A stretch of DNA of 64,000 nt. It comes from a virus. Position 1 is the stretch's first letter; the number at the start of each line of letters is the position of its first letter. Below are positions 1-64,000 of the stretch, piece by piece. The translations under genes were made by a program, and so were the position numbers. Location of the stretch: positions 1-64,000 of the IMG/VR virus record IMGVR_UViG_3300035701_000008; one strand, 5' to 3'. The notes under the pieces were generated by a model, which had not been told where the DNA came from, made no database searches, and was given only the letters and a program-made list of their open reading frames with translations.

Positions 1-1
1 A

Positions 2-2713
2 GCTGTAGGATTTACATATGCTAGAACAGGATCTCCTAGTAAAGGACCACGTAGAAATCAAACTGATGTTACAGATGCTTCTGCAAAAAATGGTGATGTA
101 ATTGTAAGTGATAGAGGTCAATGGGATCATCCAGGAGAAGTAACAGAAATCAATAGTAATCAAATAACAATGGGACCAGATCCTGAAACAGGTAAGCCAT
201 TAACAAAACCTTTACTTGGTATATCAGACACAGGAGATGTTAAACTTATGCGTCCAGGTGGTAACTATAAATTTGATGGTAAGAGAGTTACAGAGTATCC
301 TATAGCTCAAGATGGTAAATCATTTTTAGATCAGTTAAAAGCTAATACTGCAGCAAAGAAGAATAAGGTTAATGTACGTGAAACTCCTCCTGCTGTTGTT
401 AATGACAATATTGCTAATGCTAGTAAAATGGCAGCAAAAGCTGATGAAGCACGTGTTAAAGATGTAAGAAACTCAAATAGAATAGCTGCTGAAAAAGCAA
501 AAACTCAAAGAGATGCACAAAGAAAATTCAATGCTCTTCCTAAAAAAGAACAAGAACAAATATTATATGATCAATATAATAGAGAGCATGGAACAATAAC
601 ACAAGCAGAAGAGCCTGATTCAAAACTTAGTAAGTTTGCACAATCTATGGTTACTCCTTTTACTGCTTTAACAGACTTATATCAAAAAGGTGAAGTTAGA
701 GATAACTTGTTAAAGAGTGTAATTAATAATCCTAAAACTGCTAACCCTTATGATGCTGCATACTTAGGAGCACTTGGATATCTTGCTGCTCCTTATATTG
801 GTTCTGCTGCAACTGCTGCTGCACCATATATAGCTGCTGATGCTGTTGTACCTTTTACAGGAACCACACTTACAGGTGTAAATCTTGGTAATATAGCTAC
901 TGCAGGTTTTGCTACACATGGTTTAATGAATGCTGGACCTGATGTAGCAAAATGGGTTGATAGACCATCATGGGAAAATGCTGAAAAAGTTGGATGGGAT
1001 GCATTAGAGATAGCACCTATTGCTGGCCCTGCTTCTAAAATGATATCTGAAGGAGCTGGCTATGTAGGTAACAAAGCTAATCAAGTTAGTTCATATGTTG
1101 GTGAAACTGCTCCTAAAGTTAAAAACTTTATGAAGGATGTTGGACAAGATGTCAAAGGTGTGTATAATCAATATAAAGAAATAAAGAAAATAAAAAATTC
1201 TAAATCTCATCCAAGGTCATTATTTAACACTGCTGAAAAAATAAATACTGATAATAAATACTATGTCAATCAATTTAATTCATTGACGCAGCCACAGGAA
1301 TTTAATAGTGTAGCTGATGACTTAATGTGGGATTTTGAGCAAAAGTTAATTCGTATGGGAGGAAAGGATTTTGCTACTGCAGAAATGAATAAATGGAAAA
1401 CCTCACTCCAAAGAGATAATCCAAAATTATTTTTGGAAGTAAAAGAAATGGAAAATGGTACAAATGTTTTAACAGCTGATGATTTAAAACGAATAGGTAG
1501 AGAGTTAACTGAAAGTTTACCAAAAGGTGAAGAGATTATTCCTAGTGCAAAAAAACATTTATCTAGTGTTCAGAAACAAATATTATTTGATAAGAAGAAA
1601 GACTTTGAAACACTTAAAGAGTTTACTAAAAACATAGGAGTCAAAACACCAAAAGTTCCAAAAGTAGAATACACTCCTAAAGAACAAGAAACTATTGCGG
1701 CCATTCGTGAGTTAGGTAAATATAAACAAGTAGCACAATATCAGAAAAATAAACTATTAGCTGATCCTGAGGCATTGGCTAATATCAATAAAGAGATATT
1801 GAAACTTGATGATGCTGTTGTACAAGACTTATTAGGTATTTCTAAATCAGAATTACTTGATAGTTATAAGAATGTTGTTCCTGTTACAAAAAAGACTCAG
1901 GTTGATATAACAAGTAACCCTATACCTACTCAAGATCTTTCATTAGTGGATGATCAAAATATTATACAACCAGGTATGCCTGAGGAGATGCATCCATTAA
2001 ATGAAAAACAATTTAGAGCAATAGATCCTAAACGTGAAAGTCTTTTACAAAGAATAGAACAAAGTTATGCTAAGAACTTTGCACCAATAGATTATCAAAA
2101 ACCTACATCTTATCCAAAGTCATTGATAAGTATGGCAAAAACTGATTATGCTTATCAACCTCTATATGATGCTAGTGGTCATGCAATTCCTGATGCTTTT
2201 GGTAATCAAACTTATAGTAACAAACTTACATCTCAAGGACAAGTTAAACAACAATTAATAGGAGCTCTTAAAACAGTCGAAGCTTCTCCTAAGGGTACAA
2301 ACTTTATTGGTTCAGGTAGTCTTAGTACAGATTCATATCCTCTTACACTTGACTCAGGAAAAATAATGTTAAAGAAAGGATTGGTAGAAGTAAATGTTGA
2401 ACCTGGTGTAACAGGTTTAAATGGTATGGGATATACTAACATGTCTCCTAGATTAGTAATAAAAGACATAAACTCTAAGATAGAGGAATTAGAAAAACTA
2501 TCAGGTAAAAAATTACCTAGAGCTAAGTATAACCCAAATTCCCCAGGTTCATATGACATGTATCAAGTTCCAAGAATTTACTTCACTAGATTGAAACAAG
2601 GAGGAAGTATAAATACAGCAGATGAAAATTCTTTGGTTAAACTAGATCAATTAACTAACTTTACAAACTATAACAAACCACAACCAGGTGGATGGTTGAG
2701 CAAATACGAATAA
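2..2713 (+). CDS. Large putative virion (cargo/internal) protein, 5'-truncated by the window edge
   Basis: The frame is open from nt 2 (AVGFTYARTG...GQWDHPGEVTEINSNQITM) into the 847-aa ORF, so the true start lies upstream. It has a hydrophobic Ala/Gly-rich middle, AQDG/KQGG motifs, and lies in the virion block. Confidence 0.6.
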   Translation, partial: AVGFTYARTGSPSKGPRRNQTDVTDASAKNGDVIVSDRGQWDHPGEVTEINSNQITMGPDPETGKPLTKPLLGISDTGDVKLMRPGGNYKFDGKRVTEYPIAQDGKSFLDQLKANTAAKKNKVNVRETPPAVVNDNIANASKMAAKADEARVKDVRNSNRIAAEKAKTQRDAQRKFNALPKKEQEQILYDQYNREHGTITQAEEPDSKLSKFAQSMVTPFTALTDLYQKGEVRDNLLKSVINNPKTANPYDAAYLGALGYLAAPYIGSAATAAAPYIAADAVVPFTGTTLTGVNLGNIATAGFATHGLMNAGPDVAKWVDRPSWENAEKVGWDALEIAPIAGPASKMISEGAGYVGNKANQVSSYVGETAPKVKNFMKDVGQDVKGVYNQYKEIKKIKNSKSHPRSLFNTAEKINTDNKYYVNQFNSLTQPQEFNSVADDLMWDFEQKLIRMGGKDFATAEMNKWKTSLQRDNPKLFLEVKEMENGTNVLTADDLKRIGRELTESLPKGEEIIPSAKKHLSSVQKQILFDKKKDFETLKEFTKNIGVKTPKVPKVEYTPKEQETIAAIRELGKYKQVAQYQKNKLLADPEALANINKEILKLDDAVVQDLLGISKSELLDSYKNVVPVTKKTQVDITSNPIPTQDLSLVDDQNIIQPGMPEEMHPLNEKQFRAIDPKRESLLQRIEQSYAKNFAPIDYQKPTSYPKSLISMAKTDYAYQPLYDASGHAIPDAFGNQTYSNKLTSQGQVKQQLIGALKTVEASPKGTNFIGSGSLSTDSYPLTLDSGKIMLKKGLVEVNVEPGVTGLNGMGYTNMSPRLVIKDINSKIEELEKLSGKKLPRAKYNPNSPGSYDMYQVPRIYFTRLKQGGSINTADENSLVKLDQLTNFTNYNKPQPGGWLSKYE

Positions 2714-2714
2714 T

Positions 2715-5700
2715 ATGAAAGCACAAATTTTAAAAATCGCTGGTGTTAAATCTGAAAAGGAGTTCTACAAGAAGTATCCATCAGAGGAAGCATTTATGAA
2801 AGTACATGGTAAAGCTTTTAAGAAAGCTCAAGTAGGTGCTATGATAAATAAAACTGAAACTCTATCAAATCCTAAAATGATCAACTTCCAAACCATGTAT
2901 GATCAAGCAGACATGGATGTAACAGGTATGACAGATGAGATGAGACAGAAACAAGCTGCTGCTCAAGCTGAACAAGCTGCTAAATCTTCTGATGGAGGAG
3001 GTGGTGGTGGTATGGATATAGGTGGGATGATGAAAATGTTTGGTGGTGAAGGAGGAGGAGGAGCTGAAGGTATGGCTGCTGCATTTGGTAGATATGGTGT
3101 TGACATTCCTAGAGCTCAAAATGGAAAGCGTTATTTTCCTACAGCTCAAGAAATGCAACAGGAACGTTTAGATGCTGAATCATTAATAGATAACTCTCAA
3201 GATTATAATGCAGACAGTTATAACCAAAGAAACACTGTATCATTAACAGATGATGAAGTAGCTAATAAAAATGGTAAATATAATGGTTATTCTGATCCTG
3301 GAGGACCTACTACAAAAGAAAACACATGGTCTAATATAGGAAATGCTCTAGGTAAAAATGCAGGACCAGTTGGAGATATTATTAGTGGTATTGGAGAATT
3401 GAAGAAAGAAAAAGAAGCAAGAAAAGCAGCTGAACAACAAAAGGCTGTAAGTGATATTACATTAAAAGCATCACAAACTAGACCAGAACAAATACAAAGA
3501 AAATATGTAAGACCCGAAGATATACAAAATACAGGAGAAGAGTTCTTTCCTATATATGGTGTAGGAACAAATGTCCTTGCTAGAAATGGTATTAGATTAC
3601 AAGATGGTGGTGGTATAGGTGGTAACCCTACAGAAATACAAAATACATATAGTGATGGATATGATATATATTCAGATGGAGGATATGAACCATTATATAA
3701 CCCTAATCAAATAAAAGATTTTAGACATGGTGGTGATATTCATCGTGCACAAAATGGATTTCAGAATTGGCAAAACTCTATGAGTGGTGGAGGAAAAAGA
3801 TTTTCTGGAGCTGGTAGTAATGGATCAACCCCTTGGGGAGCAATAGGAAGTACAGCTACAGGAGCTGGACAAGCAGCAATGGGTGGTCAAAATGCTGGTG
3901 GAAAAATAGGAGGAAGTATTGGTAAAGGAGTTGGTTCTATATTTGGACCTGCTGGTGGAGCTATAGGAGAATTTGTTGGTGGTATGGCTGGTAATGCATT
4001 AGACACTAATGCTAAGAGAATGAAGAAAGCTCAATCTGCTACACAAAGAAATATACAAACAATGGCTCTTAATTCTGGTTTTCAAGGATTACAAGCACAG
4101 AACTCATCATACGTAAGAAATGGTGGTGATATTCCTTCTTATGAAGATGGTGGATATATGAACCCTGAATACAACCCACAAGTGATTACAATGTTTGGGG
4201 ATCACAATGCACAAGACTTTGCAGATTATGCTCATAAGTTTAGAGCTGGTGGACATTTACAATCTTATACACCTCCTAGTGAAAGAGCTATGGAAACATA
4301 CAGAAATGGTGGAGGAATTAAATCATATGGGTTAGGTGGAGAACTAGAAACACATTGGGGTGGAGGAGCTGAAACTATGTCACACAATCCTTATTTGCCT
4401 GGTACAGGAGAAACAGTTATGTTTAGAGGTAAGAGTCATGAAGAGTATTCTCCTAATGGAGAAACAGGTATTGGTGTTACATATGGTGGTAATCCTGTAG
4501 AAGTTGAAAGAGGAGAACCTATGGTTGAATTAGAAGAAGGTGGTGAAATAGATCCTGAAACAGGAGAACCATCTAAGTCTGGTGTAGTATTTGGTAATCT
4601 AAAAATACCTAATCAATATATAGACTTGTTAGGAGATAAATCTGCTAAAGGTAAAAAGTTTAAAAACTATGTAGCTGATCTATCTAAGACAGAAGCAAAA
4701 CAAAATAAAGTTATAGAGAAAGCAACAAAAGAACTAGATGGATTTACACCATTAACATCATTTGATAAACTTAAAATGTCAGCATTACAAGCTAACATAC
4801 AAGGAGCTAATATGAAACTTAAAGATATTGCTGATAAGAAAATTAACGCAGCACATTTACAAAATGCAATTAATGATACAGCAGAAGAGAATGGACTTAT
4901 TGCAGATGATCTTGCAAAGGGTAAAGTAAAAATAGATAAAGAAGCTATGCAAACAAGAGAAGCTAAATATGGAGCTGATATTCCTAAAGCACAAAATGGT
5001 GTTATAAGAAAAAAAGATGATTACGATTATTTAAAAAAATTATGGGAAGAAGCTAAAGATAAAAAAAGTGGTCCTGCTGTTAAAAAGTTTCAAAAAGAAT
5101 ATACAAGGTTAGCTCCAGATTCTGCTAAAGCAATTACTTCTGCTCATAACACTACCAATTATGGTAAAAAAAATAAAATACCTAATACAGATCCAAGAAG
5201 TAACTGGGATGGGTTAATGGGAGATATAACAAAAAGTTATGGTTTTTCATTAGAACCTATACAACCTATACCAGCTTTAACTCCTAAAGGTATAACTAAA
5301 CAAGAAATGACTACTAGTGCTAAATTGTATCCAGTACCTGTTAAAAATGAAACAACTCCAGAAAAACAAAAGAGTAAAATTCCTTGGTGGGCAGGATATG
5401 CTAATCAAGCTTTGAAATATTTAAAACCTACAGATCAAGAAGCATTAGACATGGCACAATTATATCCAGAAATGTATGCAATGTCTTCTAACCAATTAGA
5501 ACCTGTTCCTGCACAGAGCTATCAACCAGAACTAATAGTTCCTTATGATATTTCTTTACAGGCACAACGTAATGCTGTAGTAGCTGGTCAAAGAGCTCTT
5601 GAAAGACAAATTGGTTATAATCCATCTGCGCAGGCTAATGTTGCTCCAGCTGCTTACAATGCAATAAACGAAATAAACGAAAAAGAGTTTATAGCTAATC

Positions 5701-6218
5701 AAGGATTAAAGAATCAAGTTTACACTGGTAACGTTAATACAATGAACGAAGCTAAGAAAATAAACTTAGGAATCTTTGCTGATCAATGGGCTAAACAATC
5801 TCAAGCTCTATCTAACACTAAAGCTACAACACAAGCTGCTCTTAATTCTATTGCTGATAAATATGCTAAGAACAAACTTGAGAATAGAACATTAGGTGTA
5901 TATGAAAACATGTATAATTATAGATTTGGTAAGAGTGGTAGAGCTCAGAACTGGAATGGTTTACAATTCTTTGATACAGAAGCAGGTGGAGGTAAAGGTG
6001 GTGATGATGCTCCTGAAGGATATGAACCTACAAGCTATGATAAATATGGTAATGTAAATAGCTATAGAAGAATTAAAGACAAAGATTTAAAAGATGAAAT
6101 GGATGAACTAGAAGCAGTGGGTAAAACTCCTGGTATTGGTGATGGTAGAAAGAATGGAGGACCCATCAAAAAGAATTACAAAAACAGCTCTGTAGTAAGA
6201 GCATACAAAAATTTATAA
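2715..6218 (+). CDS. Large putative virion cargo/ejection protein (1167 aa) with Gly-rich segment and repeated AQNG/RxGG motifs
   Basis: Long ORF coupled to the previous gene, with a glycine-zipper-like segment (GGKIGGSIGKGVGSIFGPAGGAIG). It lies upstream of the virion RNAP, as in crAss-like phages. Confidence 0.6.
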   Translation: MKAQILKIAGVKSEKEFYKKYPSEEAFMKVHGKAFKKAQVGAMINKTETLSNPKMINFQTMYDQADMDVTGMTDEMRQKQAAAQAEQAAKSSDGGGGGGMDIGGMMKMFGGEGGGGAEGMAAAFGRYGVDIPRAQNGKRYFPTAQEMQQERLDAESLIDNSQDYNADSYNQRNTVSLTDDEVANKNGKYNGYSDPGGPTTKENTWSNIGNALGKNAGPVGDIISGIGELKKEKEARKAAEQQKAVSDITLKASQTRPEQIQRKYVRPEDIQNTGEEFFPIYGVGTNVLARNGIRLQDGGGIGGNPTEIQNTYSDGYDIYSDGGYEPLYNPNQIKDFRHGGDIHRAQNGFQNWQNSMSGGGKRFSGAGSNGSTPWGAIGSTATGAGQAAMGGQNAGGKIGGSIGKGVGSIFGPAGGAIGEFVGGMAGNALDTNAKRMKKAQSATQRNIQTMALNSGFQGLQAQNSSYVRNGGDIPSYEDGGYMNPEYNPQVITMFGDHNAQDFADYAHKFRAGGHLQSYTPPSERAMETYRNGGGIKSYGLGGELETHWGGGAETMSHNPYLPGTGETVMFRGKSHEEYSPNGETGIGVTYGGNPVEVERGEPMVELEEGGEIDPETGEPSKSGVVFGNLKIPNQYIDLLGDKSAKGKKFKNYVADLSKTEAKQNKVIEKATKELDGFTPLTSFDKLKMSALQANIQGANMKLKDIADKKINAAHLQNAINDTAEENGLIADDLAKGKVKIDKEAMQTREAKYGADIPKAQNGVIRKKDDYDYLKKLWEEAKDKKSGPAVKKFQKEYTRLAPDSAKAITSAHNTTNYGKKNKIPNTDPRSNWDGLMGDITKSYGFSLEPIQPIPALTPKGITKQEMTTSAKLYPVPVKNETTPEKQKSKIPWWAGYANQALKYLKPTDQEALDMAQLYPEMYAMSSNQLEPVPAQSYQPELIVPYDISLQAQRNAVVAGQRALERQIGYNPSAQANVAPAAYNAINEINEKEFIANQGLKNQVYTGNVNTMNEAKKINLGIFADQWAKQSQALSNTKATTQAALNSIADKYAKNKLENRTLGVYENMYNYRFGKSGRAQNWNGLQFFDTEAGGGKGGDDAPEGYEPTSYDKYGNVNSYRRIKDKDLKDEMDELEAVGKTPGIGDGRKNGGPIKKNYKNSSVVRAYKNL

Positions 6219-6282
6219 CTAATTTAATTATAAAGAATTAACAAAACTTATTATACCTATTGTATAATCTAATAATTCATAT

Positions 6283-6290
6283 TATATTTG
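6283..6290 (+). promoter_or_regulatory. Bacteroidota sigma70 -7 element (TATATTTG)
   Basis: Matches TAnnTTTG in an AT-rich intergenic gap, 15 nt before ATG 6306. Confidence 0.55.
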
Positions 6291-6305
6291 CTTAATTAAC
6301 TCGCT

Positions 6306-8996
6306 ATGGCTTCATATACAGACAAAATCCCAACCTTTAATCCTTACGTAGAGCAGCAACCTATAGATGCAATGCTTAAGGTGGGTGTGTACAAACAACA
6401 AAAATACGAAGAGGGGGTAGAAAAAATTCAAAAGAACATTGATAATGTTGCAGGATTAGATATTGCTAATCCTGTTCAACAAAAATATCTACAATCTAAA
6501 CTTGATGCTTTAGGTAATAACTTAACATTTGTAGCTGCTGGAGATTTCTCAGATTTCTCATTGGTTAATTCTGTTAATGGAATGACTAAACAGATAACTA
6601 AAGATGAAGATGTTATCAATGCTGTTAGTTCTACAGCTAGACTTAGAGCAGGCTATAAGAAGAAAGCTGAGTTAGAAAAGAAAGGATTAACTGATAAAAA
6701 CAATGATGACTATTATGATAAGTTTGCTTCAGAGTATGTTAACAATAAAGATTTAAAAGCTTCTTTCAATGCTGATTATGTTCCTCATGTAAATATTATT
6801 AAAAAGGTACAAGAAGCTCTTACAAATTCAGGAGAAACTTCTTTCACTGCAGAGCAATTATTTGTTATGGATCCCACAACAAATAAACCATTAGTTGGTC
6901 CAGATGGTCATTATCAATATGCTGATGCAAAAACTATAGATACACTTGTTACAAACAAACCAGCAGTGATGGCTGCCATAGGTAATGTAATGAATGAAGG
7001 AAGTGTAAAGCGACAATTAGGGATTGATGGTTGGGCTACATACAGAGGTGTAGAAGCTACAACATTATTAGAACCTTTGAAAGCTAGTTATGATAGAGAT
7101 AAATCTAGATTGCAAGAACAGTCATTAGAAATATCAGCTATGTTGAATAGTACAAACATATCTAAAGAAGAAAAAGAATTATACACTAAAGCAAGTCAGG
7201 ATATAGAATCAGCATTATTAAAAAATGATGCTACATTCATGTCATTAGCTAAACAAGCAGAAGATAATCCAGAATCATTTAAAGAAAACTATTACGCTCA
7301 AGAGTTTAAACAACGATTGATGGATCAGTTTGTTAAAAATAAGGAGTCTCACACTACAGGTGTTAATGAAGGATTGCAACAGCAAAACTACAGAGATGAT
7401 AAAGCATTTAAAATAGAACAAGAGAGAAATAAAATAGCTCTTGAAAATGCAAACTTAGCTATTTCTAGATCTGCAAATCAATTAGCTTGGTTGAAGTTTG
7501 ATGGAGAGTTTGAATTAGATCCTGTTACAGGACATTATAATAAAAAACCTGAACCAGGTAAAAAAGGTAAACCAGTAACGTATGATGCAAATAACCCTTT
7601 GTTTACAGGGGGTACTTCTGGAAAAAAAGTGGATGCTTATAATATTGTTCAAACAGACATAAGCAAGTTAACTACAGATAAAAGTACACAAGCATTTTCA
7701 ATCTATGCTGATTTTTGGAGAACATATAAAGACAAACCTGACATATCAGATAATGAGATTAGAAACATAGTGAAAAAATTTGCAAAAGAGAAAGGTATAA
7801 CTCCTGAAGCATATTTAGATAGATGGGCATCTAATATTAAAAACAACTATGATGAGAATGGATTACTTCCTCCACCTACTATAAATGATGACCTTGATGT
7901 TTATCTTAATACTTCTACCACTTTAAATAATAAAATACGTTTAGTTAATCAAGCTAGAAAATCTGCTAAAGAAGAAGCTGGTGTTGTTAAAGAGTTAGAT
8001 GAAGTGTTAGCTGGTCATCCTACAATGAAGTTTAATGTTGAAGGTAACCAATTTACAATCACTCCTGAAGATATGTTAAATATGGAAAGAAGTGGAATGA
8101 TAAGACAATTAGCTCTTGGATATGGTGAAGGTGCTAGAGATAAAAGTATACAAAGTAAAAGTTTAACTGATAATCAAAATAAATTTCTTTCTCAGTGGTA
8201 TGCAATGTCTCCTGAAATGAGAAATCAAATTTATAAAGAAGCTGATTCTTATAAAGGTAAACAGTCACAATATTATAATGCATTAGATAAATCTGAAAAA
8301 CTATTTAACGAAAAGCTAGCTAAAGTGGTTGGTGTATCAGATGTTGTTACAGGATCTTTACCATTTGTTGATTCTGATGATAAAAGTACTAGTATAGCTA
8401 AAGTTGCTACATATGTAAATAGTGGAGAAAGAAATTATGGAGAAGGAACAAATAGAGATGTATTATTAAAAGCTTTAGGTGATGCAACAAATATATCTTG
8501 GAATGGTAAGAAACCTACAAACTCTAGAGAAGATTGGACAGGTGAAATAAAAGTTACTAGTAAGGATGGACCTGTATACACTATAACTAATATAAATCGT
8601 AAAGATTTAACAACTTTTACAGATGCCAAGTTTACAAATTATATAGAAACTCCTATTCAAGATGCACTTAATATGAATGAGAAAACAAAGTCTACAGATT
8701 CTGTAAACATGCCTGGTTCACCTAATGCTTGGCGTACAGCTTATTATAAAGGTACAGAAGTAAATCCAGCAGTAACTCAAGCAGGTTGGAGTTATCGTGC
8801 AAATGTTATAAAATCAGGTGGAGGATATAGACTTGTTAATTATGTTAGACCTCCAGGATTTAAAGGATACACCACTATATATGGTAGTTTAATTTATCCT
8901 AGAGAAGATATTATAGATAATGTATACAAAACAACAACTCCTGCAGAATTAAATAATATGTATTTAAATTATCTAAACCAATCACAAAAAAAATAA
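6306..8996 (+). CDS. Putative ejection/cargo protein (896 aa)
   Basis: The N-terminus (FNPYVEQQP) and the position directly before the virion RNAP resemble crAss-like ejected proteins. Confidence 0.55.
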   Translation: MASYTDKIPTFNPYVEQQPIDAMLKVGVYKQQKYEEGVEKIQKNIDNVAGLDIANPVQQKYLQSKLDALGNNLTFVAAGDFSDFSLVNSVNGMTKQITKDEDVINAVSSTARLRAGYKKKAELEKKGLTDKNNDDYYDKFASEYVNNKDLKASFNADYVPHVNIIKKVQEALTNSGETSFTAEQLFVMDPTTNKPLVGPDGHYQYADAKTIDTLVTNKPAVMAAIGNVMNEGSVKRQLGIDGWATYRGVEATTLLEPLKASYDRDKSRLQEQSLEISAMLNSTNISKEEKELYTKASQDIESALLKNDATFMSLAKQAEDNPESFKENYYAQEFKQRLMDQFVKNKESHTTGVNEGLQQQNYRDDKAFKIEQERNKIALENANLAISRSANQLAWLKFDGEFELDPVTGHYNKKPEPGKKGKPVTYDANNPLFTGGTSGKKVDAYNIVQTDISKLTTDKSTQAFSIYADFWRTYKDKPDISDNEIRNIVKKFAKEKGITPEAYLDRWASNIKNNYDENGLLPPPTINDDLDVYLNTSTTLNNKIRLVNQARKSAKEEAGVVKELDEVLAGHPTMKFNVEGNQFTITPEDMLNMERSGMIRQLALGYGEGARDKSIQSKSLTDNQNKFLSQWYAMSPEMRNQIYKEADSYKGKQSQYYNALDKSEKLFNEKLAKVVGVSDVVTGSLPFVDSDDKSTSIAKVATYVNSGERNYGEGTNRDVLLKALGDATNISWNGKKPTNSREDWTGEIKVTSKDGPVYTITNINRKDLTTFTDAKFTNYIETPIQDALNMNEKTKSTDSVNMPGSPNAWRTAYYKGTEVNPAVTQAGWSYRANVIKSGGGYRLVNYVRPPGFKGYTTIYGSLIYPREDIIDNVYKTTTPAELNNMYLNYLNQSQKK

Positions 8997-9002
8997 TAGA
9001 TT

Positions 9003-12000
9003 ATGCCAGATCCTACAAATCCAAATCTATATGGACAACCTTATGTAAGAGGTCCTATTACACCTAATGTTGGTTCTATAACTACCACTCCTTTAACTAC
9101 AGGATTTCCTGGGTTAAGAACAGGAAAACCACTATCTCAAGAAGATAGAGGTCGTATGCTTATTGGTCAGATAGATCCAAATGAAATCAGACCAGGTAAA
9201 ACTTATCTATCTGATGTTGCAGGAGATTTAACTGGTAGATATGATACTGTTATTTATGGAGCTAACAATGAAGATGCTTGGGGACAACAACAATCAACAT
9301 TATCAAAAGCTGTAAATGGTATTCTTAAAGGAACCAATCTTGCAGCAACAACAGTGGTTGGAGGATTTGCTACAGTGGGTGGAGCTGTATCGTCTATATT
9401 CACAGGAAGACTTGCAGATATATGGGATAACCCTGTTATGCAAAAAATTGATGAGTGGAACAATAAAGTGGATCAAGAATACCTACCTAACTATTATGCA
9501 GATACTGAAAAGAATGCTGATTGGTATTCTCCAGACAACTGGTTTACAGCAAACTTCTTATTTGATAAAGTGATTAAGAATAGTGGATTTGCTGTAGGTG
9601 CTGTTATATCTGGTAACATGGCTAGTAAAGCACTTGGATTAGCAGGTAGTGCTATTGGTGAAGCTGCTGCATCTAGAGCTCTAGCTATAGAATCTGGTCA
9701 ATCATTTAAAGCATTTGCTCCATTATTAAGAAACACAGCAAGAGCTTTCTCTGTTGGTAAGAATGCTGAAGCTGCTGCTATATTAGAAAAAGAAATAACT
9801 TCTATAGCTGATGTTGCAGAAAGAACATCTAAGCTTGCTGAGTTAGCAAAACTAAACAATAAATTTGCTGCAATTAATGATGTAGGTAAAAAAGTAGGAA
9901 TAGCTGCTTATTCTCAAGCTGGAGAATCTGCATTTGAAGGATTACAAACATCTAATGAATTTAGAAATCAATTAATTGATCAATATAAAAGAAACAATTT
10001 TGGTGTAGCACCAGATAAAGAAGAGTTAAAAAAGATAGATGCTCAAACAGAGAAGGTAGGTAAAACTTCATTTCTTGCTAACATGGCATTGTTAAGTGCT
10101 ACAGAATATGTACAGCTTCCTAAATTAATGGGAAGTACATATGCTGCTGAAAGACAAGCTGCGAATAGCTTAGCTGGAATGGTTGACAATGTTGTATTAA
10201 GAGATGGTAAATATGTTGCTGAAGAAGCAGCTAAAACTAAATTTGGTAAGTTATACAATACAGTTAAAGGAGCAGGTAAGTATGTGTTTGATCCTAAAGA
10301 GATGGTTCAAGAGATTAGTCAGTATGCTGTACAAGTAGGAACACAAAACTATTACAATAAAGCATATCAAGGAAAAGATGCTAATGCATTAGTTGATGGT
10401 GTACTTTATGGATTTTTTGGTGAAGATGAATTTGGTAAAGGAGTGGGAGCATTAAATTCAAAAGAAGGAATTGAAGGAGGTCTTATTGGTGGTCTTACTG
10501 GTGGACTCATGCAAGCTAAAGGTAACTACCTAATGGGTAAAGCTGTTAAAACAAACACTACTAAATTTTTAGAACAACTTAATAATGCACCTACATATAA
10601 AGAAGCATTCCAATATAAAATGGATGCTGTTAATAGAGGTGTCAAGCTTCAAGAAGAACAAGAAGATGCAATCAAGCAAGGTGATAAATTAGAAGCAAAA
10701 GATCTCAATGCTGATATGATGCATAACTATCTATCTCCACGTATCAAATATGGTAGAATGGATATGGTTATGGATGATATTTCTGATATGAGACAAAGTT
10801 CTTTGTCACCTGAAGGACTTACATCTCTTAAGCAATTAGGAATTGCTAATGAGAATGATACTACTGTTACATTTAATGCTAGACTTACAAACTTTGAAAC
10901 TACAGCTAAAAACACAGAACAAATATACAAGTCTACTAATCTAAGATATTCTGGAGAGATATTAAAAAATAAAGATGGCATACCTGTATTGAATGAAAAA
11001 GGAGAACAGATAAGAAAGTATTCTGATGCATCTATAGAACAAATGATTTATGCTGCTAGTAAAGTGGCAGATTATGATGTGCGTATTCCTCAAGTATCTA
11101 TGCTTCCTATTGGACAAGGTATTGATGTACAATCTATTGTTAATGAAGAATTAACTAATCCAGAATCTACAGCACTTAATGATAAACTAGCTGAGCTTGA
11201 TATAAATCCTGAAATAAATACAGAAGAAGTTAAACAAGATTTAAAAGATGTTGTAGAACTATCATTAAGAAGAAAAGAATATCTTAAAAACTACAATGAT
11301 ATTATTGCTAACCCACAAGCTTATAATGAAGAGAGAAGAGAATTTGAAGAAACTGTAGAAGGACCTAAAGGAACAATCTCTATCAAAACTAAAAGAGGAC
11401 CTAGAGATATTGAGATAGGTACTGAATATTTCTTAGGAAAAGTTACAGGTAAAAGCAAAGAGGGTAAAGATGTATATCGTGCTCCTAGATTAATTGTATT
11501 AGGTAGAAATGAAGATGGTACTATCAAGGTGCAAGACTCAGATGGTAAGATACATGATATCAAAGAATCTACATTAGAGAAATACAATCTTGGAAAGGTT
11601 GAATCTACATTAAAGAATAAGAAAGCCAAGTTCTATATGGAACATTGGAACACTGTCTATGAGTTTAACTTTGGTGCAAAAACAGGAGGTAAACAAAAAG
11701 GTAGAATTGAATATGATCCTGAGAATGATGTTATGCTTTTTGTTTATAAAAACAAAAAAGGAGATCGTAAAGAAATTGAAGTTACAGGAGATCAGTTTGT
11801 AACAAAGAAAGGATATAAAGAACCTATGATTAAAAGCGTAGGTGAGTTAACTGTTGTACAACAAAAAGCATTAGAAGAATATGTTGCTCAGAAAGATTCA
11901 CGTATAGATGCTAAACGTGAAGCACGTCTTGCTATATTAAATGATTTGTTTGATGATTTAGCTAGTAGACAAGATAAGATTACTAAGAACATTGATCAAA

Positions 12001-15000
12001 AACAAAAAGAACTTACTAAAGCTAAAGAAGAATATGCTCTCCTAGAAAAAGAAATAGAAGAAGCTCAACTTGATAAACGTACAAAGGCTGTTAGATTTAA
12101 AGTGGCTACAACAAGAGCTCTTGAAAATGCTATGCGTCTTTCTAGAATGCAAGAGCAATTAGAAAGAGAAATAGAAGCTTTACAATTAGACTCAGAAGAG
12201 ATTGAATTCACACTTAACTATATTACAGACATGGCTGCTAATATAGATGAGTATTCAACCAATTTCAAAGACTTCATGGATGAGTTACAAGAAGAAATCT
12301 TAGATCTTGAAATCTTACAAGAAACAACTCAAAAACAAATCACTGTTCTATCTAAGTTATCAAGAGATGTACAAGCTGCATTAGACTCAACCATTGATTA
12401 TCTATCTAAACTTATATCTTCATTTGAATCTAAATATCCAAATGTTCCTAGAATCATGGGACAAGACTGGGTTGATTTCTTAAAAGACAATCCTAACTTC
12501 CTTAAAGTTAAACCTAACTATCGATCTGATTTACAGATGATTGATGATATTGTTGCTGAGATGGAAGATGCTGAAGTGATTCCTAATGAAGAAAGACTTA
12601 AAGATCTCACTGAACACTTAGCTATAATGCAAGGATCTTTAGATGATGTGCAAAAAGAGATTGAAGCTAAAGAAGTGATCCTTAATAAATTTAAAGATAT
12701 AGCTGACAAGTATAAGCAACAACAAGCTGAAGATAGAAGATTACAAAATGATAGAGCTCTTCGTACTGAATACTTAGGAACTAATAGTGATGCTGTACAA
12801 AGTTTCTTTGGTAATGAATATTATGAAGCATCTTCTAAAAAAGATGATCTTGAATTAGTTGGTTCAACAGTTGCTGTTACTAAAGGTAAAAAAGGTGAAC
12901 AGATTAGAGAACACCATGCAAGAGCAAATCGCTTTGGATTTAATCTACACAAATTTAAGAATAGAAATGCTATTCGTGGTGTTGTAGTTACATCTAAAAC
13001 AGAAGATTCAATTCTTCCTGGGTTAATGAATTTACTTACTGATGAAGGAAGAGCTATTGGTAATGATGGTAAACCTGTCAATCCTAATACAATCATTGCT
13101 CTTGTAATGGTACAGGATAATGAGGATGGTACAATAACATTAGTTGATGAAACTGGAACTCCTTTTACAGCAGAACAATTAGCTGATCCTACTAAGTATG
13201 GTATTTTCCAAGTGTTCCCTAGTGCTGAACTAGAAGCTAATTATAAAGATGCAGCTGGTAAATCAAGTAGAGAATCTATGTTCAGAAAGAAAACTTCTGA
13301 TGAGAAATTAACTTTTGAACAAGAGTCATTAAAACAACAATATGCTAAATGGAGAAATGATCGTTTAAAAGAAGAATCTCTTTCTACTCCACAAGATATA
13401 TCTGCATCATTTGGTATTCCTGATTATGTAACTCGTTTAGATGATAAGGATAATGAGGTGAGAGATTATGATGCTAGAGTGGCTGTAGAAGCTACAGGAC
13501 TATTAGAAGAAGGAGCATTGATTGAAGATCCTGTATTAATGGTTGCTACAACTAATGAATCTGTTAGCTATGGTAAAGTGACATTTGATACACCTAAGGG
13601 TAGAGTGTTCTTGAAAGTTCCTGGTGGATTAGTTAAATTAAAAAACAGACAACTTACAGAAAAAGAAGTAGATACTATTTATGATGTATTACGTCAGATT
13701 ACTAAGAATGTTTCAAAAGATGGTACCACAAAAACAAAAGAAACACAATACTTATTTAATTGGTTAAAAACTGTTATTTACTGGGGTATTGCTAAAAATA
13801 CACAAACAGGAGAAAGAAAAGATCCTGGATATAACAATGTATGGTTTGAGACTAAGACAGAAGGTAATAAGTCTTTTACTAAATTATACATGTCAGGTTT
13901 ACAAACTGAAGGATTTGACTTTACACCAACTGGAATAGAGCTTAAAGAAAATGAAATCAAAGCTATCCTTAGAGGAATGTATAACAATGTGAATGCTACT
14001 AAAGTTAATGTAGATTCATTCAAAAAGAAATACACTGAGATAGTAGGCATAGATGAGGATGGTAAACCTATTAAAAAAGAATGGGATAACTATCAATCAT
14101 TTTTATTATCATCTGAAGGAAGAACTAATGATGAGATTCCTTTAGTTACACAAATCAGACCATTAACTGATCCTGATATTCCTAATAAGAAAGGGATCTA
14201 TTTTACATTGGATTCAACTCAAGATAGTTATACTATTCCTACTCCTCCAGTTGTAGCTACAGCTGCACCTAAACCATCTGCTAAACTTGACCCTAAAGTT
14301 AAGAAAGCATCATTGGAAAAAATTAAAACAGCCATTAACACTGAAGAAGATATTACATCAATGATGGATGGAGTATTTGCTGTAGTTAATGAAGCTGATT
14401 ATATGGATTGGCAAGAAACAATAGAACCAGTACAGTTGGAAGAAGATTTAAAAGAAAGTCTTGCAACAGTAGAAGGTGATGAAGTTAAAGTGTTTAATGT
14501 TGTAAGTAAGTATTTATTAAACAAATATATTGATGAACAAATTGCTATACTAGATAAAACTATTCCTTCAGCTCCTGTAACTCCTGTAGCTCCAGCTGCT
14601 GTTGCAAAAGAATATGATTTAACTGGTGGACCTAATGTTCATGTATTAGGTAAATATGGTAATGTTCCTTTTACAATTAATGCACAAAAGTTTATAGATA
14701 GTAAAGAGGAAGAAGGATTTGGTATTACATTTGAAGCAGATACAGTGGCAGCAGTAATGGCTGTTAAAAATAAAACTGAATCTGAAGCTAGAGACCTAAT
14801 CTATTTTGCAATATTAAATAAACTAAGACCACAATTGGATGCATTCCAAACTAAGTCTAAGATACCTACAGCTGATGCTCCACAAACTACATTTGTATTA
14901 GATGGTATAGCAGAAAACACTATACAGATAGGAACTTATGGTAAAATTATATTTACATTAGATGGTAATAAGTTTAATGAAACTGGAGAAGGATTTAATA

Positions 15001-18000
15001 TTCAATTTCCTGCATATGATTCAGAAGTATTAAAAAATGTAATGGATGCTAAAGGCATTACACAATCAGAAGCACAACAGATGATTGGTAACAATATCTA
15101 TGGTAAAGTGCTTACACAATTAGAAGGAATGAAAATTCCAGTTGCTCCTGCTATCAATACACCATTTACACCAAATACTCCTGAAGTTGTAGAAGAAGAA
15201 GAAGAAGTTACTGATAATGATAATATAGGTAAAGAGATTACAGCTGTTGCTCCTTTTAATAAAGGAACAATCACTGGTAAAATAGTAAGTGTAAAAGAAA
15301 ACAAAATTAAAAAAGGACTATATTCTATTGTATTAGACAATGGAGAAAAAGTTTCAGGAAATTTTGAAGATAATAAATTTACTTGGATACAAAATGAAGA
15401 ACCTGTTTCTACTACACCAAAACCTGCTGGAACAAGTAAGTTTGCTAACAGACAAAGAGGTGTAACTCCTGATGATTCATCTATGCGTGTAGCTTTAGCT
15501 AATCAAGCTAAGAAATTTCAAGGTGAAGACTGGGCTAAATTAGAAGAAGGTATTAAAAGAATGCTTCCTAATATTCCTATATACAGAGTGAAGAATATTA
15601 TTCAAGCTACTAATGGTAGACAAGCTTGGGGTATGCTTCATAAAGGTGCTATCTATATATATGAAAATGCTGAGGTGGGTACTGTGTATCACGAGGTGTT
15701 TGAAGCTGTATGGAAAATGTTTGCATCTCCACAAGAGAAAGAAGCTATTCTTAAAGAGTTTATAAGTAGACCAGGAACATTTGTAGATAGAGAAACAGGC
15801 AAGACTGTTGCTTACAAAGATGCTGTAGCTCATCAAATCAAAGAAGAACTTGCTGAAGAGTTTAGAGATGCTGTTCTTAAAGATAAATTAGGACAACCAA
15901 TAGCTTCAAAAAGTTTGATAGGTAGATTGTTTTCTCAATTAATTGATTTTATTAAGTCTTTGTTTACAGGAGCTAATGCTCAACGTAATACGAAAGAGTT
16001 ATTCAATAAGATTGGTAATGGATATTATGCTACATACAATCCTTATGTTTCACAATTAGCATATGCTAATAGTGGTGTAATTGATATAGAGAATGCTACA
16101 GCTGATGCTAGTTCTGATCTTAGAGTGAAAGGAATTCCTGCTACACAATTACACGAGATTGTAGAAGAGATGACATTCATTACAATTAAAGATCTTGTTG
16201 ATAGAAAACAAAGCTTATTTGATATAGTTAAACCTAGACAGAAAGAACTATATGAAATGTTACAAGTTAGAATCTTAGATGTTATTGGTCACCAAGCAGA
16301 TCTTATAGAAGATAATGTTGCTAGTGGTCAAACTTCTATAGAAGATTCAATAAGACAATATAATGATATTGAAGCATTATACAACAATGTATATGAAAAT
16401 TGGGATAGTATTATTCAAGAACATAAAGAAAAGCTTAAGACGTTTAATATAGAGTTTGATGAGAATGATGAACTTATATTAGGGGATGAAGATAATTCTG
16501 GTAGATCAGATTATATAGATGCTAGAAAGATTGATTCATTCAGAAAAGCTAATGGTGCTGTTAAATTGTTATTAGGAACTCTTCCTGTGACATATGTAGA
16601 TGTTAATGAAAAAGGAGAAAGAGTTTTAAGAAATAAACGTTCTACTATTGGTGGTGCTATTCTTATGCCTGGTGATGAAGTGTTTATTAAACTAAAAAAT
16701 AAACTTTATAACTCTTTGAATCCTAATGACATGCTTTCTAGACTGAAAGAAATGGCCAAGGGTGATCCTACATATGAGAACTTATATACAAGACTTACAA
16801 AAACATCTCTTACTAATAATGTTGATTTTAAAACATTAGATCAAAATGCAATACAGTTGATTTCTGCATTTTGGAAAGCAATGAAGAGTCAGAATGCTGA
16901 TGCTATATCTGTATTTATTCTACCTAGTGGAGAAGTGGTTGTTAGTGATTCTACTCTTACAAGTAGTGCTAAACAATCTAAACGTGATATAACCAACTCA
17001 ATGGTTGATAAAATCAAGTCTAATTCTTTATTCTTTACTTATGATCCTAAGACAGGAAGATATTTTGCTACAGATAAAATCAAATCAATGGTCCTTAATG
17101 GATCTAAGATGGAAAGTTACACTGCACTTCTTAAAGAATTAGGTATTGAGTTTGATGTTAAAACATTAAAAAAATTAAATGATAATCAGTTATTAAATTT
17201 TAGAAGTGCTGTAGAGGGTATTCAGAATGAGTTTATTAGATTGAACGAAAGAGGTAAAGCTAGAACTGATGCACAAATAGCAGATGATGAAGCTAATGGA
17301 ACAGTTGCTAGAGGAATTTCATCACTAACACCTAAAGCATTAGGTATTGAGAAACGTTTATTTCAACTTGGACTTACACAAGCTATTATTGAAAATAAAG
17401 GATTTGAGAGTACATATTTCAATATGAATGGAGAACGTACACAAACTTATATTGGTGGTAATGCATTAAGTAACTTACATGATGTTCTTTCTAGTTTAAC
17501 TAATATTGATGAGTTAGATAGTAATCCTGAGTATAGTCAATATAAATATTTACGTACAGATGTATTTGCTAAAGGAAGTGTAATGTTACAAAACATGTTT
17601 AACATAGATTCTGTAAAAGGAACAGGTAAACGTATATTTGGTACAGAAAATTTAATGAAATCTGTATACATTGATGGTACAGATAATCAAAATAATGGTA
17701 AGAAAAAAGAATCTTCTAAACTTACAGCTAAAGAAAGACTTGTACAAGAGATAAATCTTAACTTAGATGGATACTTCTTAAACCTTGTTCCTGGAGATGC
17801 TTCTATTGAATGGGCTGTTAAGATGCTTAAGTTTATTGACATGGATAGCTATGCAGATGATGCTCACATTGAAATATTTAAAAACTATTTTATATCTGAA
17901 GTGGGACTATCTAGAGATGAACGTTTTATTGTAGAGGGTAAAGGAAACAAATCAACAGATCTTCGTTTCTTCAAAGCTATACTAGGTGAAGAACTTAACA

Positions 18001-21000
18001 ATCAAATTACTAAAGAAAGTAATAGTCAATACACTGCTGAGGAATTATATAATGGAAAACCTTCAGAAGGATTTAAAGGATATAAAGCTGAAATAGATGC
18101 TGCTGTAAATGACTTTATTAAAAAAGATGCATTAGACACAGAAAATCTTCTTAGAGATTATGGTGTAGTTGGATATGGTCCTGAAGGATTACAAATTACT
18201 GATATAGTATTTGATGAAAATATTGAACTAACAGAAGCTAGTTTAAAAGATAATCTTGAAATATTATCAATCAATTATATGATTGCTAATATTGAGATGC
18301 ACAAACTTCTTTATTCAGATCCTTATCAGTATTCAGATGAGTTGAAACGTATTAAAAACTTTAACTCTCCTAGACAAGCTCTTATGTCTGGATCACAAGA
18401 AGTTAATCAAGGACTTGATGCTGTATATAACAAAGGATTTAAACCTGGAGATGCTGGTTACACAGACATGAGTAATGAGTTTTTTAGAGCAATCACTATT
18501 GGTGATGTTTTAAGTGTAAGTGATTTGAAAGATTATGATCCATATGAAGAAACAGATGGTGGTGGATATATCACTGAAAAAGCTAATCGTATTTTTGGAA
18601 TACGTTCTGGAGATTGGACTACAGCAAATGAAGCTCAGTATAGACATGATATGGCATTCTTAGATTTATTTAATTCTGGTGCAACAGCAAAAGAACTAGA
18701 GAAATTTGATAGAAAAAGTCCTGAAGTAGCAAGTACATACACTGCTAGAAAACCTATTGTATCTGGTAATAAAGATAACGGTAGAGATTATAATGATGTT
18801 GTATTACATAAGTTTGCATTACTTCCTTTATCATTCAGACTTCTATACAAGATAAATCCTGAATCAAATGCTATCAAGTTATATAACAAGATGCAGAATG
18901 AGAACATTGATTATGCTGTATATGCATCAGGAAGTAAAGTGGGTACAGAAAAGGTTTCTCCTTTATATGATGATGAGGGTAACTTTGATGAAACTCCATT
19001 TGAAGATGTTAATGCTGACATAGATGTATATGAGAAGCAAGCAGTTTCTAATATACCATTTACTATAATGGGTGTACAAGCAGAAGTTCCTTCTAAAGAT
19101 GCTCCTTATGTAACACAAGGATCTCAAATAACAAAACTTGCTACATTAGATTTTATGGAAGCTGGTGTACCAATTGATTTTGATACTGCTACACAAGATT
19201 TCAATGCTAGATTTGTTAAATGGATAAAACTATCTAATGATCAAAAATTAGAACAATCTGAGCTTTATAGAGACTTGCAACATAATCAAGAACTATTACA
19301 AGCTAAGATAGAATATGGATATAAATCTCTTCTTAAAAAACTTGGTTTAAAGAAAACAGCTGATGGATTTGAAATAAGTAATGTAAAAAAATTAGTTGAT
19401 ACATTAAAGGATGAAATTTTAAAGAGAGAAGTTAATCACAACATCATTGATGCACTTAGTGGATTTGAAAAAGGTGACACTGTATTAGAAGCTACTCCTG
19501 CATATCAACAAATCAGAAACATATTATATTCTATAGCTGATAAGAATGTTGTATCTCCTAAAATATCTGGAGGTATGAAGGTGCAGATTCCAGGTACATT
19601 ATTAGAATCTAAAAGACCTGGTAAACAAATAGTTAAAGGTAAGAATGTTTATAGCTCTGACCTACTTAGATTCTATACTAGAAATGAGAATGGTAAGTCA
19701 ATAAATGTTTGTCAGATAATGATAGCCAAATGGTTTAAATCAGATATGTCTGATAAAGAACTTTTAAATTATTTTAATAATACAGATGAAGGAAGAAAAG
19801 AGTTTGCAGCTATTACAGGTATAGCATTTCGTATTCCTACACAGAAACAAAACTCTATTGATGTATTTGAGATAGGTAAGTTCTTACCAGAAGGATATAA
19901 AGATTCAGTTGTTATACCATCAGAACTTGTTAAGAAAGCTGGATCGGATTTTGATATTGATAAGTTGTCAATCTATTTGAAAAACATATACACTAGTAAT
20001 GATAAAAAACCTAAACAAGTTCCATATTTGGGAATTGGTCAGGAAGCTATTGATAAATTTGGTGAGCTATATGATAAAGGAGAATTCAATGAGTATTTAA
20101 GATCTAAAAAACTTTTAGAAAAAGGAGAATCTGTAGATAGATTAATGGAAGCTATTTTCCCTGAAGAGTATTCATTCCAAAGAGAAGATGTGATAAATGA
20201 TTTTTACAAACAATCATTAGAGAATGAATACATAAACTCTTTACAGAAACTTGTTTCTAATGACCTCAACTTTGAAAACTTAATAAAACCTAACTCTGCT
20301 GATGATTTAAAAGGATTGGCAAAAGATATAAATAAAAAACTTGGTAAAGACGAGATTAACTATGGTGTTGCAGGTAACATGTTAAGTAGATCATTTATGA
20401 CTACTCTTAGACATGCATTTGTTACAGGTAAGTATGCAATTGGTATTGCTGCTGTTAACCAAACTAACCATGCTCAAAACCAACGTAGTCCTATATATAT
20501 TGATAGAGATAAATTAGATACAGTAATTGACCCAGCAGATAAGAAATGGTTAGGTGATGCAAAAATTAATTTCAAAGAGTATAACTCAATGATGATTAAT
20601 GGAAAACAATATCCTTCATTATCTATGATTAAAAGTGCTGATAAGAAAACATTTATATCTGATACAATAGGACAGTTTATAGATGGATATGTGGATATCT
20701 CTAAAGGTCCTTGGATTATGGAAATGGGAGCTTCTCCAAACGTAGCTTCTACATGGATGTTATTAGTTAAACTTGGTGTGCCTATAACCACTGTTGGATA
20801 TTTTATGAACCAACCAATTGTTCGTGAGTATTTAAAAACAATTCAGAACAATGGATATTCATGGTTGTTCATTGATAAGTTTGTTGATGATACAAAATAT
20901 GAATACATAGGTGGAGAAGATGTAGAAGTGACATCTATTCCTAGTGAAAAAGAATTAGGAGATATGATTGGTAAGTCTGGTGCAGATATGAATCCTACAG

Positions 21001-23180
21001 AATTAGCTCAACAAACATTTATATTAGATGAGTTCTTGAAATATGCTATGATAGCTAGTAACTTGTTTCAAGTGACACAAGGTTCTAACTTTGATACAGC
21101 TACAATCAATGATCCATATTTAGTATTTAAAAAACAAATGCAACTTGAGAAAGCAAGAAGAACTATTCTATCTTCTGTAAATGCAGAGGGTAATGTAATA
21201 CCTGCTGTAGATGGTATTCTTGATAACTCTTTCATTGGCCCACTTGCTAATGTTATATATAATGTACGTGATGCATTTGCTGAAATTCTAATATCTGATA
21301 AACAGAATGTTAGAAGATTAATGGAAGATGTGCTACGTCCTTATACAGATTTAAATGATAGAGATTTTATTAAGGTGAGTCAGAAAGCAGTTAATGATCT
21401 TTTTGATTGGGCTGTACAGAATGATAGAAAACTAAACAACTCAGTTAAGAAGATATTACTAGGTAACTCAACAGAGAAGAGTGCTGCTAAACAAATTACC
21501 GAATTTAGAGATAAGGTGTTGAAAGATAAAAATCATCCTTTGTTTAATAATTTAATTCTTAAGTCACTTCAATTAGAAAGTGGTAAGAAAATTGTATTAG
21601 ATGAATACCAATTGAGAGATGGCAATACATACAAAAAAGAAAACATCAGTGTTCCTATGTTAGTTAAGTTAGGATATAGTCCTAAAGAAAGTAGAAAGAT
21701 GATGAACATGATTATTCCTCAAGTGGATAATCTTTCTATCAAAGGAAGAGATGGTAAAGTGTATGACCAAAACTTAATCATATATGGATTTAATGAGTTA
21801 AAAGAAAAACTTGGTGATGAGAACAAAGACTTATATGGTAAACTAGTTAGACTTGCTGTAATACAATCTGGTCTTACAAACTCTCCTATTGCATTTACTA
21901 ACCTTCTTCCTTATAATGATTTTAGAGAATTCTATAATGAAACATTGTCCAATCTAGAAAATATTCCTAACTTAGCAGAATTTAGACAGTTAGATATAAT
22001 GGAAAGAAACAATTGGAATAACACTAACATTGTACCATTTAAAAGAGGACAGCTAACACAAAGCAAGAAGAATCCTAAAAATTGGTACTACGCAGAAAAA
22101 GCATTCTTAAGTAATAAATTACAAAAGAAAATGGATAATGGTGAACTTCCTCCAATGATTGTATTTTCTATGTTCTCAAGAGAAGGTAAAAATGATTTCA
22201 TTACATACAGTTCAGAAGGAAAAATAACAAAAGCTCAAAGAATTAAAGCTAGAAGAACAGGAGATACATCTCATGTTGAGAAAGCATTATTTAAAAAGGT
22301 TTACACTATTAATGATGAAGGTGTAAGAGTTCCTTTAGTTCAAAAATCTGAATATGAAGGTAAAGAGTATTTCAACTATGTATACAAAGCTATCAATGCT
22401 TGGGGTGATTCATTTAGAGCACAAGAGTTTTATGGTAAAACATTTCCATTAGATCCTTTATCAACTGTATCAAGAGCTTCTGTATTAGATAATGGATTCT
22501 TAAAAATACAGAAAACAGTGAATGTGGATGGTCAACAACTAAGTCCAGATGAGGTGGAAGATAGTGTAATTGAATTAGCTCTTCTAGGTACAACACAAAT
22601 GGTTAGTGCTACAATTGAACCAACTAAGAATGTAGAAGTAGTAGATAGATATTCTGTTGCGGACCTACAAGCTAATCCAGATAAGATTTATGTATTTGGA
22701 GATAACACACAAAGAGTTGGTACAGGTGGACAAGCTCAAATTAGAAATAATCCTAATGCTATGGGAATTGCTACAAAGATTTCACCTTCTATGGATGAAT
22801 CAGCTTTCATGTCAGATGAAGATTTAACTAATAATAAACAAGTAATTGATGGAGATATAGCTAAAATAAAAGCAACAGGTAAAGTTGTAGTGATGCCTAA
22901 AGATGGATTAGGTACAGGGCTTGCTAAGTTAAAAGAGAAAGCTCCACAAACTTATGCTTATTTAAAACAAAGACTATTAGAAGAATTTGGATTTGATAAT
23001 GATAATGGAACTATAATTAATAAAACTGAAACAAAAGAAAGATCAACTATTGAAAGAACATTGAAAGATGGTAACTCTTATAATATAGATGATATTAAAT
23101 TAGGAATGCTAATTAAAATGGGATATACACCAAGTGAAGTTGGTGGGATATTAAAAGAAATCAGAAAAGAAATTTGTTAA
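9003..23180 (+). CDS. Virion-packaged DNA-dependent RNA polymerase polyprotein (crAss-like, phi14:2 gp66-type), 4725 aa
   Basis: Double-psi beta-barrel catalytic motif AFRIPTQKQNS...GSDFDIDKL (DFDID at 19947-19961), an ETDGGGYI motif, a zincin-like segment YHEVFE...EELAEEF, and giant size. Confidence 0.88.
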   Translation: MPDPTNPNLYGQPYVRGPITPNVGSITTTPLTTGFPGLRTGKPLSQEDRGRMLIGQIDPNEIRPGKTYLSDVAGDLTGRYDTVIYGANNEDAWGQQQSTLSKAVNGILKGTNLAATTVVGGFATVGGAVSSIFTGRLADIWDNPVMQKIDEWNNKVDQEYLPNYYADTEKNADWYSPDNWFTANFLFDKVIKNSGFAVGAVISGNMASKALGLAGSAIGEAAASRALAIESGQSFKAFAPLLRNTARAFSVGKNAEAAAILEKEITSIADVAERTSKLAELAKLNNKFAAINDVGKKVGIAAYSQAGESAFEGLQTSNEFRNQLIDQYKRNNFGVAPDKEELKKIDAQTEKVGKTSFLANMALLSATEYVQLPKLMGSTYAAERQAANSLAGMVDNVVLRDGKYVAEEAAKTKFGKLYNTVKGAGKYVFDPKEMVQEISQYAVQVGTQNYYNKAYQGKDANALVDGVLYGFFGEDEFGKGVGALNSKEGIEGGLIGGLTGGLMQAKGNYLMGKAVKTNTTKFLEQLNNAPTYKEAFQYKMDAVNRGVKLQEEQEDAIKQGDKLEAKDLNADMMHNYLSPRIKYGRMDMVMDDISDMRQSSLSPEGLTSLKQLGIANENDTTVTFNARLTNFETTAKNTEQIYKSTNLRYSGEILKNKDGIPVLNEKGEQIRKYSDASIEQMIYAASKVADYDVRIPQVSMLPIGQGIDVQSIVNEELTNPESTALNDKLAELDINPEINTEEVKQDLKDVVELSLRRKEYLKNYNDIIANPQAYNEERREFEETVEGPKGTISIKTKRGPRDIEIGTEYFLGKVTGKSKEGKDVYRAPRLIVLGRNEDGTIKVQDSDGKIHDIKESTLEKYNLGKVESTLKNKKAKFYMEHWNTVYEFNFGAKTGGKQKGRIEYDPENDVMLFVYKNKKGDRKEIEVTGDQFVTKKGYKEPMIKSVGELTVVQQKALEEYVAQKDSRIDAKREARLAILNDLFDDLASRQDKITKNIDQKQKELTKAKEEYALLEKEIEEAQLDKRTKAVRFKVATTRALENAMRLSRMQEQLEREIEALQLDSEEIEFTLNYITDMAANIDEYSTNFKDFMDELQEEILDLEILQETTQKQITVLSKLSRDVQAALDSTIDYLSKLISSFESKYPNVPRIMGQDWVDFLKDNPNFLKVKPNYRSDLQMIDDIVAEMEDAEVIPNEERLKDLTEHLAIMQGSLDDVQKEIEAKEVILNKFKDIADKYKQQQAEDRRLQNDRALRTEYLGTNSDAVQSFFGNEYYEASSKKDDLELVGSTVAVTKGKKGEQIREHHARANRFGFNLHKFKNRNAIRGVVVTSKTEDSILPGLMNLLTDEGRAIGNDGKPVNPNTIIALVMVQDNEDGTITLVDETGTPFTAEQLADPTKYGIFQVFPSAELEANYKDAAGKSSRESMFRKKTSDEKLTFEQESLKQQYAKWRNDRLKEESLSTPQDISASFGIPDYVTRLDDKDNEVRDYDARVAVEATGLLEEGALIEDPVLMVATTNESVSYGKVTFDTPKGRVFLKVPGGLVKLKNRQLTEKEVDTIYDVLRQITKNVSKDGTTKTKETQYLFNWLKTVIYWGIAKNTQTGERKDPGYNNVWFETKTEGNKSFTKLYMSGLQTEGFDFTPTGIELKENEIKAILRGMYNNVNATKVNVDSFKKKYTEIVGIDEDGKPIKKEWDNYQSFLLSSEGRTNDEIPLVTQIRPLTDPDIPNKKGIYFTLDSTQDSYTIPTPPVVATAAPKPSAKLDPKVKKASLEKIKTAINTEEDITSMMDGVFAVVNEADYMDWQETIEPVQLEEDLKESLATVEGDEVKVFNVVSKYLLNKYIDEQIAILDKTIPSAPVTPVAPAAVAKEYDLTGGPNVHVLGKYGNVPFTINAQKFIDSKEEEGFGITFEADTVAAVMAVKNKTESEARDLIYFAILNKLRPQLDAFQTKSKIPTADAPQTTFVLDGIAENTIQIGTYGKIIFTLDGNKFNETGEGFNIQFPAYDSEVLKNVMDAKGITQSEAQQMIGNNIYGKVLTQLEGMKIPVAPAINTPFTPNTPEVVEEEEEVTDNDNIGKEITAVAPFNKGTITGKIVSVKENKIKKGLYSIVLDNGEKVSGNFEDNKFTWIQNEEPVSTTPKPAGTSKFANRQRGVTPDDSSMRVALANQAKKFQGEDWAKLEEGIKRMLPNIPIYRVKNIIQATNGRQAWGMLHKGAIYIYENAEVGTVYHEVFEAVWKMFASPQEKEAILKEFISRPGTFVDRETGKTVAYKDAVAHQIKEELAEEFRDAVLKDKLGQPIASKSLIGRLFSQLIDFIKSLFTGANAQRNTKELFNKIGNGYYATYNPYVSQLAYANSGVIDIENATADASSDLRVKGIPATQLHEIVEEMTFITIKDLVDRKQSLFDIVKPRQKELYEMLQVRILDVIGHQADLIEDNVASGQTSIEDSIRQYNDIEALYNNVYENWDSIIQEHKEKLKTFNIEFDENDELILGDEDNSGRSDYIDARKIDSFRKANGAVKLLLGTLPVTYVDVNEKGERVLRNKRSTIGGAILMPGDEVFIKLKNKLYNSLNPNDMLSRLKEMAKGDPTYENLYTRLTKTSLTNNVDFKTLDQNAIQLISAFWKAMKSQNADAISVFILPSGEVVVSDSTLTSSAKQSKRDITNSMVDKIKSNSLFFTYDPKTGRYFATDKIKSMVLNGSKMESYTALLKELGIEFDVKTLKKLNDNQLLNFRSAVEGIQNEFIRLNERGKARTDAQIADDEANGTVARGISSLTPKALGIEKRLFQLGLTQAIIENKGFESTYFNMNGERTQTYIGGNALSNLHDVLSSLTNIDELDSNPEYSQYKYLRTDVFAKGSVMLQNMFNIDSVKGTGKRIFGTENLMKSVYIDGTDNQNNGKKKESSKLTAKERLVQEINLNLDGYFLNLVPGDASIEWAVKMLKFIDMDSYADDAHIEIFKNYFISEVGLSRDERFIVEGKGNKSTDLRFFKAILGEELNNQITKESNSQYTAEELYNGKPSEGFKGYKAEIDAAVNDFIKKDALDTENLLRDYGVVGYGPEGLQITDIVFDENIELTEASLKDNLEILSINYMIANIEMHKLLYSDPYQYSDELKRIKNFNSPRQALMSGSQEVNQGLDAVYNKGFKPGDAGYTDMSNEFFRAITIGDVLSVSDLKDYDPYEETDGGGYITEKANRIFGIRSGDWTTANEAQYRHDMAFLDLFNSGATAKELEKFDRKSPEVASTYTARKPIVSGNKDNGRDYNDVVLHKFALLPLSFRLLYKINPESNAIKLYNKMQNENIDYAVYASGSKVGTEKVSPLYDDEGNFDETPFEDVNADIDVYEKQAVSNIPFTIMGVQAEVPSKDAPYVTQGSQITKLATLDFMEAGVPIDFDTATQDFNARFVKWIKLSNDQKLEQSELYRDLQHNQELLQAKIEYGYKSLLKKLGLKKTADGFEISNVKKLVDTLKDEILKREVNHNIIDALSGFEKGDTVLEATPAYQQIRNILYSIADKNVVSPKISGGMKVQIPGTLLESKRPGKQIVKGKNVYSSDLLRFYTRNENGKSINVCQIMIAKWFKSDMSDKELLNYFNNTDEGRKEFAAITGIAFRIPTQKQNSIDVFEIGKFLPEGYKDSVVIPSELVKKAGSDFDIDKLSIYLKNIYTSNDKKPKQVPYLGIGQEAIDKFGELYDKGEFNEYLRSKKLLEKGESVDRLMEAIFPEEYSFQREDVINDFYKQSLENEYINSLQKLVSNDLNFENLIKPNSADDLKGLAKDINKKLGKDEINYGVAGNMLSRSFMTTLRHAFVTGKYAIGIAAVNQTNHAQNQRSPIYIDRDKLDTVIDPADKKWLGDAKINFKEYNSMMINGKQYPSLSMIKSADKKTFISDTIGQFIDGYVDISKGPWIMEMGASPNVASTWMLLVKLGVPITTVGYFMNQPIVREYLKTIQNNGYSWLFIDKFVDDTKYEYIGGEDVEVTSIPSEKELGDMIGKSGADMNPTELAQQTFILDEFLKYAMIASNLFQVTQGSNFDTATINDPYLVFKKQMQLEKARRTILSSVNAEGNVIPAVDGILDNSFIGPLANVIYNVRDAFAEILISDKQNVRRLMEDVLRPYTDLNDRDFIKVSQKAVNDLFDWAVQNDRKLNNSVKKILLGNSTEKSAAKQITEFRDKVLKDKNHPLFNNLILKSLQLESGKKIVLDEYQLRDGNTYKKENISVPMLVKLGYSPKESRKMMNMIIPQVDNLSIKGRDGKVYDQNLIIYGFNELKEKLGDENKDLYGKLVRLAVIQSGLTNSPIAFTNLLPYNDFREFYNETLSNLENIPNLAEFRQLDIMERNNWNNTNIVPFKRGQLTQSKKNPKNWYYAEKAFLSNKLQKKMDNGELPPMIVFSMFSREGKNDFITYSSEGKITKAQRIKARRTGDTSHVEKALFKKVYTINDEGVRVPLVQKSEYEGKEYFNYVYKAINAWGDSFRAQEFYGKTFPLDPLSTVSRASVLDNGFLKIQKTVNVDGQQLSPDEVEDSVIELALLGTTQMVSATIEPTKNVEVVDRYSVADLQANPDKIYVFGDNTQRVGTGGQAQIRNNPNAMGIATKISPSMDESAFMSDEDLTNNKQVIDGDIAKIKATGKVVVMPKDGLGTGLAKLKEKAPQTYAYLKQRLLEEFGFDNDNGTIINKTETKERSTIERTLKDGNSYNIDDIKLGMLIKMGYTPSEVGGILKEIRKEIC

Positions 23181-23181
23181 T

Positions 23182-26100
23182 ATGATAAGTTGTATAAATA
23201 CTAGTTCAGAAGAGTGGAAGTCATTAGTGGCTTCCAGAGGTGAAGACATGGCTCATTATTTATGGGATCTACATGAAGGAGAAGTTCCTCAATCAGAATA
23301 CACTGAAACAGAAATGGTTGCATCTAAAGCTTCTGCTGAGACAGTGGTTGTAATGAAGAACGCAGCTAAACAAATGGATATTGATATTATGTCTTTAGAT
23401 GAATATGCTAAAGGTAATCCTGATATACAAACTAAAGGAATCAATGGACTTGCTGATCTTATTAAAGGAGTGGTGGCTATTGCTCAGGGTATGGAAAACT
23501 ATACACTAACAGAAGAGATAGTCCATATAGCTACAGCCATTCTTGAACAAACAAACCCAAAGCTTGTCACTGCAATGATTGCTAAGATAGATAGATTCAA
23601 AATCTATGATGAAACACTCAAAGCATATAAAGGAAAGAAAGCATATCAATTAGCTAATGGAAAACCAGACATTAGAAAGATAAAAAAAGAAGCTGTGGAT
23701 AAACTCATCTCTGAGCTTATTATCAATCAATCTGAAGGCTCTACACAGTTTCCTGAATTGATGCAAGAGAATGAACGTTCAATGATTCAGAACTGGTGGA
23801 ATACTATTCTTGATTTAATTAGAGGGATATATTCAAAAACAAACATAGATATATTTGAACAAAATGCTAATAGAGTGTTGAGTGCAAATGTTGGTGGTGT
23901 TGTTTCTGATATAACTAATGGTGGTGTGTTTTATCAAGTGAAGAATAGTGCTGTAGATAAAATCTATGATACAGTTAAAGACTTTGATAGTAGAATAGAA
24001 TTAAATCCTGAAACAATAGATTCAACAGGTAAAGTGATACCAAGACATTACACTCTTGATGGTCTTCCTGAACAGATTCCTTCTGTTACAGCCACTCTTA
24101 AAAAAGGTACAACAATGCCTGATAGAACTCCTCTTCAAAAATTCTTAGATGATCAAAAGAAAGATTGGGGTACAGAGATACATGATTTTATCTACGGTTT
24201 TATAACCAATAATCTTATTGATAAAGATGGATATAAAAGAAATGATCCATTAACTAATCCTGTATCAACTAAACTTGATCCTAAAGTTCAGAAGAGATTA
24301 ACGGATTTTTCAACAGAACTAATTAACTCTTATGAACCTGGTACACGTTTTTTATTAGAAGCAAAAGCAGTTAATCAAAAGGTGAAAGGTAAACTTGCAT
24401 CTGCTATTGACTTTATAGCTATTGAACCTTATAAGAAAGAAGATGGAACAGATGATGTAAGAGTGGATATACTTGACTGGAAAACTACATCTATTAATAA
24501 AAGTAGAGATGAGGATATAAACTGGGCTAAGCAGAAAGATTGGAAAGCTCAGATGGGTGAATACACTAAGATTCTTTATAACTATGGATTAAATCCTGCT
24601 CAATTGAGAAAAGCTAGGATGATTCCTTTTGTGATGAATTACAATTATGTTGTTGAAGGACAACCTGAAAGTGGATTCTCTGCTCCTACATCTATGGAGA
24701 TAGGTAAACTTAATTCATTAGAGGAAACAAACTTATACTTACTTCCAGTTCCTATTAATTCTGAATCTACAGGTAACCCAAAAGTAGATTCTCTTCTTAA
24801 ATCATTAAGAGAGCAATGGGAAAAACTATATAAGAAACCAGTGTATGCTGAAGATAGATATGGTAAGATTTTAGAAATCAATAAGTTAAGTGCAGCTATT
24901 CGTAATTTACATGTTAGGTTAAACTTTGAACCTCTTGTTAATGTAGGTAAATCATTTTTGAAAAATGCAAGAACTGCATTAGATGACTTTTCTAAAATAG
25001 ATTATGAAACAATAAGCAAAGAAGAATTAGATAAACGATTAGGAGATCTAATTGATTATGGAATAAGTGCTGCAAAGTTTACAACAATGGACCAAGTGTT
25101 TCTTTCTGAATATAAAAGAGAAGGAATGACTGATTCTAATAAAGAAGTGTTGAAAGAACTAGAACATATATCTTCTATGACAGCTAGGATGTTAAATGAA
25201 ATCTCTCAACTACAAAATCAATATGCTGTACATTTAGGTCTTAAAGAAGGAGTTACAACAGATTCAACAAAAGAAACTATATTAAATGCTGAAAAACAAA
25301 TTGATGGTATGTCTAAAACATTCTTAGAAGGATCTAAACTTTCTGCTAAGATAATTAAACTTGCTTCTAATTTACTTATGAATGCAAAGAGTCTTGTTAA
25401 TATAGAACTTGCTAGAAAACTAAAACAATATGAGAAGATACTTATTCCATTAGAGAAAGAAGCTTCAGTTAGAGGAGTGAAAGCATTTGATTTGATTGGA
25501 ACAATGTCTGAAACAGGACTGAATCTTATTAAAAAAATAGATCCTGAATTCTGGAAAGAAGTGGTAGATGCTAAACAGAAAAAAGATAAAGCTTTCTTTT
25601 TAAAGAATATGGATATTAAACAATATGATAAACTTTCTAAAGCAGCAATTGATAAAGGAATAGAAGAATTAAACAAAACTACATTTGCATCTGATGAAGA
25701 AGAAGATGATTTCCAACGTTCATACAAGATAACCAAGTTAAAAGATTCTTTAGATATACATAGTGAAAGATTTGATGGATATGATAATTATAGATTCAGC
25801 CAATTGTTCAAAGAAACAATGATTGAAGAAGGACATCTATCTAAGCAATATGAACAAATGAGTAAAAGTAAAGCTGCTCTTGATGTATGGAACTTCTTTA
25901 CTGAACTCAATGTTAAAGCTAAACAAATGGGTTACCTTGATAAACAAGGAAGTTCATTCTTTCCATTAATAGAAGCTACAATTCTTCAAAAGTTTGCACA
26001 AACTAATGATATATCTGCTCAGGCAAAAGAATCTTTATGGACAGATTTCTATCAAACTAGAATAAATGAAAAACAAGGAATGTCTAGTATTGATCCTGAA

Positions 26101-27936
26101 ACTGGTCAAGTTAGAAGAGTTATACCTAAGTATTTTACTAAGACAGATAAAACTGCAAATCAATTATCTACCGATCTTAATAAGATTGGAGCTCTATGGG
26201 TTAAGTCTTTATTAGAATATGAAAGTTCTAAAAACTTAGAGAACACACTTCTTACATTACACTCTGTTGAGAAAGCTAAAGGAAGTCTTATATTTGAAAA
26301 TGGACAAGTTCAGTTTACAGATGGAGATCTTAGTATCAATGAACAAGATAATAAGAATGCAGATATATTACAAACTATTATTGATGATGGATTGTATAAA
26401 CTAGGACAAGATCTTGGATCTATAGGAAACATTGGTGTAACAGCTCTTGGAGAAAAGCTTGGTAAAGATGACGAAGATAAACAAGCTAAAGCTATTAATG
26501 CTAAGAAACTATTAAGTAATGCTGATACATTAACTAGATCTATTGCTGTAGGTCTTAAACCTCTTATCTCCATTGCTAACTTTATGGGATATAACTTTCA
26601 AGCATATGTTAATGGAGGAACTGTATATTCTTTTTCAGAGTTTCAAAAAAACAATCTTAAAGTTGTTACAGGAAATAACTTCTCTACAATACAAAGAGGA
26701 CTTCTAAATCTTTTTGTTCCATTGAATGAAGATGTGGCTACAGAAGAAAGAAGAAAAATGGCTAAAGAACAAGGACTTATTAAATATCTATCCACTTGGT
26801 CATTTACTGATGTGATGATGTCAACTAACTCTTTCCCTGAAAGAAAGTTACAATTTTCTAATGCATTGAGTATAATTGATAACTCAATGGTGGTAGATGG
26901 AAAGATTGTTAACATCAGACAATATTTAAAAGAACAAGATAGAAATGCTAGAAAAGGAATGTCTGAAAGCGAAAGAAAAGCTTTAGAGAAATCATTTGAT
27001 CAAAGAGTTAAAGAGCTAAAAGAATCTTCTTCATTAGATAAGATAGCTAAGATTGAAAATGATGAAATGGTAATTCCAGGAGTGAGTGATACAGAACTTG
27101 CAAAGTTTCGTACATCTATCATTGAATATGGTAGAAAACTTAATGGTCAGATGAATGAAGATAACAAAGCTGGATATAGAAGAGATGCTATATTCACATC
27201 CTTCATGATGTTCAAAAACTGGATACCTAAATTAGTTTCTGAACATACATTAGGTATTAATAAAAACATTGAACTTAATCAATGGGAGTATGGTAGAACT
27301 AGAGCATTTTTTAAAACTTGGCAAAGTGTAGGTTTTAAAAACATATCTAAAATGAGAGCCATCATAAATGGTACTGATGAAGGATTACAACTTATCAATG
27401 AAATGCTTGAAGCTAAGAGATTAGATTATTTTAGAAAGACTGGTCAAGAGTTAGAGATTACAGAAGAAGAATATCAAGATCTTATAAGAGAGCAAATAGC
27501 TAATCAGATGAAAGAATTGTATTTATTACTTGGTGTTATATCTTTAATACTTATGACAAAAGCTTCTGTACCACCAGATGATGCTACAGATGAAGAAAGA
27601 AATAGATATAAGTGGTATGCTAAACTTGTTAATAAAGTGGCTGACGAGATTACATTTTATTATAATCCTCTATCATTTGAAAGTATGACTAAAGGATCTG
27701 TACTTCCATCATTGAATTTATTAACTAAAGCATCAGATGTATTATATTACACTGTTAGAGAAGTGTATGGAGAAGCTACAGATGATCAAACTATGGTTGA
27801 TAAATCTCATCCAACCAAATACTTCTTTAATATGATTCCTGTAGCTTCACAAATTCAAAGTGAAATTCTACCATATCTATATCCTGAATTAGCCAAAGAA
27901 CAAGGGGTGAGAGTTACAGAACAATCAAGAAGATAA
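23182..27936 (+). CDS. Large virion protein with PD-(D/E)xK nuclease-like domain (1584 aa)
   Basis: IPSVT...GTEIH...IDFIA...ILDWKT...QMGEY is a Cas4/RecB-like nuclease motif set. It also has a degenerate zincin motif (LTEEIVH) and follows the RNAP as in crAss-like genomes. Confidence 0.7.
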   Translation: MISCINTSSEEWKSLVASRGEDMAHYLWDLHEGEVPQSEYTETEMVASKASAETVVVMKNAAKQMDIDIMSLDEYAKGNPDIQTKGINGLADLIKGVVAIAQGMENYTLTEEIVHIATAILEQTNPKLVTAMIAKIDRFKIYDETLKAYKGKKAYQLANGKPDIRKIKKEAVDKLISELIINQSEGSTQFPELMQENERSMIQNWWNTILDLIRGIYSKTNIDIFEQNANRVLSANVGGVVSDITNGGVFYQVKNSAVDKIYDTVKDFDSRIELNPETIDSTGKVIPRHYTLDGLPEQIPSVTATLKKGTTMPDRTPLQKFLDDQKKDWGTEIHDFIYGFITNNLIDKDGYKRNDPLTNPVSTKLDPKVQKRLTDFSTELINSYEPGTRFLLEAKAVNQKVKGKLASAIDFIAIEPYKKEDGTDDVRVDILDWKTTSINKSRDEDINWAKQKDWKAQMGEYTKILYNYGLNPAQLRKARMIPFVMNYNYVVEGQPESGFSAPTSMEIGKLNSLEETNLYLLPVPINSESTGNPKVDSLLKSLREQWEKLYKKPVYAEDRYGKILEINKLSAAIRNLHVRLNFEPLVNVGKSFLKNARTALDDFSKIDYETISKEELDKRLGDLIDYGISAAKFTTMDQVFLSEYKREGMTDSNKEVLKELEHISSMTARMLNEISQLQNQYAVHLGLKEGVTTDSTKETILNAEKQIDGMSKTFLEGSKLSAKIIKLASNLLMNAKSLVNIELARKLKQYEKILIPLEKEASVRGVKAFDLIGTMSETGLNLIKKIDPEFWKEVVDAKQKKDKAFFLKNMDIKQYDKLSKAAIDKGIEELNKTTFASDEEEDDFQRSYKITKLKDSLDIHSERFDGYDNYRFSQLFKETMIEEGHLSKQYEQMSKSKAALDVWNFFTELNVKAKQMGYLDKQGSSFFPLIEATILQKFAQTNDISAQAKESLWTDFYQTRINEKQGMSSIDPETGQVRRVIPKYFTKTDKTANQLSTDLNKIGALWVKSLLEYESSKNLENTLLTLHSVEKAKGSLIFENGQVQFTDGDLSINEQDNKNADILQTIIDDGLYKLGQDLGSIGNIGVTALGEKLGKDDEDKQAKAINAKKLLSNADTLTRSIAVGLKPLISIANFMGYNFQAYVNGGTVYSFSEFQKNNLKVVTGNNFSTIQRGLLNLFVPLNEDVATEERRKMAKEQGLIKYLSTWSFTDVMMSTNSFPERKLQFSNALSIIDNSMVVDGKIVNIRQYLKEQDRNARKGMSESERKALEKSFDQRVKELKESSSLDKIAKIENDEMVIPGVSDTELAKFRTSIIEYGRKLNGQMNEDNKAGYRRDAIFTSFMMFKNWIPKLVSEHTLGINKNIELNQWEYGRTRAFFKTWQSVGFKNISKMRAIINGTDEGLQLINEMLEAKRLDYFRKTGQELEITEEEYQDLIREQIANQMKELYLLLGVISLILMTKASVPPDDATDEERNRYKWYAKLVNKVADEITFYYNPLSFESMTKGSVLPSLNLLTKASDVLYYTVREVYGEATDDQTMVDKSHPTKYFFNMIPVASQIQSEILPYLYPELAKEQGVRVTEQSRR

Positions 27937-27999
27937 TTGACAACGCTATATTATGCAGGTTATTTAACCTACACCCTTTTAAAATACATAATTAATAAT

Positions 28000-28007
28000 T
28001 AACTTTG
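28000..28007 (+). promoter_or_regulatory. Bacteroidota -7 element (TAACTTTG)
   Basis: TAnnTTTG ending 5 nt before ATG 28013. Confidence 0.5.
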
Positions 28008-28012
28008 CTCAC

Positions 28013-28402
28013 ATGAGAACAGCTGCAATTTGCCCAACATGTGCTGTGTATGAGAATGCTATATGCATTATATACAATGGCCCACCTCTTTCTAATATTA
28101 ATGTTGCTCCTTTAGAGGATCTCCAATCTATATTAGGTAAGATAAACACTAGATTAATACCATTAACTGGTATCAATGCTCCTACTATACCTGCTATATA
28201 TCTAGGACAAACTTATTTAAATACAACCACAAAGTTATTATACTTTGCTAAGTCTGTAGGAACTGGAGCAACAGATTGGAGTCTTGTACTTACAGCACCC
28301 ACTGTCATTGTTCAATATGCTGATAATGCCACTGCTTTATTTGCAGGATTGATTCCTGGTCAAATTTATCGTACAGGAGATTTTCTTAAAATCGTTCACT
28401 AA
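28013..28402 (+). CDS. Putative virion decoration/fibre protein (Cys-rich N-terminal module)
   Basis: The N-terminus C..C...CIIYNGP is shared with the next ORF. The C-terminus has a YADN..A..AGL..GQIYRTG..LKIV fibre-tip-like motif. Confidence 0.5.
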   Translation: MRTAAICPTCAVYENAICIIYNGPPLSNINVAPLEDLQSILGKINTRLIPLTGINAPTIPAIYLGQTYLNTTTKLLYFAKSVGTGATDWSLVLTAPTVIVQYADNATALFAGLIPGQIYRTGDFLKIVH

Positions 28403-28414
28403 TAATATACTAAA

Positions 28415-30118
28415 ATGAATACAATTTGTTCAGCCAACCCATGTCCAATAATATTAAGTTCTTCCTGCGTATTCTACGAAGGACCTAACTTAGTATGTAC
28501 TGGTATTATTACTAATGAGACTCTCAGTTCTGTAATACAAAAACTTAGCACTGCTATATGTGCAATTAGTGTAGGTAGTGGAATATTACAAGTTACTGCC
28601 ACATCCCCTATCACATCAAGTGGTGGAAAATCTCCAAACATATCTACATCAATGTCTACTAATAAGTTAATTGGTAGAGCAACAACTGGTGTTGGAATAA
28701 TGGAAGAAATCTCTCTTGGTACAGGATTATCATTTACTGGATCAACATTAAATGTTTACCCAATTCCTTTTGAGTATAACATTAATGGATCAGGTATTCA
28801 ACCAGCATTAGGTGGTAATATTGCAAGTGGTGGTTATAGTGGAATAGGTGGTGGTTATCAAAACACTGCTTCTTGTGATAATTCAAATATTGGAGGAGGT
28901 AGATACAACACTGCTTCTTGTTATTTTGCTACTATTAGTGGTGGAGATGATAACATTTCTTCTGGTGATTGTTCTACAATAGGAGGTGGTAGTTTTAATA
29001 TTGCTTCAAATAGATCATCAACTGTAAGTGGAGGATATTGTAATGTTACAAATGGTGTTGGTTCTTCAATTGCAGGAGGTCTTTATAATAGTTCTGCTTC
29101 ATGTAGTTCAAGTATTGGAGGAGGATATAAAAATACAATTGGTTGTGGTTTTGCAAATGTTATAGGTGGAGGATATAGTAATTGTTCATCTGATGCTGCT
29201 TCAACAGTTGGTGGTGGTTATGGTAATAATTCTTCAGGTTATATGTCAACTATAGCTGGTGGTAAATGTAATATAGCAGGAGCTTCGTTATCATCAATTG
29301 GTGGTGGAGTTTGTAATCTTACAATTGGTGATTGTTCGATAATAGGAGGAGGTTTTTGTAATTTTACTAATAATATTGGTTCTACAGTTGGTGGTGGTTC
29401 TTACAATTGTTCTACTGGTAAAACATCAACAATTGGTGGAGGAGAATTCAATAATGCCAATGCTTCTCGTACAACTATCGGTGGGGGTAATAACAATACT
29501 GCTTGTGGTCTTGATTCATCAGTATTAGGTGGAAGGTTTAATACTGCAAGTGGTTCTTCATCAACAGTAGGTGGTGGTAAATATAATAATGCTTCAGCTT
29601 CTGCATCAACTATAGCTGGAGGATGTTGTAATATTGCAAATAGTGGTTGTTCGACAATAGGAGGAGGTATCTCAAACAGTGCTTTGAATATTTATGCATC
29701 AGTATTTGGTGGACATAACAACAGTGCATCTGGAAACTATTCTTTTGTAGGAGGTGGTTATAGTAATATTTCTTCTAATAGTTCTTCTGTAGTAAGTGGT
29801 GGTCGTTTTAATCAAGCAAGTGGTTGTTATAGTTCAATAGGTGGTGGTGGTGGTAACCTTGCTTCTCTTCGTGGTTCAACAGTTGCAGGGGGATATTATA
29901 ATTATGCTACTGGTTTAATGTCAGGTATTTTAGGGGGTAAATATAATAATATTAATGGTTATGACTATTCAATGATTGTAGGATCTAATTTGACTGCTGA
30001 TAGAGCTTGCACAACTTTTGTAAACAATCTCTCAATTAAAAACATTCCAACTAGTTCAGTAGGTCTTCCTCCTGGTTCTATTTGGAGAAGTGGTAGTGCA
30101 GTGTGCATTGTACCATAA
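28415..30118 (+). CDS. Fibre protein with ~14-aa S(T/S)IGGGxxN beta-roll repeats (567 aa)
   Basis: More than 20 tandem IGGG..N.A repeats (YadA/Hep-Hag-like beta-roll), an SPITSSGG..PNIS shaft motif, and Cys-rich composition. Confidence 0.7.
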   Translation: MNTICSANPCPIILSSSCVFYEGPNLVCTGIITNETLSSVIQKLSTAICAISVGSGILQVTATSPITSSGGKSPNISTSMSTNKLIGRATTGVGIMEEISLGTGLSFTGSTLNVYPIPFEYNINGSGIQPALGGNIASGGYSGIGGGYQNTASCDNSNIGGGRYNTASCYFATISGGDDNISSGDCSTIGGGSFNIASNRSSTVSGGYCNVTNGVGSSIAGGLYNSSASCSSSIGGGYKNTIGCGFANVIGGGYSNCSSDAASTVGGGYGNNSSGYMSTIAGGKCNIAGASLSSIGGGVCNLTIGDCSIIGGGFCNFTNNIGSTVGGGSYNCSTGKTSTIGGGEFNNANASRTTIGGGNNNTACGLDSSVLGGRFNTASGSSSTVGGGKYNNASASASTIAGGCCNIANSGCSTIGGGISNSALNIYASVFGGHNNSASGNYSFVGGGYSNISSNSSSVVSGGRFNQASGCYSSIGGGGGNLASLRGSTVAGGYYNYATGLMSGILGGKYNNINGYDYSMIVGSNLTADRACTTFVNNLSIKNIPTSSVGLPPGSIWRSGSAVCIVP

Positions 30119-30157
30119 TAATAATTTTTTTCTTTAACTTCAATAAATATTTATAAA

Positions 30158-30484
30158 ATGGAAAATTTCACAATTCATATCTTTGGATATGGAGAAACCC
30201 AAATCAATTCAAAAGAGTTATCAGTAAAGGTGAAGACAGATTCTTTAACCACTGTAACTCCTTTAGTAGAGGTAATCTTTGCTAAGAAACCTGTAGATAA
30301 CCCAGCTGTTATCTCTCCTTTTCATGCAATCAATATCTTTGGATATAAAGATGTGAGATGGATAAACAAAAATGGATTTAGTGTAAAAGATGAAGAAGCT
30401 TTGAAACCTCTTATTGATGCTTTGATTGCTGAATTACAAATTGCTAAAGACACAACCACTACCACAACCACTGTGCTAGTATAG
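30158..30484 (+). CDS. Hypothetical protein with C-terminal poly-Thr tail
   Basis: 108-aa ORF ending KDTTTTTTTVLV. Confidence 0.65.
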   Translation: MENFTIHIFGYGETQINSKELSVKVKTDSLTTVTPLVEVIFAKKPVDNPAVISPFHAINIFGYKDVRWINKNGFSVKDEEALKPLIDALIAELQIAKDTTTTTTTVLV

Positions 30485-30503
30485 TCTTTTTGAATTTATC
30501 AAG

Positions 30504-30542
30504 AAAAGGATAAGATGTATTATTAATCTTATCCTTTTTTTT
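30504..30542 (+). terminator. Rho-independent terminator-like hairpin
   Basis: 13-bp stem AAAAGGATAAGAT/ATCTTATCCTTTT followed by a T-run. Confidence 0.65.
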
Positions 30543-30545
30543 ATT

Positions 30546-30553
30546 TATCTTTG
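30546..30553 (+). promoter_or_regulatory. Bacteroidota -7 element (TATCTTTG) driving the sulfation cassette
   Basis: TAnnTTTG immediately after the terminator and 19 nt before ATG 30573. Confidence 0.6.
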
Positions 30554-30572
30554 TCCGTAAAATCAATTAATT

Positions 30573-31394
30573 ATGAAGAAAAGAATCTTTTTTAACTCCT
30601 CTCTTCCAAGGGCAGGATCCACTCTTTTGCAAAACATAATTGCAGATAACCCAGATTTCTATTGCACACCTACATCAGGATTTCTAGATCTTTTGTTAGG
30701 AGCTAAAGGAAACTATAACAACTCTTCAGAGTTTAAAGCACAAGATGCTGAATTAATGAAACAGGGATTCATTGGCTTTTGTCACAATGGTATGCATGGT
30801 TATTTCAATGCTATTACAGACAAACCTTATGTATTAGATAAGAATAGAGGTTGGGGAATTCATTTACCGTTTGCTAGTGAGTTTATGTTAGCTCCTAAGG
30901 TGGTATGTATGATTAGAGATGTACGTGCTGTTTATGCTTCTATGGAAAAGAACTTTAGAAAAAATCCTACAGAAGCAAACCACATTCAAAATCCTAATCA
31001 ATTAGTAGGCACCACTCTTCAAAAAAGAATTAACCTATGGGCTGATGGACCACCAGTTGGTATATCTATGGATAGATTAAAAGATGCATTTGATCAAGGA
31101 TTGGATAAAAGAATATTATTTATCCGATATGAAGACTTAATGGATTTTCCTGAACAAGAACTTAGAAGATTCTATGAGTATATGGAAGTTCCATATTACG
31201 AAGGTCATTCATTTGAAACTGTTACACAGCATACACATGAGAATGATGCTATACATGGTATATATGGAGATCATAAACTAAGACCTAAGTTTGAAAGAAA
31301 GCCTGATGACTTTGAAGAAGTATTAGGATATGAAATTTGTCAATCAATTAAAAACACATATCCATGGTTCTTTAAGAAATTTGGATACGTATAA
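30573..31394 (+). CDS. PAPS-dependent sulfotransferase
   Basis: 5'-PSB loop SSLPRAGSTLL, followed by DKNRGW, MIRDVRAVYAS (3'-PB) and IRYEDL motifs. Confidence 0.85.
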   Translation: MKKRIFFNSSLPRAGSTLLQNIIADNPDFYCTPTSGFLDLLLGAKGNYNNSSEFKAQDAELMKQGFIGFCHNGMHGYFNAITDKPYVLDKNRGWGIHLPFASEFMLAPKVVCMIRDVRAVYASMEKNFRKNPTEANHIQNPNQLVGTTLQKRINLWADGPPVGISMDRLKDAFDQGLDKRILFIRYEDLMDFPEQELRRFYEYMEVPYYEGHSFETVTQHTHENDAIHGIYGDHKLRPKFERKPDDFEEVLGYEICQSIKNTYPWFFKKFGYV

Positions 31395-31404
31395 ATCAAC
31401 AAAC

Positions 31405-32274
31405 ATGAATATAATATTTGATATATCAGGAGGCTTAGGTAAGAACATTCTTTCTACAGCTGTATTAAAAGCTATTAGAACTCAACATCCTAAAGCAAAC
31501 ATAATTGTTCTTACATCTTATACAGATGTATTTATTGGTAATCCTAATGTAAACAAAGTGATACAACATGGAACTACATCAGGGATATATAAAGATTACA
31601 TAATGGATAAAGACACAAAGGTGTTTATTACAGATCCTTATACAACATCTGATTATCTAACTGAATCAAAACATTTGATTGAGATATGGTGTAATCTTTT
31701 TGGTATTGCTTACAATGGTGAAATGCCTGAGTTATTTATATCTAAAACAGAAGTGGAATACTTTGCCCCATTCTATCAATTAGATAAACCTATCATGGCT
31801 ATACAACCTAATGGTGGTCCACAAGATCAACCATTGAAATATAGTTGGGTGAGAGATATTCCTTCACCTGTAATTAATGATGTTATTCAACATTACAAGA
31901 AAGATTATACAATTGTACACATCAAACGTGAGGATCAAATTATGTATGCTGATACAATGGCTGCTCTTGATTCATTCAGAAGTATAGCTGTTCTATTATC
32001 TCTAGCACAAAGAAGACTTCTTATTGATTCATCTGCTATGCATATTGCTACAGCTCTACAATTACCAAGTCTTGTATGTTGGATAGGAACAAGCTCAAAG
32101 GTGTTTGGTTATGATTTACATGCTAACCTACAAGCTAATGATCCAGACAAAGAACTAAACTTTGATCACCCATACTTACAGAAGCTTCCATTATTTGAAG
32201 ACATTTCTAAATGTCCATACACAGAACTAGGAAGTATATTTAATAGTGAAGACATAATTAAAGCGTTGAAATAA
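31405..32274 (+). CDS. Glycosyltransferase, GT-B fold (GT9/heptosyltransferase-like)
   Basis: GGLGKNIL N-terminal loop and LLIDSSAMHIATAL...CWIG motif. The likely start is ATG 31405 rather than 31330. Confidence 0.75.
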   Translation: MNIIFDISGGLGKNILSTAVLKAIRTQHPKANIIVLTSYTDVFIGNPNVNKVIQHGTTSGIYKDYIMDKDTKVFITDPYTTSDYLTESKHLIEIWCNLFGIAYNGEMPELFISKTEVEYFAPFYQLDKPIMAIQPNGGPQDQPLKYSWVRDIPSPVINDVIQHYKKDYTIVHIKREDQIMYADTMAALDSFRSIAVLLSLAQRRLLIDSSAMHIATALQLPSLVCWIGTSSKVFGYDLHANLQANDPDKELNFDHPYLQKLPLFEDISKCPYTELGSIFNSEDIIKALK

Positions 32275-32714
32275 TGGCAGTATATTGGTTTACAGGACAG
32301 CCTTCACATGGTAAGACAGTGTTGGCTAAATTATTGAAAGAAGAATTAGAAAAATCTGATAAAGTTTTTCATATAGATGGAGATGACTTACGTGCACTTA
32401 CATTAAACTTAGACTTCTCTGAACAGGGAAGAATAGATAATGTTAAAGGTGCACAGAAGATAGCACACTATTTATATAATCAAAACTACACAGTGGTAGT
32501 TTCTGTTATTGCTCCATACAGATGGCAGAGAGAAGAACTAAAAAGAATGCTTGGTGCTGATCTTGTAGAAATATATGTTCATACAACAGAACCAAGAGAA
32601 AGAGATCATTTTAGTGTATTTAATTATGAACCTCCATTAGAGAAATTCATTGATATAGACACTACAGAAGATACACCACAAGAATCAATTGATAAAATTT
32701 TAAATCTAATATAA
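32274..32714 (+). CDS. cysC: Adenylyl-sulfate (APS) kinase
   Basis: WFTGQPSHGKT P-loop, HIDGDDLR, DFSEQGRIDNV, IAPY and YEPP motifs. Confidence 0.85.
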   Translation: MAVYWFTGQPSHGKTVLAKLLKEELEKSDKVFHIDGDDLRALTLNLDFSEQGRIDNVKGAQKIAHYLYNQNYTVVVSVIAPYRWQREELKRMLGADLVEIYVHTTEPRERDHFSVFNYEPPLEKFIDIDTTEDTPQESIDKILNLI

Positions 32715-33115
32715 TGAAATGGAATAAGAAAGTGCATGTACAGTCTTCCATGCAACCAAAAGGATCACAATATGCTATGTTTGTAGGAAGATGGCAACCT
32801 TTACATAAAGGACATCAAGAACTATTTGAACAAGCTTTAGATGATGGTAAGAATGTTTTGATTTGTATCAGAGATGTAAAACCTGATGCAAAGAATCCTT
32901 TCACAGCTAATCAGGTAAAGGATAACATTGAGAATCATTATGCTTTATTTGTAGACAACAATATAGTGAAGGTGATTATCATTCCAGACATATGCTCAAT
33001 TGAGTTTGGTAGAGGTGTTGGTTATGATATTATAGAACATATTCCTCCTACAGAGATAGCAGATATATCTGCTACAAAGATTAGAGAGCAAATGCGTAAA
33101 GATGGAAAGTTATGA
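32714..33115 (+). CDS. HxGH-family nucleotidyltransferase (cytidyltransferase-like; candidate sulfate adenylyltransferase)
   Basis: FVGRWQPLHKGH and ISATKIRE motifs. It is coupled to cysC. Confidence 0.75.
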   Translation: MKWNKKVHVQSSMQPKGSQYAMFVGRWQPLHKGHQELFEQALDDGKNVLICIRDVKPDAKNPFTANQVKDNIENHYALFVDNNIVKVIIIPDICSIEFGRGVGYDIIEHIPPTEIADISATKIREQMRKDGKL

Positions 33116-33345
33116 GTTTAGTACAAATTAGATATAATACATTGTGTGATGATAATCATACATTCTGGAGAATCTTAATTGATAATGTTGAGCATACATG
33201 TGCTAATGTAGTGATCAATGTTCCAACACATACAACAAGAGATGATGTATGGGATAATGGAAGACAAGCTATGGTGAACAAACATCATTTAACATGTAAC
33301 CCAAACACAGTCACTTGGAAAGGTGATGTAGTAATACTTGAATAA
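33112..33345 (+). CDS. Hypothetical protein
   Basis: 77-aa ORF overlapping both neighbours. Confidence 0.6.
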   Translation: MSLVQIRYNTLCDDNHTFWRILIDNVEHTCANVVINVPTHTTRDDVWDNGRQAMVNKHHLTCNPNTVTWKGDVVILE

Positions 33346-33553
33346 TATGGTAGTAGATAAAAAAAGACACATAGCAAAAACAATAAGCTATAGACTCTTA
33401 AGTACATTAATTGGCTTTACAATCATGTTACTTATAACAGGTTCTGTTAAGGTGGGTGCAGCATTTGGTGTGGCTGAACTAATATATAAACCTGTACAAT
33501 ACTACATACACGAAAGAGTGTGGTATAGATGGGTTAAGTATGGATTAAAATAG
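33338..33553 (+). CDS. DUF2061-like small membrane protein
   Basis: RHIAKTISYR...YYIHERVW signature and two hydrophobic helices. Confidence 0.75.
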   Translation: MNNMVVDKKRHIAKTISYRLLSTLIGFTIMLLITGSVKVGAAFGVAELIYKPVQYYIHERVWYRWVKYGLK

Positions 33554-33619
33554 TTTTAGGTTATGCTATATTATGAAGATTATCTCATGTAGTCATTTCA
33601 TTATATGGAAATTAAGATT

Positions 33620-33627
33620 TATATTTG
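33620..33627 (+). promoter_or_regulatory. Bacteroidota -7 element (TATATTTG) upstream of the lysis cassette
   Basis: TAnnTTTG in the intergenic gap. Confidence 0.45.
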
Positions 33628-33720
33628 TTGTGTATAAATTGGTATAATGATTGCATCATTTACAATTATCTCTTTAAATTGTATATATGTTATAACAACA
33701 CCCAAACATTATTCTCCCTT

Positions 33721-34041
33721 ATGGAAAACGCATTTGAACAACAAGTAGAAAAAGAATTAAAAAACATGGATCAAAGACTACATGATCTAGAGGAGAAGAT
33801 GACTTCTATAGATGGAAAGCTAACGCAAGTTGTAGATGCTATATTAGGTAATGCACTAACAAAAACAGGGGGATTTGTTGCTGACTTAACTGAGCTGAAG
33901 GCTAAGATAAAAGATTTAGAAGATAAGATACAGAAGCAAGAAGAGTTCAAGAAGAGATTCACTTGGACCATAGGTATCATCATTGCAGTGGGAGCAATCA
34001 TACAATATATATCTGTTGTATATAAAAATGTAAAAGGATAA
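33721..34041 (+). CDS. Coiled-coil protein with C-terminal TM helix (holin/antiholin-like)
   Basis: Likely start ATG 33721. Heptad-rich body with a TM helix FTWTIGIIIAVGAIIQYISVV. First gene of the lysis cluster. Confidence 0.55.
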   Translation: MENAFEQQVEKELKNMDQRLHDLEEKMTSIDGKLTQVVDAILGNALTKTGGFVADLTELKAKIKDLEDKIQKQEEFKKRFTWTIGIIIAVGAIIQYISVVYKNVKG

Positions 34042-34048
34042 AATAAAA

Positions 34049-34222
34049 ATGAAAAGCTGGAAAACAACATTAATGGGTTTAATATTAGCTGCTATGATAG
34101 CTGTACAACCATTAACTTCGGATGAGGTAAATCTAGAAAAAGATTGGCCTAAATTTGTTTTAGCTATTGCTATTGCAATATTTGGATATTTCTCTAAAGA
34201 TCATGATGTAACAGGAAAGTAA
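34049..34222 (+). CDS. Putative holin (57 aa, two TM helices; not in ORF track)
   Basis: Translates as MKSWKTTLMGLILAAMIAVQPLTSDEVNLEKDWPKFVLAIAIAIFGYFSKDHDVTGK and abuts the next ATG. Confidence 0.65.
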   Translation: MKSWKTTLMGLILAAMIAVQPLTSDEVNLEKDWPKFVLAIAIAIFGYFSKDHDVTGK

Positions 34223-34537
34223 ATGATAAAATATTTAAAAGATCAGTACTTAGCGGTGATCATCACCGTTATTTTTATATTCTTTACACTAAACAATCAA
34301 AATAAGAATGATATTCTTATAGAGAAAACTAAAAAGTTAGAGAGTGATATATTAGTCCTTGAAGAGAAAGCTAAAGAGTCTACTACAATTATAGATAGCT
34401 TATCAAAGATAGATACAGTTATAGTTAATAGAATCAAAACCATAAAACAAAAAGAATATGTACAAATTAGGATTATTGATAGTTTGCCTACTAATAAGCT
34501 CCAAAGCTACTTCACAGATAGATACAAAGAAGAATGA
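34223..34537 (+). CDS. Putative inner-membrane spanin
   Basis: N-terminal TM helix plus coiled coil, overlapped at its 3' end by the next gene, in a lysis context. Confidence 0.55.
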   Translation: MIKYLKDQYLAVIITVIFIFFTLNNQNKNDILIEKTKKLESDILVLEEKAKESTTIIDSLSKIDTVIVNRIKTIKQKEYVQIRIIDSLPTNKLQSYFTDRYKEE

Positions 34538-34934
34538 TTCTATTATCAAACTAAATGATAAAGTTGCTAGAAAAGTGATCACTGATCTTGTACGTTATGA
34601 TTTTGCTAAAGAGATTATCAAAGAACAAGAAGCAAGAATCAAAAACTTTGAGAAGAAGGAAATTGAATTTAAAAATCAAATAGATATAAAAGACTCTATT
34701 ATATTTTATCAAAAGAGCATCATTGATATCCATAAAGATATTATTAAAACTAAGAAGCCTTTAGAGATACATGGATATGTTGGTGTTCAATCAACACAGC
34801 TTACATTAAAAGAACCTACATTATATACAAACCTAATGATTGAGTTTACTAAGTTTAATGTAGGAGCTCAATATTTTATACAACCAAATAACCTACCAGG
34901 TTATAGTGTTATTCTAGAATATAATATATTTTAA
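34458..34934 (+). CDS. Putative outer-membrane spanin partner with signal peptide, coiled coil and C-terminal beta-strands
   Basis: Signal peptide MYKLGLLIVCLLISSKATS, an 80-nt overlap with the i-spanin candidate, and a C-terminus YSVILEYNIF. Confidence 0.5.
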   Translation: MYKLGLLIVCLLISSKATSQIDTKKNDSIIKLNDKVARKVITDLVRYDFAKEIIKEQEARIKNFEKKEIEFKNQIDIKDSIIFYQKSIIDIHKDIIKTKKPLEIHGYVGVQSTQLTLKEPTLYTNLMIEFTKFNVGAQYFIQPNNLPGYSVILEYNIF

Positions 34935-34945
34935 ACCAAACAATA

Positions 34946-35374
34946 ATGGTAACAAGTGCACAGTGCTTAAAGAAGTGGGGTGATCCTGCTATTACAACAA
35001 ACGAATTAAAATACATGACAGTTTGGGATGTACCAGCTCACTTAGAGATAGGTGTTATTCCAAAAAAACTATATTGTAACAAACAGATTGTTGCACCATT
35101 AATCAAAGCATTCACTAACCTAATAGATAGAAAATTAGTCAATGAACTAAAGACTTGGGATGGATGCTTCAATGTAAGAAAAAAAAGAGGATTGACAAGT
35201 ATGTCTTTACATTCTTGGGGAATAGCAATTGATGTTAATGCAGCATGGAATGGTTTACATAAAACTCCACAACTATCTGCAGGGTTTGTAAAATGTTTTA
35301 CAGATGCAGGATTTGATTGGGGAGGAACCTGGACTAGAAAAGATGGTATGCATTTCCAATTAAAAACTATATAA
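34946..35374 (+). CDS. Endolysin, peptidase M15 family
   Basis: SLHSWGIAIDVN (SxHxxGxAxD), DWGGTW and DGMHFQ motifs. Confidence 0.88.
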   Translation: MVTSAQCLKKWGDPAITTNELKYMTVWDVPAHLEIGVIPKKLYCNKQIVAPLIKAFTNLIDRKLVNELKTWDGCFNVRKKRGLTSMSLHSWGIAIDVNAAWNGLHKTPQLSAGFVKCFTDAGFDWGGTWTRKDGMHFQLKTI

Positions 35375-35376
35375 TA

Positions 35377-35511
35377 ATGGCAAAACCAACCAACGCAGTA
35401 GAGAAAAGAGTTAAGATTAAAGTGAGCAGACCAGGTGTGCACGCTAAATCTAAAACATCTAAACTTAAATCTTCTAAGAAATACAAGAAGATTTATAATG
35501 GACAAGGATAA
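35377..35511 (+). CDS. Small basic protein (44 aa; not in ORF track)
   Basis: MAKPTNAVEKRVKIKVSRPGVHAKSKTSKLKSSKKYKKIYNGQG, with TAATG coupling to the next gene. Confidence 0.6.
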   Translation: MAKPTNAVEKRVKIKVSRPGVHAKSKTSKLKSSKKYKKIYNGQG

Positions 35512-35813
35512 TGGAAGTAATATATCAAGGAAATGTAGCTTTAGATGGAAGCACCAGAATAATATGTAACATTGGTACATTAGTAATTAATACAATTATT
35601 ATTAATAATCCTATTTCTAATTATGTATTTACACTTAATAGATACATGACTTCTTCTGGTATTTCACAAGTTTTATTATATACTTTTGAATTGAATGCAG
35701 AAGAAACTTTAAGAGATACACAAACTTATACATTAAACTTAAATAACTTCATAGAGCTATTATCTGATGTTCCTGGAACTACATTTTATATAAGTGCTAC
35801 AGAAATACAATGA
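35511..35813 (+). CDS. Hypothetical beta-rich structural protein
   Basis: 100-aa ORF coupled to both neighbours. Confidence 0.55.
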   Translation: MEVIYQGNVALDGSTRIICNIGTLVINTIIINNPISNYVFTLNRYMTSSGISQVLLYTFELNAEETLRDTQTYTLNLNNFIELLSDVPGTTFYISATEIQ

Positions 35814-36742
35814 TACAAGTATTAGATAAAGATGGGAATACTTCCACCGATGATGGTGGAGTTCTTATATATGATAAGTTTGGACATATAAAAAGAGTTA
35901 CTAGTGGAGGAAGTCCTACAGGACCTGCTGGTGGTGATCTTTCCGGAACCTATCCTAATCCAAATGTTGTATGGGCTAATGGACAACCAACATATGATCT
36001 TGTTTATTATCCTATACCTACAGGAACTATCAGTGATTATATAAGAGGAGATGGTTCCATAGCTGCATTTCCCACTATACCTTCAGGAACAGTTACATCA
36101 GTTGCTGCTCTTACATTAGGAACTACAGGAACAGATTTATCATCATCTGTAGCAACAGGAACAACAACTCCTGTAATAACATTAAATGTTCCAACAGCAT
36201 CAGCCACAAATAGAGGAGCATTAAGTGCTGCAGATTGGACTACGTTTAATAACAAACAAAATGCTTTAGGATATACACCTGTTAGGTTTATTATTAAAGA
36301 CCAAACTCAATATTCTACAGTAACAGGAACAGGAGAAACTTTACAAGGAACTTATTTTATAGCAGCAAATACTTTTTCTTCTAATGATGCAATAAAAATT
36401 ATTCCATTTTTAGCTGAAAAAACAGGAATATTAGGAACATGCACAATGAGAGTAAGAGTGGGATCTTCATCAGCATTTCTTAGTTCAAGTGTAATAGCAA
36501 CATATACTACAGGTATAACTGAACTATGGTGTATTATGCAACGATTAGGATTTACTTTAAGAGGTGGAAATATTAGAGGTATGCTATTTTCTTTATCAAG
36601 ACAATCAGATGTAATAGCCACTGCTGGTGCTATAAGTGTAGGTACTTTTAATCCTGCTGTTAATAATTGGTTTTTCACGTCATTACAGTTATCTGTTGGA
36701 ACAGACTCAATATTTCAATCTAATTTTGTAATGACAAACTAA
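35810..36742 (+). CDS. Putative fibre/decoration protein
   Basis: Fibre-shaft motifs GPAGGDLSGTYPNP, GTVTSVA and FNNKQNALGYTP. Thr/Ser-rich. Confidence 0.6.
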   Translation: MIQVLDKDGNTSTDDGGVLIYDKFGHIKRVTSGGSPTGPAGGDLSGTYPNPNVVWANGQPTYDLVYYPIPTGTISDYIRGDGSIAAFPTIPSGTVTSVAALTLGTTGTDLSSSVATGTTTPVITLNVPTASATNRGALSAADWTTFNNKQNALGYTPVRFIIKDQTQYSTVTGTGETLQGTYFIAANTFSSNDAIKIIPFLAEKTGILGTCTMRVRVGSSSAFLSSSVIATYTTGITELWCIMQRLGFTLRGGNIRGMLFSLSRQSDVIATAGAISVGTFNPAVNNWFFTSLQLSVGTDSIFQSNFVMTN

Positions 36743-36909
36743 TGAAAACAGTAATAGACAAAGAGACAGGAAAAGTTTTATATTGTTTTTTTAACAATAT
36801 GGAAATTGCTGAAAATGAAATAATTATTGAAGCTATACCATTTGGTAATTATTATAATTTTCAAACAAAAGAATTTTATACAGTAATTGAAGAAGTTATT
36901 GAAGAATAA
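36742..36909 (+). CDS. Small acidic protein, possible fibre chaperone (55 aa; not in ORF track)
   Basis: MKTVIDKETGKVLYCFF...YYNFQTKEFYTVIEEVIEE, with TAATG coupling to the fibre gene. Confidence 0.55.
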   Translation: MKTVIDKETGKVLYCFFNNMEIAENEIIIEAIPFGNYYNFQTKEFYTVIEEVIEE

Positions 36910-36993
36910 CTTTTTTACTTATAAAACTTAATATACTAAATAACCAAGTAACAAATAATTATTATATTTTTGTTATTTTAAACATTAAATACA

Positions 36994-38001
36994 ATGGCTA
37001 TACCAAGTAAACAAATAGGATGGGGAACAGAATCAAACCTATTATGGCAAATTGCCAAACAATTACAATATTTAACACAAGTGGCAGGAAATGCTCCTAA
37101 AGGTCCATTCAAATATAATGCTAACGGAACAGGTATAGAACCTTGTTTATTTAGTAATACTTCTAGTGGTACTTATTCAACAATAGGTGGTGGATGTAGA
37201 AATACTGCTTCAGGGCAATGTTCTACAGTGGGAGGTGGTCAAAGTAATATAGCTTGTGGTGATTTGGCTACAATTGGTGGTGGTTATATTAACACTGCTT
37301 ATGGTAATTGTTCAACGATAGGTGGAGGTTTTAGCAATCTTACTGAAGGATGTTCATCTACCGTTGGTGGTGGTAATAATAATACTGCTTCTGGTTTTTA
37401 TACAACAGTTGGTGGAGGTTATAATAATTCAGTAATAATTGGTCGTTCAACAATTAGCGGAGGTTATAACAATACTGCCTCTAGTGATACAACAACAATA
37501 GGTGGTGGATTAGCTAATTCTACATCAGGTTCATACTCAACTGTTGGAGGTGGTAGATATAATATTTCAGGTGGTAGTGGTGCTACAATTAGTGGAGGTA
37601 GTGGGAATACTGCTTCAGGCAACTATTCAGTAATTAGTGGTGGTTGCTCAAACATTGCTTCCTATGGTCATTCAACAATAGGCGGAGGATATGGTAACGA
37701 AGCTAATGGTTATTGCTCGACTATTGGTGGAGGTAAAACAAATAATGCTTCAGGTGCACATTCAGTAATTAGTGGTGGTAGTGATAATGTTGCTGATGGA
37801 AATAGCTCTGCTATTTTAGGGGGTCGCAGTAATGACACTTATGGTTTTTCTTATGCAATGATTGTAGGTAATAGTATACAAGCAAATAGAGCTGATACAA
37901 CATTTGTAAATAACCTTTCAATTATGAATATCCCAACAACTCCTGTAGGTTTGCCAAGCGGTGCTGTATGGAATAGTGGAGGAATATTAACTATAGTTTA
38001 A
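36994..38001 (+). CDS. Second IGGGxxN beta-roll fibre protein (335 aa)
   Basis: Same repeats and near-identical C-terminus (FVNNLSI.NIPT..VGLP.G..W) as 28415, with a different N-terminal module. Confidence 0.7.
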   Translation: MAIPSKQIGWGTESNLLWQIAKQLQYLTQVAGNAPKGPFKYNANGTGIEPCLFSNTSSGTYSTIGGGCRNTASGQCSTVGGGQSNIACGDLATIGGGYINTAYGNCSTIGGGFSNLTEGCSSTVGGGNNNTASGFYTTVGGGYNNSVIIGRSTISGGYNNTASSDTTTIGGGLANSTSGSYSTVGGGRYNISGGSGATISGGSGNTASGNYSVISGGCSNIASYGHSTIGGGYGNEANGYCSTIGGGKTNNASGAHSVISGGSDNVADGNSSAILGGRSNDTYGFSYAMIVGNSIQANRADTTFVNNLSIMNIPTTPVGLPSGAVWNSGGILTIV

Positions 38002-38016
38002 TAAAAATATAAAGAA

Positions 38017-38154
38017 ATGGCAATACCATCAAAACAAATAGGTTGGAGTACACAAAGTAATCTCTTATGGTACATATCAAAAGAATTGGAAAGATTAACA
38101 TGTGTAATGGCTGGTGGCTGTACAACTACTACCACTACTACAACAGTAGCTTAA
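38017..38154 (+). CDS. 45-aa paralog of the 36994 N-terminal module with a Thr8 tail (not in ORF track)
   Basis: MAIPSKQIGWSTQSNLLWYISKELERLTCVMAGGCTTTTTTTTVA. Confidence 0.7.
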   Translation: MAIPSKQIGWSTQSNLLWYISKELERLTCVMAGGCTTTTTTTTVA

Positions 38155-38184
38155 AATAAAAACAAAAATAAAACCAACTACATT

Positions 38185-38790
38185 ATGAAAGATTTAAAAT
38201 TTATCCAGGAAAAATGGTTACCTTGTCCAGGATTTGAAACTTCTTATGAAGTTAGTAATTATGGAAAAGTTAGAAGTATTGATAGATATTGTTCTGGAAG
38301 AAGAGGTCTTATAAAAGGACAAATTATTCATTCTGATTTAAATCAAAAAGGATATCCACAATTAAGACTTTATAATAGTAATAAAAAGTATGTTAGAAAT
38401 CAACATAGATTAGTTGCTTTAGCTTTTATACCTAATCCTAATAACTTACCACAAGTAAATCATATAGATGGTAATAAACTAAACAATCATATATCAAATC
38501 TAGAATGGATTTCAAATTCTGATAACATGAGACATGCATATAAGTTAGGATTAAAATGTAGTAAAGGAGAAAATAATAGTAATTGTAAAATAACAGATAA
38601 TCAAGTAACCCAAATTAAACTTATATACAATAATGGAAAATCTTCTAAAGATATTTCTGAAGAACTAGGTATAAAATTACATATAGTTAGACAAATTATA
38701 AGTGGGAAATCTTGGAAGTCTAATAGAACACCTCTTATGAAAAGAGACGATAGATCAAAAACCAAAAAACCAATATTATGCGTGAATTAA
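38185..38790 (+). mobile_element. Free-standing NUMOD4-HNH homing endonuclease
   Basis: EKW..C.GFE..YEVSNYGKVRS (NUMOD4) and HRLVA.AFIPNP...VNHIDGNKLNN...NLEW (HNH). Confidence 0.88.
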
Positions 38791-39794
38791 AGTTTATACA
38801 AAGTTGCCCAAGCGATATTTATTACACATGGCAAGTAAACCTTTGGATGGAAAGCCTAAAAGAAATAGGACATAGCGATAAAGCTATTAATGTTATCTTT
38901 ATAGCTAAAGGGAGAGAGAATACAGATAAGTGGAAACAAATAGAAAATTTGTATCCAGAAGCAGAGTTTCATTACTATGCAGATGAAGATGATTTAAGTC
39001 GATTGTTAGGAATCTATATTCCTGTTCTACGTCCTTATGTTCTTTGGAAACATTTTAAGAAACATCCAGAGCTAAGTGAAAAAGCTATCTTCTATTGTGA
39101 TAGTGATATTCTATTTATGAAGGATTTTAATGTAGATAAGTTCTTAGAGGATGACATTAGTTACCTATCTGATACAAATAGCTACATCAATGCTAAATAT
39201 TTTGATAGTAAGATTAATCAAGTGCTTCCTGAGAAGCTAGAAGAATATAAGAATAGAGACATTCTTGCAGAAATTGCAAGTGTTGTAGGAATAAGCAGAG
39301 AAATCTGTGAAGCTAATAATGATCATTCAGGAGGAGCACAATATCTATTAAAGAATGTAGATGCAAACTTCTGGAGTAAGGTGATGAATGATTGTATTCT
39401 TATAAGAAGTTATTTACAAACAGTGAATAGAGAATTCTTTAAAGATGAAAATACAGGCTATCAAAGCTGGTGTGCAGATATGTGGGCTGTTCTTTGGAAC
39501 ATCTGGATGAGAGATCAAGAAACAAGAGTGGTCAAAGAATTAGCATTTGCTTGGGCTACAGATCCACTTATCAAATTAGAATCTCATACAATCTTTCATA
39601 ATGCAGGAATAGTTTCTGAAACAGGAAATGGCTATCCAGCTTTCTATAAAGGAAAATATCATATGGGAAGTGATCCAACAAAAGATCCTAACTTAGATGT
39701 TATTCTTAATGATGAGAAAACACAAAAGTATTGTACGTGGTTTTATGCCACTAAATTGAATGAAATTAAAAACAAATATAACCTAGACTATTAA
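38778..39794 (+). CDS. GT-A glycosyltransferase resembling plant HPAT/peptidyl-serine galactosyltransferases (GT95/GT96-like)
   Basis: YYTWQV, YIPVLRPY, IFYCDSDILF (DxD), GGAQY, WCADMWA and IFHNAG motifs. Confidence 0.65.
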   Translation: MRELKFIQSCPSDIYYTWQVNLWMESLKEIGHSDKAINVIFIAKGRENTDKWKQIENLYPEAEFHYYADEDDLSRLLGIYIPVLRPYVLWKHFKKHPELSEKAIFYCDSDILFMKDFNVDKFLEDDISYLSDTNSYINAKYFDSKINQVLPEKLEEYKNRDILAEIASVVGISREICEANNDHSGGAQYLLKNVDANFWSKVMNDCILIRSYLQTVNREFFKDENTGYQSWCADMWAVLWNIWMRDQETRVVKELAFAWATDPLIKLESHTIFHNAGIVSETGNGYPAFYKGKYHMGSDPTKDPNLDVILNDEKTQKYCTWFYATKLNEIKNKYNLDY

Positions 39795-39812
39795 CCCTAA
39801 ATTAAAAAATAA

Positions 39813-40025
39813 ATGGGAAGCATTAATTCAAGACCTTTAAAGGCTTTTGTTCGCTACGATGGTAGCCACAGAATAGTTGCAGGAAGCTTAATCCTTAGAA
39901 AAAATAAGCCAAAAGTAGGTAAGTGGAAAGAAATAAATGCATATGAGTGCTGTTTCCTTAGTACCACTACCACTACAACTACAGTAGCACCAACAACTAG
40001 TACAACAACAACAGGACCATTATAA
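39813..40025 (+). CDS. Small Cys-containing module with poly-Thr tail
   Basis: LKAFVRYDGS...KPKVGKWKEI..YECC followed by a T-rich tail. Confidence 0.7.
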   Translation: MGSINSRPLKAFVRYDGSHRIVAGSLILRKNKPKVGKWKEINAYECCFLSTTTTTTTVAPTTSTTTTGPL

Positions 40026-40027
40026 TC

Positions 40028-40795
40028 ATGAGAAGCAATAATAATAATAAGCTTAAAGCTTTTGTACGTTTTGATGGTTCAGGACGTGTAGTGTCAAGTA
40101 GTTTAATTGTACAAGCATTTAAACCGAAGGTTGGTAATTGGAAAGAAATAGATGCTAAGGAGTGTTGTAATTATACATCCACCACCACATCTACTACCAC
40201 CATACAATCCACTAATTGGACTTTTGTTCCTGATCAACAATTAGTTTGGCCTATTGATCAAAATGGATATACATTATATGAAGGTGAATGGACAGCATTT
40301 GATGATGGACAAACAGTAGATTCATTTCCTTTTGTAGATGATTTTTACGCAACAGGTGTAGCTAGTACTACATTCATTATTGATACTAATGGAAGGGCTA
40401 TGGTTAATGTTAGTAATTGGGATTTATTTGGTAATGGGGGAGATTTATATATAGAACCTGGTACACCTCTTAATGATGGTGATACACAAAACTTTTGGTA
40501 TTTATCAAGTGGACCATCAACTAAATGGAAAAATAGTATATTAGTATATTGTGGACATTGCTGTGGAATTGGATTTGCAGAAAAACCATATTCTTATATA
40601 ATTAATGTATATAGAGATGATACATATCAATATTTAGAAACAAGAATTAAAACAGATAGTTCAATTTCTGGAGTACCTAATGGTGTGGTTGGTATTACTG
40701 GTGCAACAGGTGTTGCAACTGTACAATCACAAGTATGGAGAAGTGGATTATTAGGAGTAGATTGGGCATTATTAGGAAATGGTATAATAATATAA
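40028..40795 (+). CDS. Paralog of 39813 with Thr linker and C-terminal beta-rich (NIDO-like) domain
   Basis: Same N-terminal module, a TSTTTSTTT linker, and a DD.....FPF..DFY.......IDTNG pattern. Confidence 0.6.
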   Translation: MRSNNNNKLKAFVRFDGSGRVVSSSLIVQAFKPKVGNWKEIDAKECCNYTSTTTSTTTIQSTNWTFVPDQQLVWPIDQNGYTLYEGEWTAFDDGQTVDSFPFVDDFYATGVASTTFIIDTNGRAMVNVSNWDLFGNGGDLYIEPGTPLNDGDTQNFWYLSSGPSTKWKNSILVYCGHCCGIGFAEKPYSYIINVYRDDTYQYLETRIKTDSSISGVPNGVVGITGATGVATVQSQVWRSGLLGVDWALLGNGIII

Positions 40796-40810
40796 TATAA
40801 AATAAAAATC

Positions 40811-41230
40811 ATGGCATTAAAATCCCTATTTCCAGAAGAGATGATGGAAGGTAAAGGAGGAGCAACTGGTCTAACATTAGAGACTATTGCAGGGAAGTTA
40901 ACTTATTTTCACTTACAGGCACATCTCCTCCATTGGCAAACAACATCATATGCTCAACACCAAGCTCTTGGTGGATTATATGATTATGTGCATGATTTCA
41001 AAGATGGATTGATAGAGAAGATTATGGGATATACAGGTAAAAGACCTAACCCATATAAAATAGAACCTCTTACAAACTGTACAGCTGGTGAGTGTGTTAA
41101 TAATCTTCTATCTTTTGCTTCAGATTTGAAAGCGTATGGTGAGAAGAATGGTTATCATGATGTATGTAATCTAGCAGATTCATTATCTGGAGAAGCAGCT
41201 AAAGTGCGTTACTTACTAACATTGTCATAA
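40811..41230 (+). CDS. Ferritin/Dps-like four-helix protein (DUF5856-like)
   Basis: HLLHWQTTSYAQHQALGGLYD...D.LIE...YLLTLS. Confidence 0.75.
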   Translation: MALKSLFPEEMMEGKGGATGLTLETIAGKLTYFHLQAHLLHWQTTSYAQHQALGGLYDYVHDFKDGLIEKIMGYTGKRPNPYKIEPLTNCTAGECVNNLLSFASDLKAYGEKNGYHDVCNLADSLSGEAAKVRYLLTLS

Positions 41231-41514
41231 TGGATATAAACAGAAAACATTTTCCTAAGGTGATGCAAGATAATGATGAGACATTTCTTGCACACTTAGA
41301 AGGTGTTATTTCTTCTGTTGATGAACTATGTAGCTTAGAGATAACAAAGAGCTTAGAATCATATAGATTCAGAATAGCATGTAGTCTTCCTAAGTATAAC
41401 AATATGGTGATTGAAGAAATATTGAAATTCTGTAATATGTTTAAAATAAGAATAAACATGAGTAAATCAATAAAGACAAGTTCAGTAATCAGTTTTGAAA
41501 TAACAATTAACTAA
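41230..41514 (+). CDS. Hypothetical protein
   Basis: 94-aa ORF with TAATG coupling. Confidence 0.65.
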   Translation: MDINRKHFPKVMQDNDETFLAHLEGVISSVDELCSLEITKSLESYRFRIACSLPKYNNMVIEEILKFCNMFKIRINMSKSIKTSSVISFEITIN

Positions 41515-41515
41515 A

Positions 41516-41977
41516 ATGGTAAGACAACACGGTTTTGATACTAGATCTCCTGAATATCATAGAATGAGATATATATGTAAAAAGAATAAAATTTCTTTTG
41601 CAGAATATTATAATAATATAGAAAAGTATAATGTATATACTAGAAGAAAAAAACATTTACATTTAGAACAATATAGTGCTGAATATTATAAAACAATTTG
41701 GTTAAAAAAGAAATATAAAATAACCTTAGAAGAATATAATGAAATGTTAAATAAACAAAAAGGAGTTTGTGCAATTTGTGAAAATCCTGAAACAACTATT
41801 AATAAAAAAACAGGTGAGACTATTAATTTGGCTGTAGATCATGATCATTTAACAGGAAAAAACAGAGGACTTTTATGCACTTCTTGTAATAGAGGTTTAG
41901 GCTGTTTTAGAGATAGTGTTAAGTACTTAGATAATGCTAAAAAATATATAAGTAATCATAACAATAATCAAGTGTAA
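41516..41977 (+). mobile_element. Free-standing endonuclease VII-family homing endonuclease
   Basis: Y.ITLEEYNEML..Q...CAIC...LAVDHDH.TGK.RGLLC..CN.GLG.F.D. Confidence 0.82.
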
Positions 41978-42005
41978 TAACATTTGAAATAAATTTAGAA
42001 CAATA

Positions 42006-42992
42006 ATGGCAACATTTATAAAAGCTGGATTTTGGGAGCAATTATGTAAACCTTGTACAGGATACAAAGGATGGCTTAATTTAACAAAGTTTGTACAGGA
42101 TACAGCTTCTGAAATAGTAGGTCCTCAAGGTCCTCAAGGAGTGCAAGGCCCACAAGGAATACAAGGAGTACAAGGAGATCAAGGAATACAAGGTGAAACA
42201 GGAGAACAAGGAACAGCAGGTAATTCTGTTACAATTCTTGGTTCATATGCAAATTTAGCAGCATTTAATGCTGGTGCAGGTTCTTTACCTGGAGCTAATA
42301 TAGGTGATGCATGGATTCTTTTATCTGATGGTAGCCTTATGACATGGAATGGCACAGCATGGTTTGATGCTGGAGATATAAAAGGTCCACAAGGTGATCA
42401 GGGAATTCAAGGAATACAGGGACCTCAAGGAGAACAGGGTATTCAGGGGGTACAAGGTATACAAGGACCTGTTGCTCCTTCTACTAGTTTGTTTGCTCAA
42501 ACAGCAAACTCAACACCTGTAACAGGAACTATAGTAGAAAGTACATTAATAGGTACAGGAGTAGGAAGTTTATCTGTTCCTGCAAATGGATTTCAAGTGG
42601 GGGATAGTTTTAGAGCTGTATTTGGTGGTGTTATGAATGCTGCAAATAACCAGACTATTAGAATTAAATTAAAAGCTGGTTCTGTTATTCTTTTAGATAG
42701 TGGTATACAAGATCTTGGAAGTAGTATTGTAGATGATGTATGGAGTTTAAATGTTGATTTTACAATCAGACAAGTTGGAGCTGCTACTGTAGCATCTATC
42801 GTATCATTAGGATCTTTTCATTACACAAAAACTAACAATGCTTCTGTTCAAGGATTTGGTTTTAATGTTGTAAACAATACAACATTCAATACAACAATTA
42901 GCAATACATTAAATTTCACTGTACAATGGGGATCTACTAGTGGTAGTAATTCTATTTATAGTGATATATTTATATTAAACAAAACGTACTAA
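42006..42992 (+). CDS. Collagen-like (GXY) fibre/decoration protein
   Basis: Two GPQGxQ triplet tracts and a beta-rich C-terminal domain. Confidence 0.75.
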   Translation: MATFIKAGFWEQLCKPCTGYKGWLNLTKFVQDTASEIVGPQGPQGVQGPQGIQGVQGDQGIQGETGEQGTAGNSVTILGSYANLAAFNAGAGSLPGANIGDAWILLSDGSLMTWNGTAWFDAGDIKGPQGDQGIQGIQGPQGEQGIQGVQGIQGPVAPSTSLFAQTANSTPVTGTIVESTLIGTGVGSLSVPANGFQVGDSFRAVFGGVMNAANNQTIRIKLKAGSVILLDSGIQDLGSSIVDDVWSLNVDFTIRQVGAATVASIVSLGSFHYTKTNNASVQGFGFNVVNNTTFNTTISNTLNFTVQWGSTSGSNSIYSDIFILNKTY

Positions 42993-43057
42993 ATAAATTT
43001 GTTTATTACAAAAACATTATTTACTTTTACTGTTAATTTTTTAAAAACCAATTTATT

Positions 43058-43312
43058 ATGGCAACTTACAATCCTGCTAAAAAGTACACATGGACTCCTG
43101 AAGACACATTCACTATCTCAGGACAAGATTTCGGTCTAATTCTAAACACTGTTAGATCTTATTTATCATCAGAAGAAGCAGCACGCTTTCAATTGATGGT
43201 TAAAGCTAATGAAGTGGTTGAGAGATTAATGATAGAAGGTGTAGAAGCTGATATCATTAAGGAAGTCTCAGAAAATCCTACAGAAGCTCCTACAATGCAA
43301 GTTGTAGATTAA
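43058..43312 (+). CDS. Hypothetical protein
   Basis: 84-aa ORF following an AT-rich leader. Confidence 0.6.
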   Translation: MATYNPAKKYTWTPEDTFTISGQDFGLILNTVRSYLSSEEAARFQLMVKANEVVERLMIEGVEADIIKEVSENPTEAPTMQVVD

Positions 43313-43370
43313 CATTAACATACCTGTTGGGTGAAGAATAACAGGTGTTCCAGAACAAAAGCACTTCTCT

Positions 43371-43574
43371 ATGAGAATATACGAACCAAAGAATAGAATA
43401 GATGTTACAACACCCAAGGGAGATGGGATAATATGGCTTGTTACAGAATATGGACCAGAGACAGACACCATCTATACAATTATAATAGACAATACAGGTG
43501 AGATGTGGCAATACACTCACAAAGATATAATCGTTAAACCCAATATAACATTTAAACGCTATGGCAACAATTAA
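43371..43574 (+). CDS. Hypothetical protein
   Basis: 67-aa ORF overlapping the next start. Confidence 0.55.
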   Translation: MRIYEPKNRIDVTTPKGDGIIWLVTEYGPETDTIYTIIIDNTGEMWQYTHKDIIVKPNITFKRYGNN

Positions 43575-43938
43575 AAAAGCACAATCTGGATCTAAATTAA
43601 AAAAAGACGAATTTAGATTAAAAGCTCTTAAGTTTGAAGAAACTAAAAAACAGAACGCTATAAACAATTCTAGAGAAGATGCTAAAAGAGCTGAAAAAAA
43701 TATAGAAAAAAGGCCTCGTTTAGAAGGTAAGAAAATGAAGAACGGTGGTTCTTTATCTGGACTTAAAGCCTCCAACAAAAGAGTTGGTCCTGTAGATCCT
43801 AAAGGAGCATTCACAAAGGTGCAAAAGAAAACATTAGCTGGTGCTAAAGGAAAAGCTTCTCTTACAAAAGATAAGCAACTTGGTGCTACAAAAATGGCTA
43901 AGACTGGTGCTAAAATGTCTAAAGGTAAAAAATGCTAA
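43561..43938 (+). CDS. Small Lys-rich protein
   Basis: Highly basic, with KKAQSG, MKNGG and MAKTG motifs. Confidence 0.65.
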   Translation: MATIKKAQSGSKLKKDEFRLKALKFEETKKQNAINNSREDAKRAEKNIEKRPRLEGKKMKNGGSLSGLKASNKRVGPVDPKGAFTKVQKKTLAGAKGKASLTKDKQLGATKMAKTGAKMSKGKKC

Positions 43939-43941
43939 GTA

Positions 43942-44184
43942 ATGGCTACAGCTAAAAAGATTAGTTGCTGGAAAGGTTATGCTAAGAAAGGCACAAAGAA
44001 GAAAGGAAATAAGACAGTGAACAACTGTGTTAAAATCACGCCTAAAGCTAAAGATGGTAAGTGGATACAAAAAGCAATTAATCCTGCACATAAGGGATAT
44101 TGCACTCCTATGACCAAAGCTACATGCACTCCCAAACGTAAAGCTCTTGCTAAAACATTACGTAAAATATCTAAAAAGAAATAA
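43942..44184 (+). CDS. Small Lys-rich Cys-containing protein
   Basis: CWKGY...NNCVK and KWIQKAI...CTP...CTP modules. Confidence 0.65.
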   Translation: MATAKKISCWKGYAKKGTKKKGNKTVNNCVKITPKAKDGKWIQKAINPAHKGYCTPMTKATCTPKRKALAKTLRKISKKK

Positions 44185-44186
44185 TT

Positions 44187-44486
44187 ATGTCTAAGTTAAA
44201 TCCTCAGAAAGCTACAGCATATGTAGGCCCTGGTGTATTACGTAAAGGTGGTAAAATTACTCCTGTTCCTAATGGTCCTCTTATTAAGAAGAAGGGCCCT
44301 TTTAAAGGAAGCACATTGAAAGCTGGTGGTATGATTAAACGTGCTGATGGTTCTATGTCAAGAAGAGGACTTTGGGATAATTTGAGAAGCAAAGCAGCTC
44401 AAAATAAAAAGACTGGTGCAAAACCTAAATCTCCTAGTAAAGCAATGTTGACTCAGGAGAAAAAAATAAAATCTAAAGGAAAATGA
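44187..44486 (+). CDS. Small Lys-rich protein
   Basis: LRKGG, LKAGG and GLWDNLR motifs. Confidence 0.65.
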   Translation: MSKLNPQKATAYVGPGVLRKGGKITPVPNGPLIKKKGPFKGSTLKAGGMIKRADGSMSRRGLWDNLRSKAAQNKKTGAKPKSPSKAMLTQEKKIKSKGK

Positions 44487-45106
44487 TATTAGATATTAGT
44501 AATGAACATAAACAAAAATACTTTTCTCAGAAAGAGAAAGGAGGAGTTATTTATAAAATTACTAATCAAATTGATGGTAAATTCTATATAGGAAGTACAA
44601 ACAATTTGATAAAAAGATATTACACTCATATTAACCACATAAGAACTAATAAATCTACATGTGTAAAACTGATTAGAGCAGTTAATAAACATGGAGAAGA
44701 TAACTTCACATTTGAAATTTTATGTGAATGTTCTACTGAAGAAATACTAAAGACTGAACAAAGTTACATAGATAGTTTAAATCCTACTTATAACATTGCT
44801 AAAATTGCTGGAAGTAATCTTGGAATTAAGAGAACAGAAGAAGTTAAACTTAAAAAATCTATATCTCAAAAAGAAAATTGGAAAGATGATGATTATAGAA
44901 GTAAACATTTAGAAAATTTATCAAAGAATTGGAAAAGTGGAGCTTCTCATAGAATGGCTAAGCTTACAGAAGAACAAGTAATTGAAATTAAAAAACAATT
45001 AGCAAGTGGTCTTTTACCTAAACAGGTAGCAGATAAACTTGAACTTAGTTATTACTCTATAAAAGATATTCATAGAGGAAAGACTTGGAAAAATATAAAC
45101 ATTTAA
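44483..45106 (+). mobile_element. Free-standing GIY-YIG homing endonuclease
   Basis: VIYKITN..DGKFYIGST..R...H, EQ.YID...P.YN, a NUMOD3-like segment and a C-terminal HTH (AKLTEEQV). Confidence 0.85.
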
Positions 45107-45118
45107 AACTAAGAAATA

Positions 45119-45388
45119 ATGGCAACACCAGCATGGACTAGATCTGAAGGAAAAGATCCAAAAGGAGGATTAAATAGAAAAGGAGTGGCTTCATATAGAA
45201 AAGCTAATCCTGGAAGTAAATTAAAAATGGCTGTTACAACAAAACCTTCCAAACTTAAACCTGGAAGTAAATCAGCTAATAGAAGAAAATCATTCTGTGC
45301 AAGAATGTCAGGAGTAAAAGGTCCTGCAAAGAAACCTAATGGAGAACCTACAAGAAAAACTCTTGCTCTTCGTAAATGGAATTGTTAA
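45119..45388 (+). CDS. Small basic protein (DUF6321-like)
   Basis: GKDPKGGLN.KG...RRKSFCARM...LRKWNC. Confidence 0.7.
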   Translation: MATPAWTRSEGKDPKGGLNRKGVASYRKANPGSKLKMAVTTKPSKLKPGSKSANRRKSFCARMSGVKGPAKKPNGEPTRKTLALRKWNC

Positions 45389-45408
45389 CAATTAAACAAT
45401 AATATATT

Positions 45409-45891
45409 ATGGCAATTATGAAAAAACCTGCTAAAAAAATGCAAGCAGGAGGTTCTTTAAAACCTACATACAAAAACTTAGGACTTGCTAGATCTGCATC
45501 TAATAATGCAGCAGGTAGAGATACTAATACACCAGCTACTAAAAAGGATAGTCTTGATTATAAAAAAGGATTTGACATGGGTAAAGCTGGTAAAAAACCT
45601 AGTTCTCTTAGAGCTAAGTATGAAGGTAAAAATCAATATGAAGAAAAAGGGAGATGGGAAGGACAAAACTCTACAAAAACTAAAACTATGAAAAAAGCTA
45701 AAAATGGTAAATCATTTCCTGATTTAAACAAAGATGGAAAGATTACAAAAGCTGATATTCTTAAAGGACGTGGTGTTATAGCTAAGAAAGGTGCTACAGT
45801 TAAGAAAGCACAATATGGTGGAGCAACTGCTTCTATGGTGCCTATGAAATCTGGTGGCAAAATGACCAAATGCAAATACGGGTGTAACTAA
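45409..45891 (+). CDS. Basic protein with EF-hand-like DLNKDGKITKAD loop
   Basis: MQAGG, AKNG, AQYGG and MKSGG motifs plus FPDLNKDGKITKADIL. Confidence 0.65.
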   Translation: MAIMKKPAKKMQAGGSLKPTYKNLGLARSASNNAAGRDTNTPATKKDSLDYKKGFDMGKAGKKPSSLRAKYEGKNQYEEKGRWEGQNSTKTKTMKKAKNGKSFPDLNKDGKITKADILKGRGVIAKKGATVKKAQYGGATASMVPMKSGGKMTKCKYGCN

Positions 45892-46052
45892 TGACTTCTG
45901 GTAAAGCTAAAAAGAGTGGTAAGCCTAGAATGGCTCCTAAAGTGGGTATTCCTAAGAAGGATAAACCATTCTCACAGAATAAGTCTATGGATGATAAAAT
46001 CAGAAGAACTTCTGCTCAGCAACCAATGAAAAAGAAAAGTTTAGCAAAATAA
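45891..46052 (+). CDS. Small basic protein (53 aa; not in ORF track)
   Basis: MTSGKAKKSGKPRMAPKV...KKKSLAK, TAATG-coupled and ending at the terminator. Confidence 0.6.
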   Translation: MTSGKAKKSGKPRMAPKVGIPKKDKPFSQNKSMDDKIRRTSAQQPMKKKSLAK

Positions 46053-46053
46053 T

Positions 46054-46080
46054 AAAAGCCTCTATTAAGAGGCTTTTTTT
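46054..46080. terminator. Bidirectional intrinsic terminator at the strand switch
   Basis: Perfect hairpin AAAAGCCTCT-atta-AGAGGCTTTT with A- and T-runs on either side, between convergent blocks. Confidence 0.85.
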
Positions 46081-46696
46081 ATAATTGTTTTTTTAATTTA
46101 CTTCCCCAAGAGGATACATTTGAAGCATGTTCTAAATAATATCTCCATTCTTCTGGAATTTCATTTAAATACCAAGGAACATGCTTAATACAATAAGGTT
46201 TATCTAACCTAATTGCATTATAAGTGAATGGTGAGTTAGGTGGATATAATGCAAATGTAGTGTCTATATCAGCAATCCAACCATGTTCATTTTTATTAAC
46301 CCAGAACTTACTTTCCCAGTTTATTATATTCTGTCTAAGAGGTGTTTCAGGTAGATCTAAATCTAAAGAGAATCCTACCTTTATATTATCTTTTGCAATG
46401 TTTAACATTACATCTAGCCAATCATCTGGAACTCCTTCATAAGAACAATCTGAATCAGCTATTATAAAATAATCTGTTAAGTGTTGTTTTAAGTCATCTC
46501 CCCATACACTATGAGGACCTCCATTAACTTTAGAATATACAATCTCTACAGGACAAGTTTTGTAGTATTCTAACAATGGTGGGTATGTAGATTGTTGATC
46601 ATATATAATCACATCTATTCTACTCTCCTTAGATAGAAATTCTACTGTTTCTTTGAGTGTAGATAGGAGATTTCTATTTACTATTATTGCTTTCAT
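46079..46696 (-). CDS. Glycosyltransferase, GT2-like
   Basis: IIVNRN, IIYDQQSTYPPLL and FIIADSD (DxD) motifs. Confidence 0.7.
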   Translation of the reverse strand: MKAIIVNRNLLSTLKETVEFLSKESRIDVIIYDQQSTYPPLLEYYKTCPVEIVYSKVNGGPHSVWGDDLKQHLTDYFIIADSDCSYEGVPDDWLDVMLNIAKDNIKVGFSLDLDLPETPLRQNIINWESKFWVNKNEHGWIADIDTTFALYPPNSPFTYNAIRLDKPYCIKHVPWYLNEIPEEWRYYLEHASNVSSWGSKLKKQL

Positions 46697-47447
46697 TAAG
46701 AAAATCTTTTAGCATTTGTGAGTAGTCTTTATTCCAATGAGGAATAAGTTGAACATTTCCTGTGGGAATCAAATCTTTTTTTCTTAAATCTTCTATATAG
46801 TCACTGTGTCTTTGTATAACATTAGGTCTATCAGGAGTATCTGTTCCAAGACCAGATTGATGATAACCTCTACCACCCCACATATAAAACCAAGAGGCTT
46901 CTGATTCAGGCATTTTTGCATCAACAACATATTGTCTACCTAGAGCATGTATCTTATTAACTAATGTCATATCACCTCCAGCATTTTGTATAGGACTTTT
47001 ACCTATTTGCTCCCAAACTTTTTTACTATATACAATACCTGAATTACCAAGACCCATTATTTTTGTTATCTCAGGCTCATTATAAAATACACCTGTTTCC
47101 CAATGAATAATATTTGTATCTTCTTTCCAAAACTTAGCTATATTAGATAGGTGATTTGGTAAAGCTACATCATCATCATCCCATACAGCTATTAATTCTC
47201 CAGAGCATTGTTCTATTGCAAAATTTTCTTTATCTCCTATAGTGGCAAATGTTCCATCTATATTATAAATCTTTATTTCTGGATGATTATACACTAACTT
47301 CTGTAGAGGGTAATCATTAACTATAATAAGTTCTTTCTTACCAGGATACTCTTGTTGGAGGAAACTTTGTATTGCTTCCTCCAGAGTATCTACTCTTCCA
47401 TAAGTAATACATTTTGCAGAAATCATAGGAAATTCTTTATTTTCCAT
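46674..47447 (-). CDS. Glycosyltransferase family 2
   Basis: TYGR...LEEAIQSFLQQEY..KELIIVND and AVWDDDD motifs. Confidence 0.85.
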   Translation of the reverse strand: MENKEFPMISAKCITYGRVDTLEEAIQSFLQQEYPGKKELIIVNDYPLQKLVYNHPEIKIYNIDGTFATIGDKENFAIEQCSGELIAVWDDDDVALPNHLSNIAKFWKEDTNIIHWETGVFYNEPEITKIMGLGNSGIVYSKKVWEQIGKSPIQNAGGDMTLVNKIHALGRQYVVDAKMPESEASWFYMWGGRGYHQSGLGTDTPDRPNVIQRHSDYIEDLRKKDLIPTGNVQLIPHWNKDYSQMLKDFLNESNNSK

Positions 47448-47448
47448 A

Positions 47449-48075
47449 TTATAAATATTTAAAATTTGTTTTGTTTCTGTTTCTATTATTTAACATGGCA
47501 CTTAACGTACAAGGTTTCATATTAATACTTTCTGCAGCTTTTTTACAAGTATCAAATTTTTCACCAGTAACAATATTAATAACATATTTAGATGTATTGT
47601 TTCTATAGTTTTTATTTTTTCCTTTAGCTGCTAAAGATTTTTTAACTTTATCTTCTTCTGATAATTTTTTACCTTTATTTCCTTTAGAAATTTTATCTTT
47701 ATGTTCTTGAGTTAATGTTCTACCAATATTTTTAGCTCCACATTTTTTATTTATTTCTTTAGATGATCCAACTCTACCATCTCCTCCATTAGTATGGTTT
47801 ACTAAAATACCTGTTTGTAAATCTTCTCTACCATATAAAGAAATTAATCTTTGCTCTTCTAAAAAAGCTTCTTCTTTTGTACACTTATCAAGAACTATAT
47901 CAACTATAAAACCATATTTAGAAGATGTATTGTGCCAAAATTCACTACGACTTCTTAATCCTTTCCAATTAACAGCATTAGCTCTTTGATAATTATCAAA
48001 AGATAATAACCCTCCTACACCTATGTAAAAGGGTTGATTATTATCTTTTCTTATATGTACATAAACATAAGCCAT
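47449..48075 (-). mobile_element. Free-standing GIY-YIG-like homing endonuclease with NUMOD3/NUMOD1 tail
   Basis: YVYVHIR....PFYIG.G, E..LI..YGR.....G.LVN.T.GGDG and EHKDKISKGNKGKK motifs. Confidence 0.82.
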
Positions 48076-48076
48076 A

Positions 48077-48118
48077 TTATATTGTTATACATTTGCAACT
48101 AATGAAAGGATATTCCAT
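48077..48118 (-). pseudogene. Stranded 5' remnant of the GT2 gene (MEYPFISCKCITI*)
   Basis: Aligns with the GT2 N-terminus MENKEFPMISAKCITY on the other side of the endonuclease. Confidence 0.75.
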
Positions 48119-48120
48119 AA

Positions 48121-48405
48121 TTACAGTATTTCTACTATATCAAATATAGAAACTAATAATACACTAGTATCACCTTTAGGAATAACTAACGATTTGCTTA
48201 ATGCTGCAGGATCTACAAACACACTAGCTCCTACAACAAGATCTGGATCTGTAATAGCTGTACCTACAGAATGCACTGTAAGACTAGACATCTTCTTAAT
48301 CATTTCTTTTTCTAAAGCTTCTTTTGTATTCTCATCTACAATAAGCTTACCTTCTTCTTTCTTTGGGAGTTCTAAATAAACTCTGTTTCCTAATAATTTA
48401 GCCAT
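48121..48405 (-). CDS. GroES-like co-chaperonin
   Basis: KLLGNRVYL...V.SVG......LVVG..V....LLV...DIV pattern, 94 aa. Confidence 0.6.
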   Translation of the reverse strand: MAKLLGNRVYLELPKKEEGKLIVDENTKEALEKEMIKKMSSLTVHSVGTAITDPDLVVGASVFVDPAALSKSLVIPKGDTSVLLVSIFDIVEIL

Positions 48406-48411
48406 GGTTAT

Positions 48412-48681
48412 TTATTTTTCTGTTTTTTTAAAAAATCTTTCAGCATCTGCTGCATTCAATATAATTTCTGATTGTACTGTTTCTCTAACAGTTTTATATC
48501 CTTTCATCTTATTAGTTCTAATATCAATGTCAGGTTGTTGTGTAACACGTTCATTGAAATCATCTAATATAACAATAAGACTTCCATCTTCATTAGTTAA
48601 GGATCTAATCACCTTGTTAATGTTTAAAGAGGCTTTATATTCCTTGTCAGCTATTACAGCTGTGTAAATAAATTGATTCAT
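48412..48681 (-). CDS. Hypothetical protein
   Basis: 89-aa ORF in a tightly packed operon. Confidence 0.65.
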   Translation of the reverse strand: MNQFIYTAVIADKEYKASLNINKVIRSLTNEDGSLIVILDDFNERVTQQPDIDIRTNKMKGYKTVRETVQSEIILNAADAERFFKKTEK

Positions 48682-48686
48682 GTTGG

Positions 48687-48947
48687 TTATTTGTTAAGGG
48701 TTATTTCATCTAATATTTGATTGTACATACTCAAAGGCATATTACCAGATTGTCTATGTACTTCTTTTCCATCTTTTAGAAACACAATTGTAGGAAGACT
48801 TCTTACGCCATATTTTATAGCTGTTTCTCTATCTTTCTCTATGTCAATGTTGGTTATTCCTTCTACATCTTTTAATGTTTGAGCTAACACTCTACAAGGT
48901 CCACACCAACTTGCACTAAACTTAAGCACTTCTATACTATTTTCCAT
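48687..48947 (-). CDS. trxA: Thioredoxin
   Basis: FSASWCGPC active site and YGVRSLPT (cis-Pro) motif. Confidence 0.92.
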   Translation of the reverse strand: MENSIEVLKFSASWCGPCRVLAQTLKDVEGITNIDIEKDRETAIKYGVRSLPTIVFLKDGKEVHRQSGNMPLSMYNQILDEITLNK

Positions 48948-49587
48948 ATATATAATCTAATATTTTTCCAACTAATCCACTTCTGTGGTTAGCTTGTAGT
49001 TTAATCCATTTTATACCATCTATGTTTTTAGATAGTTCTATTGCAAAATCTAATCCTGTATAAGATTCATTTGTATCTCTTTGGGAATTGTCACCATTAA
49101 TAACTATTTTACCTGTAGTACCAAGTCTAGTTAGAATAGCTTCCATTTCTTTTTTAGTTAAGTTTTGAGCTTCTTCTACAATAAGAATATCATCTATAGT
49201 TTTACCTCTGATAAACTGTATAGGAAGAGCTTGTATCTTTCCATTCTTTACAAAATCATCCACTTTAATTCTATCTGTACATTTGTACAAGTTTTCAAGC
49301 AAAGCTTCCATATATGGATTAAACTTTTCTTTTAAATCTCCAGGAAGAAATCCTAAAGACTTACCCACTTCAATAGCACTTCTAGCTACTAGCACTTTGT
49401 CACATTGTTTAGTGTTCAGAAAATCTAATGCTGTAATAGCTCCCACTAATGATTTACCACTTCCTGCTCTTCCTGTAATAATAACAATTTGATTGTCTAT
49501 TATTAGTTCTTTAGCAAGTTTCTGTTCATCATTGAGAACTACATTATACTTAATCTCACTTTTTCTAGCTCTGTTAGGTTCTTTCAT
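48937..49587 (-). CDS. phoH: PhoH-like ATPase
   Basis: GRAGSGKS, LGFLPGDL.EK, FIRGKT, EEAQN, LTRLG and GD..Q.D motifs. Confidence 0.92.
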   Translation of the reverse strand: MKEPNRARKSEIKYNVVLNDEQKLAKELIIDNQIVIITGRAGSGKSLVGAITALDFLNTKQCDKVLVARSAIEVGKSLGFLPGDLKEKFNPYMEALLENLYKCTDRIKVDDFVKNGKIQALPIQFIRGKTIDDILIVEEAQNLTKKEMEAILTRLGTTGKIVINGDNSQRDTNESYTGLDFAIELSKNIDGIKWIKLQANHRSGLVGKILDYIYGK

Positions 49588-50026
49588 ATTTAGTTAATAA
49601 ATGGTTACGTCTTTTATTCACCTCTTCATATCTATACATATCATTTTCTACATTGCTATGTTCAAGAAGGGACAATAATACGATATTTTCTTCATCTAAA
49701 CAAGCTTCTGGATATTTTTCTTTTGGAAGAATATGATGGAAGTATGTAGACATAGCTTCACTACCAAGATAAACATCACTCACTTCTGACCTATGTGGTC
49801 TTTTGTTCCATACAGATAGAAAGAACTGCCTCATTTCCAAAAACTTACTAGGAGATTTGTCCAGTTTTTTCGATAATAAACTGGACTTTTGTATGGTTTT
49901 CCCACCACTAATCCCCTTTTTAGAGGTTAATGATGGGTTTACCCTACTTTGTTGCAATACTTTTCTAGGTTTATGCTGAAAGCAATATTCTCCATCAGAA
50001 TTCTTTCCACATGTTTTACACTTCAT
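49574..50026 (-). CDS. HNH-like protein with N-terminal CxxC..C..H zinc finger
   Basis: CKTCG....YCFQH and FHHILPKEKYPE....ENIVLL...EH motifs. Confidence 0.6.
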   Translation of the reverse strand: MKCKTCGKNSDGEYCFQHKPRKVLQQSRVNPSLTSKKGISGGKTIQKSSLLSKKLDKSPSKFLEMRQFFLSVWNKRPHRSEVSDVYLGSEAMSTYFHHILPKEKYPEACLDEENIVLLSLLEHSNVENDMYRYEEVNKRRNHLLTKYERT

Positions 50027-50355
50027 TACTTATCTGTAAAGTTTTTATTTAAATCATGTGATGATGGTCTTGGACCTAGTGGATCTGTAAAGCTACGATC
50101 AAATGGTTGTACACTAGATATAGGAATCTTACATTCAATTGGACCACCAAATGGAAAACTATTATATGGTGGTGTACAATCACAACTCTTATTCCATGGA
50201 GCATTTATCTTTTTACATCTAGGACATTCCCAAGCAAGTGAAGTTTCTTTAGGACATGTGCACATTTTTGGTGGTATTGTACTGTTCCAACTAAATGGCA
50301 TAATTTTATATCCTTGGCACTTAGTGCACATCTGAGGATGATCAAAACTAAGCAT
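50026..50355 (-). CDS. Cys-rich zinc-ribbon hypothetical protein
   Basis: CTKC, CTC and WECPRC..INAPW...CDC motifs. Confidence 0.55.
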   Translation of the reverse strand: MLSFDHPQMCTKCQGYKIMPFSWNSTIPPKMCTCPKETSLAWECPRCKKINAPWNKSCDCTPPYNSFPFGGPIECKIPISSVQPFDRSFTDPLGPRPSSHDLNKNFTDK

Positions 50356-50656
50356 TGTCTTTCACAAATTGACCGTTAATCATAACTCCTGTACGTTTAG
50401 CAATTACATTGTATGCACTATCTAAACATTCTGTCAAGCTCACTCCTTGCATTTCTGCTTGTATAATGATTGTAACTAGTATATCACCTAGAGCATCTAC
50501 TATCTCTTCATCATCACCCATAGCAATAGCAACCATAAGTTCTGTACATTCTTCCATGGTCTTACCAGCTTGTGCTATTGGTGTTCCTTTTAGAAAGATT
50601 CCTTTCTGTTCTGCCCAAGCTATAACAAGAGCTTCTAATTCATTGTAACTTTTCAT
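50348..50656 (-). CDS. MazG-like nucleotide pyrophosphohydrolase
   Basis: K..EE..EL......EI.DALGD.LV and AYN.I.KR.G..ING.FVK motifs. Confidence 0.82.
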   Translation of the reverse strand: MKSYNELEALVIAWAEQKGIFLKGTPIAQAGKTMEECTELMVAIAMGDDEEIVDALGDILVTIIIQAEMQGVSLTECLDSAYNVIAKRTGVMINGQFVKDNA

Positions 50657-50657
50657 A

Positions 50658-50852
50658 TTATTTTTTATTAATTATATTATTAAGCCTTTCAAACATATCT
50701 AAATTATCATTTAAAATAGGTTTAACTTCTTCTATTTCTACAGCATTTTTAATATGTTCTCTAACTTTTACTTTAGCTTGAGTTATATTTTCAGCTTCTA
50801 CCTTATACTTAAAAGTATTATTTTTAAGTTTACAATTAAAGTTATATATCAT
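50658..50852 (-). CDS. Hypothetical protein
   Basis: 64-aa ORF within the operon. Confidence 0.55.
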   Translation of the reverse strand: MIYNFNCKLKNNTFKYKVEAENITQAKVKVREHIKNAVEIEEVKPILNDNLDMFERLNNIINKK

Positions 50853-50855
50853 AAT

Positions 50856-51044
50856 TTATTTTTCTAATTCTATTATACATCTTTTTAAATAATTAGCCAT
50901 GTCTAAACATTCTTCATATGAATGTTGTAACCAATCTTTAAGATCTAAATCAGTTCTTTCAAGTGTAGTATTATATTTCTTAATACCCACTTGAGATCTC
51001 TGTAATAGATCAGCTCTTACTGCTTCAACTATTTTATCTTCCAT
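50856..51044 (-). CDS. Small conserved-type phage protein (all-alpha, possible NTP-PPase-like)
   Basis: RS.VG.KKY.TTL.R.DL....WLQH..EE..D...YL pattern. Confidence 0.6.
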   Translation of the reverse strand: MEDKIVEAVRADLLQRSQVGIKKYNTTLERTDLDLKDWLQHSYEECLDMANYLKRCIIELEK

Positions 51045-52117
51045 TATATTTCATCAAATAAGTTAGTTGGTTCTGGAACTACTGCATCTTCTTCTACTTC
51101 CACTTCTTCTATAGGAAGATCAGTTTGATTGATTGCATTTACAATCTTTTCTTTTAACTCATCATAGAACTCTGGATTATCAAGTACAAGCTGTTTGAAT
51201 TCTTCAAGATCATACTTAGTTCCATCTACAGTCATAGTTTTACCATACTTACGTCCTAGTTCAAACTCATTAAGAAGACTCATCATCTCATCTAGTTTGT
51301 CTATACCTAAACCATACACTATTTCAAACTCTGATTTTCTATATGGAGGAGACATTTTGTTCTTGATAGCTTTTAGCTTAGTGATATTACCATAAGTTAC
51401 ATCACCATCTTTAGCTAAACTTCTACTCACCTCAATACGAACATCACTATAGAACTTAAGAGCATGTCCTCCTTGTGTTGTTGTAGGATTTCCAAACATA
51501 ACACCAATCTTCTCTCTATACTGACTAATCACTATTACACATACATTATGCTGTGATAGAGCCCCTTTTAGCTTTGGATAAGCATTACTGTTCAATAAAG
51601 CTTTTCTACCTATTGTACTATCCCCTACATCACCATCAAGCATCTTCTTAGGAATGAGCGATGAATCACTATCTATGATTACAAGATCAATCTCTCCTGT
51701 ATTAATCATTTCCATAGCAATGTTAAATCCTTCCTCACCACAAGATGGTTGAGAGATTAACATTTTAGTAGTGTCTACACCTAACTTCTTGAAATAGGAT
51801 TTATCAACAGCGTGCTCACCATCTATATATAGAACAGTTCCACCTTTCTTTTGACATTCAGCTGCAGCATGTCCACATATTGTAGATTTACCTGTGCCCT
51901 CCCAGCCCATAAGTTCATAGAGTTTCCCCTTTACAAATCCTCCTACACCAAGAGTGATATGATCAAACCCAATACTTCCTGTACTGATTACATCATAATC
52001 TCCTCCTGCTTTAGAATCTAATGCTAATATTGAACCAACACCATAAGTCTTGTTCAATTTGTCCATTGCTTCTTGAAACTTGCTATTAGTTTCTTTTGCC
52101 ACTGCTTTCTTTGCCAT
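51044..52117 (-). CDS. recA: RecA recombinase
   Basis: ISTGS, GWEGTGKST, YIDGEHA, SQYREKIGVMFGNP.TT.GG.ALKFYS and KNKMSPP motifs. Confidence 0.96.
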   Translation of the reverse strand: MAKKAVAKETNSKFQEAMDKLNKTYGVGSILALDSKAGGDYDVISTGSIGFDHITLGVGGFVKGKLYELMGWEGTGKSTICGHAAAECQKKGGTVLYIDGEHAVDKSYFKKLGVDTTKMLISQPSCGEEGFNIAMEMINTGEIDLVIIDSDSSLIPKKMLDGDVGDSTIGRKALLNSNAYPKLKGALSQHNVCVIVISQYREKIGVMFGNPTTTQGGHALKFYSDVRIEVSRSLAKDGDVTYGNITKLKAIKNKMSPPYRKSEFEIVYGLGIDKLDEMMSLLNEFELGRKYGKTMTVDGTKYDLEEFKQLVLDNPEFYDELKEKIVNAINQTDLPIEEVEVEEDAVVPEPTNLFDEI

Positions 52118-52290
52118 TATTTAATTGTTTTAATTGTTTAAAGATACTAAATTTTTGTTTAATTGTCAAGTTTTATGTGTCATAAACTTGACAAAATGTT
52201 GTCTAATTGTGTATTATATAACACTTTATACTTATTGTTGGTGAATAACACTTATGTTCTGTTTGTTTTGGTGAAAAACACTTTGAGGGT

Positions 52291-52318
52291 AAAAAAGCCC
52301 CAGATTTCTCTAGGGCCT
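52291..52318 (-). terminator. Probable terminator (- strand)
   Basis: Imperfect GC-rich hairpin (GCCC...GGGC) next to an A6 run (U-tail on the - strand), downstream of the 52351 ORF. Confidence 0.5.
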
Positions 52319-52350
52319 TCCCAACAATTAAAAAACAGAAACAGAACTCT

Positions 52351-52527
52351 TTACTCACTTGTTCTAAGTGTTGTATTTCCTTTCTCACGTTTATCAAATG
52401 GACAATGTCTACAATTATTATTACAACATTGTTTCTTTGTCTTTAATAGATACTCTTTAGTGAAATGGACTCTTCCATCTTCTAAATAATAATCTACATG
52501 TTCTACAAAATCTTTTCCATCACTCAT
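52351..52527 (-). CDS. DUF5522-like Cys-rich protein (58 aa; not in ORF track)
   Basis: MSDGKDFVEHVDYYLEDGRVHFTKEYLLKTKKQCCNNNCRHCPFDK... Confidence 0.75.
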   Translation of the reverse strand: MSDGKDFVEHVDYYLEDGRVHFTKEYLLKTKKQCCNNNCRHCPFDKREKGNTTLRTSE

Positions 52528-52804
52528 CTCTATTCATTTTAGATTCATAAATGTAATATGTAATAATAGTTGGTTTAGCTCTAGATTTTTCTATAGCTTT
52601 TTCATAGAACAATTCAACCATTCCTTTTCTTTCTCTAAGTTTGTCTACTTGAAAACTACTATATAAACCAAGTTTATTACCATTTGTTTTAACTTTTTTT
52701 ATTTTTGAATTTGTTAATTTACTTCTTGCAGCTTCTTTAGTTATATTAAACATTTCTGCAATTTGTTCAACAGTGTAAAAAGTGTCTTTTTCAAATTTTG
52801 CCAT
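52520..52804 (-). CDS. Helix-turn-helix DNA-binding protein
   Basis: FYTVEQIAEMFNITKEAARSKL. Confidence 0.65.
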   Translation of the reverse strand: MAKFEKDTFYTVEQIAEMFNITKEAARSKLTNSKIKKVKTNGNKLGLYSSFQVDKLRERKGMVELFYEKAIEKSRAKPTIITYYIYESKMNRDE

Positions 52805-53030
52805 TATTATACTGTTTTATAAGTTCTCTTTCATCCTCAAATGCATATCTGTATTTGACATCTTTGTATTCTTCCATTATAAAAGGATTCTGTAGCTTTC
52901 TCCAGAAGTTCTTATCATCTTTTGTTTCTACAGCAAGAATGATGTGACTATCGTTATATCCACAAACATATCCTTTATATTTTGGATGTACAACTAACAT
53001 GTTTTTAAACTGGTTGAATACTTTTTCCAT
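52791..53030 (-). CDS. Hypothetical protein
   Basis: 79-aa overlapping ORF. Confidence 0.6.
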   Translation of the reverse strand: MEKVFNQFKNMLVVHPKYKGYVCGYNDSHIILAVETKDDKNFWRKLQNPFIMEEYKDVKYRYAFEDERELIKQYNNGKI

Positions 53031-53343
53031 CTTTGTCTAAGTTAAGACTAGCAAGTCTATTTTCTAATTCATATTCCACCTTTAGAATGAAGTTGATTTT
53101 CTCTTCAAGCTCTTGATCAATAATCCTACCTACAAAAGGCATTAAGTCATAAAGATTTGTATACACTCTAGCCATTCCATATTTGGTTTTTATTTGACTA
53201 AATTGAAATCCTGGAATCTTTATAAGATCATTGAATATCTGATCTACATATGCAAGTACAGAAGGTTCATGAATGTCCATTCCATAATGGTCTTCTTCAA
53301 TATACTGTTTATACTTCTCGTTAAATTCTTCTGTTGTTCTCAT
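53005..53343 (-). CDS. Hypothetical protein
   Basis: Likely start MRTTEEF at 53343, downstream of a -7 element. Contains a QIK.KYG..RVY motif. Confidence 0.6.
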   Translation of the reverse strand: MRTTEEFNEKYKQYIEEDHYGMDIHEPSVLAYVDQIFNDLIKIPGFQFSQIKTKYGMARVYTNLYDLMPFVGRIIDQELEEKINFILKVEYELENRLASLNLDKDGKSIQPV

Positions 53344-53364
53344 GTTTTTTAAATTATAGGGAGA

Positions 53365-53372
53365 CAAATATA
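53365..53372 (-). promoter_or_regulatory. Bacteroidota -7 element (TATATTTG, - strand)
   Basis: CAAATATA on +, inside an AGGGAGA/TCTCCCT hairpin. Confidence 0.6.
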
Positions 53373-53392
53373 CATCATCTCCCTGATTATTC

Positions 53393-53686
53393 CTAATTAA
53401 TTTTCATCCATTTACCATTCCACACTGATTTTTCATCAAGTATCCATTCTCCTTTACATCCTCTAAGATTAACTGGAAAAGGTCTTAATCTTTCAGCTGT
53501 AGTTCTAGACCATCCATAGTTACCATCACTTATATATAGGCCATCATCTTCTTGTTTAGCAATAGCTCTACCATGTAAGTACATAGTTATTACACCATCA
53601 TTGAATCTAACTTCTGTATTTCTACATTTGAATCTTTTTCTGGCATTAAATGCATCATGTGCATCACTCGTTATCTGTCTCATCAA
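53393..53686 (-). CDS. Hypothetical protein
   Basis: 97-aa ORF with LHG..IA and GW...TT.ERL motifs. Confidence 0.6.
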   Translation of the reverse strand: MMRQITSDAHDAFNARKRFKCRNTEVRFNDGVITMYLHGRAIAKQEDDGLYISDGNYGWSRTTAERLRPFPVNLRGCKGEWILDEKSVWNGKWMKIN

Positions 53687-54098
53687 TAAGTTCTTTAGGT
53701 GTTAATTTATTTTCTAACATTTCAAATGCAGCTTCTACAGCAAATAGCTCTGCTTCTTTTCTTGTAGAATATGGAGTAGATGGTGTATCATCTAAACTTT
53801 CTAATGTATCTATTCCTATTAAAAATTTCATTTTAGGAACATGAGGTTCTATTACAGAATGTATAGGAACAATATGTACATATAATCCATTCTCATCAAA
53901 TACATCTAATAACATTCTAGGATTAACATCAATCAATGTTCCTATCTTATCATCATCTACACCTTGCTCAAGCATAAAATCTTTAAATTCACTTGGCACT
54001 GATTCATCTTTAAATGAGTTAATCATTTCTTTTAGAAACCAATCTTTAACCACCTTTCCTGCTAGTGGATACTTCTCTATTAATTCAAGTCCTTTCAT
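53664..54098 (-). CDS. Hypothetical protein
   Basis: 144-aa ORF within the operon. Confidence 0.6.
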   Translation of the reverse strand: MKGLELIEKYPLAGKVVKDWFLKEMINSFKDESVPSEFKDFMLEQGVDDDKIGTLIDVNPRMLLDVFDENGLYVHIVPIHSVIEPHVPKMKFLIGIDTLESLDDTPSTPYSTRKEAELFAVEAAFEMLENKLTPKELIDETDNE

Positions 54099-54301
54099 GA
54101 GTTTACTTCTTTAAGTTTTACTAATTCTTTATGTTTATTCATCCACCAATCTCTCTCATAATCAAATTCATTAAGAGCATCTGTATTCTTAGCAGCATTA
54201 TATCTAATATCATACAATGCAGATATTACATCTGTAACTGCTGCCATTCTATCATCACCAAATTCAGCTACTAGCTTTTGGTATATTTCTTCGTTATACA
54301 T
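54095..54301 (-). CDS. Hypothetical protein
   Basis: 68-aa coupled ORF. Confidence 0.6.
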   Translation of the reverse strand: MYNEEIYQKLVAEFGDDRMAAVTDVISALYDIRYNAAKNTDALNEFDYERDWWMNKHKELVKLKEVNS

Positions 54302-54857
54302 TTTCTTTTATTTTATCAATTTGTAATATTTCATTTGATTCATCGAATCCTTCCCACACCTCAAAATCATCACCAATAGTTATCTTAAGATCTATTCCAA
54401 GCTTTTCTTCCCAGAATTCTATAAGATCTTCTGATTTCTTGAAGATTCTGTATTGCAAAGATATCTCATCTTTGTTCAATCCATTCTTAACAATCTTAAT
54501 CACCTTTGGAAACATCTTTTGAAAGTCTTCAGATGTCTTAGAATATTTACCCTGTTTGATTAGTTGAAAATCATTCTTAAATCTTTCATTAAGCTGATAC
54601 ACCACTACAACAAATCCATCTTCATAATCATAGTCTTCTATAATAGTTTTAGTTCTTTCGTATTCACTATCAAGAAACTCTCTAAACTTATCAAGATCTT
54701 TAGGTTTGAATAATAGATAAATCGATCCTGCATATTGATCTTCTCTTCTATCATCCTTAATATATGCATTGATAAATCCATTAGCTCTAAGAGCATCTTT
54801 AGGCACCTTAATAGTGGGCACCATAAAGATACTAGTTAAATTCTTTCTAATCTCCAT
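54294..54857 (-). CDS. Hypothetical replication-region protein
   Basis: 187-aa ORF with GFINAY and GKYSK motifs, adjacent to the nuclease. Confidence 0.6.
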   Translation of the reverse strand: MEIRKNLTSIFMVPTIKVPKDALRANGFINAYIKDDRREDQYAGSIYLLFKPKDLDKFREFLDSEYERTKTIIEDYDYEDGFVVVVYQLNERFKNDFQLIKQGKYSKTSEDFQKMFPKVIKIVKNGLNKDEISLQYRIFKKSEDLIEFWEEKLGIDLKITIGDDFEVWEGFDESNEILQIDKIKENV

Positions 54858-54860
54858 AGG

Positions 54861-55913
54861 TTATCCCTTAATGTTTACAATTCCATTAGATAAATAGTTT
54901 TTGTGGCTAATATTCCACGTGTTTGTTTCTCTACACCAAGTAAGAGCAGCAATTAATTCTTGTACACCAGGATAAGTTCTTCCTTTGTGTACAAATCCTT
55001 CATATGCATCATTCATATCAGATGTATCAAGAGTGTAAATTAATGGCTGATAATAGTTAGTGCTGTCACATACAATGAATTGTAAGAAATTCACTGTATA
55101 TCCATAATATTCACTCTCTGGATCATTTGCTATGTGTAACATTGCATGATAATATAAGTACGCTTGGATGTACGCTCTCCTGTACAAGTAATATTCTTCA
55201 TAGAAGTTTTCTACACTCCATGTACATTTAAGATCGTATGGTTGGATTGTTCTTTCTTTGTGATCAATCACCACTTTATCAAGCATACTCTTAAACTTAT
55301 GGCCATCTATTGTATATCCCTCCACTTGCATCTGATCTTTGACTTCATATCTAGAGCTGTTTAGAAGATTAACAATTGGTGCTGTTGTAGTGTTGATTCT
55401 AAGTTGTTCTACAATCTTCTCAGCAATAGATATCTCTGTAGTGTTAACCACTGTCAGATTCTTAGTTCTCACCTGTCTTATTTCATTGTAATATATCTCA
55501 GCATCACTTCCTACAAACTTAGTTATTACAGCTTCATATTTGATTTTGAATCCAGAATCTCTATATGCAGCTTCTAACAATTCATTCATAGGTGTTACCA
55601 CTACACCAGATTCATCTGTAGCATCTCTTGTATGTCTATACAATGCTTCAACAAAATCTAACATAAGTCCTGTTGGTGTAGAAGCACAAGATGACATATA
55701 GAACTTCTCATCAAATAAATGAGGTTCCATAAGTAGGGTTTCAACTATTCTACCCATATTAGCCGCAGCATTATCTTTATCTTCCACCTTCTCTCCAAGG
55801 AAGTATTTCTTGTAATACTTCTTTCTATCTTGTGAGAAATCTTTTAATGAACTAGAGCTGTCCATTGTCACTGCTCTGTATTGAGCTTCTGTTTTTGTTG
55901 TTCCTGTTATCAT
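54861..55913 (-). CDS. PD-(D/E)xK exonuclease (RecE/ExoVIII-like)
   Basis: SSSSLK..., G..VE..L.E, KSMLDKVVID...PYDLK and Y..QA.LY motifs. Confidence 0.78.
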   Translation of the reverse strand: MITGTTKTEAQYRAVTMDSSSSLKDFSQDRKKYYKKYFLGEKVEDKDNAAANMGRIVETLLMEPHLFDEKFYMSSCASTPTGLMLDFVEALYRHTRDATDESGVVVTPMNELLEAAYRDSGFKIKYEAVITKFVGSDAEIYYNEIRQVRTKNLTVVNTTEISIAEKIVEQLRINTTTAPIVNLLNSSRYEVKDQMQVEGYTIDGHKFKSMLDKVVIDHKERTIQPYDLKCTWSVENFYEEYYLYRRAYIQAYLYYHAMLHIANDPESEYYGYTVNFLQFIVCDSTNYYQPLIYTLDTSDMNDAYEGFVHKGRTYPGVQELIAALTWCRETNTWNISHKNYLSNGIVNIKG

Positions 55914-55915
55914 AA

Positions 55916-56083
55916 TTATTTGTATATTAATATTGCACTGTATAGTGATAAAGATCCTTTTGGATCTTCTGTAGCTACTAAAGACATTGATAATACTGTT
56001 TTAACTATTTTATCGTCTATTAGTTTTTGTAACTCTCTATTTATTACAAATAGATGTTCGTTTTCCCATGTCCATGTATTCAT
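55916..56083 (-). CDS. Hypothetical protein (55 aa; not in ORF track)
   Basis: MNTWTWENEHLF...AILIYK. It fills the gap and overlaps the upstream stop. Confidence 0.5.
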   Translation of the reverse strand: MNTWTWENEHLFVINRELQKLIDDKIVKTVLSMSLVATEDPKGSLSLYSAILIYK

Positions 56084-56310
56084 AATGTTTGTTTAAATGC
56101 TTCTATAATTTGTGGGTAAAGAGCTCTTACCTCCCTTGGTACTCTAGCAAAAAACCATCTCACCTCTAGTTCATATTCTTCTCCTCCACTAGATAATCCT
56201 TGTGGATGTATTAACCAGAAATAATGGTATTTACCTTCATGCTCTACATGTCCTTCATGCCACACCTCATTGAATGATGGTGTTTTGTTAATTGTAATTG
56301 CGTTAGTCAT
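56080..56310 (-). CDS. Hypothetical protein
   Basis: 76-aa coupled ORF. Confidence 0.6.
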   Translation of the reverse strand: MTNAITINKTPSFNEVWHEGHVEHEGKYHYFWLIHPQGLSSGGEEYELEVRWFFARVPREVRALYPQIIEAFKQTL

Positions 56311-56716
56311 TTGTTGTTATTTTATTTACGAAACGATATAATAATTCAGTTAACATAATATCTTCCATCCATGGAGCAATATTACCTTTCATAGCCTTAA
56401 TAATATTATTAAGGTGATCATTTGACATATCAGCTATAGATTTATATGATAACTCTTGTTTACCATCTTTACCTCTATTGCCCCAATGTGCAGCACTTCT
56501 ATTGATCTGATGATCTTCTGATAGATATACAGTAGGACTAAGATCAACTAAATCTAGATCTTTACCTCCATAGCGTTGATAATTTGTTCCACCATCTACC
56601 ATTGTAACATTCTCACAACTACAAGTTTTATAATCATGTCCATGATAGGAAGTTAACACTTCTCCGCATTCTTTACATTGCACTCTATTGAGTATTATTT
56701 GTTCTAGTCCATTCAT
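56303..56716 (-). CDS. Zinc-finger phage protein
   Basis: N.VQCKECG....S...HDYKTCSC....VDGG motif. Confidence 0.65.
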   Translation of the reverse strand: MNGLEQIILNRVQCKECGEVLTSYHGHDYKTCSCENVTMVDGGTNYQRYGGKDLDLVDLSPTVYLSEDHQINRSAAHWGNRGKDGKQELSYKSIADMSNDHLNNIIKAMKGNIAPWMEDIMLTELLYRFVNKITTND

Positions 56717-56723
56717 AATTTAA

Positions 56724-57146
56724 TTATCTATCACATTCAACAAATGATTCTGGGTACTCTTTTAATGCTTCTAGATATCTTTCTATCCAAGGTATAAAAT
56801 GTTTATACATTCCCCAACCATTTGGGCTATTAAACTTTTCATAATGTTCTGGTCTAGCTTTCATATCTTCTAATCCTTTTTCTATAATAGAAATTATTTC
56901 ATTTGCTTTTACAGGATTAGCTTCTTCATACTTATACTCAGCATCATAATCATCTTCAGGAATATTATATCCTTCTTTTAATCTATGTGGTCTCCATAGA
57001 GCCTCATATATACCTGCTTCATCAGCCATATCTCCAAGATTATGTGTAATGTTTGCACTATACACTTCTTCTCTTCTTGGTTCAAATATTACACCACCAT
57101 CATAACTGACATGGTAATCTCTATATAATGTTACGTCTAAACTCAT
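56724..57146 (-). CDS. Hypothetical phage protein
   Basis: MSLDV..., NITHNL..MA..AG and N.PNGWG.Y motifs. Confidence 0.65.
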   Translation of the reverse strand: MSLDVTLYRDYHVSYDGGVIFEPRREEVYSANITHNLGDMADEAGIYEALWRPHRLKEGYNIPEDDYDAEYKYEEANPVKANEIISIIEKGLEDMKARPEHYEKFNSPNGWGMYKHFIPWIERYLEALKEYPESFVECDR

Positions 57147-57532
57147 ATTGTTTTCTTTTTAGATTGTTTTTCTTTAAGCGTTTTCTTATCATGACATGTA
57201 GTACATAATACCTGTAGGTTATCTTGTTCACAGAACAGTCTCTCCACAAATAGTGGTAGGTCTTGTGCACAATTCAATGAACCTGCAGGTATAATGTGAT
57301 CTACATTAATATTCTTTTCAGTAGTCCAAGTTTTGCACTTCTTACATTGGTATTCGTACTTTTGTCTTTTACTAGGTCCTTTGTAATCTCTACGTGCATT
57401 TAACTTACACACTGATATAGGCTTCCACCATCTGCTCTTTTGTCTCAAAGCACTTCTTATGAAGCTCCAGAAGGCTGCCTCACTCATTGTTCCACTACAT
57501 CTTGTCTTTGGGACTAACACTCTCTTTGCCAT
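57143..57532 (-). CDS. HNH endonuclease
   Basis: CKKC...VDHIIP...NLQVLCTTCHDKKT. Confidence 0.8.
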   Translation of the reverse strand: MAKRVLVPKTRCSGTMSEAAFWSFIRSALRQKSRWWKPISVCKLNARRDYKGPSKRQKYEYQCKKCKTWTTEKNINVDHIIPAGSLNCAQDLPLFVERLFCEQDNLQVLCTTCHDKKTLKEKQSKKKTI

Positions 57533-57555
57533 ATTGTTATAATTAAGTTATGTCG

Positions 57556-57563
57556 CAAATATA
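57556..57563 (-). promoter_or_regulatory. Bacteroidota -7 element (TATATTTG, - strand)
   Basis: CAAATATA on +, overlapping a TGTCGCAA/TTGCGACA hairpin. Confidence 0.6.
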
Positions 57564-57595
57564 GGAAATACTTGCGACAAAACTATAATTATTTA

Positions 57596-59119
57596 CTATT
57601 TAATCGTAACTATACGATTAACAATTTTAGCTTTCATCTCGCTAAGAGTGTTAACAATAGAGTTGATTTCTGAAGCTGATATAGCTGGCATATTGAATTC
57701 ATACTTTGTAGACTCAGTAGCAAATCCTTCTTTAGCTTTCTCTGCAAGAGATTCTAATTCACGAATAGCATATTCTTCATCCAATTGTAAGAAATCAAAG
57801 CTTCTATCATTCATAATCTGATCTGCTTCAGCAACAGTGGTAAGCATGAATGGAAGATATTCCCAACATCTACCTTTCTCTCTACCAATACCTACCACTT
57901 TCATAGGATTGTGAAGAGTCATAACAGTGGTATCACCACAAAGAACATAAGGAGCTGTATAACCTGCAAAGTGAAGACCTGCTGTAGCACAATCTTGTGT
58001 ACTCCAGTTACAATCTTCTTTAGGCATAGCTACAACTTGTCCTATACGGATATCAAATGTTCTAGACCAGTTGTCAGTAAATCTATTTTCTTCTCTATTA
58101 GGAAGATCTAGATATAATTCTGTCAACCCACCAATCTTTTGACCATGGTCTACATAAACAGTTTCTGTGTACTCATATTCTTCCACTTCTCCTGTTCCAT
58201 TACAATGTCCACAATCATGAGTATCTCCATCAAAATCTTCCCAATAACCATCACCATCACACTCTGGACATCTTGTGTCAGTGAATGTTTTATCTTCTTC
58301 TAATTTATCATCATGTACAAGTTTGTACTCTCCATCCTCTAAGAATATAGTGTATTGATCTGGATTCTTCTTCCATACAGCTTTCACCTTGTTGTAAGCA
58401 TTACTTACAAAATGTACAAGCTCAGGAGATCCATGTAATGTAACAACATTTCTAAGAGCTACAAAGAATCCTTGTTTAGTGATTTTGAACTTATTTTCTG
58501 TTAAGAATCTGTATAGTTCATTAGCCACTTCAGCTCTTGGATTAAGACAACACCACATGAAGAAGTTCTTATGTGCCATGAAATCATCATCTTCGTTAAG
58601 AGCTTGTTCAAAAGTTCTGTGATCAGCAAATTCATTTCCCACTCTATTCACTATCTCAATGAATTTCTCTACAAGTAATTGAGGCATACTTCTAGATGTT
58701 CCTTTTAGATAAACACTATTACCCTCTACAGTGAAATCATCAATGTCTGCAAGTAATTGAATTCCTTTGTGAAGAGCTTTGATTCTCTCTGCTTCAGCTT
58801 TGACTCTCTCTACATCTTCTACAACATCTTTACATCCTACAATAGCATGTATTTCATAAATAGTCTTTGCTTTTTGAACAGCAAAATAATCATCTTCTGT
58901 AGCACCAGGCTTACTGAAAATAGTTCCATCTGCTAACACTACAGTGAGTGTATCATTTACTAATTTAATAGCAAAATACGGTTTAGCATGACATTGTTGT
59001 TCTACAGGAACATCTTGTTCCATTAAGCTTTCTAGCTTGTTAGCTACCACTGTAGCAATTGCACTCTCTGCTGTTTCTTTGAACCAGTCTAACGATAAAA
59101 ATTTGTTTGTACTCATCAT
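57596..59119 (-). CDS. rIIB: RIIB-like protein
   Basis: NP.......LY.FL......IT..G.FVA.R.V, IGQVV.M....C......C..GLH and NP..VV motifs. Lies downstream of rIIA. Confidence 0.7.
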   Translation of the reverse strand: MMSTNKFLSLDWFKETAESAIATVVANKLESLMEQDVPVEQQCHAKPYFAIKLVNDTLTVVLADGTIFSKPGATEDDYFAVQKAKTIYEIHAIVGCKDVVEDVERVKAEAERIKALHKGIQLLADIDDFTVEGNSVYLKGTSRSMPQLLVEKFIEIVNRVGNEFADHRTFEQALNEDDDFMAHKNFFMWCCLNPRAEVANELYRFLTENKFKITKQGFFVALRNVVTLHGSPELVHFVSNAYNKVKAVWKKNPDQYTIFLEDGEYKLVHDDKLEEDKTFTDTRCPECDGDGYWEDFDGDTHDCGHCNGTGEVEEYEYTETVYVDHGQKIGGLTELYLDLPNREENRFTDNWSRTFDIRIGQVVAMPKEDCNWSTQDCATAGLHFAGYTAPYVLCGDTTVMTLHNPMKVVGIGREKGRCWEYLPFMLTTVAEADQIMNDRSFDFLQLDEEYAIRELESLAEKAKEGFATESTKYEFNMPAISASEINSIVNTLSEMKAKIVNRIVTIK

Positions 59120-59150
59120 ATTTATTAATTAATTGTTACTTGTTAAATAA

Positions 59151-59169
59151 GGGGACATTTCTGTCCCCA
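59151..59169 (-). terminator. GC hairpin between rIIA and rIIB
   Basis: GGGGACA-tttct-GTCCCC inverted repeat. Confidence 0.45.
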
Positions 59170-59176
59170 TGTTAAA

Positions 59177-61471
59177 TTATGCTAATTGGTCTATTGTTTC
59201 TTCTGTAAGCACTTCATCATTGATTTTGATGTTATAATGCTTTAAATCCACTCTGTGTTTGTAATACTTGAATAAATCAGTCATTACATTAATCATTGGA
59301 TCACCTTCATGGTAATAGCCCATTGATCTACATAAAGGATTTAAGAATTTAAGCTTATCTATAATATCTAACATCTCTAAATACTCTGGATATATAGCTG
59401 GATCAAATAACTTATTCTCATAAGCCACTTCTAACATTGCTTTTCTTATATCATCATTTGTTTGTATAAAATTCTTAGTTCTATACTCAGCTAATCTTTC
59501 TAGTTTATTATAAAGATCTATAGAGGTATGTTTGATTAATGTTCTTTTCTCAAATATATATCTATAATTAACCATCAGATCATTGATTAGTCCAGATGTT
59601 ACGATTCTTTTAAATGGTGTTGTTTTCCCTTCCATAAATTTGTCATAGGATATTAAATTGTGTATATCTAATTGCTCTACAATCTTTAGTTCTCTATCAG
59701 AAAATGTAATCACTTCCATCTTCTGTTTTTGCATAATTCCATAGAGAGCATCAAGTTTTGGTGCATCTTCATGTCTACCATACACTTTTAATCCTTTATG
59801 TCTATGAAGTTCTTCTAACTTGTATAATTGTGAGTCAAATTTACAATTTTTACCACTGTATCGCATTAAATCAACACCTTTTTTACAAACAATCTCTCCT
59901 TGAAGCTTTAGTCTTTTAGCAACACCTAATGCAGATTTAGTTATCTTTGCTTTTTTCTTGCTATCAACAAACTCTTGAGGAATATCATATTCATCAAGAT
60001 TGATGAAGTTTGATTCAACCATAGACATAATGTGTTGATACTCTTTAATAGCATCTCTCCATTTAGATCTTGGAAGTTTAGCAAGATTCAATAAATGATA
60101 ATATGTTTTAAGATTAAACTTAGAAGCCACTCCTAATTCCATAGGTTTGCCTCTCTTAACAAGAAAGTTGTAATCACTCTCTACACATGTAGCTCTTAAG
60201 TAATCCTTTTTGATTTGAGGAATTCTATCATTAAACACCCACACCTTACAACTTCCATTACATATAGATTCTAAATTATATCCCCATACATAATGTTTAT
60301 CTGCATCAGCCATTCTTTTATATCTCAATGAATATCTAGTAGGAAATGCATCTTGCAACATGTTTTGTTTGTGTTGCTTATACAAAGAAGGAAAGTTCAA
60401 AATCTTAACTCCTTCCAATACTGGAACAGTAGGTTTCACTGTGGCATATCTAATAAACTGATCAATGCTACGTTTGTTACCATCAGCCATTTCAATCATA
60501 TGTCCATTCTTCTCAAGATAGTTAATCATAGACTTAATATCATCACCATTGTTTACAGATTTGTTGTAAAATTCAACATACCAATTACCCACTTCACTAA
60601 GTTTACTCATGATGATTTTCTTAGCTTCTTGTGTATATCTCAATGATTCTCTGTTTGGTGTTGGATAGAGTCCATCACTCAATGAAAATCTAAGACCTAC
60701 AGGAAAATCAATTCTATCAATACCAAGCTTCTCAAAATCTAAAGGATAGTACACATTGTCTAAACAGATGTGTAAATATGGATCTGTAGATAGTTCAGAG
60801 AACTGAAAGTGTTCATGTCTACTAATAATAAAATCATTAACAATACTTCTATCATCTGGTACATCAAAATACACACTCTCGAAATAACAAAGTTGTTCTT
60901 TGATTTTCTTCTTGAACTGCCAAAGATCATTGTATTTAACAGGAATAATGATTTTTACACCATTAGCTTCTTCTGTCTCTTTTTCATATAAAAGATCAAT
61001 AGTGTTAGCATCTTCTCCTTCATACATCATATACTTACGTTCCATTCCATCTTTTCTACATACAAAATAAAACGAAGAAGAATAAGCTAATGGTGCCTTA
61101 AATCCGAGTCCCATCATACCTAACTCATTGTTACTCAACCGTTTAGTAGATTTACCATACTTACTAATAATGTTTCTTACATCATCTGCATCTAAGCCTA
61201 TACCAAAATCTTCTACACAAAACTCATAATTGTTATATGAAGCAGCTTTTAGTGAAACTACAATTGGTGTATCAACACCAGCTCTTCTATGGCTATCTAG
61301 TGCATTACTTGCACATTCTCTGATAGCAGAGCCTATATCATCAGAATATAAATTCTTACTTAACATCTGCATCAATATCTGTGCAGAATCTAAGTCTAGT
61401 GACATTCCAATTGATTCTTGTGATTGTCCTTCTTCTAGGACATTTGCTTCTGTCTGTTTTTCTAATATCAT
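59177..61471 (-). CDS. rIIA: RIIA-like protein with N-terminal GHKL ATPase domain
   Basis: LYSD...AIRE..SNALDSH, DFGIGL, YGKSTK..SN...G..GLGFKAP and P.RESL.Y motifs. Confidence 0.8.
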   Translation of the reverse strand: MILEKQTEANVLEEGQSQESIGMSLDLDSAQILMQMLSKNLYSDDIGSAIRECASNALDSHRRAGVDTPIVVSLKAASYNNYEFCVEDFGIGLDADDVRNIISKYGKSTKRLSNNELGMMGLGFKAPLAYSSSFYFVCRKDGMERKYMMYEGEDANTIDLLYEKETEEANGVKIIIPVKYNDLWQFKKKIKEQLCYFESVYFDVPDDRSIVNDFIISRHEHFQFSELSTDPYLHICLDNVYYPLDFEKLGIDRIDFPVGLRFSLSDGLYPTPNRESLRYTQEAKKIIMSKLSEVGNWYVEFYNKSVNNGDDIKSMINYLEKNGHMIEMADGNKRSIDQFIRYATVKPTVPVLEGVKILNFPSLYKQHKQNMLQDAFPTRYSLRYKRMADADKHYVWGYNLESICNGSCKVWVFNDRIPQIKKDYLRATCVESDYNFLVKRGKPMELGVASKFNLKTYYHLLNLAKLPRSKWRDAIKEYQHIMSMVESNFINLDEYDIPQEFVDSKKKAKITKSALGVAKRLKLQGEIVCKKGVDLMRYSGKNCKFDSQLYKLEELHRHKGLKVYGRHEDAPKLDALYGIMQKQKMEVITFSDRELKIVEQLDIHNLISYDKFMEGKTTPFKRIVTSGLINDLMVNYRYIFEKRTLIKHTSIDLYNKLERLAEYRTKNFIQTNDDIRKAMLEVAYENKLFDPAIYPEYLEMLDIIDKLKFLNPLCRSMGYYHEGDPMINVMTDLFKYYKHRVDLKHYNIKINDEVLTEETIDQLA

Positions 61472-61481
61472 TTCTCTAGTT

Positions 61482-61841
61482 TTAAATTATTTCTGTTCTC
61501 TTTACTAACCAAATCTGTCTACCACTAAGATCTACTGACACTCTAAGATTATGATCTTCAGGTGTAGGTATCCATGTTTTATACACTCTATTGTGAACTT
61601 TTCCTGCACCATCAGTATAAGAATGTGTTACCACTTGATTTTGTCTTGTTGTACATCTAAAGTTTGCAAGCAATGGTTGTTTTGTTTTCCAATGCATTTT
61701 AGTTTTACTCATTGTTGGTGGTGTTAACACCCTTAAATACTTGAAATAAGACTGACAAGATATCATTATCTCATCACCTACTTGTACATCTTCCACTTTA
61801 ATTAATACGTTTTCCATAATTTTAATTTTAAAAGGGCACAT
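61482..61841 (-). CDS. Hypothetical protein
   Basis: 119-aa ORF. The start may be the internal MENVLIK. Confidence 0.55.
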   Translation of the reverse strand: MCPFKIKIMENVLIKVEDVQVGDEIMISCQSYFKYLRVLTPPTMSKTKMHWKTKQPLLANFRCTTRQNQVVTHSYTDGAGKVHNRVYKTWIPTPEDHNLRVSVDLSGRQIWLVKRTEII

Positions 61842-62547
61842 CTACAGGCAACCATTGCACTGTGAACCCATTGGTTTCTTCTAATAACACATCTACTTTA
61901 CTAAATACACCTTCTGTATCCCATTCGCTATTCTTATAAGCTGCAGATGCTGGATGACTAAGTTCAAACACATGAGCAAATATGCCTGTGTATTTTTTAT
62001 ACTTAGCTGCATCTTTGCCTAAGAATATAATTGGAACACCTAAGTGATTTATAATTTCCTCAAACAGATATTTGATAAATGGTTCCCATATTTCTAAATG
62101 AGAACCTGCTTTATTAATCTCTGTTGTTAGAGCTGCATTTAACATTAACACCCCTTGATCTGCTAAATAACTTACGTCTGGAGCTGGTGTGTAGTTTAGA
62201 TTTAATCCATTATAGAATTCTTTCTCCAAACCTCCATAAAACTGTTCTAGTGTAGGTTGTAATTTACCTGTAATAGAACAACCCATAAGTAATCCATCTG
62301 CAACTGGTGCATCGTTCTTAAGAGTGTGGTATGGACATAGTCCTACCATCACTGCTTTAATATCATCTAGTGGTGTTTCCAAGAAACATCTCCAAACATG
62401 CATAGATAGAGGAGCAACTCTTTTACCTCTCTTACTCTCTGCTTTTAGATATGCATATATCTTATCACATTCTTCACTCTCGATGAATGGTCTCATCCTA
62501 GATCTCCAAGATGGATGAAACTGATGTTTAAAGTTTTCCCAATTCAT
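61828..62547 (-). CDS. ung: Uracil-DNA glycosylase family 1-like protein
   Basis: K.V.VGLCPYH, ADGL, A.QGVL.LN.ALT, GSH...WE.F and SHPAS motifs. Confidence 0.85.
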   Translation of the reverse strand: MNWENFKHQFHPSWRSRMRPFIESEECDKIYAYLKAESKRGKRVAPLSMHVWRCFLETPLDDIKAVMVGLCPYHTLKNDAPVADGLLMGCSITGKLQPTLEQFYGGLEKEFYNGLNLNYTPAPDVSYLADQGVLMLNAALTTEINKAGSHLEIWEPFIKYLFEEIINHLGVPIIFLGKDAAKYKKYTGIFAHVFELSHPASAAYKNSEWDTEGVFSKVDVLLEETNGFTVQWLPVDVPF

Positions 62548-62705
62548 AATGATAATGATATTTTTCTATGAAAGAATTTAGTTAATATTCCTTCTAGGTT
62601 TTCTACACTTATACATTCTATTTCATCTCTTCCAGCCATAAGCCATTCAATGTTCTCTTTAATCTGTTCTTCGAGTATTTCTAACTCATCATCTGTTACT
62701 CTCAT
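62544..62705 (-). CDS. Hypothetical protein (53 aa; not in ORF track)
   Basis: MRVTDDELEILEEQIKENIEW..., with ATGA overlaps on both sides. Confidence 0.55.
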   Translation of the reverse strand: MRVTDDELEILEEQIKENIEWLMAGRDEIECISVENLEGILTKFFHRKISLSL

Positions 62706-62965
62706 AATCCTTGTTCTTTTTTATAGATTTCTAATAGCTCTTTTGTTGTTATCCATTTTCCTGAATCAAAATGATACCATTTATTTTTACCTTCATGATA
62801 GCCTAATCTATTTTCTGTTTTATTCATCCACTCTGCAAATCCAATAGCAAATTCATCTGCTATCAATACACATCTTATAGCTCTATCAAGACAATCTTCT
62901 TGTCCTAACTTCCATTGAACATTTGGATAGAATAATTGAATCAGTTTGTTTTCTTTTGTTGTCAT
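62702..62965 (-). CDS. Hypothetical protein
   Basis: 87 aa, with FAIGFAEW...TTKELLEIYKKE. Confidence 0.6.
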   Translation of the reverse strand: MTTKENKLIQLFYPNVQWKLGQEDCLDRAIRCVLIADEFAIGFAEWMNKTENRLGYHEGKNKWYHFDSGKWITTKELLEIYKKEQGL

Positions 62966-62968
62966 AGT

Positions 62969-63367
62969 TTAATATTCTAAAATTCCTGAATCTCTAATAG
63001 CTTCATAAAGCTCTTTCTTCTGTGGAGGAAATAACACTGTAGCATCAATCAGAGCTTCTAAATATCTCTTTCTAGTTGATATGTCTAATATGTTATTCAC
63101 CTTAAGTGCACTATCTATTCTATTTGATAGTTCTGTTATCACTGTAGCTCCTCTTTTGAAATGTTCTGCATCTTCCTCATCTCTCACTTCAATAAGTTTA
63201 CCTACATATCCTTCAATGTGTGGAATAGTTTGTTTAAGAGACTGTTTAGCTCTATGTGTAAACAAATTATTCTCATTCATTGTTTCGAATCTCTCCAATA
63301 ATGCAACAGAGAGGGATAAGCTCTCTATCACTATATCATTTAGTTCATCTGATGTTAATTTACTCAT
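62969..63367 (-). CDS. Hypothetical protein
   Basis: 132-aa helical ORF. Confidence 0.6.
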   Translation of the reverse strand: MSKLTSDELNDIVIESLSLSVALLERFETMNENNLFTHRAKQSLKQTIPHIEGYVGKLIEVRDEEDAEHFKRGATVITELSNRIDSALKVNNILDISTRKRYLEALIDATVLFPPQKKELYEAIRDSGILEY

Positions 63368-63432
63368 ATTTCTTATTTTTTATCTGTATTAGCATTTTTG
63401 TTGGGTTTACAGCTGTTTTTATTCTCTGTATT

Positions 63433-63594
63433 TTAAAATTCTCTTCCAAATATAAGTATTCCATTAGCATCTTTACGAACTGCAAAATGAAAATTTAAAA
63501 ATGGAATACGCAATAAAATTTGTCCGTATTCAAAACTTATACTTAATCCAATTTGTCTTTTAAAATAAACTGAAAATCTATATTCTCCTCCCAT
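63433..63594 (-). CDS. Hypothetical protein (53 aa; not in ORF track)
   Basis: MGGEYRFSVYFKRQIGLSISFEYGQ..., filling the gap. Confidence 0.4.
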   Translation of the reverse strand: MGGEYRFSVYFKRQIGLSISFEYGQILLRIPFLNFHFAVRKDANGILIFGREF

Positions 63595-63597
63595 AAC

Positions 63598-63750
63598 TTA
63601 TTTATTTAAAGTTGTTACATTCACTACATTCACTTCTTTCTTCTTTCTAATCTTATCAAATGCTTTCCAATCAACACTAAATGTTCTTCCGTATTTATCA
63701 GTTAGTTTACCGTTATTCATTTGAATATTAGATGGGTTTCTTACTCTCAT
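63598..63750 (-). CDS. Hypothetical protein (50 aa; not in ORF track)
   Basis: MRVRNPSNIQMNNGKLTDKYGR..., with an ATGA overlap with the primase stop. Confidence 0.45.
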   Translation of the reverse strand: MRVRNPSNIQMNNGKLTDKYGRTFSVDWKAFDKIRKKKEVNVVNVTTLNK

Positions 63751-64000
63751 ATTATATCTCTTTTAGTTAAATATTCTTCTATAACTTTTAATCCATGTGC
63801 TTTAGCAAGGTCACTCCAGTCTTTAATTCCTTCTTCTAGATATATCTTTGGTACATTACAATACTCAAACCCAAACTTATCAGTTATAAGCTGAGAATTC
63901 TTTACACCAGTCTCATCACTATCAAAGCTCAATATCTGTCTGTCTGAGTTCTCTTTTAGATATTCAATGTTCTCTTCAGAGAAACATCCCATACCCTCAT
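63747..64000 (-). CDS. DNA primase C-terminus (TOPRIM), 5'-truncated by the window edge
   Basis: EG...ILSFDSDETG (DxD)...KDWSD. The frame is open to the window end. Confidence 0.7.
   Translation of the reverse strand, partial: EGMGCFSEENIEYLKENSDRQILSFDSDETGVKNSQLITDKFGFEYCNVPKIYLEEGIKDWSDLAKAHGLKVIEEYLTKRDII

Follow-up and report, generated by a model that had tools for sequence, protein, structure and literature searches.

A 338-aa glycosyltransferase (GT) of a crAss-like phage probably glycosylates the poly-Thr tags of virion proteins, as judged from its fold and its genomic association with these tags. We found the same pairing of GT and poly-Thr proteins in very different phages, which points to a probable sugar coat on virion proteins at their Thr tags. 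The window, a stretch of 64,000 nucleotides, comes from a crAss-like phage with a complete genome of 113.6 kb, in which the GT gene lies in the late structural block, flanked by fibre-like genes.

38778..39794, + strand: 338-aa retaining GT-A glycosyltransferase, proposed protein O-glycosyltransferase (phrog_4417 E 9e-54, AF2 model, fold matches)

The protein belongs to phrog_4417, a large family without functional annotation, and its AF2 model reached a pLDDT of 97.1 and a pTM of 0.93. The fold search showed that the closest solved structures were retaining GT-A enzymes of the GT8 type with Z-scores of 13-14: LgtC (14.2, 240 residues aligned), Skp1 alpha-GalT (14.0), glycogenin (13.9; Foldseek E 4e-7), UGGT (13.8) and GlyE (13.0), followed by the GT8 protein 3tzt (12.7). 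Virus-encoded GTs also matched, namely the PBCV-1 capsid GT A64R (11.0) and mimivirus R699 (10.3), and in BFVD viral GT8-like proteins ranked after the members of the family itself. From its predicted model, we therefore assign the protein a retaining GT-A glycosyltransferase fold with high confidence. Residues Y80, D108, D110, Y136, Q229, F257, H274 and K291 are invariant in 69 sequences of the family; they include a DxD and a C-terminal H-x-x-G...K (D108, D110, H274 and K291 invariant, G277 nearly so), candidate counterparts of the GT8 metal-site motifs. The model is globular from residue 4, with the first beta-strand at residues 4-11, and no N-terminal hydrophobic helix or membrane anchor was found in the sequence or the AF2 model. 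Fusions of family members with GT2, GT6, GT29, GT32-like and methyltransferase domains were also observed.

The earlier note had made its proposal depend on the kind of enzyme that the fold resembles, and the outcome was divided. Protein-directed retaining GTs (glycogenin, Skp1 alpha-GalT, UGGT and GlyE) were among the top matches, and no DNA-modifying GT was found by the fold search or Foldseek, but the glycan-extending enzymes LgtC and WbbM stood among them as well. Phage GTs are classically DNA-modifying enzymes, so that this GT might glycosylate hydroxymethylated bases of the phage DNA and thereby evade restriction. A preprint that reports DNA hypermodification by diverse viral GTs also counts for this explanation (bioRxiv 10.1101/2023.12.21.572611). 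We consider it highly improbable: besides the lack of DNA-GTs among the fold matches, the complete genome contains neither a thymidylate-synthase-like hydroxymethylase nor a TET/JBP homolog, and the GT gene sits in the late structural block.

The note had also reported the motif order YYTWQV / YIPVLRPY / YCDSDIL / WCADMWA, which is indeed present in 38778-39794 and which presumably fits the plant enzymes HPAT (GT95) and SERGT1/SGT1 (GT96). The evidence for this proposed plant kinship was mixed. The PF23452 (HPAT) set accounted for 22 of the 30 named ESM-Atlas clusters that lay closest in language-model features, with scores of 0.96-0.97, a lead only, and the nearest clusters included a bacterial one with 58% PF23452; plant kinship is thus a reasonable lead. 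However, PF23452 (gathering cut-off 23.9 bits) did not match the 338-aa GT at E <= 0.1, nor at E <= 10 when the model was searched against this genome alone; sub-threshold matches appeared in 3/69 relatives (best E 0.012) and in 0/48 distant representatives. PF01501 (Glyco_transf_8) likewise had no match in the 338-aa GT, nor in the 69 relatives at E <= 1. Since GT95/GT96 structures were absent among the fold matches, the fold search could not rank the plant enzymes, and homology of the GT to HPAT/SERGT is, on sequence evidence, only a lead.

The proteins around the GT carry the proposed acceptors. Thr tracts claimed for the 38017, 39813, 40028 and 30158 proteins were all found in place, and only an endonuclease gene separates 38017 from the GT.

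30158..30484, + strand: 108-aa protein ending Thr7-VLV (sequence)
36994..38001, + strand: 335-aa fibre-like protein, anchor module A plus GGGxN beta-repeats, without Thr tract; long paralog of 38017 (sequence)
38017..38154, + strand: 45-aa protein, anchor module A (~35 aa) then Thr8; short stalk-only paralog of 36994 (sequence)
38185..38790, + strand: HNH/NUMOD4 homing endonuclease, inserted after the anchor-A gene and before the GT, outside the system (PF07463 1e-13, PF13392 2e-8, phrog_59 1e-51)
39813..40025, + strand: 70-aa protein, anchor module B (~49 aa, ending ..YECC) then T7-VAP-TTSTTTT; proposed acceptor (sequence)
40028..40795, + strand: 255-aa protein, anchor module B, TSTTTSTTT linker and passenger domain of ~195 aa (sequence)

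The 38017 protein, which ends in CTTTTTTTTVA, shares 69% identity over 32 aa with the N-terminal end of the 36994 protein, and the latter is 42% identical over 328 aa to a 567-aa protein at 28415-30118. Homologs of 38017 were found in 67/80 close relatives; most have 42-62 aa, and some carry passenger domains and reach up to 688 aa. The 39813 protein, with the C-terminus STTTTTTTVAPTTSTTTTGPL, has homologs in 77/80 close relatives, and the 40028 protein is 64% identical over 47 aa to its N-terminus. In the latter, TSTTTSTTT occupies residues 50-58, and Pfam and PHROG searches returned no match. ORF 30158-30484 ends in DTTTTTTTVLV, and three relatives have a homolog with T7 likewise at residue 99 and at equal distance from the GT. 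The endonuclease occurs in only 10/80 relatives; in the relatives, the ORF upstream of the GT mostly stops ~20-50 bp before it.

Thr makes up 6.6% of the 36,592 residues in 153 ORFs, and ~0.0002 seven-Thr runs are expected genome-wide. The observed Thr tracts in 10 of the 153 ORFs are thus far beyond chance. All 10 tract proteins map to the late structural block. The major head protein, however, lacks a Thr tract in this phage, a point against the proposed role of the GT. As the note had observed, the tracts use mixed ACN codons, ACA/ACC/ACT in this phage and all four across relatives (ACA 817, ACT 802, ACC 359, ACG 36). Tract length is exactly 7 in 173 of 266 tracts and the spacers between tracts measure 3 aa in 99 of 105. 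In layout, T7-[VA]AP decapeptide repeats with a 10-residue period come after a short N-terminal domain, and the tag lies either at the protein end (stalk only) or in the linker to a passenger domain.

The note had proposed a test of co-occurrence, and the outcome agreed with its prediction. In 78/79 close relatives, a poly-Thr ORF shares the strand of the GT and lies at most 1 kb away, and none of 203 poly-Thr ORFs near the GT in these relatives lay on the opposite strand. Where the GT is only 30-40% identical, a poly-Thr ORF lay within 100 bp in 52/80 loci, and the density of such ORFs per 10 kb was 3.8 in the first kb versus 0.2-0.5 at 3-10 kb; by the criterion used, 21/80 distant loci and phage SAC12B had no tract. 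The pairing also held for cultured phages of Enterococcus, Lactococcus, Staphylococcus and Lactobacillus; phage 1706, vB-SscS-F1, vipetofem and Iacchus showed it. In phiFL1A and R3.3, poly-Thr tails form the C-termini of the tail-tube and capsid-position proteins; phage 1706 has a tail in a C-terminal position too, and in phiFL1A and 1706 the GT gene directly follows a major tail or structural protein gene. In contrast, the GT-less phages Javan47, phiJL-1 and cIP1, whose tail-tube proteins are 50-60% identical, had no tract in the whole genome, although phiJL-1 and cIP1 share a genus with R3.3. In cellular genomes, poly-Thr neighbours accompanied the short-form GT at 20/29 loci versus 3/50 for the long form (p = 4e-9). 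These results support a functional tie between the GT and the poly-Thr proteins, and O-glycosylation of Thr tags by the GT is well supported as a reading of comparative genomics.

The tracts might instead be mere flexible or extended linkers that the GT leaves unmodified, the enzyme acting on a non-protein target such as a polysaccharide of the host envelope, teichoic acid or LPS, with superinfection exclusion or receptor masking as conceivable roles; its place among structural genes would then merely reflect a region tolerant of accessory genes. The presence of the oligo- and polysaccharide GTs LgtC and WbbM among the closest folds fits this idea, as does the fact that the GT is not nearby at most viral poly-Thr loci: among viral loci picked by poly-Thr coding, it was found in only 4/54 within the short stretch around each, so most viral poly-Thr proteins are independent of this GT. 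Two-domain cellular homologs from Chitinophaga, Pedobacter and Sphingobacterium had no poly-Thr neighbours, indicating that the fold family is not confined to a poly-Thr acceptor. However, unmodified linkers fail to explain why tracts are missing from related GT-less phages, and leave unaccounted for both the same-strand adjacency of <100 bp in crAss-like, sipho- and myoviruses and the strict T7 length with its 10-residue period. Moreover, lytic phages carry the GT gene in their late structural operons and not in positions of lysogenic conversion. We regard this alternative as unlikely.

The note had named a GT9-like and two GT2 proteins as the extension set.

30573..31394, + strand: sulfotransferase, accessory (PF13469 3e-15, PF00685 1e-9; 8/80 relatives)
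31330..32274, + strand: 314-aa protein, weak GT9-like match (PF01075 E 0.018, 14.8 bits vs cut-off 22; 8/80 relatives)
32274..32714, + strand: APS kinase, PAPS synthesis (PF01583 3e-20)
32714..33115, + strand: 133-aa HxGH nucleotidyltransferase (PF01467 4e-7; PF01747 ATP-sulfurylase E 0.004, below cut-off)
46079..46696, - strand: second GT2-like protein, 205 aa (PF00535 E 5.9e-7)
46674..47447, - strand: 257-aa GT2 glycosyltransferase that may extend the glycan (PF00535 E 2.9e-13)

Both GT2 genes are real, but they lie outside the coordinates 30158-40795 of the note. The 257-aa enzyme is common (44/55 close relatives with enough flank) and the 205-aa protein was found in 18/55 relatives, whereas the GT9 match remained below the cut-off and the 314-aa protein had no PDB sequence match. 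The extension set of the note is thus partly wrong; the block upstream of the GT, present in only 8-12/80 relatives, is mainly a PAPS/sulfotransferase cassette, with the weak GT9-like protein among its members. The sulfotransferase might sulfate the glycan, and the 133-aa nucleotidyltransferase is possibly a minimal ATP sulfurylase.

The two GT2 genes also bear on the possibility that the Thr tags are glycosylated while the GT merely extends a sugar first attached by a host enzyme, or that its targets are other residues, in the way that glycogenin acts on Tyr. The fold neighbours GlyE, Skp1 alpha-GalT and UGGT, which all add to an existing glycan, agree with it. However, five small GT-positive phage genomes contain no GT2 and no GT1/GT4 enzyme, so that priming would fall to a host enzyme in groups as unlike each other as Bacteroidota and Firmicutes, and general cytoplasmic Thr O-glycosylation is not known in these hosts. 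The GT is therefore proposed as the priming enzyme, and mere extension or modification of other residues appears improbable.

In our proposed mechanism, which we consider likely, a soluble, cytoplasmic, metal-dependent retaining GT-A enzyme would use an NDP-sugar donor and place the sugar directly on the hydroxyls of the poly-Thr tags of phage structural proteins, either ahead of virion assembly or in its course. Thr would be the acceptor and the sugar would be alpha-linked. The tag would act as a portable module: in the crAss-like phage, T7-[VA]AP repeats behind anchor A (~35 aa) or anchor B (~49 aa), domains that may dock onto the virion; in siphophages and myophages of Gram-positive hosts, a C-terminal tail on tail-tube and capsid-position proteins encoded beside a homologous GT. 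Further enzymes may elaborate the glycan, namely GT2 and, in this phage, also the PAPS/sulfotransferase cassette. Glycosylated bristles on the virion are a plausible prediction. More speculatively, and with considerable doubt, these phages may share a widespread unannotated 'glyco-tag' system, in which portable poly-Thr tags, built as T7-xAP repeats or as C-terminal tails of T6-T10, and a cognate cytoplasmic GT8-like transferase put mucin-like O-glycans on capsids, tails and fibres of Bacteroidota and Firmicutes phages (crAss-like podophages, siphophages and myophages); here, the mini-proteins made of a stalk only would serve purely as glycan bristles, and the coat would be sulfated through the adjacent PAPS/sulfotransferase cassette. 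If true, this phage would have a sulfomucin-like virion surface.

Several known glycosylation systems resemble the proposed one. In the work of Freeman et al. (2023, Cell Host Microbe 31:1216), mycobacteriophage GTs reportedly glycosylate virion structural proteins, namely capsid and tail-tube subunits at their C-terminal ends. The poly-Thr tails of phiFL1A, R3.3 and 1706 occupy this position, and a phage-encoded GT gene among structural genes is also shared. Unlike that system, the proposed acceptor here is a dedicated repeat module, and in the crAss-like phage it is the fibre-like and accessory proteins that bear the tags, whereas the major head protein does not. In Che8, the C-termini of capsid and tail-tube proteins read ..FNKTGS and ..QYSDGS and lack a poly-Thr tag; the profile of the GT family had no match at E <= 0.01 anywhere in the Che8 genome, and no Mycobacterium phage was among 77 tblastn matches of the GT.

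The GT8-type enzymes (glycogenin, LgtC, Skp1 alpha-GalT and GlyE, with UGGT of GT24) gave the best whole-chain structural matches, with 210-250 residues aligned. Like them, the 338-aa GT has a DxD motif followed by conserved His and Lys, and several of them act on proteins or glycoproteins, GlyE in the pneumococcal serine-rich-repeat pathway. However, their identity to the GT is 8-13%, the GT is ~80 residues longer with extra helices, and GlyE, UGGT and Skp1 alpha-GalT extend existing glycans without priming a peptide. By language-model features, HPAT (GT95) is the nearest curated family, and like HPAT and SERGT1 the GT would act on hydroxy-amino-acid runs, although on Thr and not Hyp or Ser. 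The plant HPAT/SERGT enzymes are Golgi membrane proteins; unlike anchored HPAT, the GT model has no membrane anchor.

Giant-virus systems (PBCV-1 A64R and the mimivirus GTs) likewise use virus-encoded cytoplasmic GT-A enzymes on virion proteins; the similarity is at the level of fold only, and hosts and acceptor sites differ, the PBCV-1 glycans being N-linked to Vp54. Compared with mucin-type glycosylation, the 338-aa GT is no GT27 ppGalNAc-transferase, the reaction would occur in the bacterial cytoplasm, and the repeat is sharply fixed at T7 with a 10-residue period. Mucins carry tandem repeats, and Thr/Pro linkers of secreted glycoside hydrolases are glycosylated; the T7-VAP tandem Thr/Pro repeats of these phages resemble both.

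The earlier note had proposed that a glycosyltransferase (the GT) modifies poly-Thr peptides encoded around it, and all of the ORFs, Thr tracts and motifs that it named were found in the sequence as described. The features concerned are the following, with ORFs named by their start positions.

30158: ORF 30158, 108 aa
30573-33115, upstream of the GT, inside the late structural block: sulfotransferase, weak GT9-like protein, APS kinase and small 133-aa HxGH nucleotidyltransferase
36994: ORF 36994, 335 aa, fibre-like
38017: ORF 38017, 45 aa
38185-38790: HNH endonuclease
38778-39794, plus strand: GT, 338 aa
39813: ORF 39813, 70 aa
40028: ORF 40028, 255 aa
46079-47447, minus strand: two GT2 genes
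genome 92394-93956: major head protein, 520 aa, assigned by PHROGs

The source genome is complete (113,586 bp with direct terminal repeats, GC about 32%). PHROGs placed the large terminase, portal and major head protein at genome 86-94 kb, and a 1734-aa protein (genome 106140-111344) matched the crAss muzzle protein (PF25731, E 4e-34), so that the late structural block begins at about 86 kb, passes the genome end and reaches about 45 kb in the window. We assign the phage to the crAss-like podophages; its host is probably an aquatic Bacteroidota, and the cultured phage closest in the GT is a Chryseobacterium phage (tblastn, phage records). Two giant ORFs downstream of the muzzle-like gene, of 4725 aa (9003-23180) and 1584 aa (23182-27936), may encode ejected cargo proteins or virion RNA polymerases of the crAss type.

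At a Thr content of 6.6% over 36,592 residues, about 0.0002 runs of seven Thr (T7) are expected genome-wide. We observed ten tract-bearing proteins, four of them ORFs 30158, 38017, 39813 and 40028 and six at 96-111 kb, all within the late structural block; this excess far exceeds chance, and what the earlier note observed is real. The tracts are written in mixed ACA, ACC and ACT codons, which argues for selection on the protein, as the earlier note had held; replication slippage was rejected as their origin on the mixed codons and the tract length held at seven. The first 32 residues are common to ORF 38017 and the fibre-like protein 36994 (69% identity), the first 47 to ORFs 39813 and 40028 (64% identity), and a third pair with a common N-terminal module lies at genome 101088/101859. 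Analysis of 80 related viral loci defined two short N-terminal domains, anchor A (about 35 aa, M-x-IP-x-[KR]-Q-IGW...NLLWQI-x-KQL) and anchor B (about 49 aa, ..RPLKA[FY]VR[FY]DGSGR..PKVGKW..AYECC), each followed by T7-[VAI]AP repeats. The tract length was exactly seven in 173/266, and 99 of 105 short spacers had three residues, mostly VAP or AAP. Most anchor proteins end after the repeats (42-94 aa), while a minority run on into passenger domains (up to 688 aa); elsewhere in the genome, tracts stand between an N-terminal module and an adhesin-like domain, for example Fib_succ_major (PF09603, E 1e-40). True mucin-like domains, made of 18-20 T7-X3 repeats in a row, occur in proteins of about 690-720 aa from some close relatives (loci L047 and L065).

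Two late proteins were also recorded. A 224-aa protein (genome 101859-102533; locus L004:7859-8533) contains a stretch of about 58 Thr/Ser residues, largely (TS)n, in mixed ACN, AGY and TCN codons; its N-terminal module of 70 aa recurs, at 60% identity, in the 248-aa protein next to it. A 390-aa poly-Thr protein (genome 96223-97395; locus L004:2223-3395) has the C-terminus ..ITTTTTTSTAAPSTTTTTSTNIP and is very strongly conserved, the best 120 of 3,627 matched clusters all being 85-100% identical. It had no PHROG or Pfam match, tblastn gave only weak matches to unannotated Flavobacterium phage genes, and its AF2 model (pLDDT 49) was unusable; it was ruled out as the major head protein by the PHROGs assignment of the head.

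The association of the GT with poly-Thr ORFs, which the earlier note had noticed in this phage, held across relatives. Among close relatives (GT 61-90% identical), a same-strand poly-Thr ORF lay within 1 kb of the GT in 78/79 loci, upstream in 66/76, downstream in 71/79 and on both sides in 59, and no poly-Thr ORF near the GT was on the opposite strand (0/203). In distant relatives, whose GT has about 30-40% identity to the present one, a poly-Thr ORF ended within 100 bp of the GT in 52/80 loci, and the density of such ORFs fell from 3.8 per 10 kb within the first kb to 0.2-0.5 per 10 kb at a distance of 3-10 kb. Where relatives lack the HNH endonuclease, a gap of about 20-50 bp mostly separates the end of the anchor-A ORF from the GT. 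The endonuclease of the present phage starts MKDLKFIQ and the GT MRELKFIQ (38778-38801), with a 13-bp gene overlap; it looks as if the endonuclease had inserted at the GT start, duplicating its first codons.

The pairing extends to structural proteins of cultured phages. In Enterococcus phage phiFL1A, gp51, the GT homolog, is encoded immediately after the major tail protein gp50, whose C-terminus is ..NGTTTTTSTTTTTTSSTTTTTTTQASSK, and the capsid-position protein gp45 has the C-terminus ..TTTTTKPTTTTTKPTTTTTTTQG. In Lactococcus phage 1706, the GT is orf14, and T9-10-HHD ends both orf10 (capsid/protease) and orf13 (major structural protein). Pairing was also found in Staphylococcus vB-SscS-F1, Enterococcus vipetofem and Lactobacillus Iacchus, and was absent within 5 kb of the GT in SAC12B. 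One short motif follows the Thr run on both the capsid-position and the tail-tube proteins of a phage, namely T9-10-HHD in 1706 (L290) and T6-SHA in Lacticaseibacillus phage R3.3 (L166) and prophages (L347, L359, L363 and L374); it may be a shared signal for recognising or terminating the tag. Some phages lacking the GT have tail-tube homologs with 50-60% identity to phiFL1A gp50. The GT was absent from Javan47, phiJL-1 and cIP1 by tblastn, and from the latter two also by profile search, and the whole genomes of all three contained no poly-Thr tracts; R3.3, a Coetzeevirus like phiJL-1 and cIP1, carries the GT, and two of its structural proteins bear poly-Thr tails.

We performed the reverse test on 80 viral loci picked solely by the DNA pattern (ACN)8. 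An open frame reading at least seven Thr was present in 54/80, and the GT occurred in 4 of these 54 (7%), each time adjoining the poly-Thr ORF. As the family occurs in 77/50,697 phage records (tblastn), these results indicate that the GT predicts Thr tags strongly and Thr tags predict the GT weakly. Among cellular homologs, single-domain forms below 400 aa, mostly from Firmicutes prophages and aquatic MAG contigs, had poly-Thr neighbours in 20/29, versus 3/50 for two-domain forms on Chitinophaga, Pedobacter, Sphingobacterium and Mucilaginibacter chromosomes (Fisher p = 4e-9). Such two-domain homologs (about 450-770 aa; loci L309-L366) are frequent among Sphingobacteriia and Chitinophagia. The GT might instead act on the host envelope, which we consider improbable, since it leaves the presence/absence correlation, the tight same-strand adjacency and the fixed tract length unexplained. 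The proposed O-glycosylation of the Thr tags by the GT is well supported by these genomic comparisons and, if true, would give a function to phrog_4417 and to hundreds of 'hypothetical' Thr-tailed structural proteins.

The GT had no Pfam match and belongs to phrog_4417 (E 9e-54), a family without assigned function. At 90% identity it comprises at least 2,681 clusters, and at 50% at least 773 representatives; its carriers include abundant aquatic crAss-like phages as well as phages that infect Enterococcus, Staphylococcus, Lactococcus and Lactobacillus. Across 69 aligned, diverse members, Y80, D108, D110, Y136, Q229, F257, H274 and K291 were invariant, with D108-S-D110 forming a DxD motif. Searches of PDB sequences with the protein or its profile gave nothing meaningful. 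The AlphaFold model (pLDDT 97.1, pTM 0.93) predicts a retaining GT-A enzyme of GT8 type, on which Foldseek and the Foldseek-independent VIA search agreed. It matched LgtC (Z 14.2), Skp1 alpha-galactosyltransferase (14.0), glycogenin (13.9), the UGGT catalytic domain (13.8), WbbM (13.4), GlyE (13.0), LARGE1 (11.9) and PBCV-1 A64R (11.0); in a viral structure library, uncharacterised phage proteins matched best, followed by viral GT8-like enzymes. The model has no membrane anchor, so the GT is expected to be cytoplasmic. Glycosylation of phage DNA by the GT is unlikely and was rejected, because the complete genome holds neither a thymidylate-synthase-like hydroxymethylase nor a TET/JBP enzyme. 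Longer family members fuse the GT domain to GT2, GT6, GT29 sialyltransferase, GT32-like (Gly_transf_sug) or Methyltransf_24 domains (P0137, P0168, P0212, P0231, P0258 and one member of alignment A3), a pattern typical of glycan-assembly enzymes, suggesting that the glycans which some phages assemble on this primer may be methylated or sialylated.

No GT2 or GT1/GT4 enzyme was found in the GT-positive genomes of phiFL1A, R3.3, 1706, vipetofem and vB-SscS-F1; if a phage enzyme glycosylates their Thr tails, the GT would therefore have to modify the peptide directly. That the GT extends a sugar first attached by the host is a less likely alternative, and would call for a priming enzyme in very different hosts. 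Glycan extension is plausible in the present phage, since one of its two GT2 genes is kept in 44/55 close relatives and the other in 18/55. The extension set of the earlier note, a GT9-like and two GT2 enzymes, is partly wrong: the two GT2 genes are present, whereas the GT9-like protein has a weak family match and no PDB sequence match, and is encoded in a PAPS-synthesis/sulfotransferase cassette found in just 8-12/80 close relatives. This cassette, whose 133-aa nucleotidyltransferase has a sub-threshold ATP-sulfurylase match, is accessory and might sulfate the glycan; phage-encoded sulfation of a virion component would be unusual.

If the proposed function is true, glycosylated proteins would be widespread on phage particles. 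This would bear on dairy phage biology and on phage therapy, where it concerns how Enterococcus and Staphylococcus phages are recognised and cleared by the immune system, and the GT and its tag would make a simple genetically encoded pair for cytoplasmic O-glycosylation in bacteria. Direct testing is possible in GT-positive phages already in culture (1706, phiFL1A, vipetofem and Iacchus).

Compared with known enzymes, the GT resembles GT8 in fold, whereas neither it nor its 69 relatives belong to GT8 by sequence. The assignment to the plant HPAT/SERGT enzymes in the earlier note is unproven and serves as a lead: HPAT was the nearest named family by language-model features, but the Pfam HPAT model stayed below threshold for the GT and the 69 relatives and matched 0/48 distant representatives. 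The Pfam HPAT and DUF7164 models had no match in the present genome alone and were likewise silent on control genomes, which leaves room for a remote relationship. The literature searched on poly-threonine, phage glycoproteins and crAss glycosylation yielded no earlier description of the GT family or its pairing with poly-Thr proteins. To our knowledge, and within that literature, virion glycosylation in phages has been demonstrated only for a few mycobacteriophages, where it altered antibody recognition. This is the closest known system, and a passage of PMC12619734 citing Freeman et al. 2023 describes capsid and tail-tube subunits glycosylated at their C-termini. The whole genome of mycobacteriophage Che8 contained no member of the GT family by profile search, and its capsid and tail-tube C-termini carry no poly-Thr, indicating that enzyme family and acceptor module both differ. 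We regard the present system as putative phage virion O-glycosylation in which the enzyme family and the dedicated poly-Thr tag would both be new.

Follow-up and report, generated by a model that had tools for sequence, protein, structure and literature searches.

Endonuclease genes lodged in the ends of four phage genes: probable homing by terminus replacement

Background

The window analyzed here, a 64,000-nucleotide stretch of the complete 113.6-kb genome of an uncultured phage with direct terminal repeats that probably infects Bacteroidota, raises the question of how endonuclease genes can lie inside the coding sequences of working genes with neither introns nor inteins. In this ~114-kb genome, genes abut or overlap (TAATG, ATGA), and the window contains four endonuclease ORFs of different families (HNH, EndoVII-type and two GIY-YIG types), each lodged among the opening or closing codons of a working phage gene (hereinafter, host gene), not in an intergenic region. 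An earlier note on this sequence had described endonucleases flanked by two versions of the same host-gene terminus, and this layout is seen at all four sites: the gene body now has a substitute end attached, and the original end is stranded beyond the endonuclease. Such a layout is known from fungal mitochondria; here it is found in a phage genome and at both ends of genes. We found no description of a terminus swap of this kind in a phage in the literature.

Results

All four endonuclease ORFs (sites 1 to 4: HNH, EndoVII-type, the ORF at 47449 and the ORF at 44483) are intact and have full nuclease-domain matches (Pfam or, for the 47449 ORF, PHROG). The N-terminus and start codon are replaced at sites 1 and 3, and the last codons and stop at sites 2 and 4. 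Each host gene is a single unbroken ORF that begins at the replacement start (5' sites) or ends at the replacement stop (3' sites) and is full length with its replacement end, differing in length from its relatives only by small indels, which supports the proposal of the note that the replacement copy repairs the gene. The flanking repeats are divergent and indel-bearing, 24 to >100 nt long, with the endonuclease as the only ORF between them. At all four sites, the host frames are fused to the endonuclease ORF, overlap it or lie 1 nt from it; therefore, the endonucleases probably use host expression signals.

At site 1, the start of a glycosyltransferase gene (GT1) is affected:
38171-38208, + strand: stranded native copy, the GT1 leader and GT1 codons 1-8, now the first 8 HNH codons
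38185-38790, + strand: HNH homing endonuclease, 201 aa, NUMOD4 and HNH_3 (Pfam), PHROG 59, fused in frame to the host start
38764-38840, + strand: replacement with its own leader and start codon, GT1 codons 1-12 being divergent
38778-39794, + strand: GT1, the host gene, 338 aa, GT-A fold (model pLDDT 83)

The stranded copy is identical to the consensus of endonuclease-free relatives in 37 of 37 nt (42 of 44 over a longer match), and the NUMOD4 match begins only at residue 9 of the HNH protein. The replacement, whose leader sits within the 3' end of the HNH gene, differs from the empty-site consensus at 10 positions in the first 39 coding nt and is identical to it from codon 14 on. The endonuclease is missing from ~58 of the 59 related loci, and one locus, L086, has it at 92% identity. 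Window and L086 are 90-100% identical over 38157-38840, falling to ~40% upstream and to 73-90% within the body of GT1; the block ends near 38840, and the co-transferred tract extends to approximately codon 20.

Site 3, on the opposite strand, shows the same arrangement at the start of a second glycosyltransferase gene (GT2):
48077-48118, - strand: stranded native GT2 start, a 13-codon mini-ORF that stops 1 nt before the endonuclease ATG
47449-48075, - strand: GIY-YIG-like (I-TevI-like) homing endonuclease, 208 aa, PHROG 314 "homing endonuclease", E 6.5e-23
47400-47447, - strand: replacement GT2 start, codons 1-16, including a 3-codon insertion
46674-47447, - strand: GT2, the host gene, a family-2 glycosyltransferase (Glycos_transf_2, PF00535, E 6e-12)

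Positions 48084-48118 of the stranded copy are identical (35/35) to the empty allele of L014. In the structural model of the endonuclease, residues 1-99 match the I-TevI catalytic domain with a modest score (Z 5.9), and a match to the I-TevI DNA-binding domain has Z 3.4. A 10-nt exact direct repeat is found at the start of this ORF and at the new GT2 start. The same replacement start (15 identical residues) is present in L044 on a GT2 that is only 59% identical; there, the endonuclease itself is gone, leaving as a footprint both copies of the terminus, stranded and replacement, plus 12 nt from the tail of the endonuclease. A motif of the replacement start is also native in distant GT2 lineages. 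The suggestion that the glycosyltransferase targets are conserved genes is borne out by GT2, with at least 112 relatives, and by GT1, with at least 67 relatives (62 related loci), for which the Foldseek matches of the model to GT-A glycosyltransferases (E about 1e-6 to 1e-5) and the presence of a DxD motif agree with the assignment.

At site 2, the 3' end of a 94-aa gene is replaced:
41479-41514, + strand: replacement C-terminus, 11 codons and the stop of the 94-aa gene at 41230-41514
41516-41977, + strand: Endonuclease VII-type homing endonuclease, 153 aa (Endonuclease_7, Pfam PF02945, E 4.5e-23)
41968-42006, + strand: stranded native C-terminus, 12 codons and the stop of the 94-aa gene

The last codons of the replacement are unlike those of every endonuclease-free allele. 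The stranded copy matches the empty alleles of L083 and L129 in 32 of 33 nt, contains the endonuclease stop in a different frame, and overlaps, with its own stop, the ATG of a collagen-like tail-fibre gene. The right junction is the same in L145, the 73% identical enzyme of which has a NUMOD4-like N-terminal domain that the window enzyme lacks; the latter may be inactive. In L089, only the last 37 codons of the enzyme are left. Among alleles of the 94-aa gene, two families of serine codons are seen at the gene end.

Site 4 involves the 3' end of a 99-aa gene:
44356-44486, + strand: replacement C-terminus (~35-45 codons) for the Lys-rich 99-aa gene at 44187-44486
44483-45106, + strand: GIY-YIG homing endonuclease, 207 aa (Pfam PF01541), its start overlapping the host stop (ATGA)
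45105-45119, + strand: stranded remnant, the last 4 native codons and stop; the ATG of the following gene (45119-45388) overlaps it

The weaker trace that had been noticed here belongs to a real site, at which only 4 native codons and the stop are left, whereas relatives keep ~25-33 or more; across relatives, the stranded copy ranges from 5 to ~33 or more codons, with longer ones in L006/L007/L043 and L013. Combined with the first bases of the next gene, the remnant matches the empty alleles in 18 of 18 nt. The enzyme is patchily distributed, with 11 loci at 71-98% identity on backbones that are only 58-89% identical. In L010, the identity of the enzyme is 98% and that of the flanking genes 83-87%; in L075, the figures are 85% for the enzyme and only 58% for GT2. 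Between the window and L075, identity is 80-95% over 44338-45088 compared to ~40% in the flanks, with the block starting at 44338-44356. The replacement-type C-terminus is present in all 10 of the GIY-YIG carrier loci and in 0 endonuclease-free loci.

These sites were compared with >130 related phage loci, most of which lack the endonuclease genes. In most relatives, the two host genes are directly adjacent and their intact ends equal the stranded copies of the window, the matches being 42/44, 32/33, 35/35 and 18/18 nt for sites 1 to 4, respectively. Strings taken from endonuclease-free relatives for sites 1 and 3 match the window once each, at the stranded position, with 0 mismatches (0 expected in 100 shuffles); the search string for site 2 was the window's own stranded copy, which is 1 nt off the L083/L129 allele. 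The refuting condition set in the note was checked, and the claim survived it: the stranded version is contiguous with the gene body in endonuclease-free relatives, with junctions at the codons predicted in the note. The metagenomes agree: endonuclease-free joints (38199 to 38793, 44355 to 45103 and 47409 to 48090) were found alongside the occupied forms, albeit with short sides of 21-30 nt that the tool flags as less reliable. The 47409 to 48090 joint was seen in 4 runs; in the sample that is probably the source, its depth is 37.6 and that of the occupied form 48.6.

At all four sites, replacement-type ends occur only alongside an endonuclease, its remnant or a footprint, and no native-type replacement was seen in any cassette. 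The endonuclease and the replacement end form one block, 80-100% identical to other carriers inside and ~40% outside, which extends into the host gene by ~20 codons at site 1 and by ~45 at site 4. The replacement tracts are longer than the repeats that can be seen by eye, given in the note as 8-13 codons (~12-20 codons at site 1, ~35-48 at site 4 for the tracts). In the same vein, the two copies are, as claimed, alike in protein and diverged in DNA, but the term "recoded" fits less well: the 3-codon insertion at site 3 and the 34 versus 28 codons at site 4 indicate divergent alleles rather than mere synonymous recodings. Their complete linkage to the endonuclease, their indels and the motif in common with distant native alleles give the replacement ends the look of foreign alleles that were imported, not of deliberate recodings. 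Relatives also display stages of decay, namely, a footprint from which the endonuclease is deleted, an endonuclease reduced to a fragment, and stranded copies that vary from 5 to ~33 codons. In IMG/VR, the HNH cassette was found in one other contig and the 47449 cassette in none; given this rarity, recent mobility is best shown only for the 44483 element.

A fifth site is present in the window as an empty allele:
43521-43574, + strand: native 3' end of a 67-aa gene, overlapping the start of the next gene

In L110, a member of the 47449 endonuclease family sits at this site; the stranded copy matches the window in 51 of 54 nt, and a divergent replacement C-terminus lies upstream of the endonuclease. 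Furthermore, the GT2 start hosts three different endonuclease families in relatives. These cases support the general splicing-free mode suggested in the note, which is, however, not universal: in L140 and L100, an endonuclease lies between GT1 and the next gene without a duplicated terminus.

Discussion

Most likely, the four elements are free-standing homing-endonuclease cassettes that spread by terminus replacement, without introns or inteins. Each unit would pair an endonuclease ORF with a diverged version of the neighbouring terminus of the host gene, one that takes in the leader and start codon at 5' sites, and the last codons and stop at 3' sites; joined to the gene body, this cassette-borne end would keep the host gene full length. 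The native end would become the first 8 endonuclease codons at site 1, a 13-codon leader mini-ORF at site 3 and, at sites 2 and 4, a tail still providing the overlapping start of the next gene. In a mixed infection, the enzyme would cut, near the junction, the intact native allele carried by a related phage that lacks the endonuclease, and repair off the occupied genome would copy both the endonuclease and the replacement end, with homology on one side supplied by the stranded copy. Alleles of divergent phages, brought in when the element first entered by an illegitimate join, are the most likely origin of the replacement ends, and, after fixation, the endonuclease and stranded copy would decay. 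The target sites and the activity of the enzymes are predictions from sequence.

We lean slightly toward the view that the divergent replacement ends also protect the carrier genome from self-cleavage. Such protection is probable given that these ends differ from the native target at about 1/4 of the positions (10/39 nt at site 1). In the work on SegF and SegG, protection of the carrier genome is reportedly ascribed to target sequence polymorphism. For T4 MobA, nicking was not prevented by the polymorphisms of the carried homologous region on their own (bioRxiv 10.1101/2022.08.31.505936), so that divergence need not mean immunity. Accordingly, one alternative, which we regard as unlikely although deserving attention, is that the replacement end is hitch-hiking donor DNA, a co-conversion tract with no protective role, and that the carrier is safe because the recognition site is split or cleavage occurs elsewhere. 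The MobA result fits this alternative, as do the indels in the replacement tracts and their resemblance to alleles of distant lineages, both expected of imported DNA, and the observation that T4 seg/mob enzymes often cut away from their own insertion site (PMC2988022). It is harder to reconcile with the replacement being joined to the body exactly like the native end in the target, such that an undiverged copy would rebuild the site, with the crowding of the site 1 differences into codons 2-12, followed by an abrupt end, or with the uniform divergence of the replacements in the cassettes seen.

The remaining alternatives deny mobility or the nature of the copies. That the endonucleases are immobile relics or domesticated nucleases and the duplicated ends functionless fossils of old insertions is improbable: the missing N-terminal domain of the window EndoVII enzyme, the degenerate or deleted forms in L089 and L044, and the rarity of the HNH and 47449 cassettes point that way, but all four ORFs retain full nuclease domains, the 44483 element is better conserved than its surroundings in L010 and L075, and empty and occupied alleles coexist in the same samples. 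An exact, transposon-like target-site duplication that diverged after insertion would account for the direct repeats around each endonuclease and the 10-nt repeat bracketing the 47449 ORF. Post-insertion drift, however, would diverge the non-functional copy, whereas it is the stranded, non-functional copy that is nearly identical to endonuclease-free relatives and the functional, constrained copy that has diverged; with repeats of this length containing indels, and neither a transposase nor inverted repeats, this scenario is very improbable. Self-splicing introns or inteins, or chance similarity of flanks in AT-rich DNA, have nothing in their favour and a negligible probability: Rfam gave no intron match even at E up to 1, stop codons intervene between the frames, and the gaps of only 0-1 nt between each endonuclease ORF and the host frames leave no room for a ribozyme, in line with the original remark that the flanks are too short for a self-splicing intron, whereas the matches to empty alleles extend over 33-37 nt with 0 expected (32/33 to L083/L129 at site 2).

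Among known systems, the closest are the fungal mitochondrial mORF "gene hybrids" in atp6 of Allomyces macrogynus and in atp6, atp9, cox2 and nad3 of Glomus (PMC3630166 and work cited therein). As in the phage, an endonuclease ORF lies near a gene end, a foreign, DNA-divergent but protein-similar terminus is in frame with the gene body, and the native terminus is stranded (downstream in mORFs) and matches endonuclease-free relatives. The phage sites differ in their genome, in involving four enzyme families, in much shorter duplicated tracts with tightly coupled or fused frames, and in that two of the four replace the 5' end together with the leader and start codon, which is absent from PMC3630166.

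The T4-like MobA element, comprising mobA and the gene 60 bypass cassette in a topoisomerase gene (bioRxiv 10.1101/2022.08.31.505936), is likewise a free-standing phage HNH endonuclease within a coding region, the divergent homologous region that it carries takes the place of the host codons surrounding its nick site, and relatives show endonuclease swaps and clean loss. There, however, native codons are deleted, not stranded, and the host protein is split in two with extensions, a 50-nt translational bypass providing protection, whereas the host ORFs described here are single and continuous, with no bypass needed. An element of the MobA/gene 60 type was rejected because the host genes are unsplit, and a transposable element because of the divergent, indel-bearing repeats and the endonuclease as the only ORF between them. 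The intronless homing genes seg and mob of T4 are also free-standing, patchily distributed GIY-YIG and HNH genes with co-converted flanking markers, but they lie between conserved genes (PMC2988022), whereas the elements of the present phage sit within, and duplicate, terminal codons; the intergenic location is a descriptive trait of the T4 set and not a mechanistic requirement. Finally, F-CphI, a free-standing cyanophage homing endonuclease with an Endo VII catalytic motif (PMC6083498), indicates that a protein of the type encoded at 41516-41977 can be a homing endonuclease; the likeness is that of the Pfam family alone, and F-CphI targets an intron insertion site in psbA, with no duplicated terminus reported.

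Conclusions

Overall, a fungal-mitochondrial trick appears to be used in one phage lineage by at least four unrelated nuclease families, at both gene ends. It explains short orphan ORFs, odd N-terminal extensions of endonucleases and locally divergent ends of phage genes, all of which annotation and pangenome pipelines misread. The natural sets of empty, occupied, footprint and decayed alleles, with predicted targets of 30-50 bp, allow direct tests of specificity and self-immunity. Tentatively, and with slightly less than even confidence, we propose jointly that terminus replacement may be a general, family-independent strategy in phages without intergenic space, that the carried end would be the immunity determinant, that the 5' version, with a new leader and start and the old start given to the endonuclease, might represent a previously undescribed class, and that sweeps followed by endonuclease loss would leave footprints of resistant alleles. 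If so, such footprints would account for sharp gene-end dimorphisms in endonuclease-free phages, for example, the serine-codon families of the 94-aa gene, and selfish elements may steadily feed allelic replacement into the ends of conserved phage genes.

Endonucleases embedded in gene termini

Four free-standing endonucleases in the window lie within the terminal codons of host genes. The report in an earlier note that two versions of the same gene end flank such enzymes was confirmed by Pfam and PHROG assignment of the ORFs and by comparison with related phage loci (designated by L-numbers). In endonuclease-free relatives (empty alleles), the version stranded beyond the endonuclease is contiguous with the gene body at all four sites, whereas the end joined to the gene body in the window is a divergent replacement. 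We refer to the endonuclease ORF together with the replacement end as a cassette. The four endonucleases are:

38185-38790, plus strand: NUMOD4 and HNH_3 endonuclease (Pfam), 5' end of the glycosyltransferase gene GT1 (site 1)
41516-41977, plus strand: Endonuclease_7 (EndoVII-type) endonuclease (Pfam), 3' end of a 94-aa gene (site 2)
47449-48075, minus strand: GIY-YIG-like endonuclease (PHROG 314 "homing endonuclease", E 6.5e-23), 5' end of the glycosyltransferase gene GT2 (site 3)
44483-45106, plus strand: GIY-YIG endonuclease (Pfam), 3' end of a 99-aa Lys-rich gene (site 4)

For the ORF at 47449-48075, the Pfam search gave no nuclease match, and a PDB sequence search found nothing. In a structural model built with ten homologues (mean pLDDT 69), residues 1-99 aligned with the catalytic domain of I-TevI (Z 5.9, rmsd 4.0, 78 residues) and residues 158-208 with its DNA-binding domain (Z 3.4), and GIY-YIG proteins occupied the top ranks of the fold comparison. 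Because these fold scores are modest, the enzyme is called GIY-YIG-like here, a putative assignment that coincides with the one made from the sequence in the earlier note. IMG/VR searches yielded one distant relative of this protein and one contig for the HNH enzyme. The HNH and GIY-YIG (site 4) endonucleases have a C-terminal module in common (28% identity, 82 residues, E 2.6e-4), which suggests that DNA-binding domains are shuffled from one nuclease family to another. A whole-genome BLAST and motif screen detected no further endonucleases of these kinds, and Rfam intron families produced no match over 36000-50000 even at E up to 1, in agreement with the earlier dismissal of a self-splicing intron.

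Replaced gene starts

Among related loci spanning the GT1 start (~59), a single one has the HNH endonuclease. In the HNH-free loci, the conserved leader and the eight codons that open GT1 show full identity to 38171-38207 of the window, where they form the leader and first codons of the HNH ORF itself. The NUMOD4 domain starts at residue 9 of this ORF; host codons 1-8 are therefore joined in frame to the enzyme. The functional GT1 start, at 38778, lies within the 3' end of the HNH ORF and comes with a separate, shorter leader copy. Over its first 39 coding nt, 10 positions deviate from the empty-site consensus, three of them in a codon changed from Lys to Arg; identity resumes from codon 14 on. 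Locus L086 carries the same replacement start and an HNH enzyme with 92% identity. The window and L086 are 90-100% identical from 38157 to ~38840, compared with ~40% upstream, where the neighbouring genes differ, and 73-90% deeper in GT1, which delimits this block as the site-1 cassette.

Sequence-family searches with GT1, including a PDB sequence search, gave no match, and its prediction as a glycosyltransferase comes from a model (pLDDT 83, pTM 0.85) with Foldseek matches to GT-A enzymes (E about 1e-6 to 1e-5) and from an invariant DxD-type motif. GT2 is a family-2 glycosyltransferase (Pfam). Both genes are conserved across the phage group, as anticipated. GT1 is flanked by two paralogue pairs (36994-38154 and 39813-40795), with an N-terminal module common to each pair and one short member per pair that ends in a poly-Thr tract.

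In most of ~78 relatives, GT2 follows the upstream 94-aa gene (48121-48405 in the window) within 5-13 nt; a "GroES-like" annotation of this upstream gene was dropped because it had no Pfam or PHROG match. In L014, GT2 opens with 35 nt that match window 48118-48084 exactly; in the window, this native start survives as a 13-codon mini-ORF with its stop 1 nt before the endonuclease ATG. GT2 restarts 1 nt past the endonuclease stop with a divergent start that contains a 3-codon insertion, and the sequence is native again from ~codon 16; a 10-nt exact repeat occurs twice, at the start of the endonuclease and at the new start of GT2. In L044, whose GT2 is only 59% identical overall, the replacement start is shared with the window (15 identical residues) and is separated from the stranded start of that locus by 12 nt of the endonuclease tail, the endonuclease itself being absent; this arrangement is the footprint of a lost endonuclease.

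The same GT2 junction is occupied by a 239-aa PHROG 681 endonuclease in L006, L007 and L017 and by a NUMOD4-HNH enzyme in L018 and L019, each with its own divergent GT2 start. For the element in L006, L007 and L017, replacement of the upstream gene's 3' end was considered and rejected at the DNA level: the upstream gene retains the native-like copy, and the divergent one lies ahead of GT2, so this is a leader/start replacement, as at site 1.

Replaced gene ends

At site 2, the stop codon of the 94-aa gene (41230-41514) abuts or overlaps the start of the tail-fibre gene in endonuclease-free relatives. The same native end is found in the window at 41968-42006, downstream of the endonuclease (32/33 nt match to L083 and L129), with the stop codon of the EndoVII-type ORF inside it in another frame, whereas the functional gene end (41479-41514) is the divergent copy. 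In L145 (same contig as L116), the right junction is the same and the stranded copy is of the type of its own backbone, but the replacement end differs and the enzyme is longer, comprising a NUMOD4-like domain and an EndoVII domain 73% identical to that of the window. The enzyme in the window lacks this N-terminal domain and may be partly decayed; in L089, which has the replacement end of L145, it is reduced to the last 37 codons.

The 94-aa gene exists in two classes of endonuclease-free allele, which specify one Ser-Ser pair through swapped codon families (compare 41479-41484 with 41968-41973), at six base differences and zero amino-acid change; these classes may be a trace of earlier endonuclease sweeps. 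The collagen-repeat tail-fibre gene 3' of site 2 (42006-42992) is hypervariable: relatives match the first 30-60 residues only or have other genes there, and metagenome contigs skip from 41996 to 43071.

At site 4, the gene ends in endonuclease-free relatives with a conserved 28-codon module, the stop overlapping the next start. In the window, this module is reduced to its last four codons plus stop, directly 3' of the endonuclease (45105-45119); the weak trace recorded in the earlier note is thus a decayed stranded copy, and longer ones persist in L006, L007 and L043 (~25 codons) and L013 (33 or more). The functional gene has a different, 34-codon tail, a type found in exactly the ten loci with the site-4 GIY-YIG enzyme and in none without it. 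Across distant backbones, the window and L075 are 80-95% identical from 44338 to 45088, with flanks at ~40%. Enzyme identity to the window is 98% for L010 and 85% for L075, compared with 83% and 58% for GT2, which argues for horizontal spread of the enzyme. In the 99-aa family itself (44187-44486; L114, L141, L139, L134), the N- and C-terminal modules are conserved and the central insert varies from 0 to about 110 residues.

A fifth site and exceptions

The earlier note proposed a general splicing-free mode of homing, and a fifth site, together with the several enzymes at the GT2 start, supports this generality. In L110 (7370-8150), an enzyme 37% identical to the 47449 protein is inserted in the 3' end of a homologue of the 67-aa gene at window 43371-43574, with a divergent 16-codon end upstream and the native end downstream (51/54 nt match to the window, which is the empty allele for this site). 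The native end (window 43521-43574) includes the overlapping start of the next gene, which is still supplied in L110; hence the duplication also un-overlaps two genes. The generality is limited by 47449-family endonucleases between GT1 and the next gene (L140:479-1225, L100:4039-4749, L101:5019-5729), for which we detected no terminus duplication, so the duplicating layout is frequent but not obligatory. The spacer at this position in the window is 18 nt, and terminus duplication may be what insertion looks like where a spacer is absent. Flank-against-flank DNA alignment around 36 endonuclease ORFs of relatives had low power (the site-4 cassette scored z ~0) and served only for picking candidates.

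Coexisting alleles in metagenomes

Contigs of four sediment metagenome runs mapped on 38100-48200 contained endonuclease-skipping joints at 47409->48090 in four of four runs, at 44355->45103 in three and at 38199->38793 in one. Joints with such short matched sides (21-30 nt) are flagged as less reliable; this length is to be expected if the stranded stub is all that is shared. The same runs also contain the occupied forms; for the likely source sample, depth is 37.6 at the 47409->48090 joint versus 48.6 for the occupied form. In that run, 41470-43491, including the EndoVII site, has almost no contig cover, and such holes prove nothing. The joints are in line with the IMG/VR loci and count as secondary evidence.

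Genome context and host

The virus record, of which the window covers bases 1-64000, is a complete genome of 113,586 bp with direct terminal repeats. GC content is ~31%. Megablast of the region against cultured phage records gave no match; among cultured phages, Chryseobacterium phage MA9V-3 is closest at the GT1 protein level (34% identity). This affinity, along with TAnnTTTG-like motifs in intergenic stretches of relatives, makes a Bacteroidota host likely. A conserved A-rich leader with AAACCAA is located 5-8 nt 5' of many starts (window 38165-38184 and 38764-38777, and in relatives); this leader and the TAnnTTTG-like motifs fit Bacteroidota-type expression signals. Genes are tightly packed, with many stop and start codons overlapping or 1-13 nt apart. 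At the convergence of two gene blocks (45968-46082), sub-threshold Rfam matches (sraL, 32 bits versus a cut-off of 39) probably represent merely a bidirectional terminator hairpin.

Mechanism and relationship to known elements

The comparison directly reveals the anatomy of the cassettes, the correspondence of stranded copies to empty alleles, the linkage and co-transfer of endonuclease and replacement end, patchy distribution, a decay series and allele coexistence. In the inferred course of events, the enzyme would cleave the empty allele close to the junction, and the break would be repaired using the carrier genome, the stranded copy serving as one arm of homology. The type of the stranded copy is that of the local backbone (the window versus L145 at site 2; two last-codon variants at site 4), which fits strand invasion beginning in the stranded copy. 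Given that ordinary homing would make no stranded copy, each element would have been founded by one illegitimate join, followed by regular homing. The earlier note considered the replacement copies recoded; the indels, and the occurrence of the site-3 start motif as native sequence in distant GT2 lineages, make them look imported instead, not deliberately recoded. This divergence may protect the carrier from its own enzyme, a logical expectation since the replacement end adjoins the gene body in just the way that the target does; the MobA precedent cautions against assuming it (bioRxiv 10.1101/2022.08.31.505936). Apart from this immunity step, the earlier interpretation is supported.

Phage descriptions of stranded-plus-replacement termini were not found in the open-licence full-text papers searched, which does not prove their absence. 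The closest described elements are mobile endonuclease ORFs of fungal mitochondria, which bring in a foreign C-terminus and leave the native one stranded, with the same logic and direction of divergence (PMC3630166). The T4-type MobA similarly carries a homologous replacement region but, unlike the elements described here, involves deletion of native codons and requires translational bypass (bioRxiv 10.1101/2022.08.31.505936). Free-standing endonucleases of T4 reside in intergenic regions (PMC2988022), whereas the present ones are inside terminal codons. The cassettes are a phage version of a known type of element, with an unusually complete natural series of alleles.
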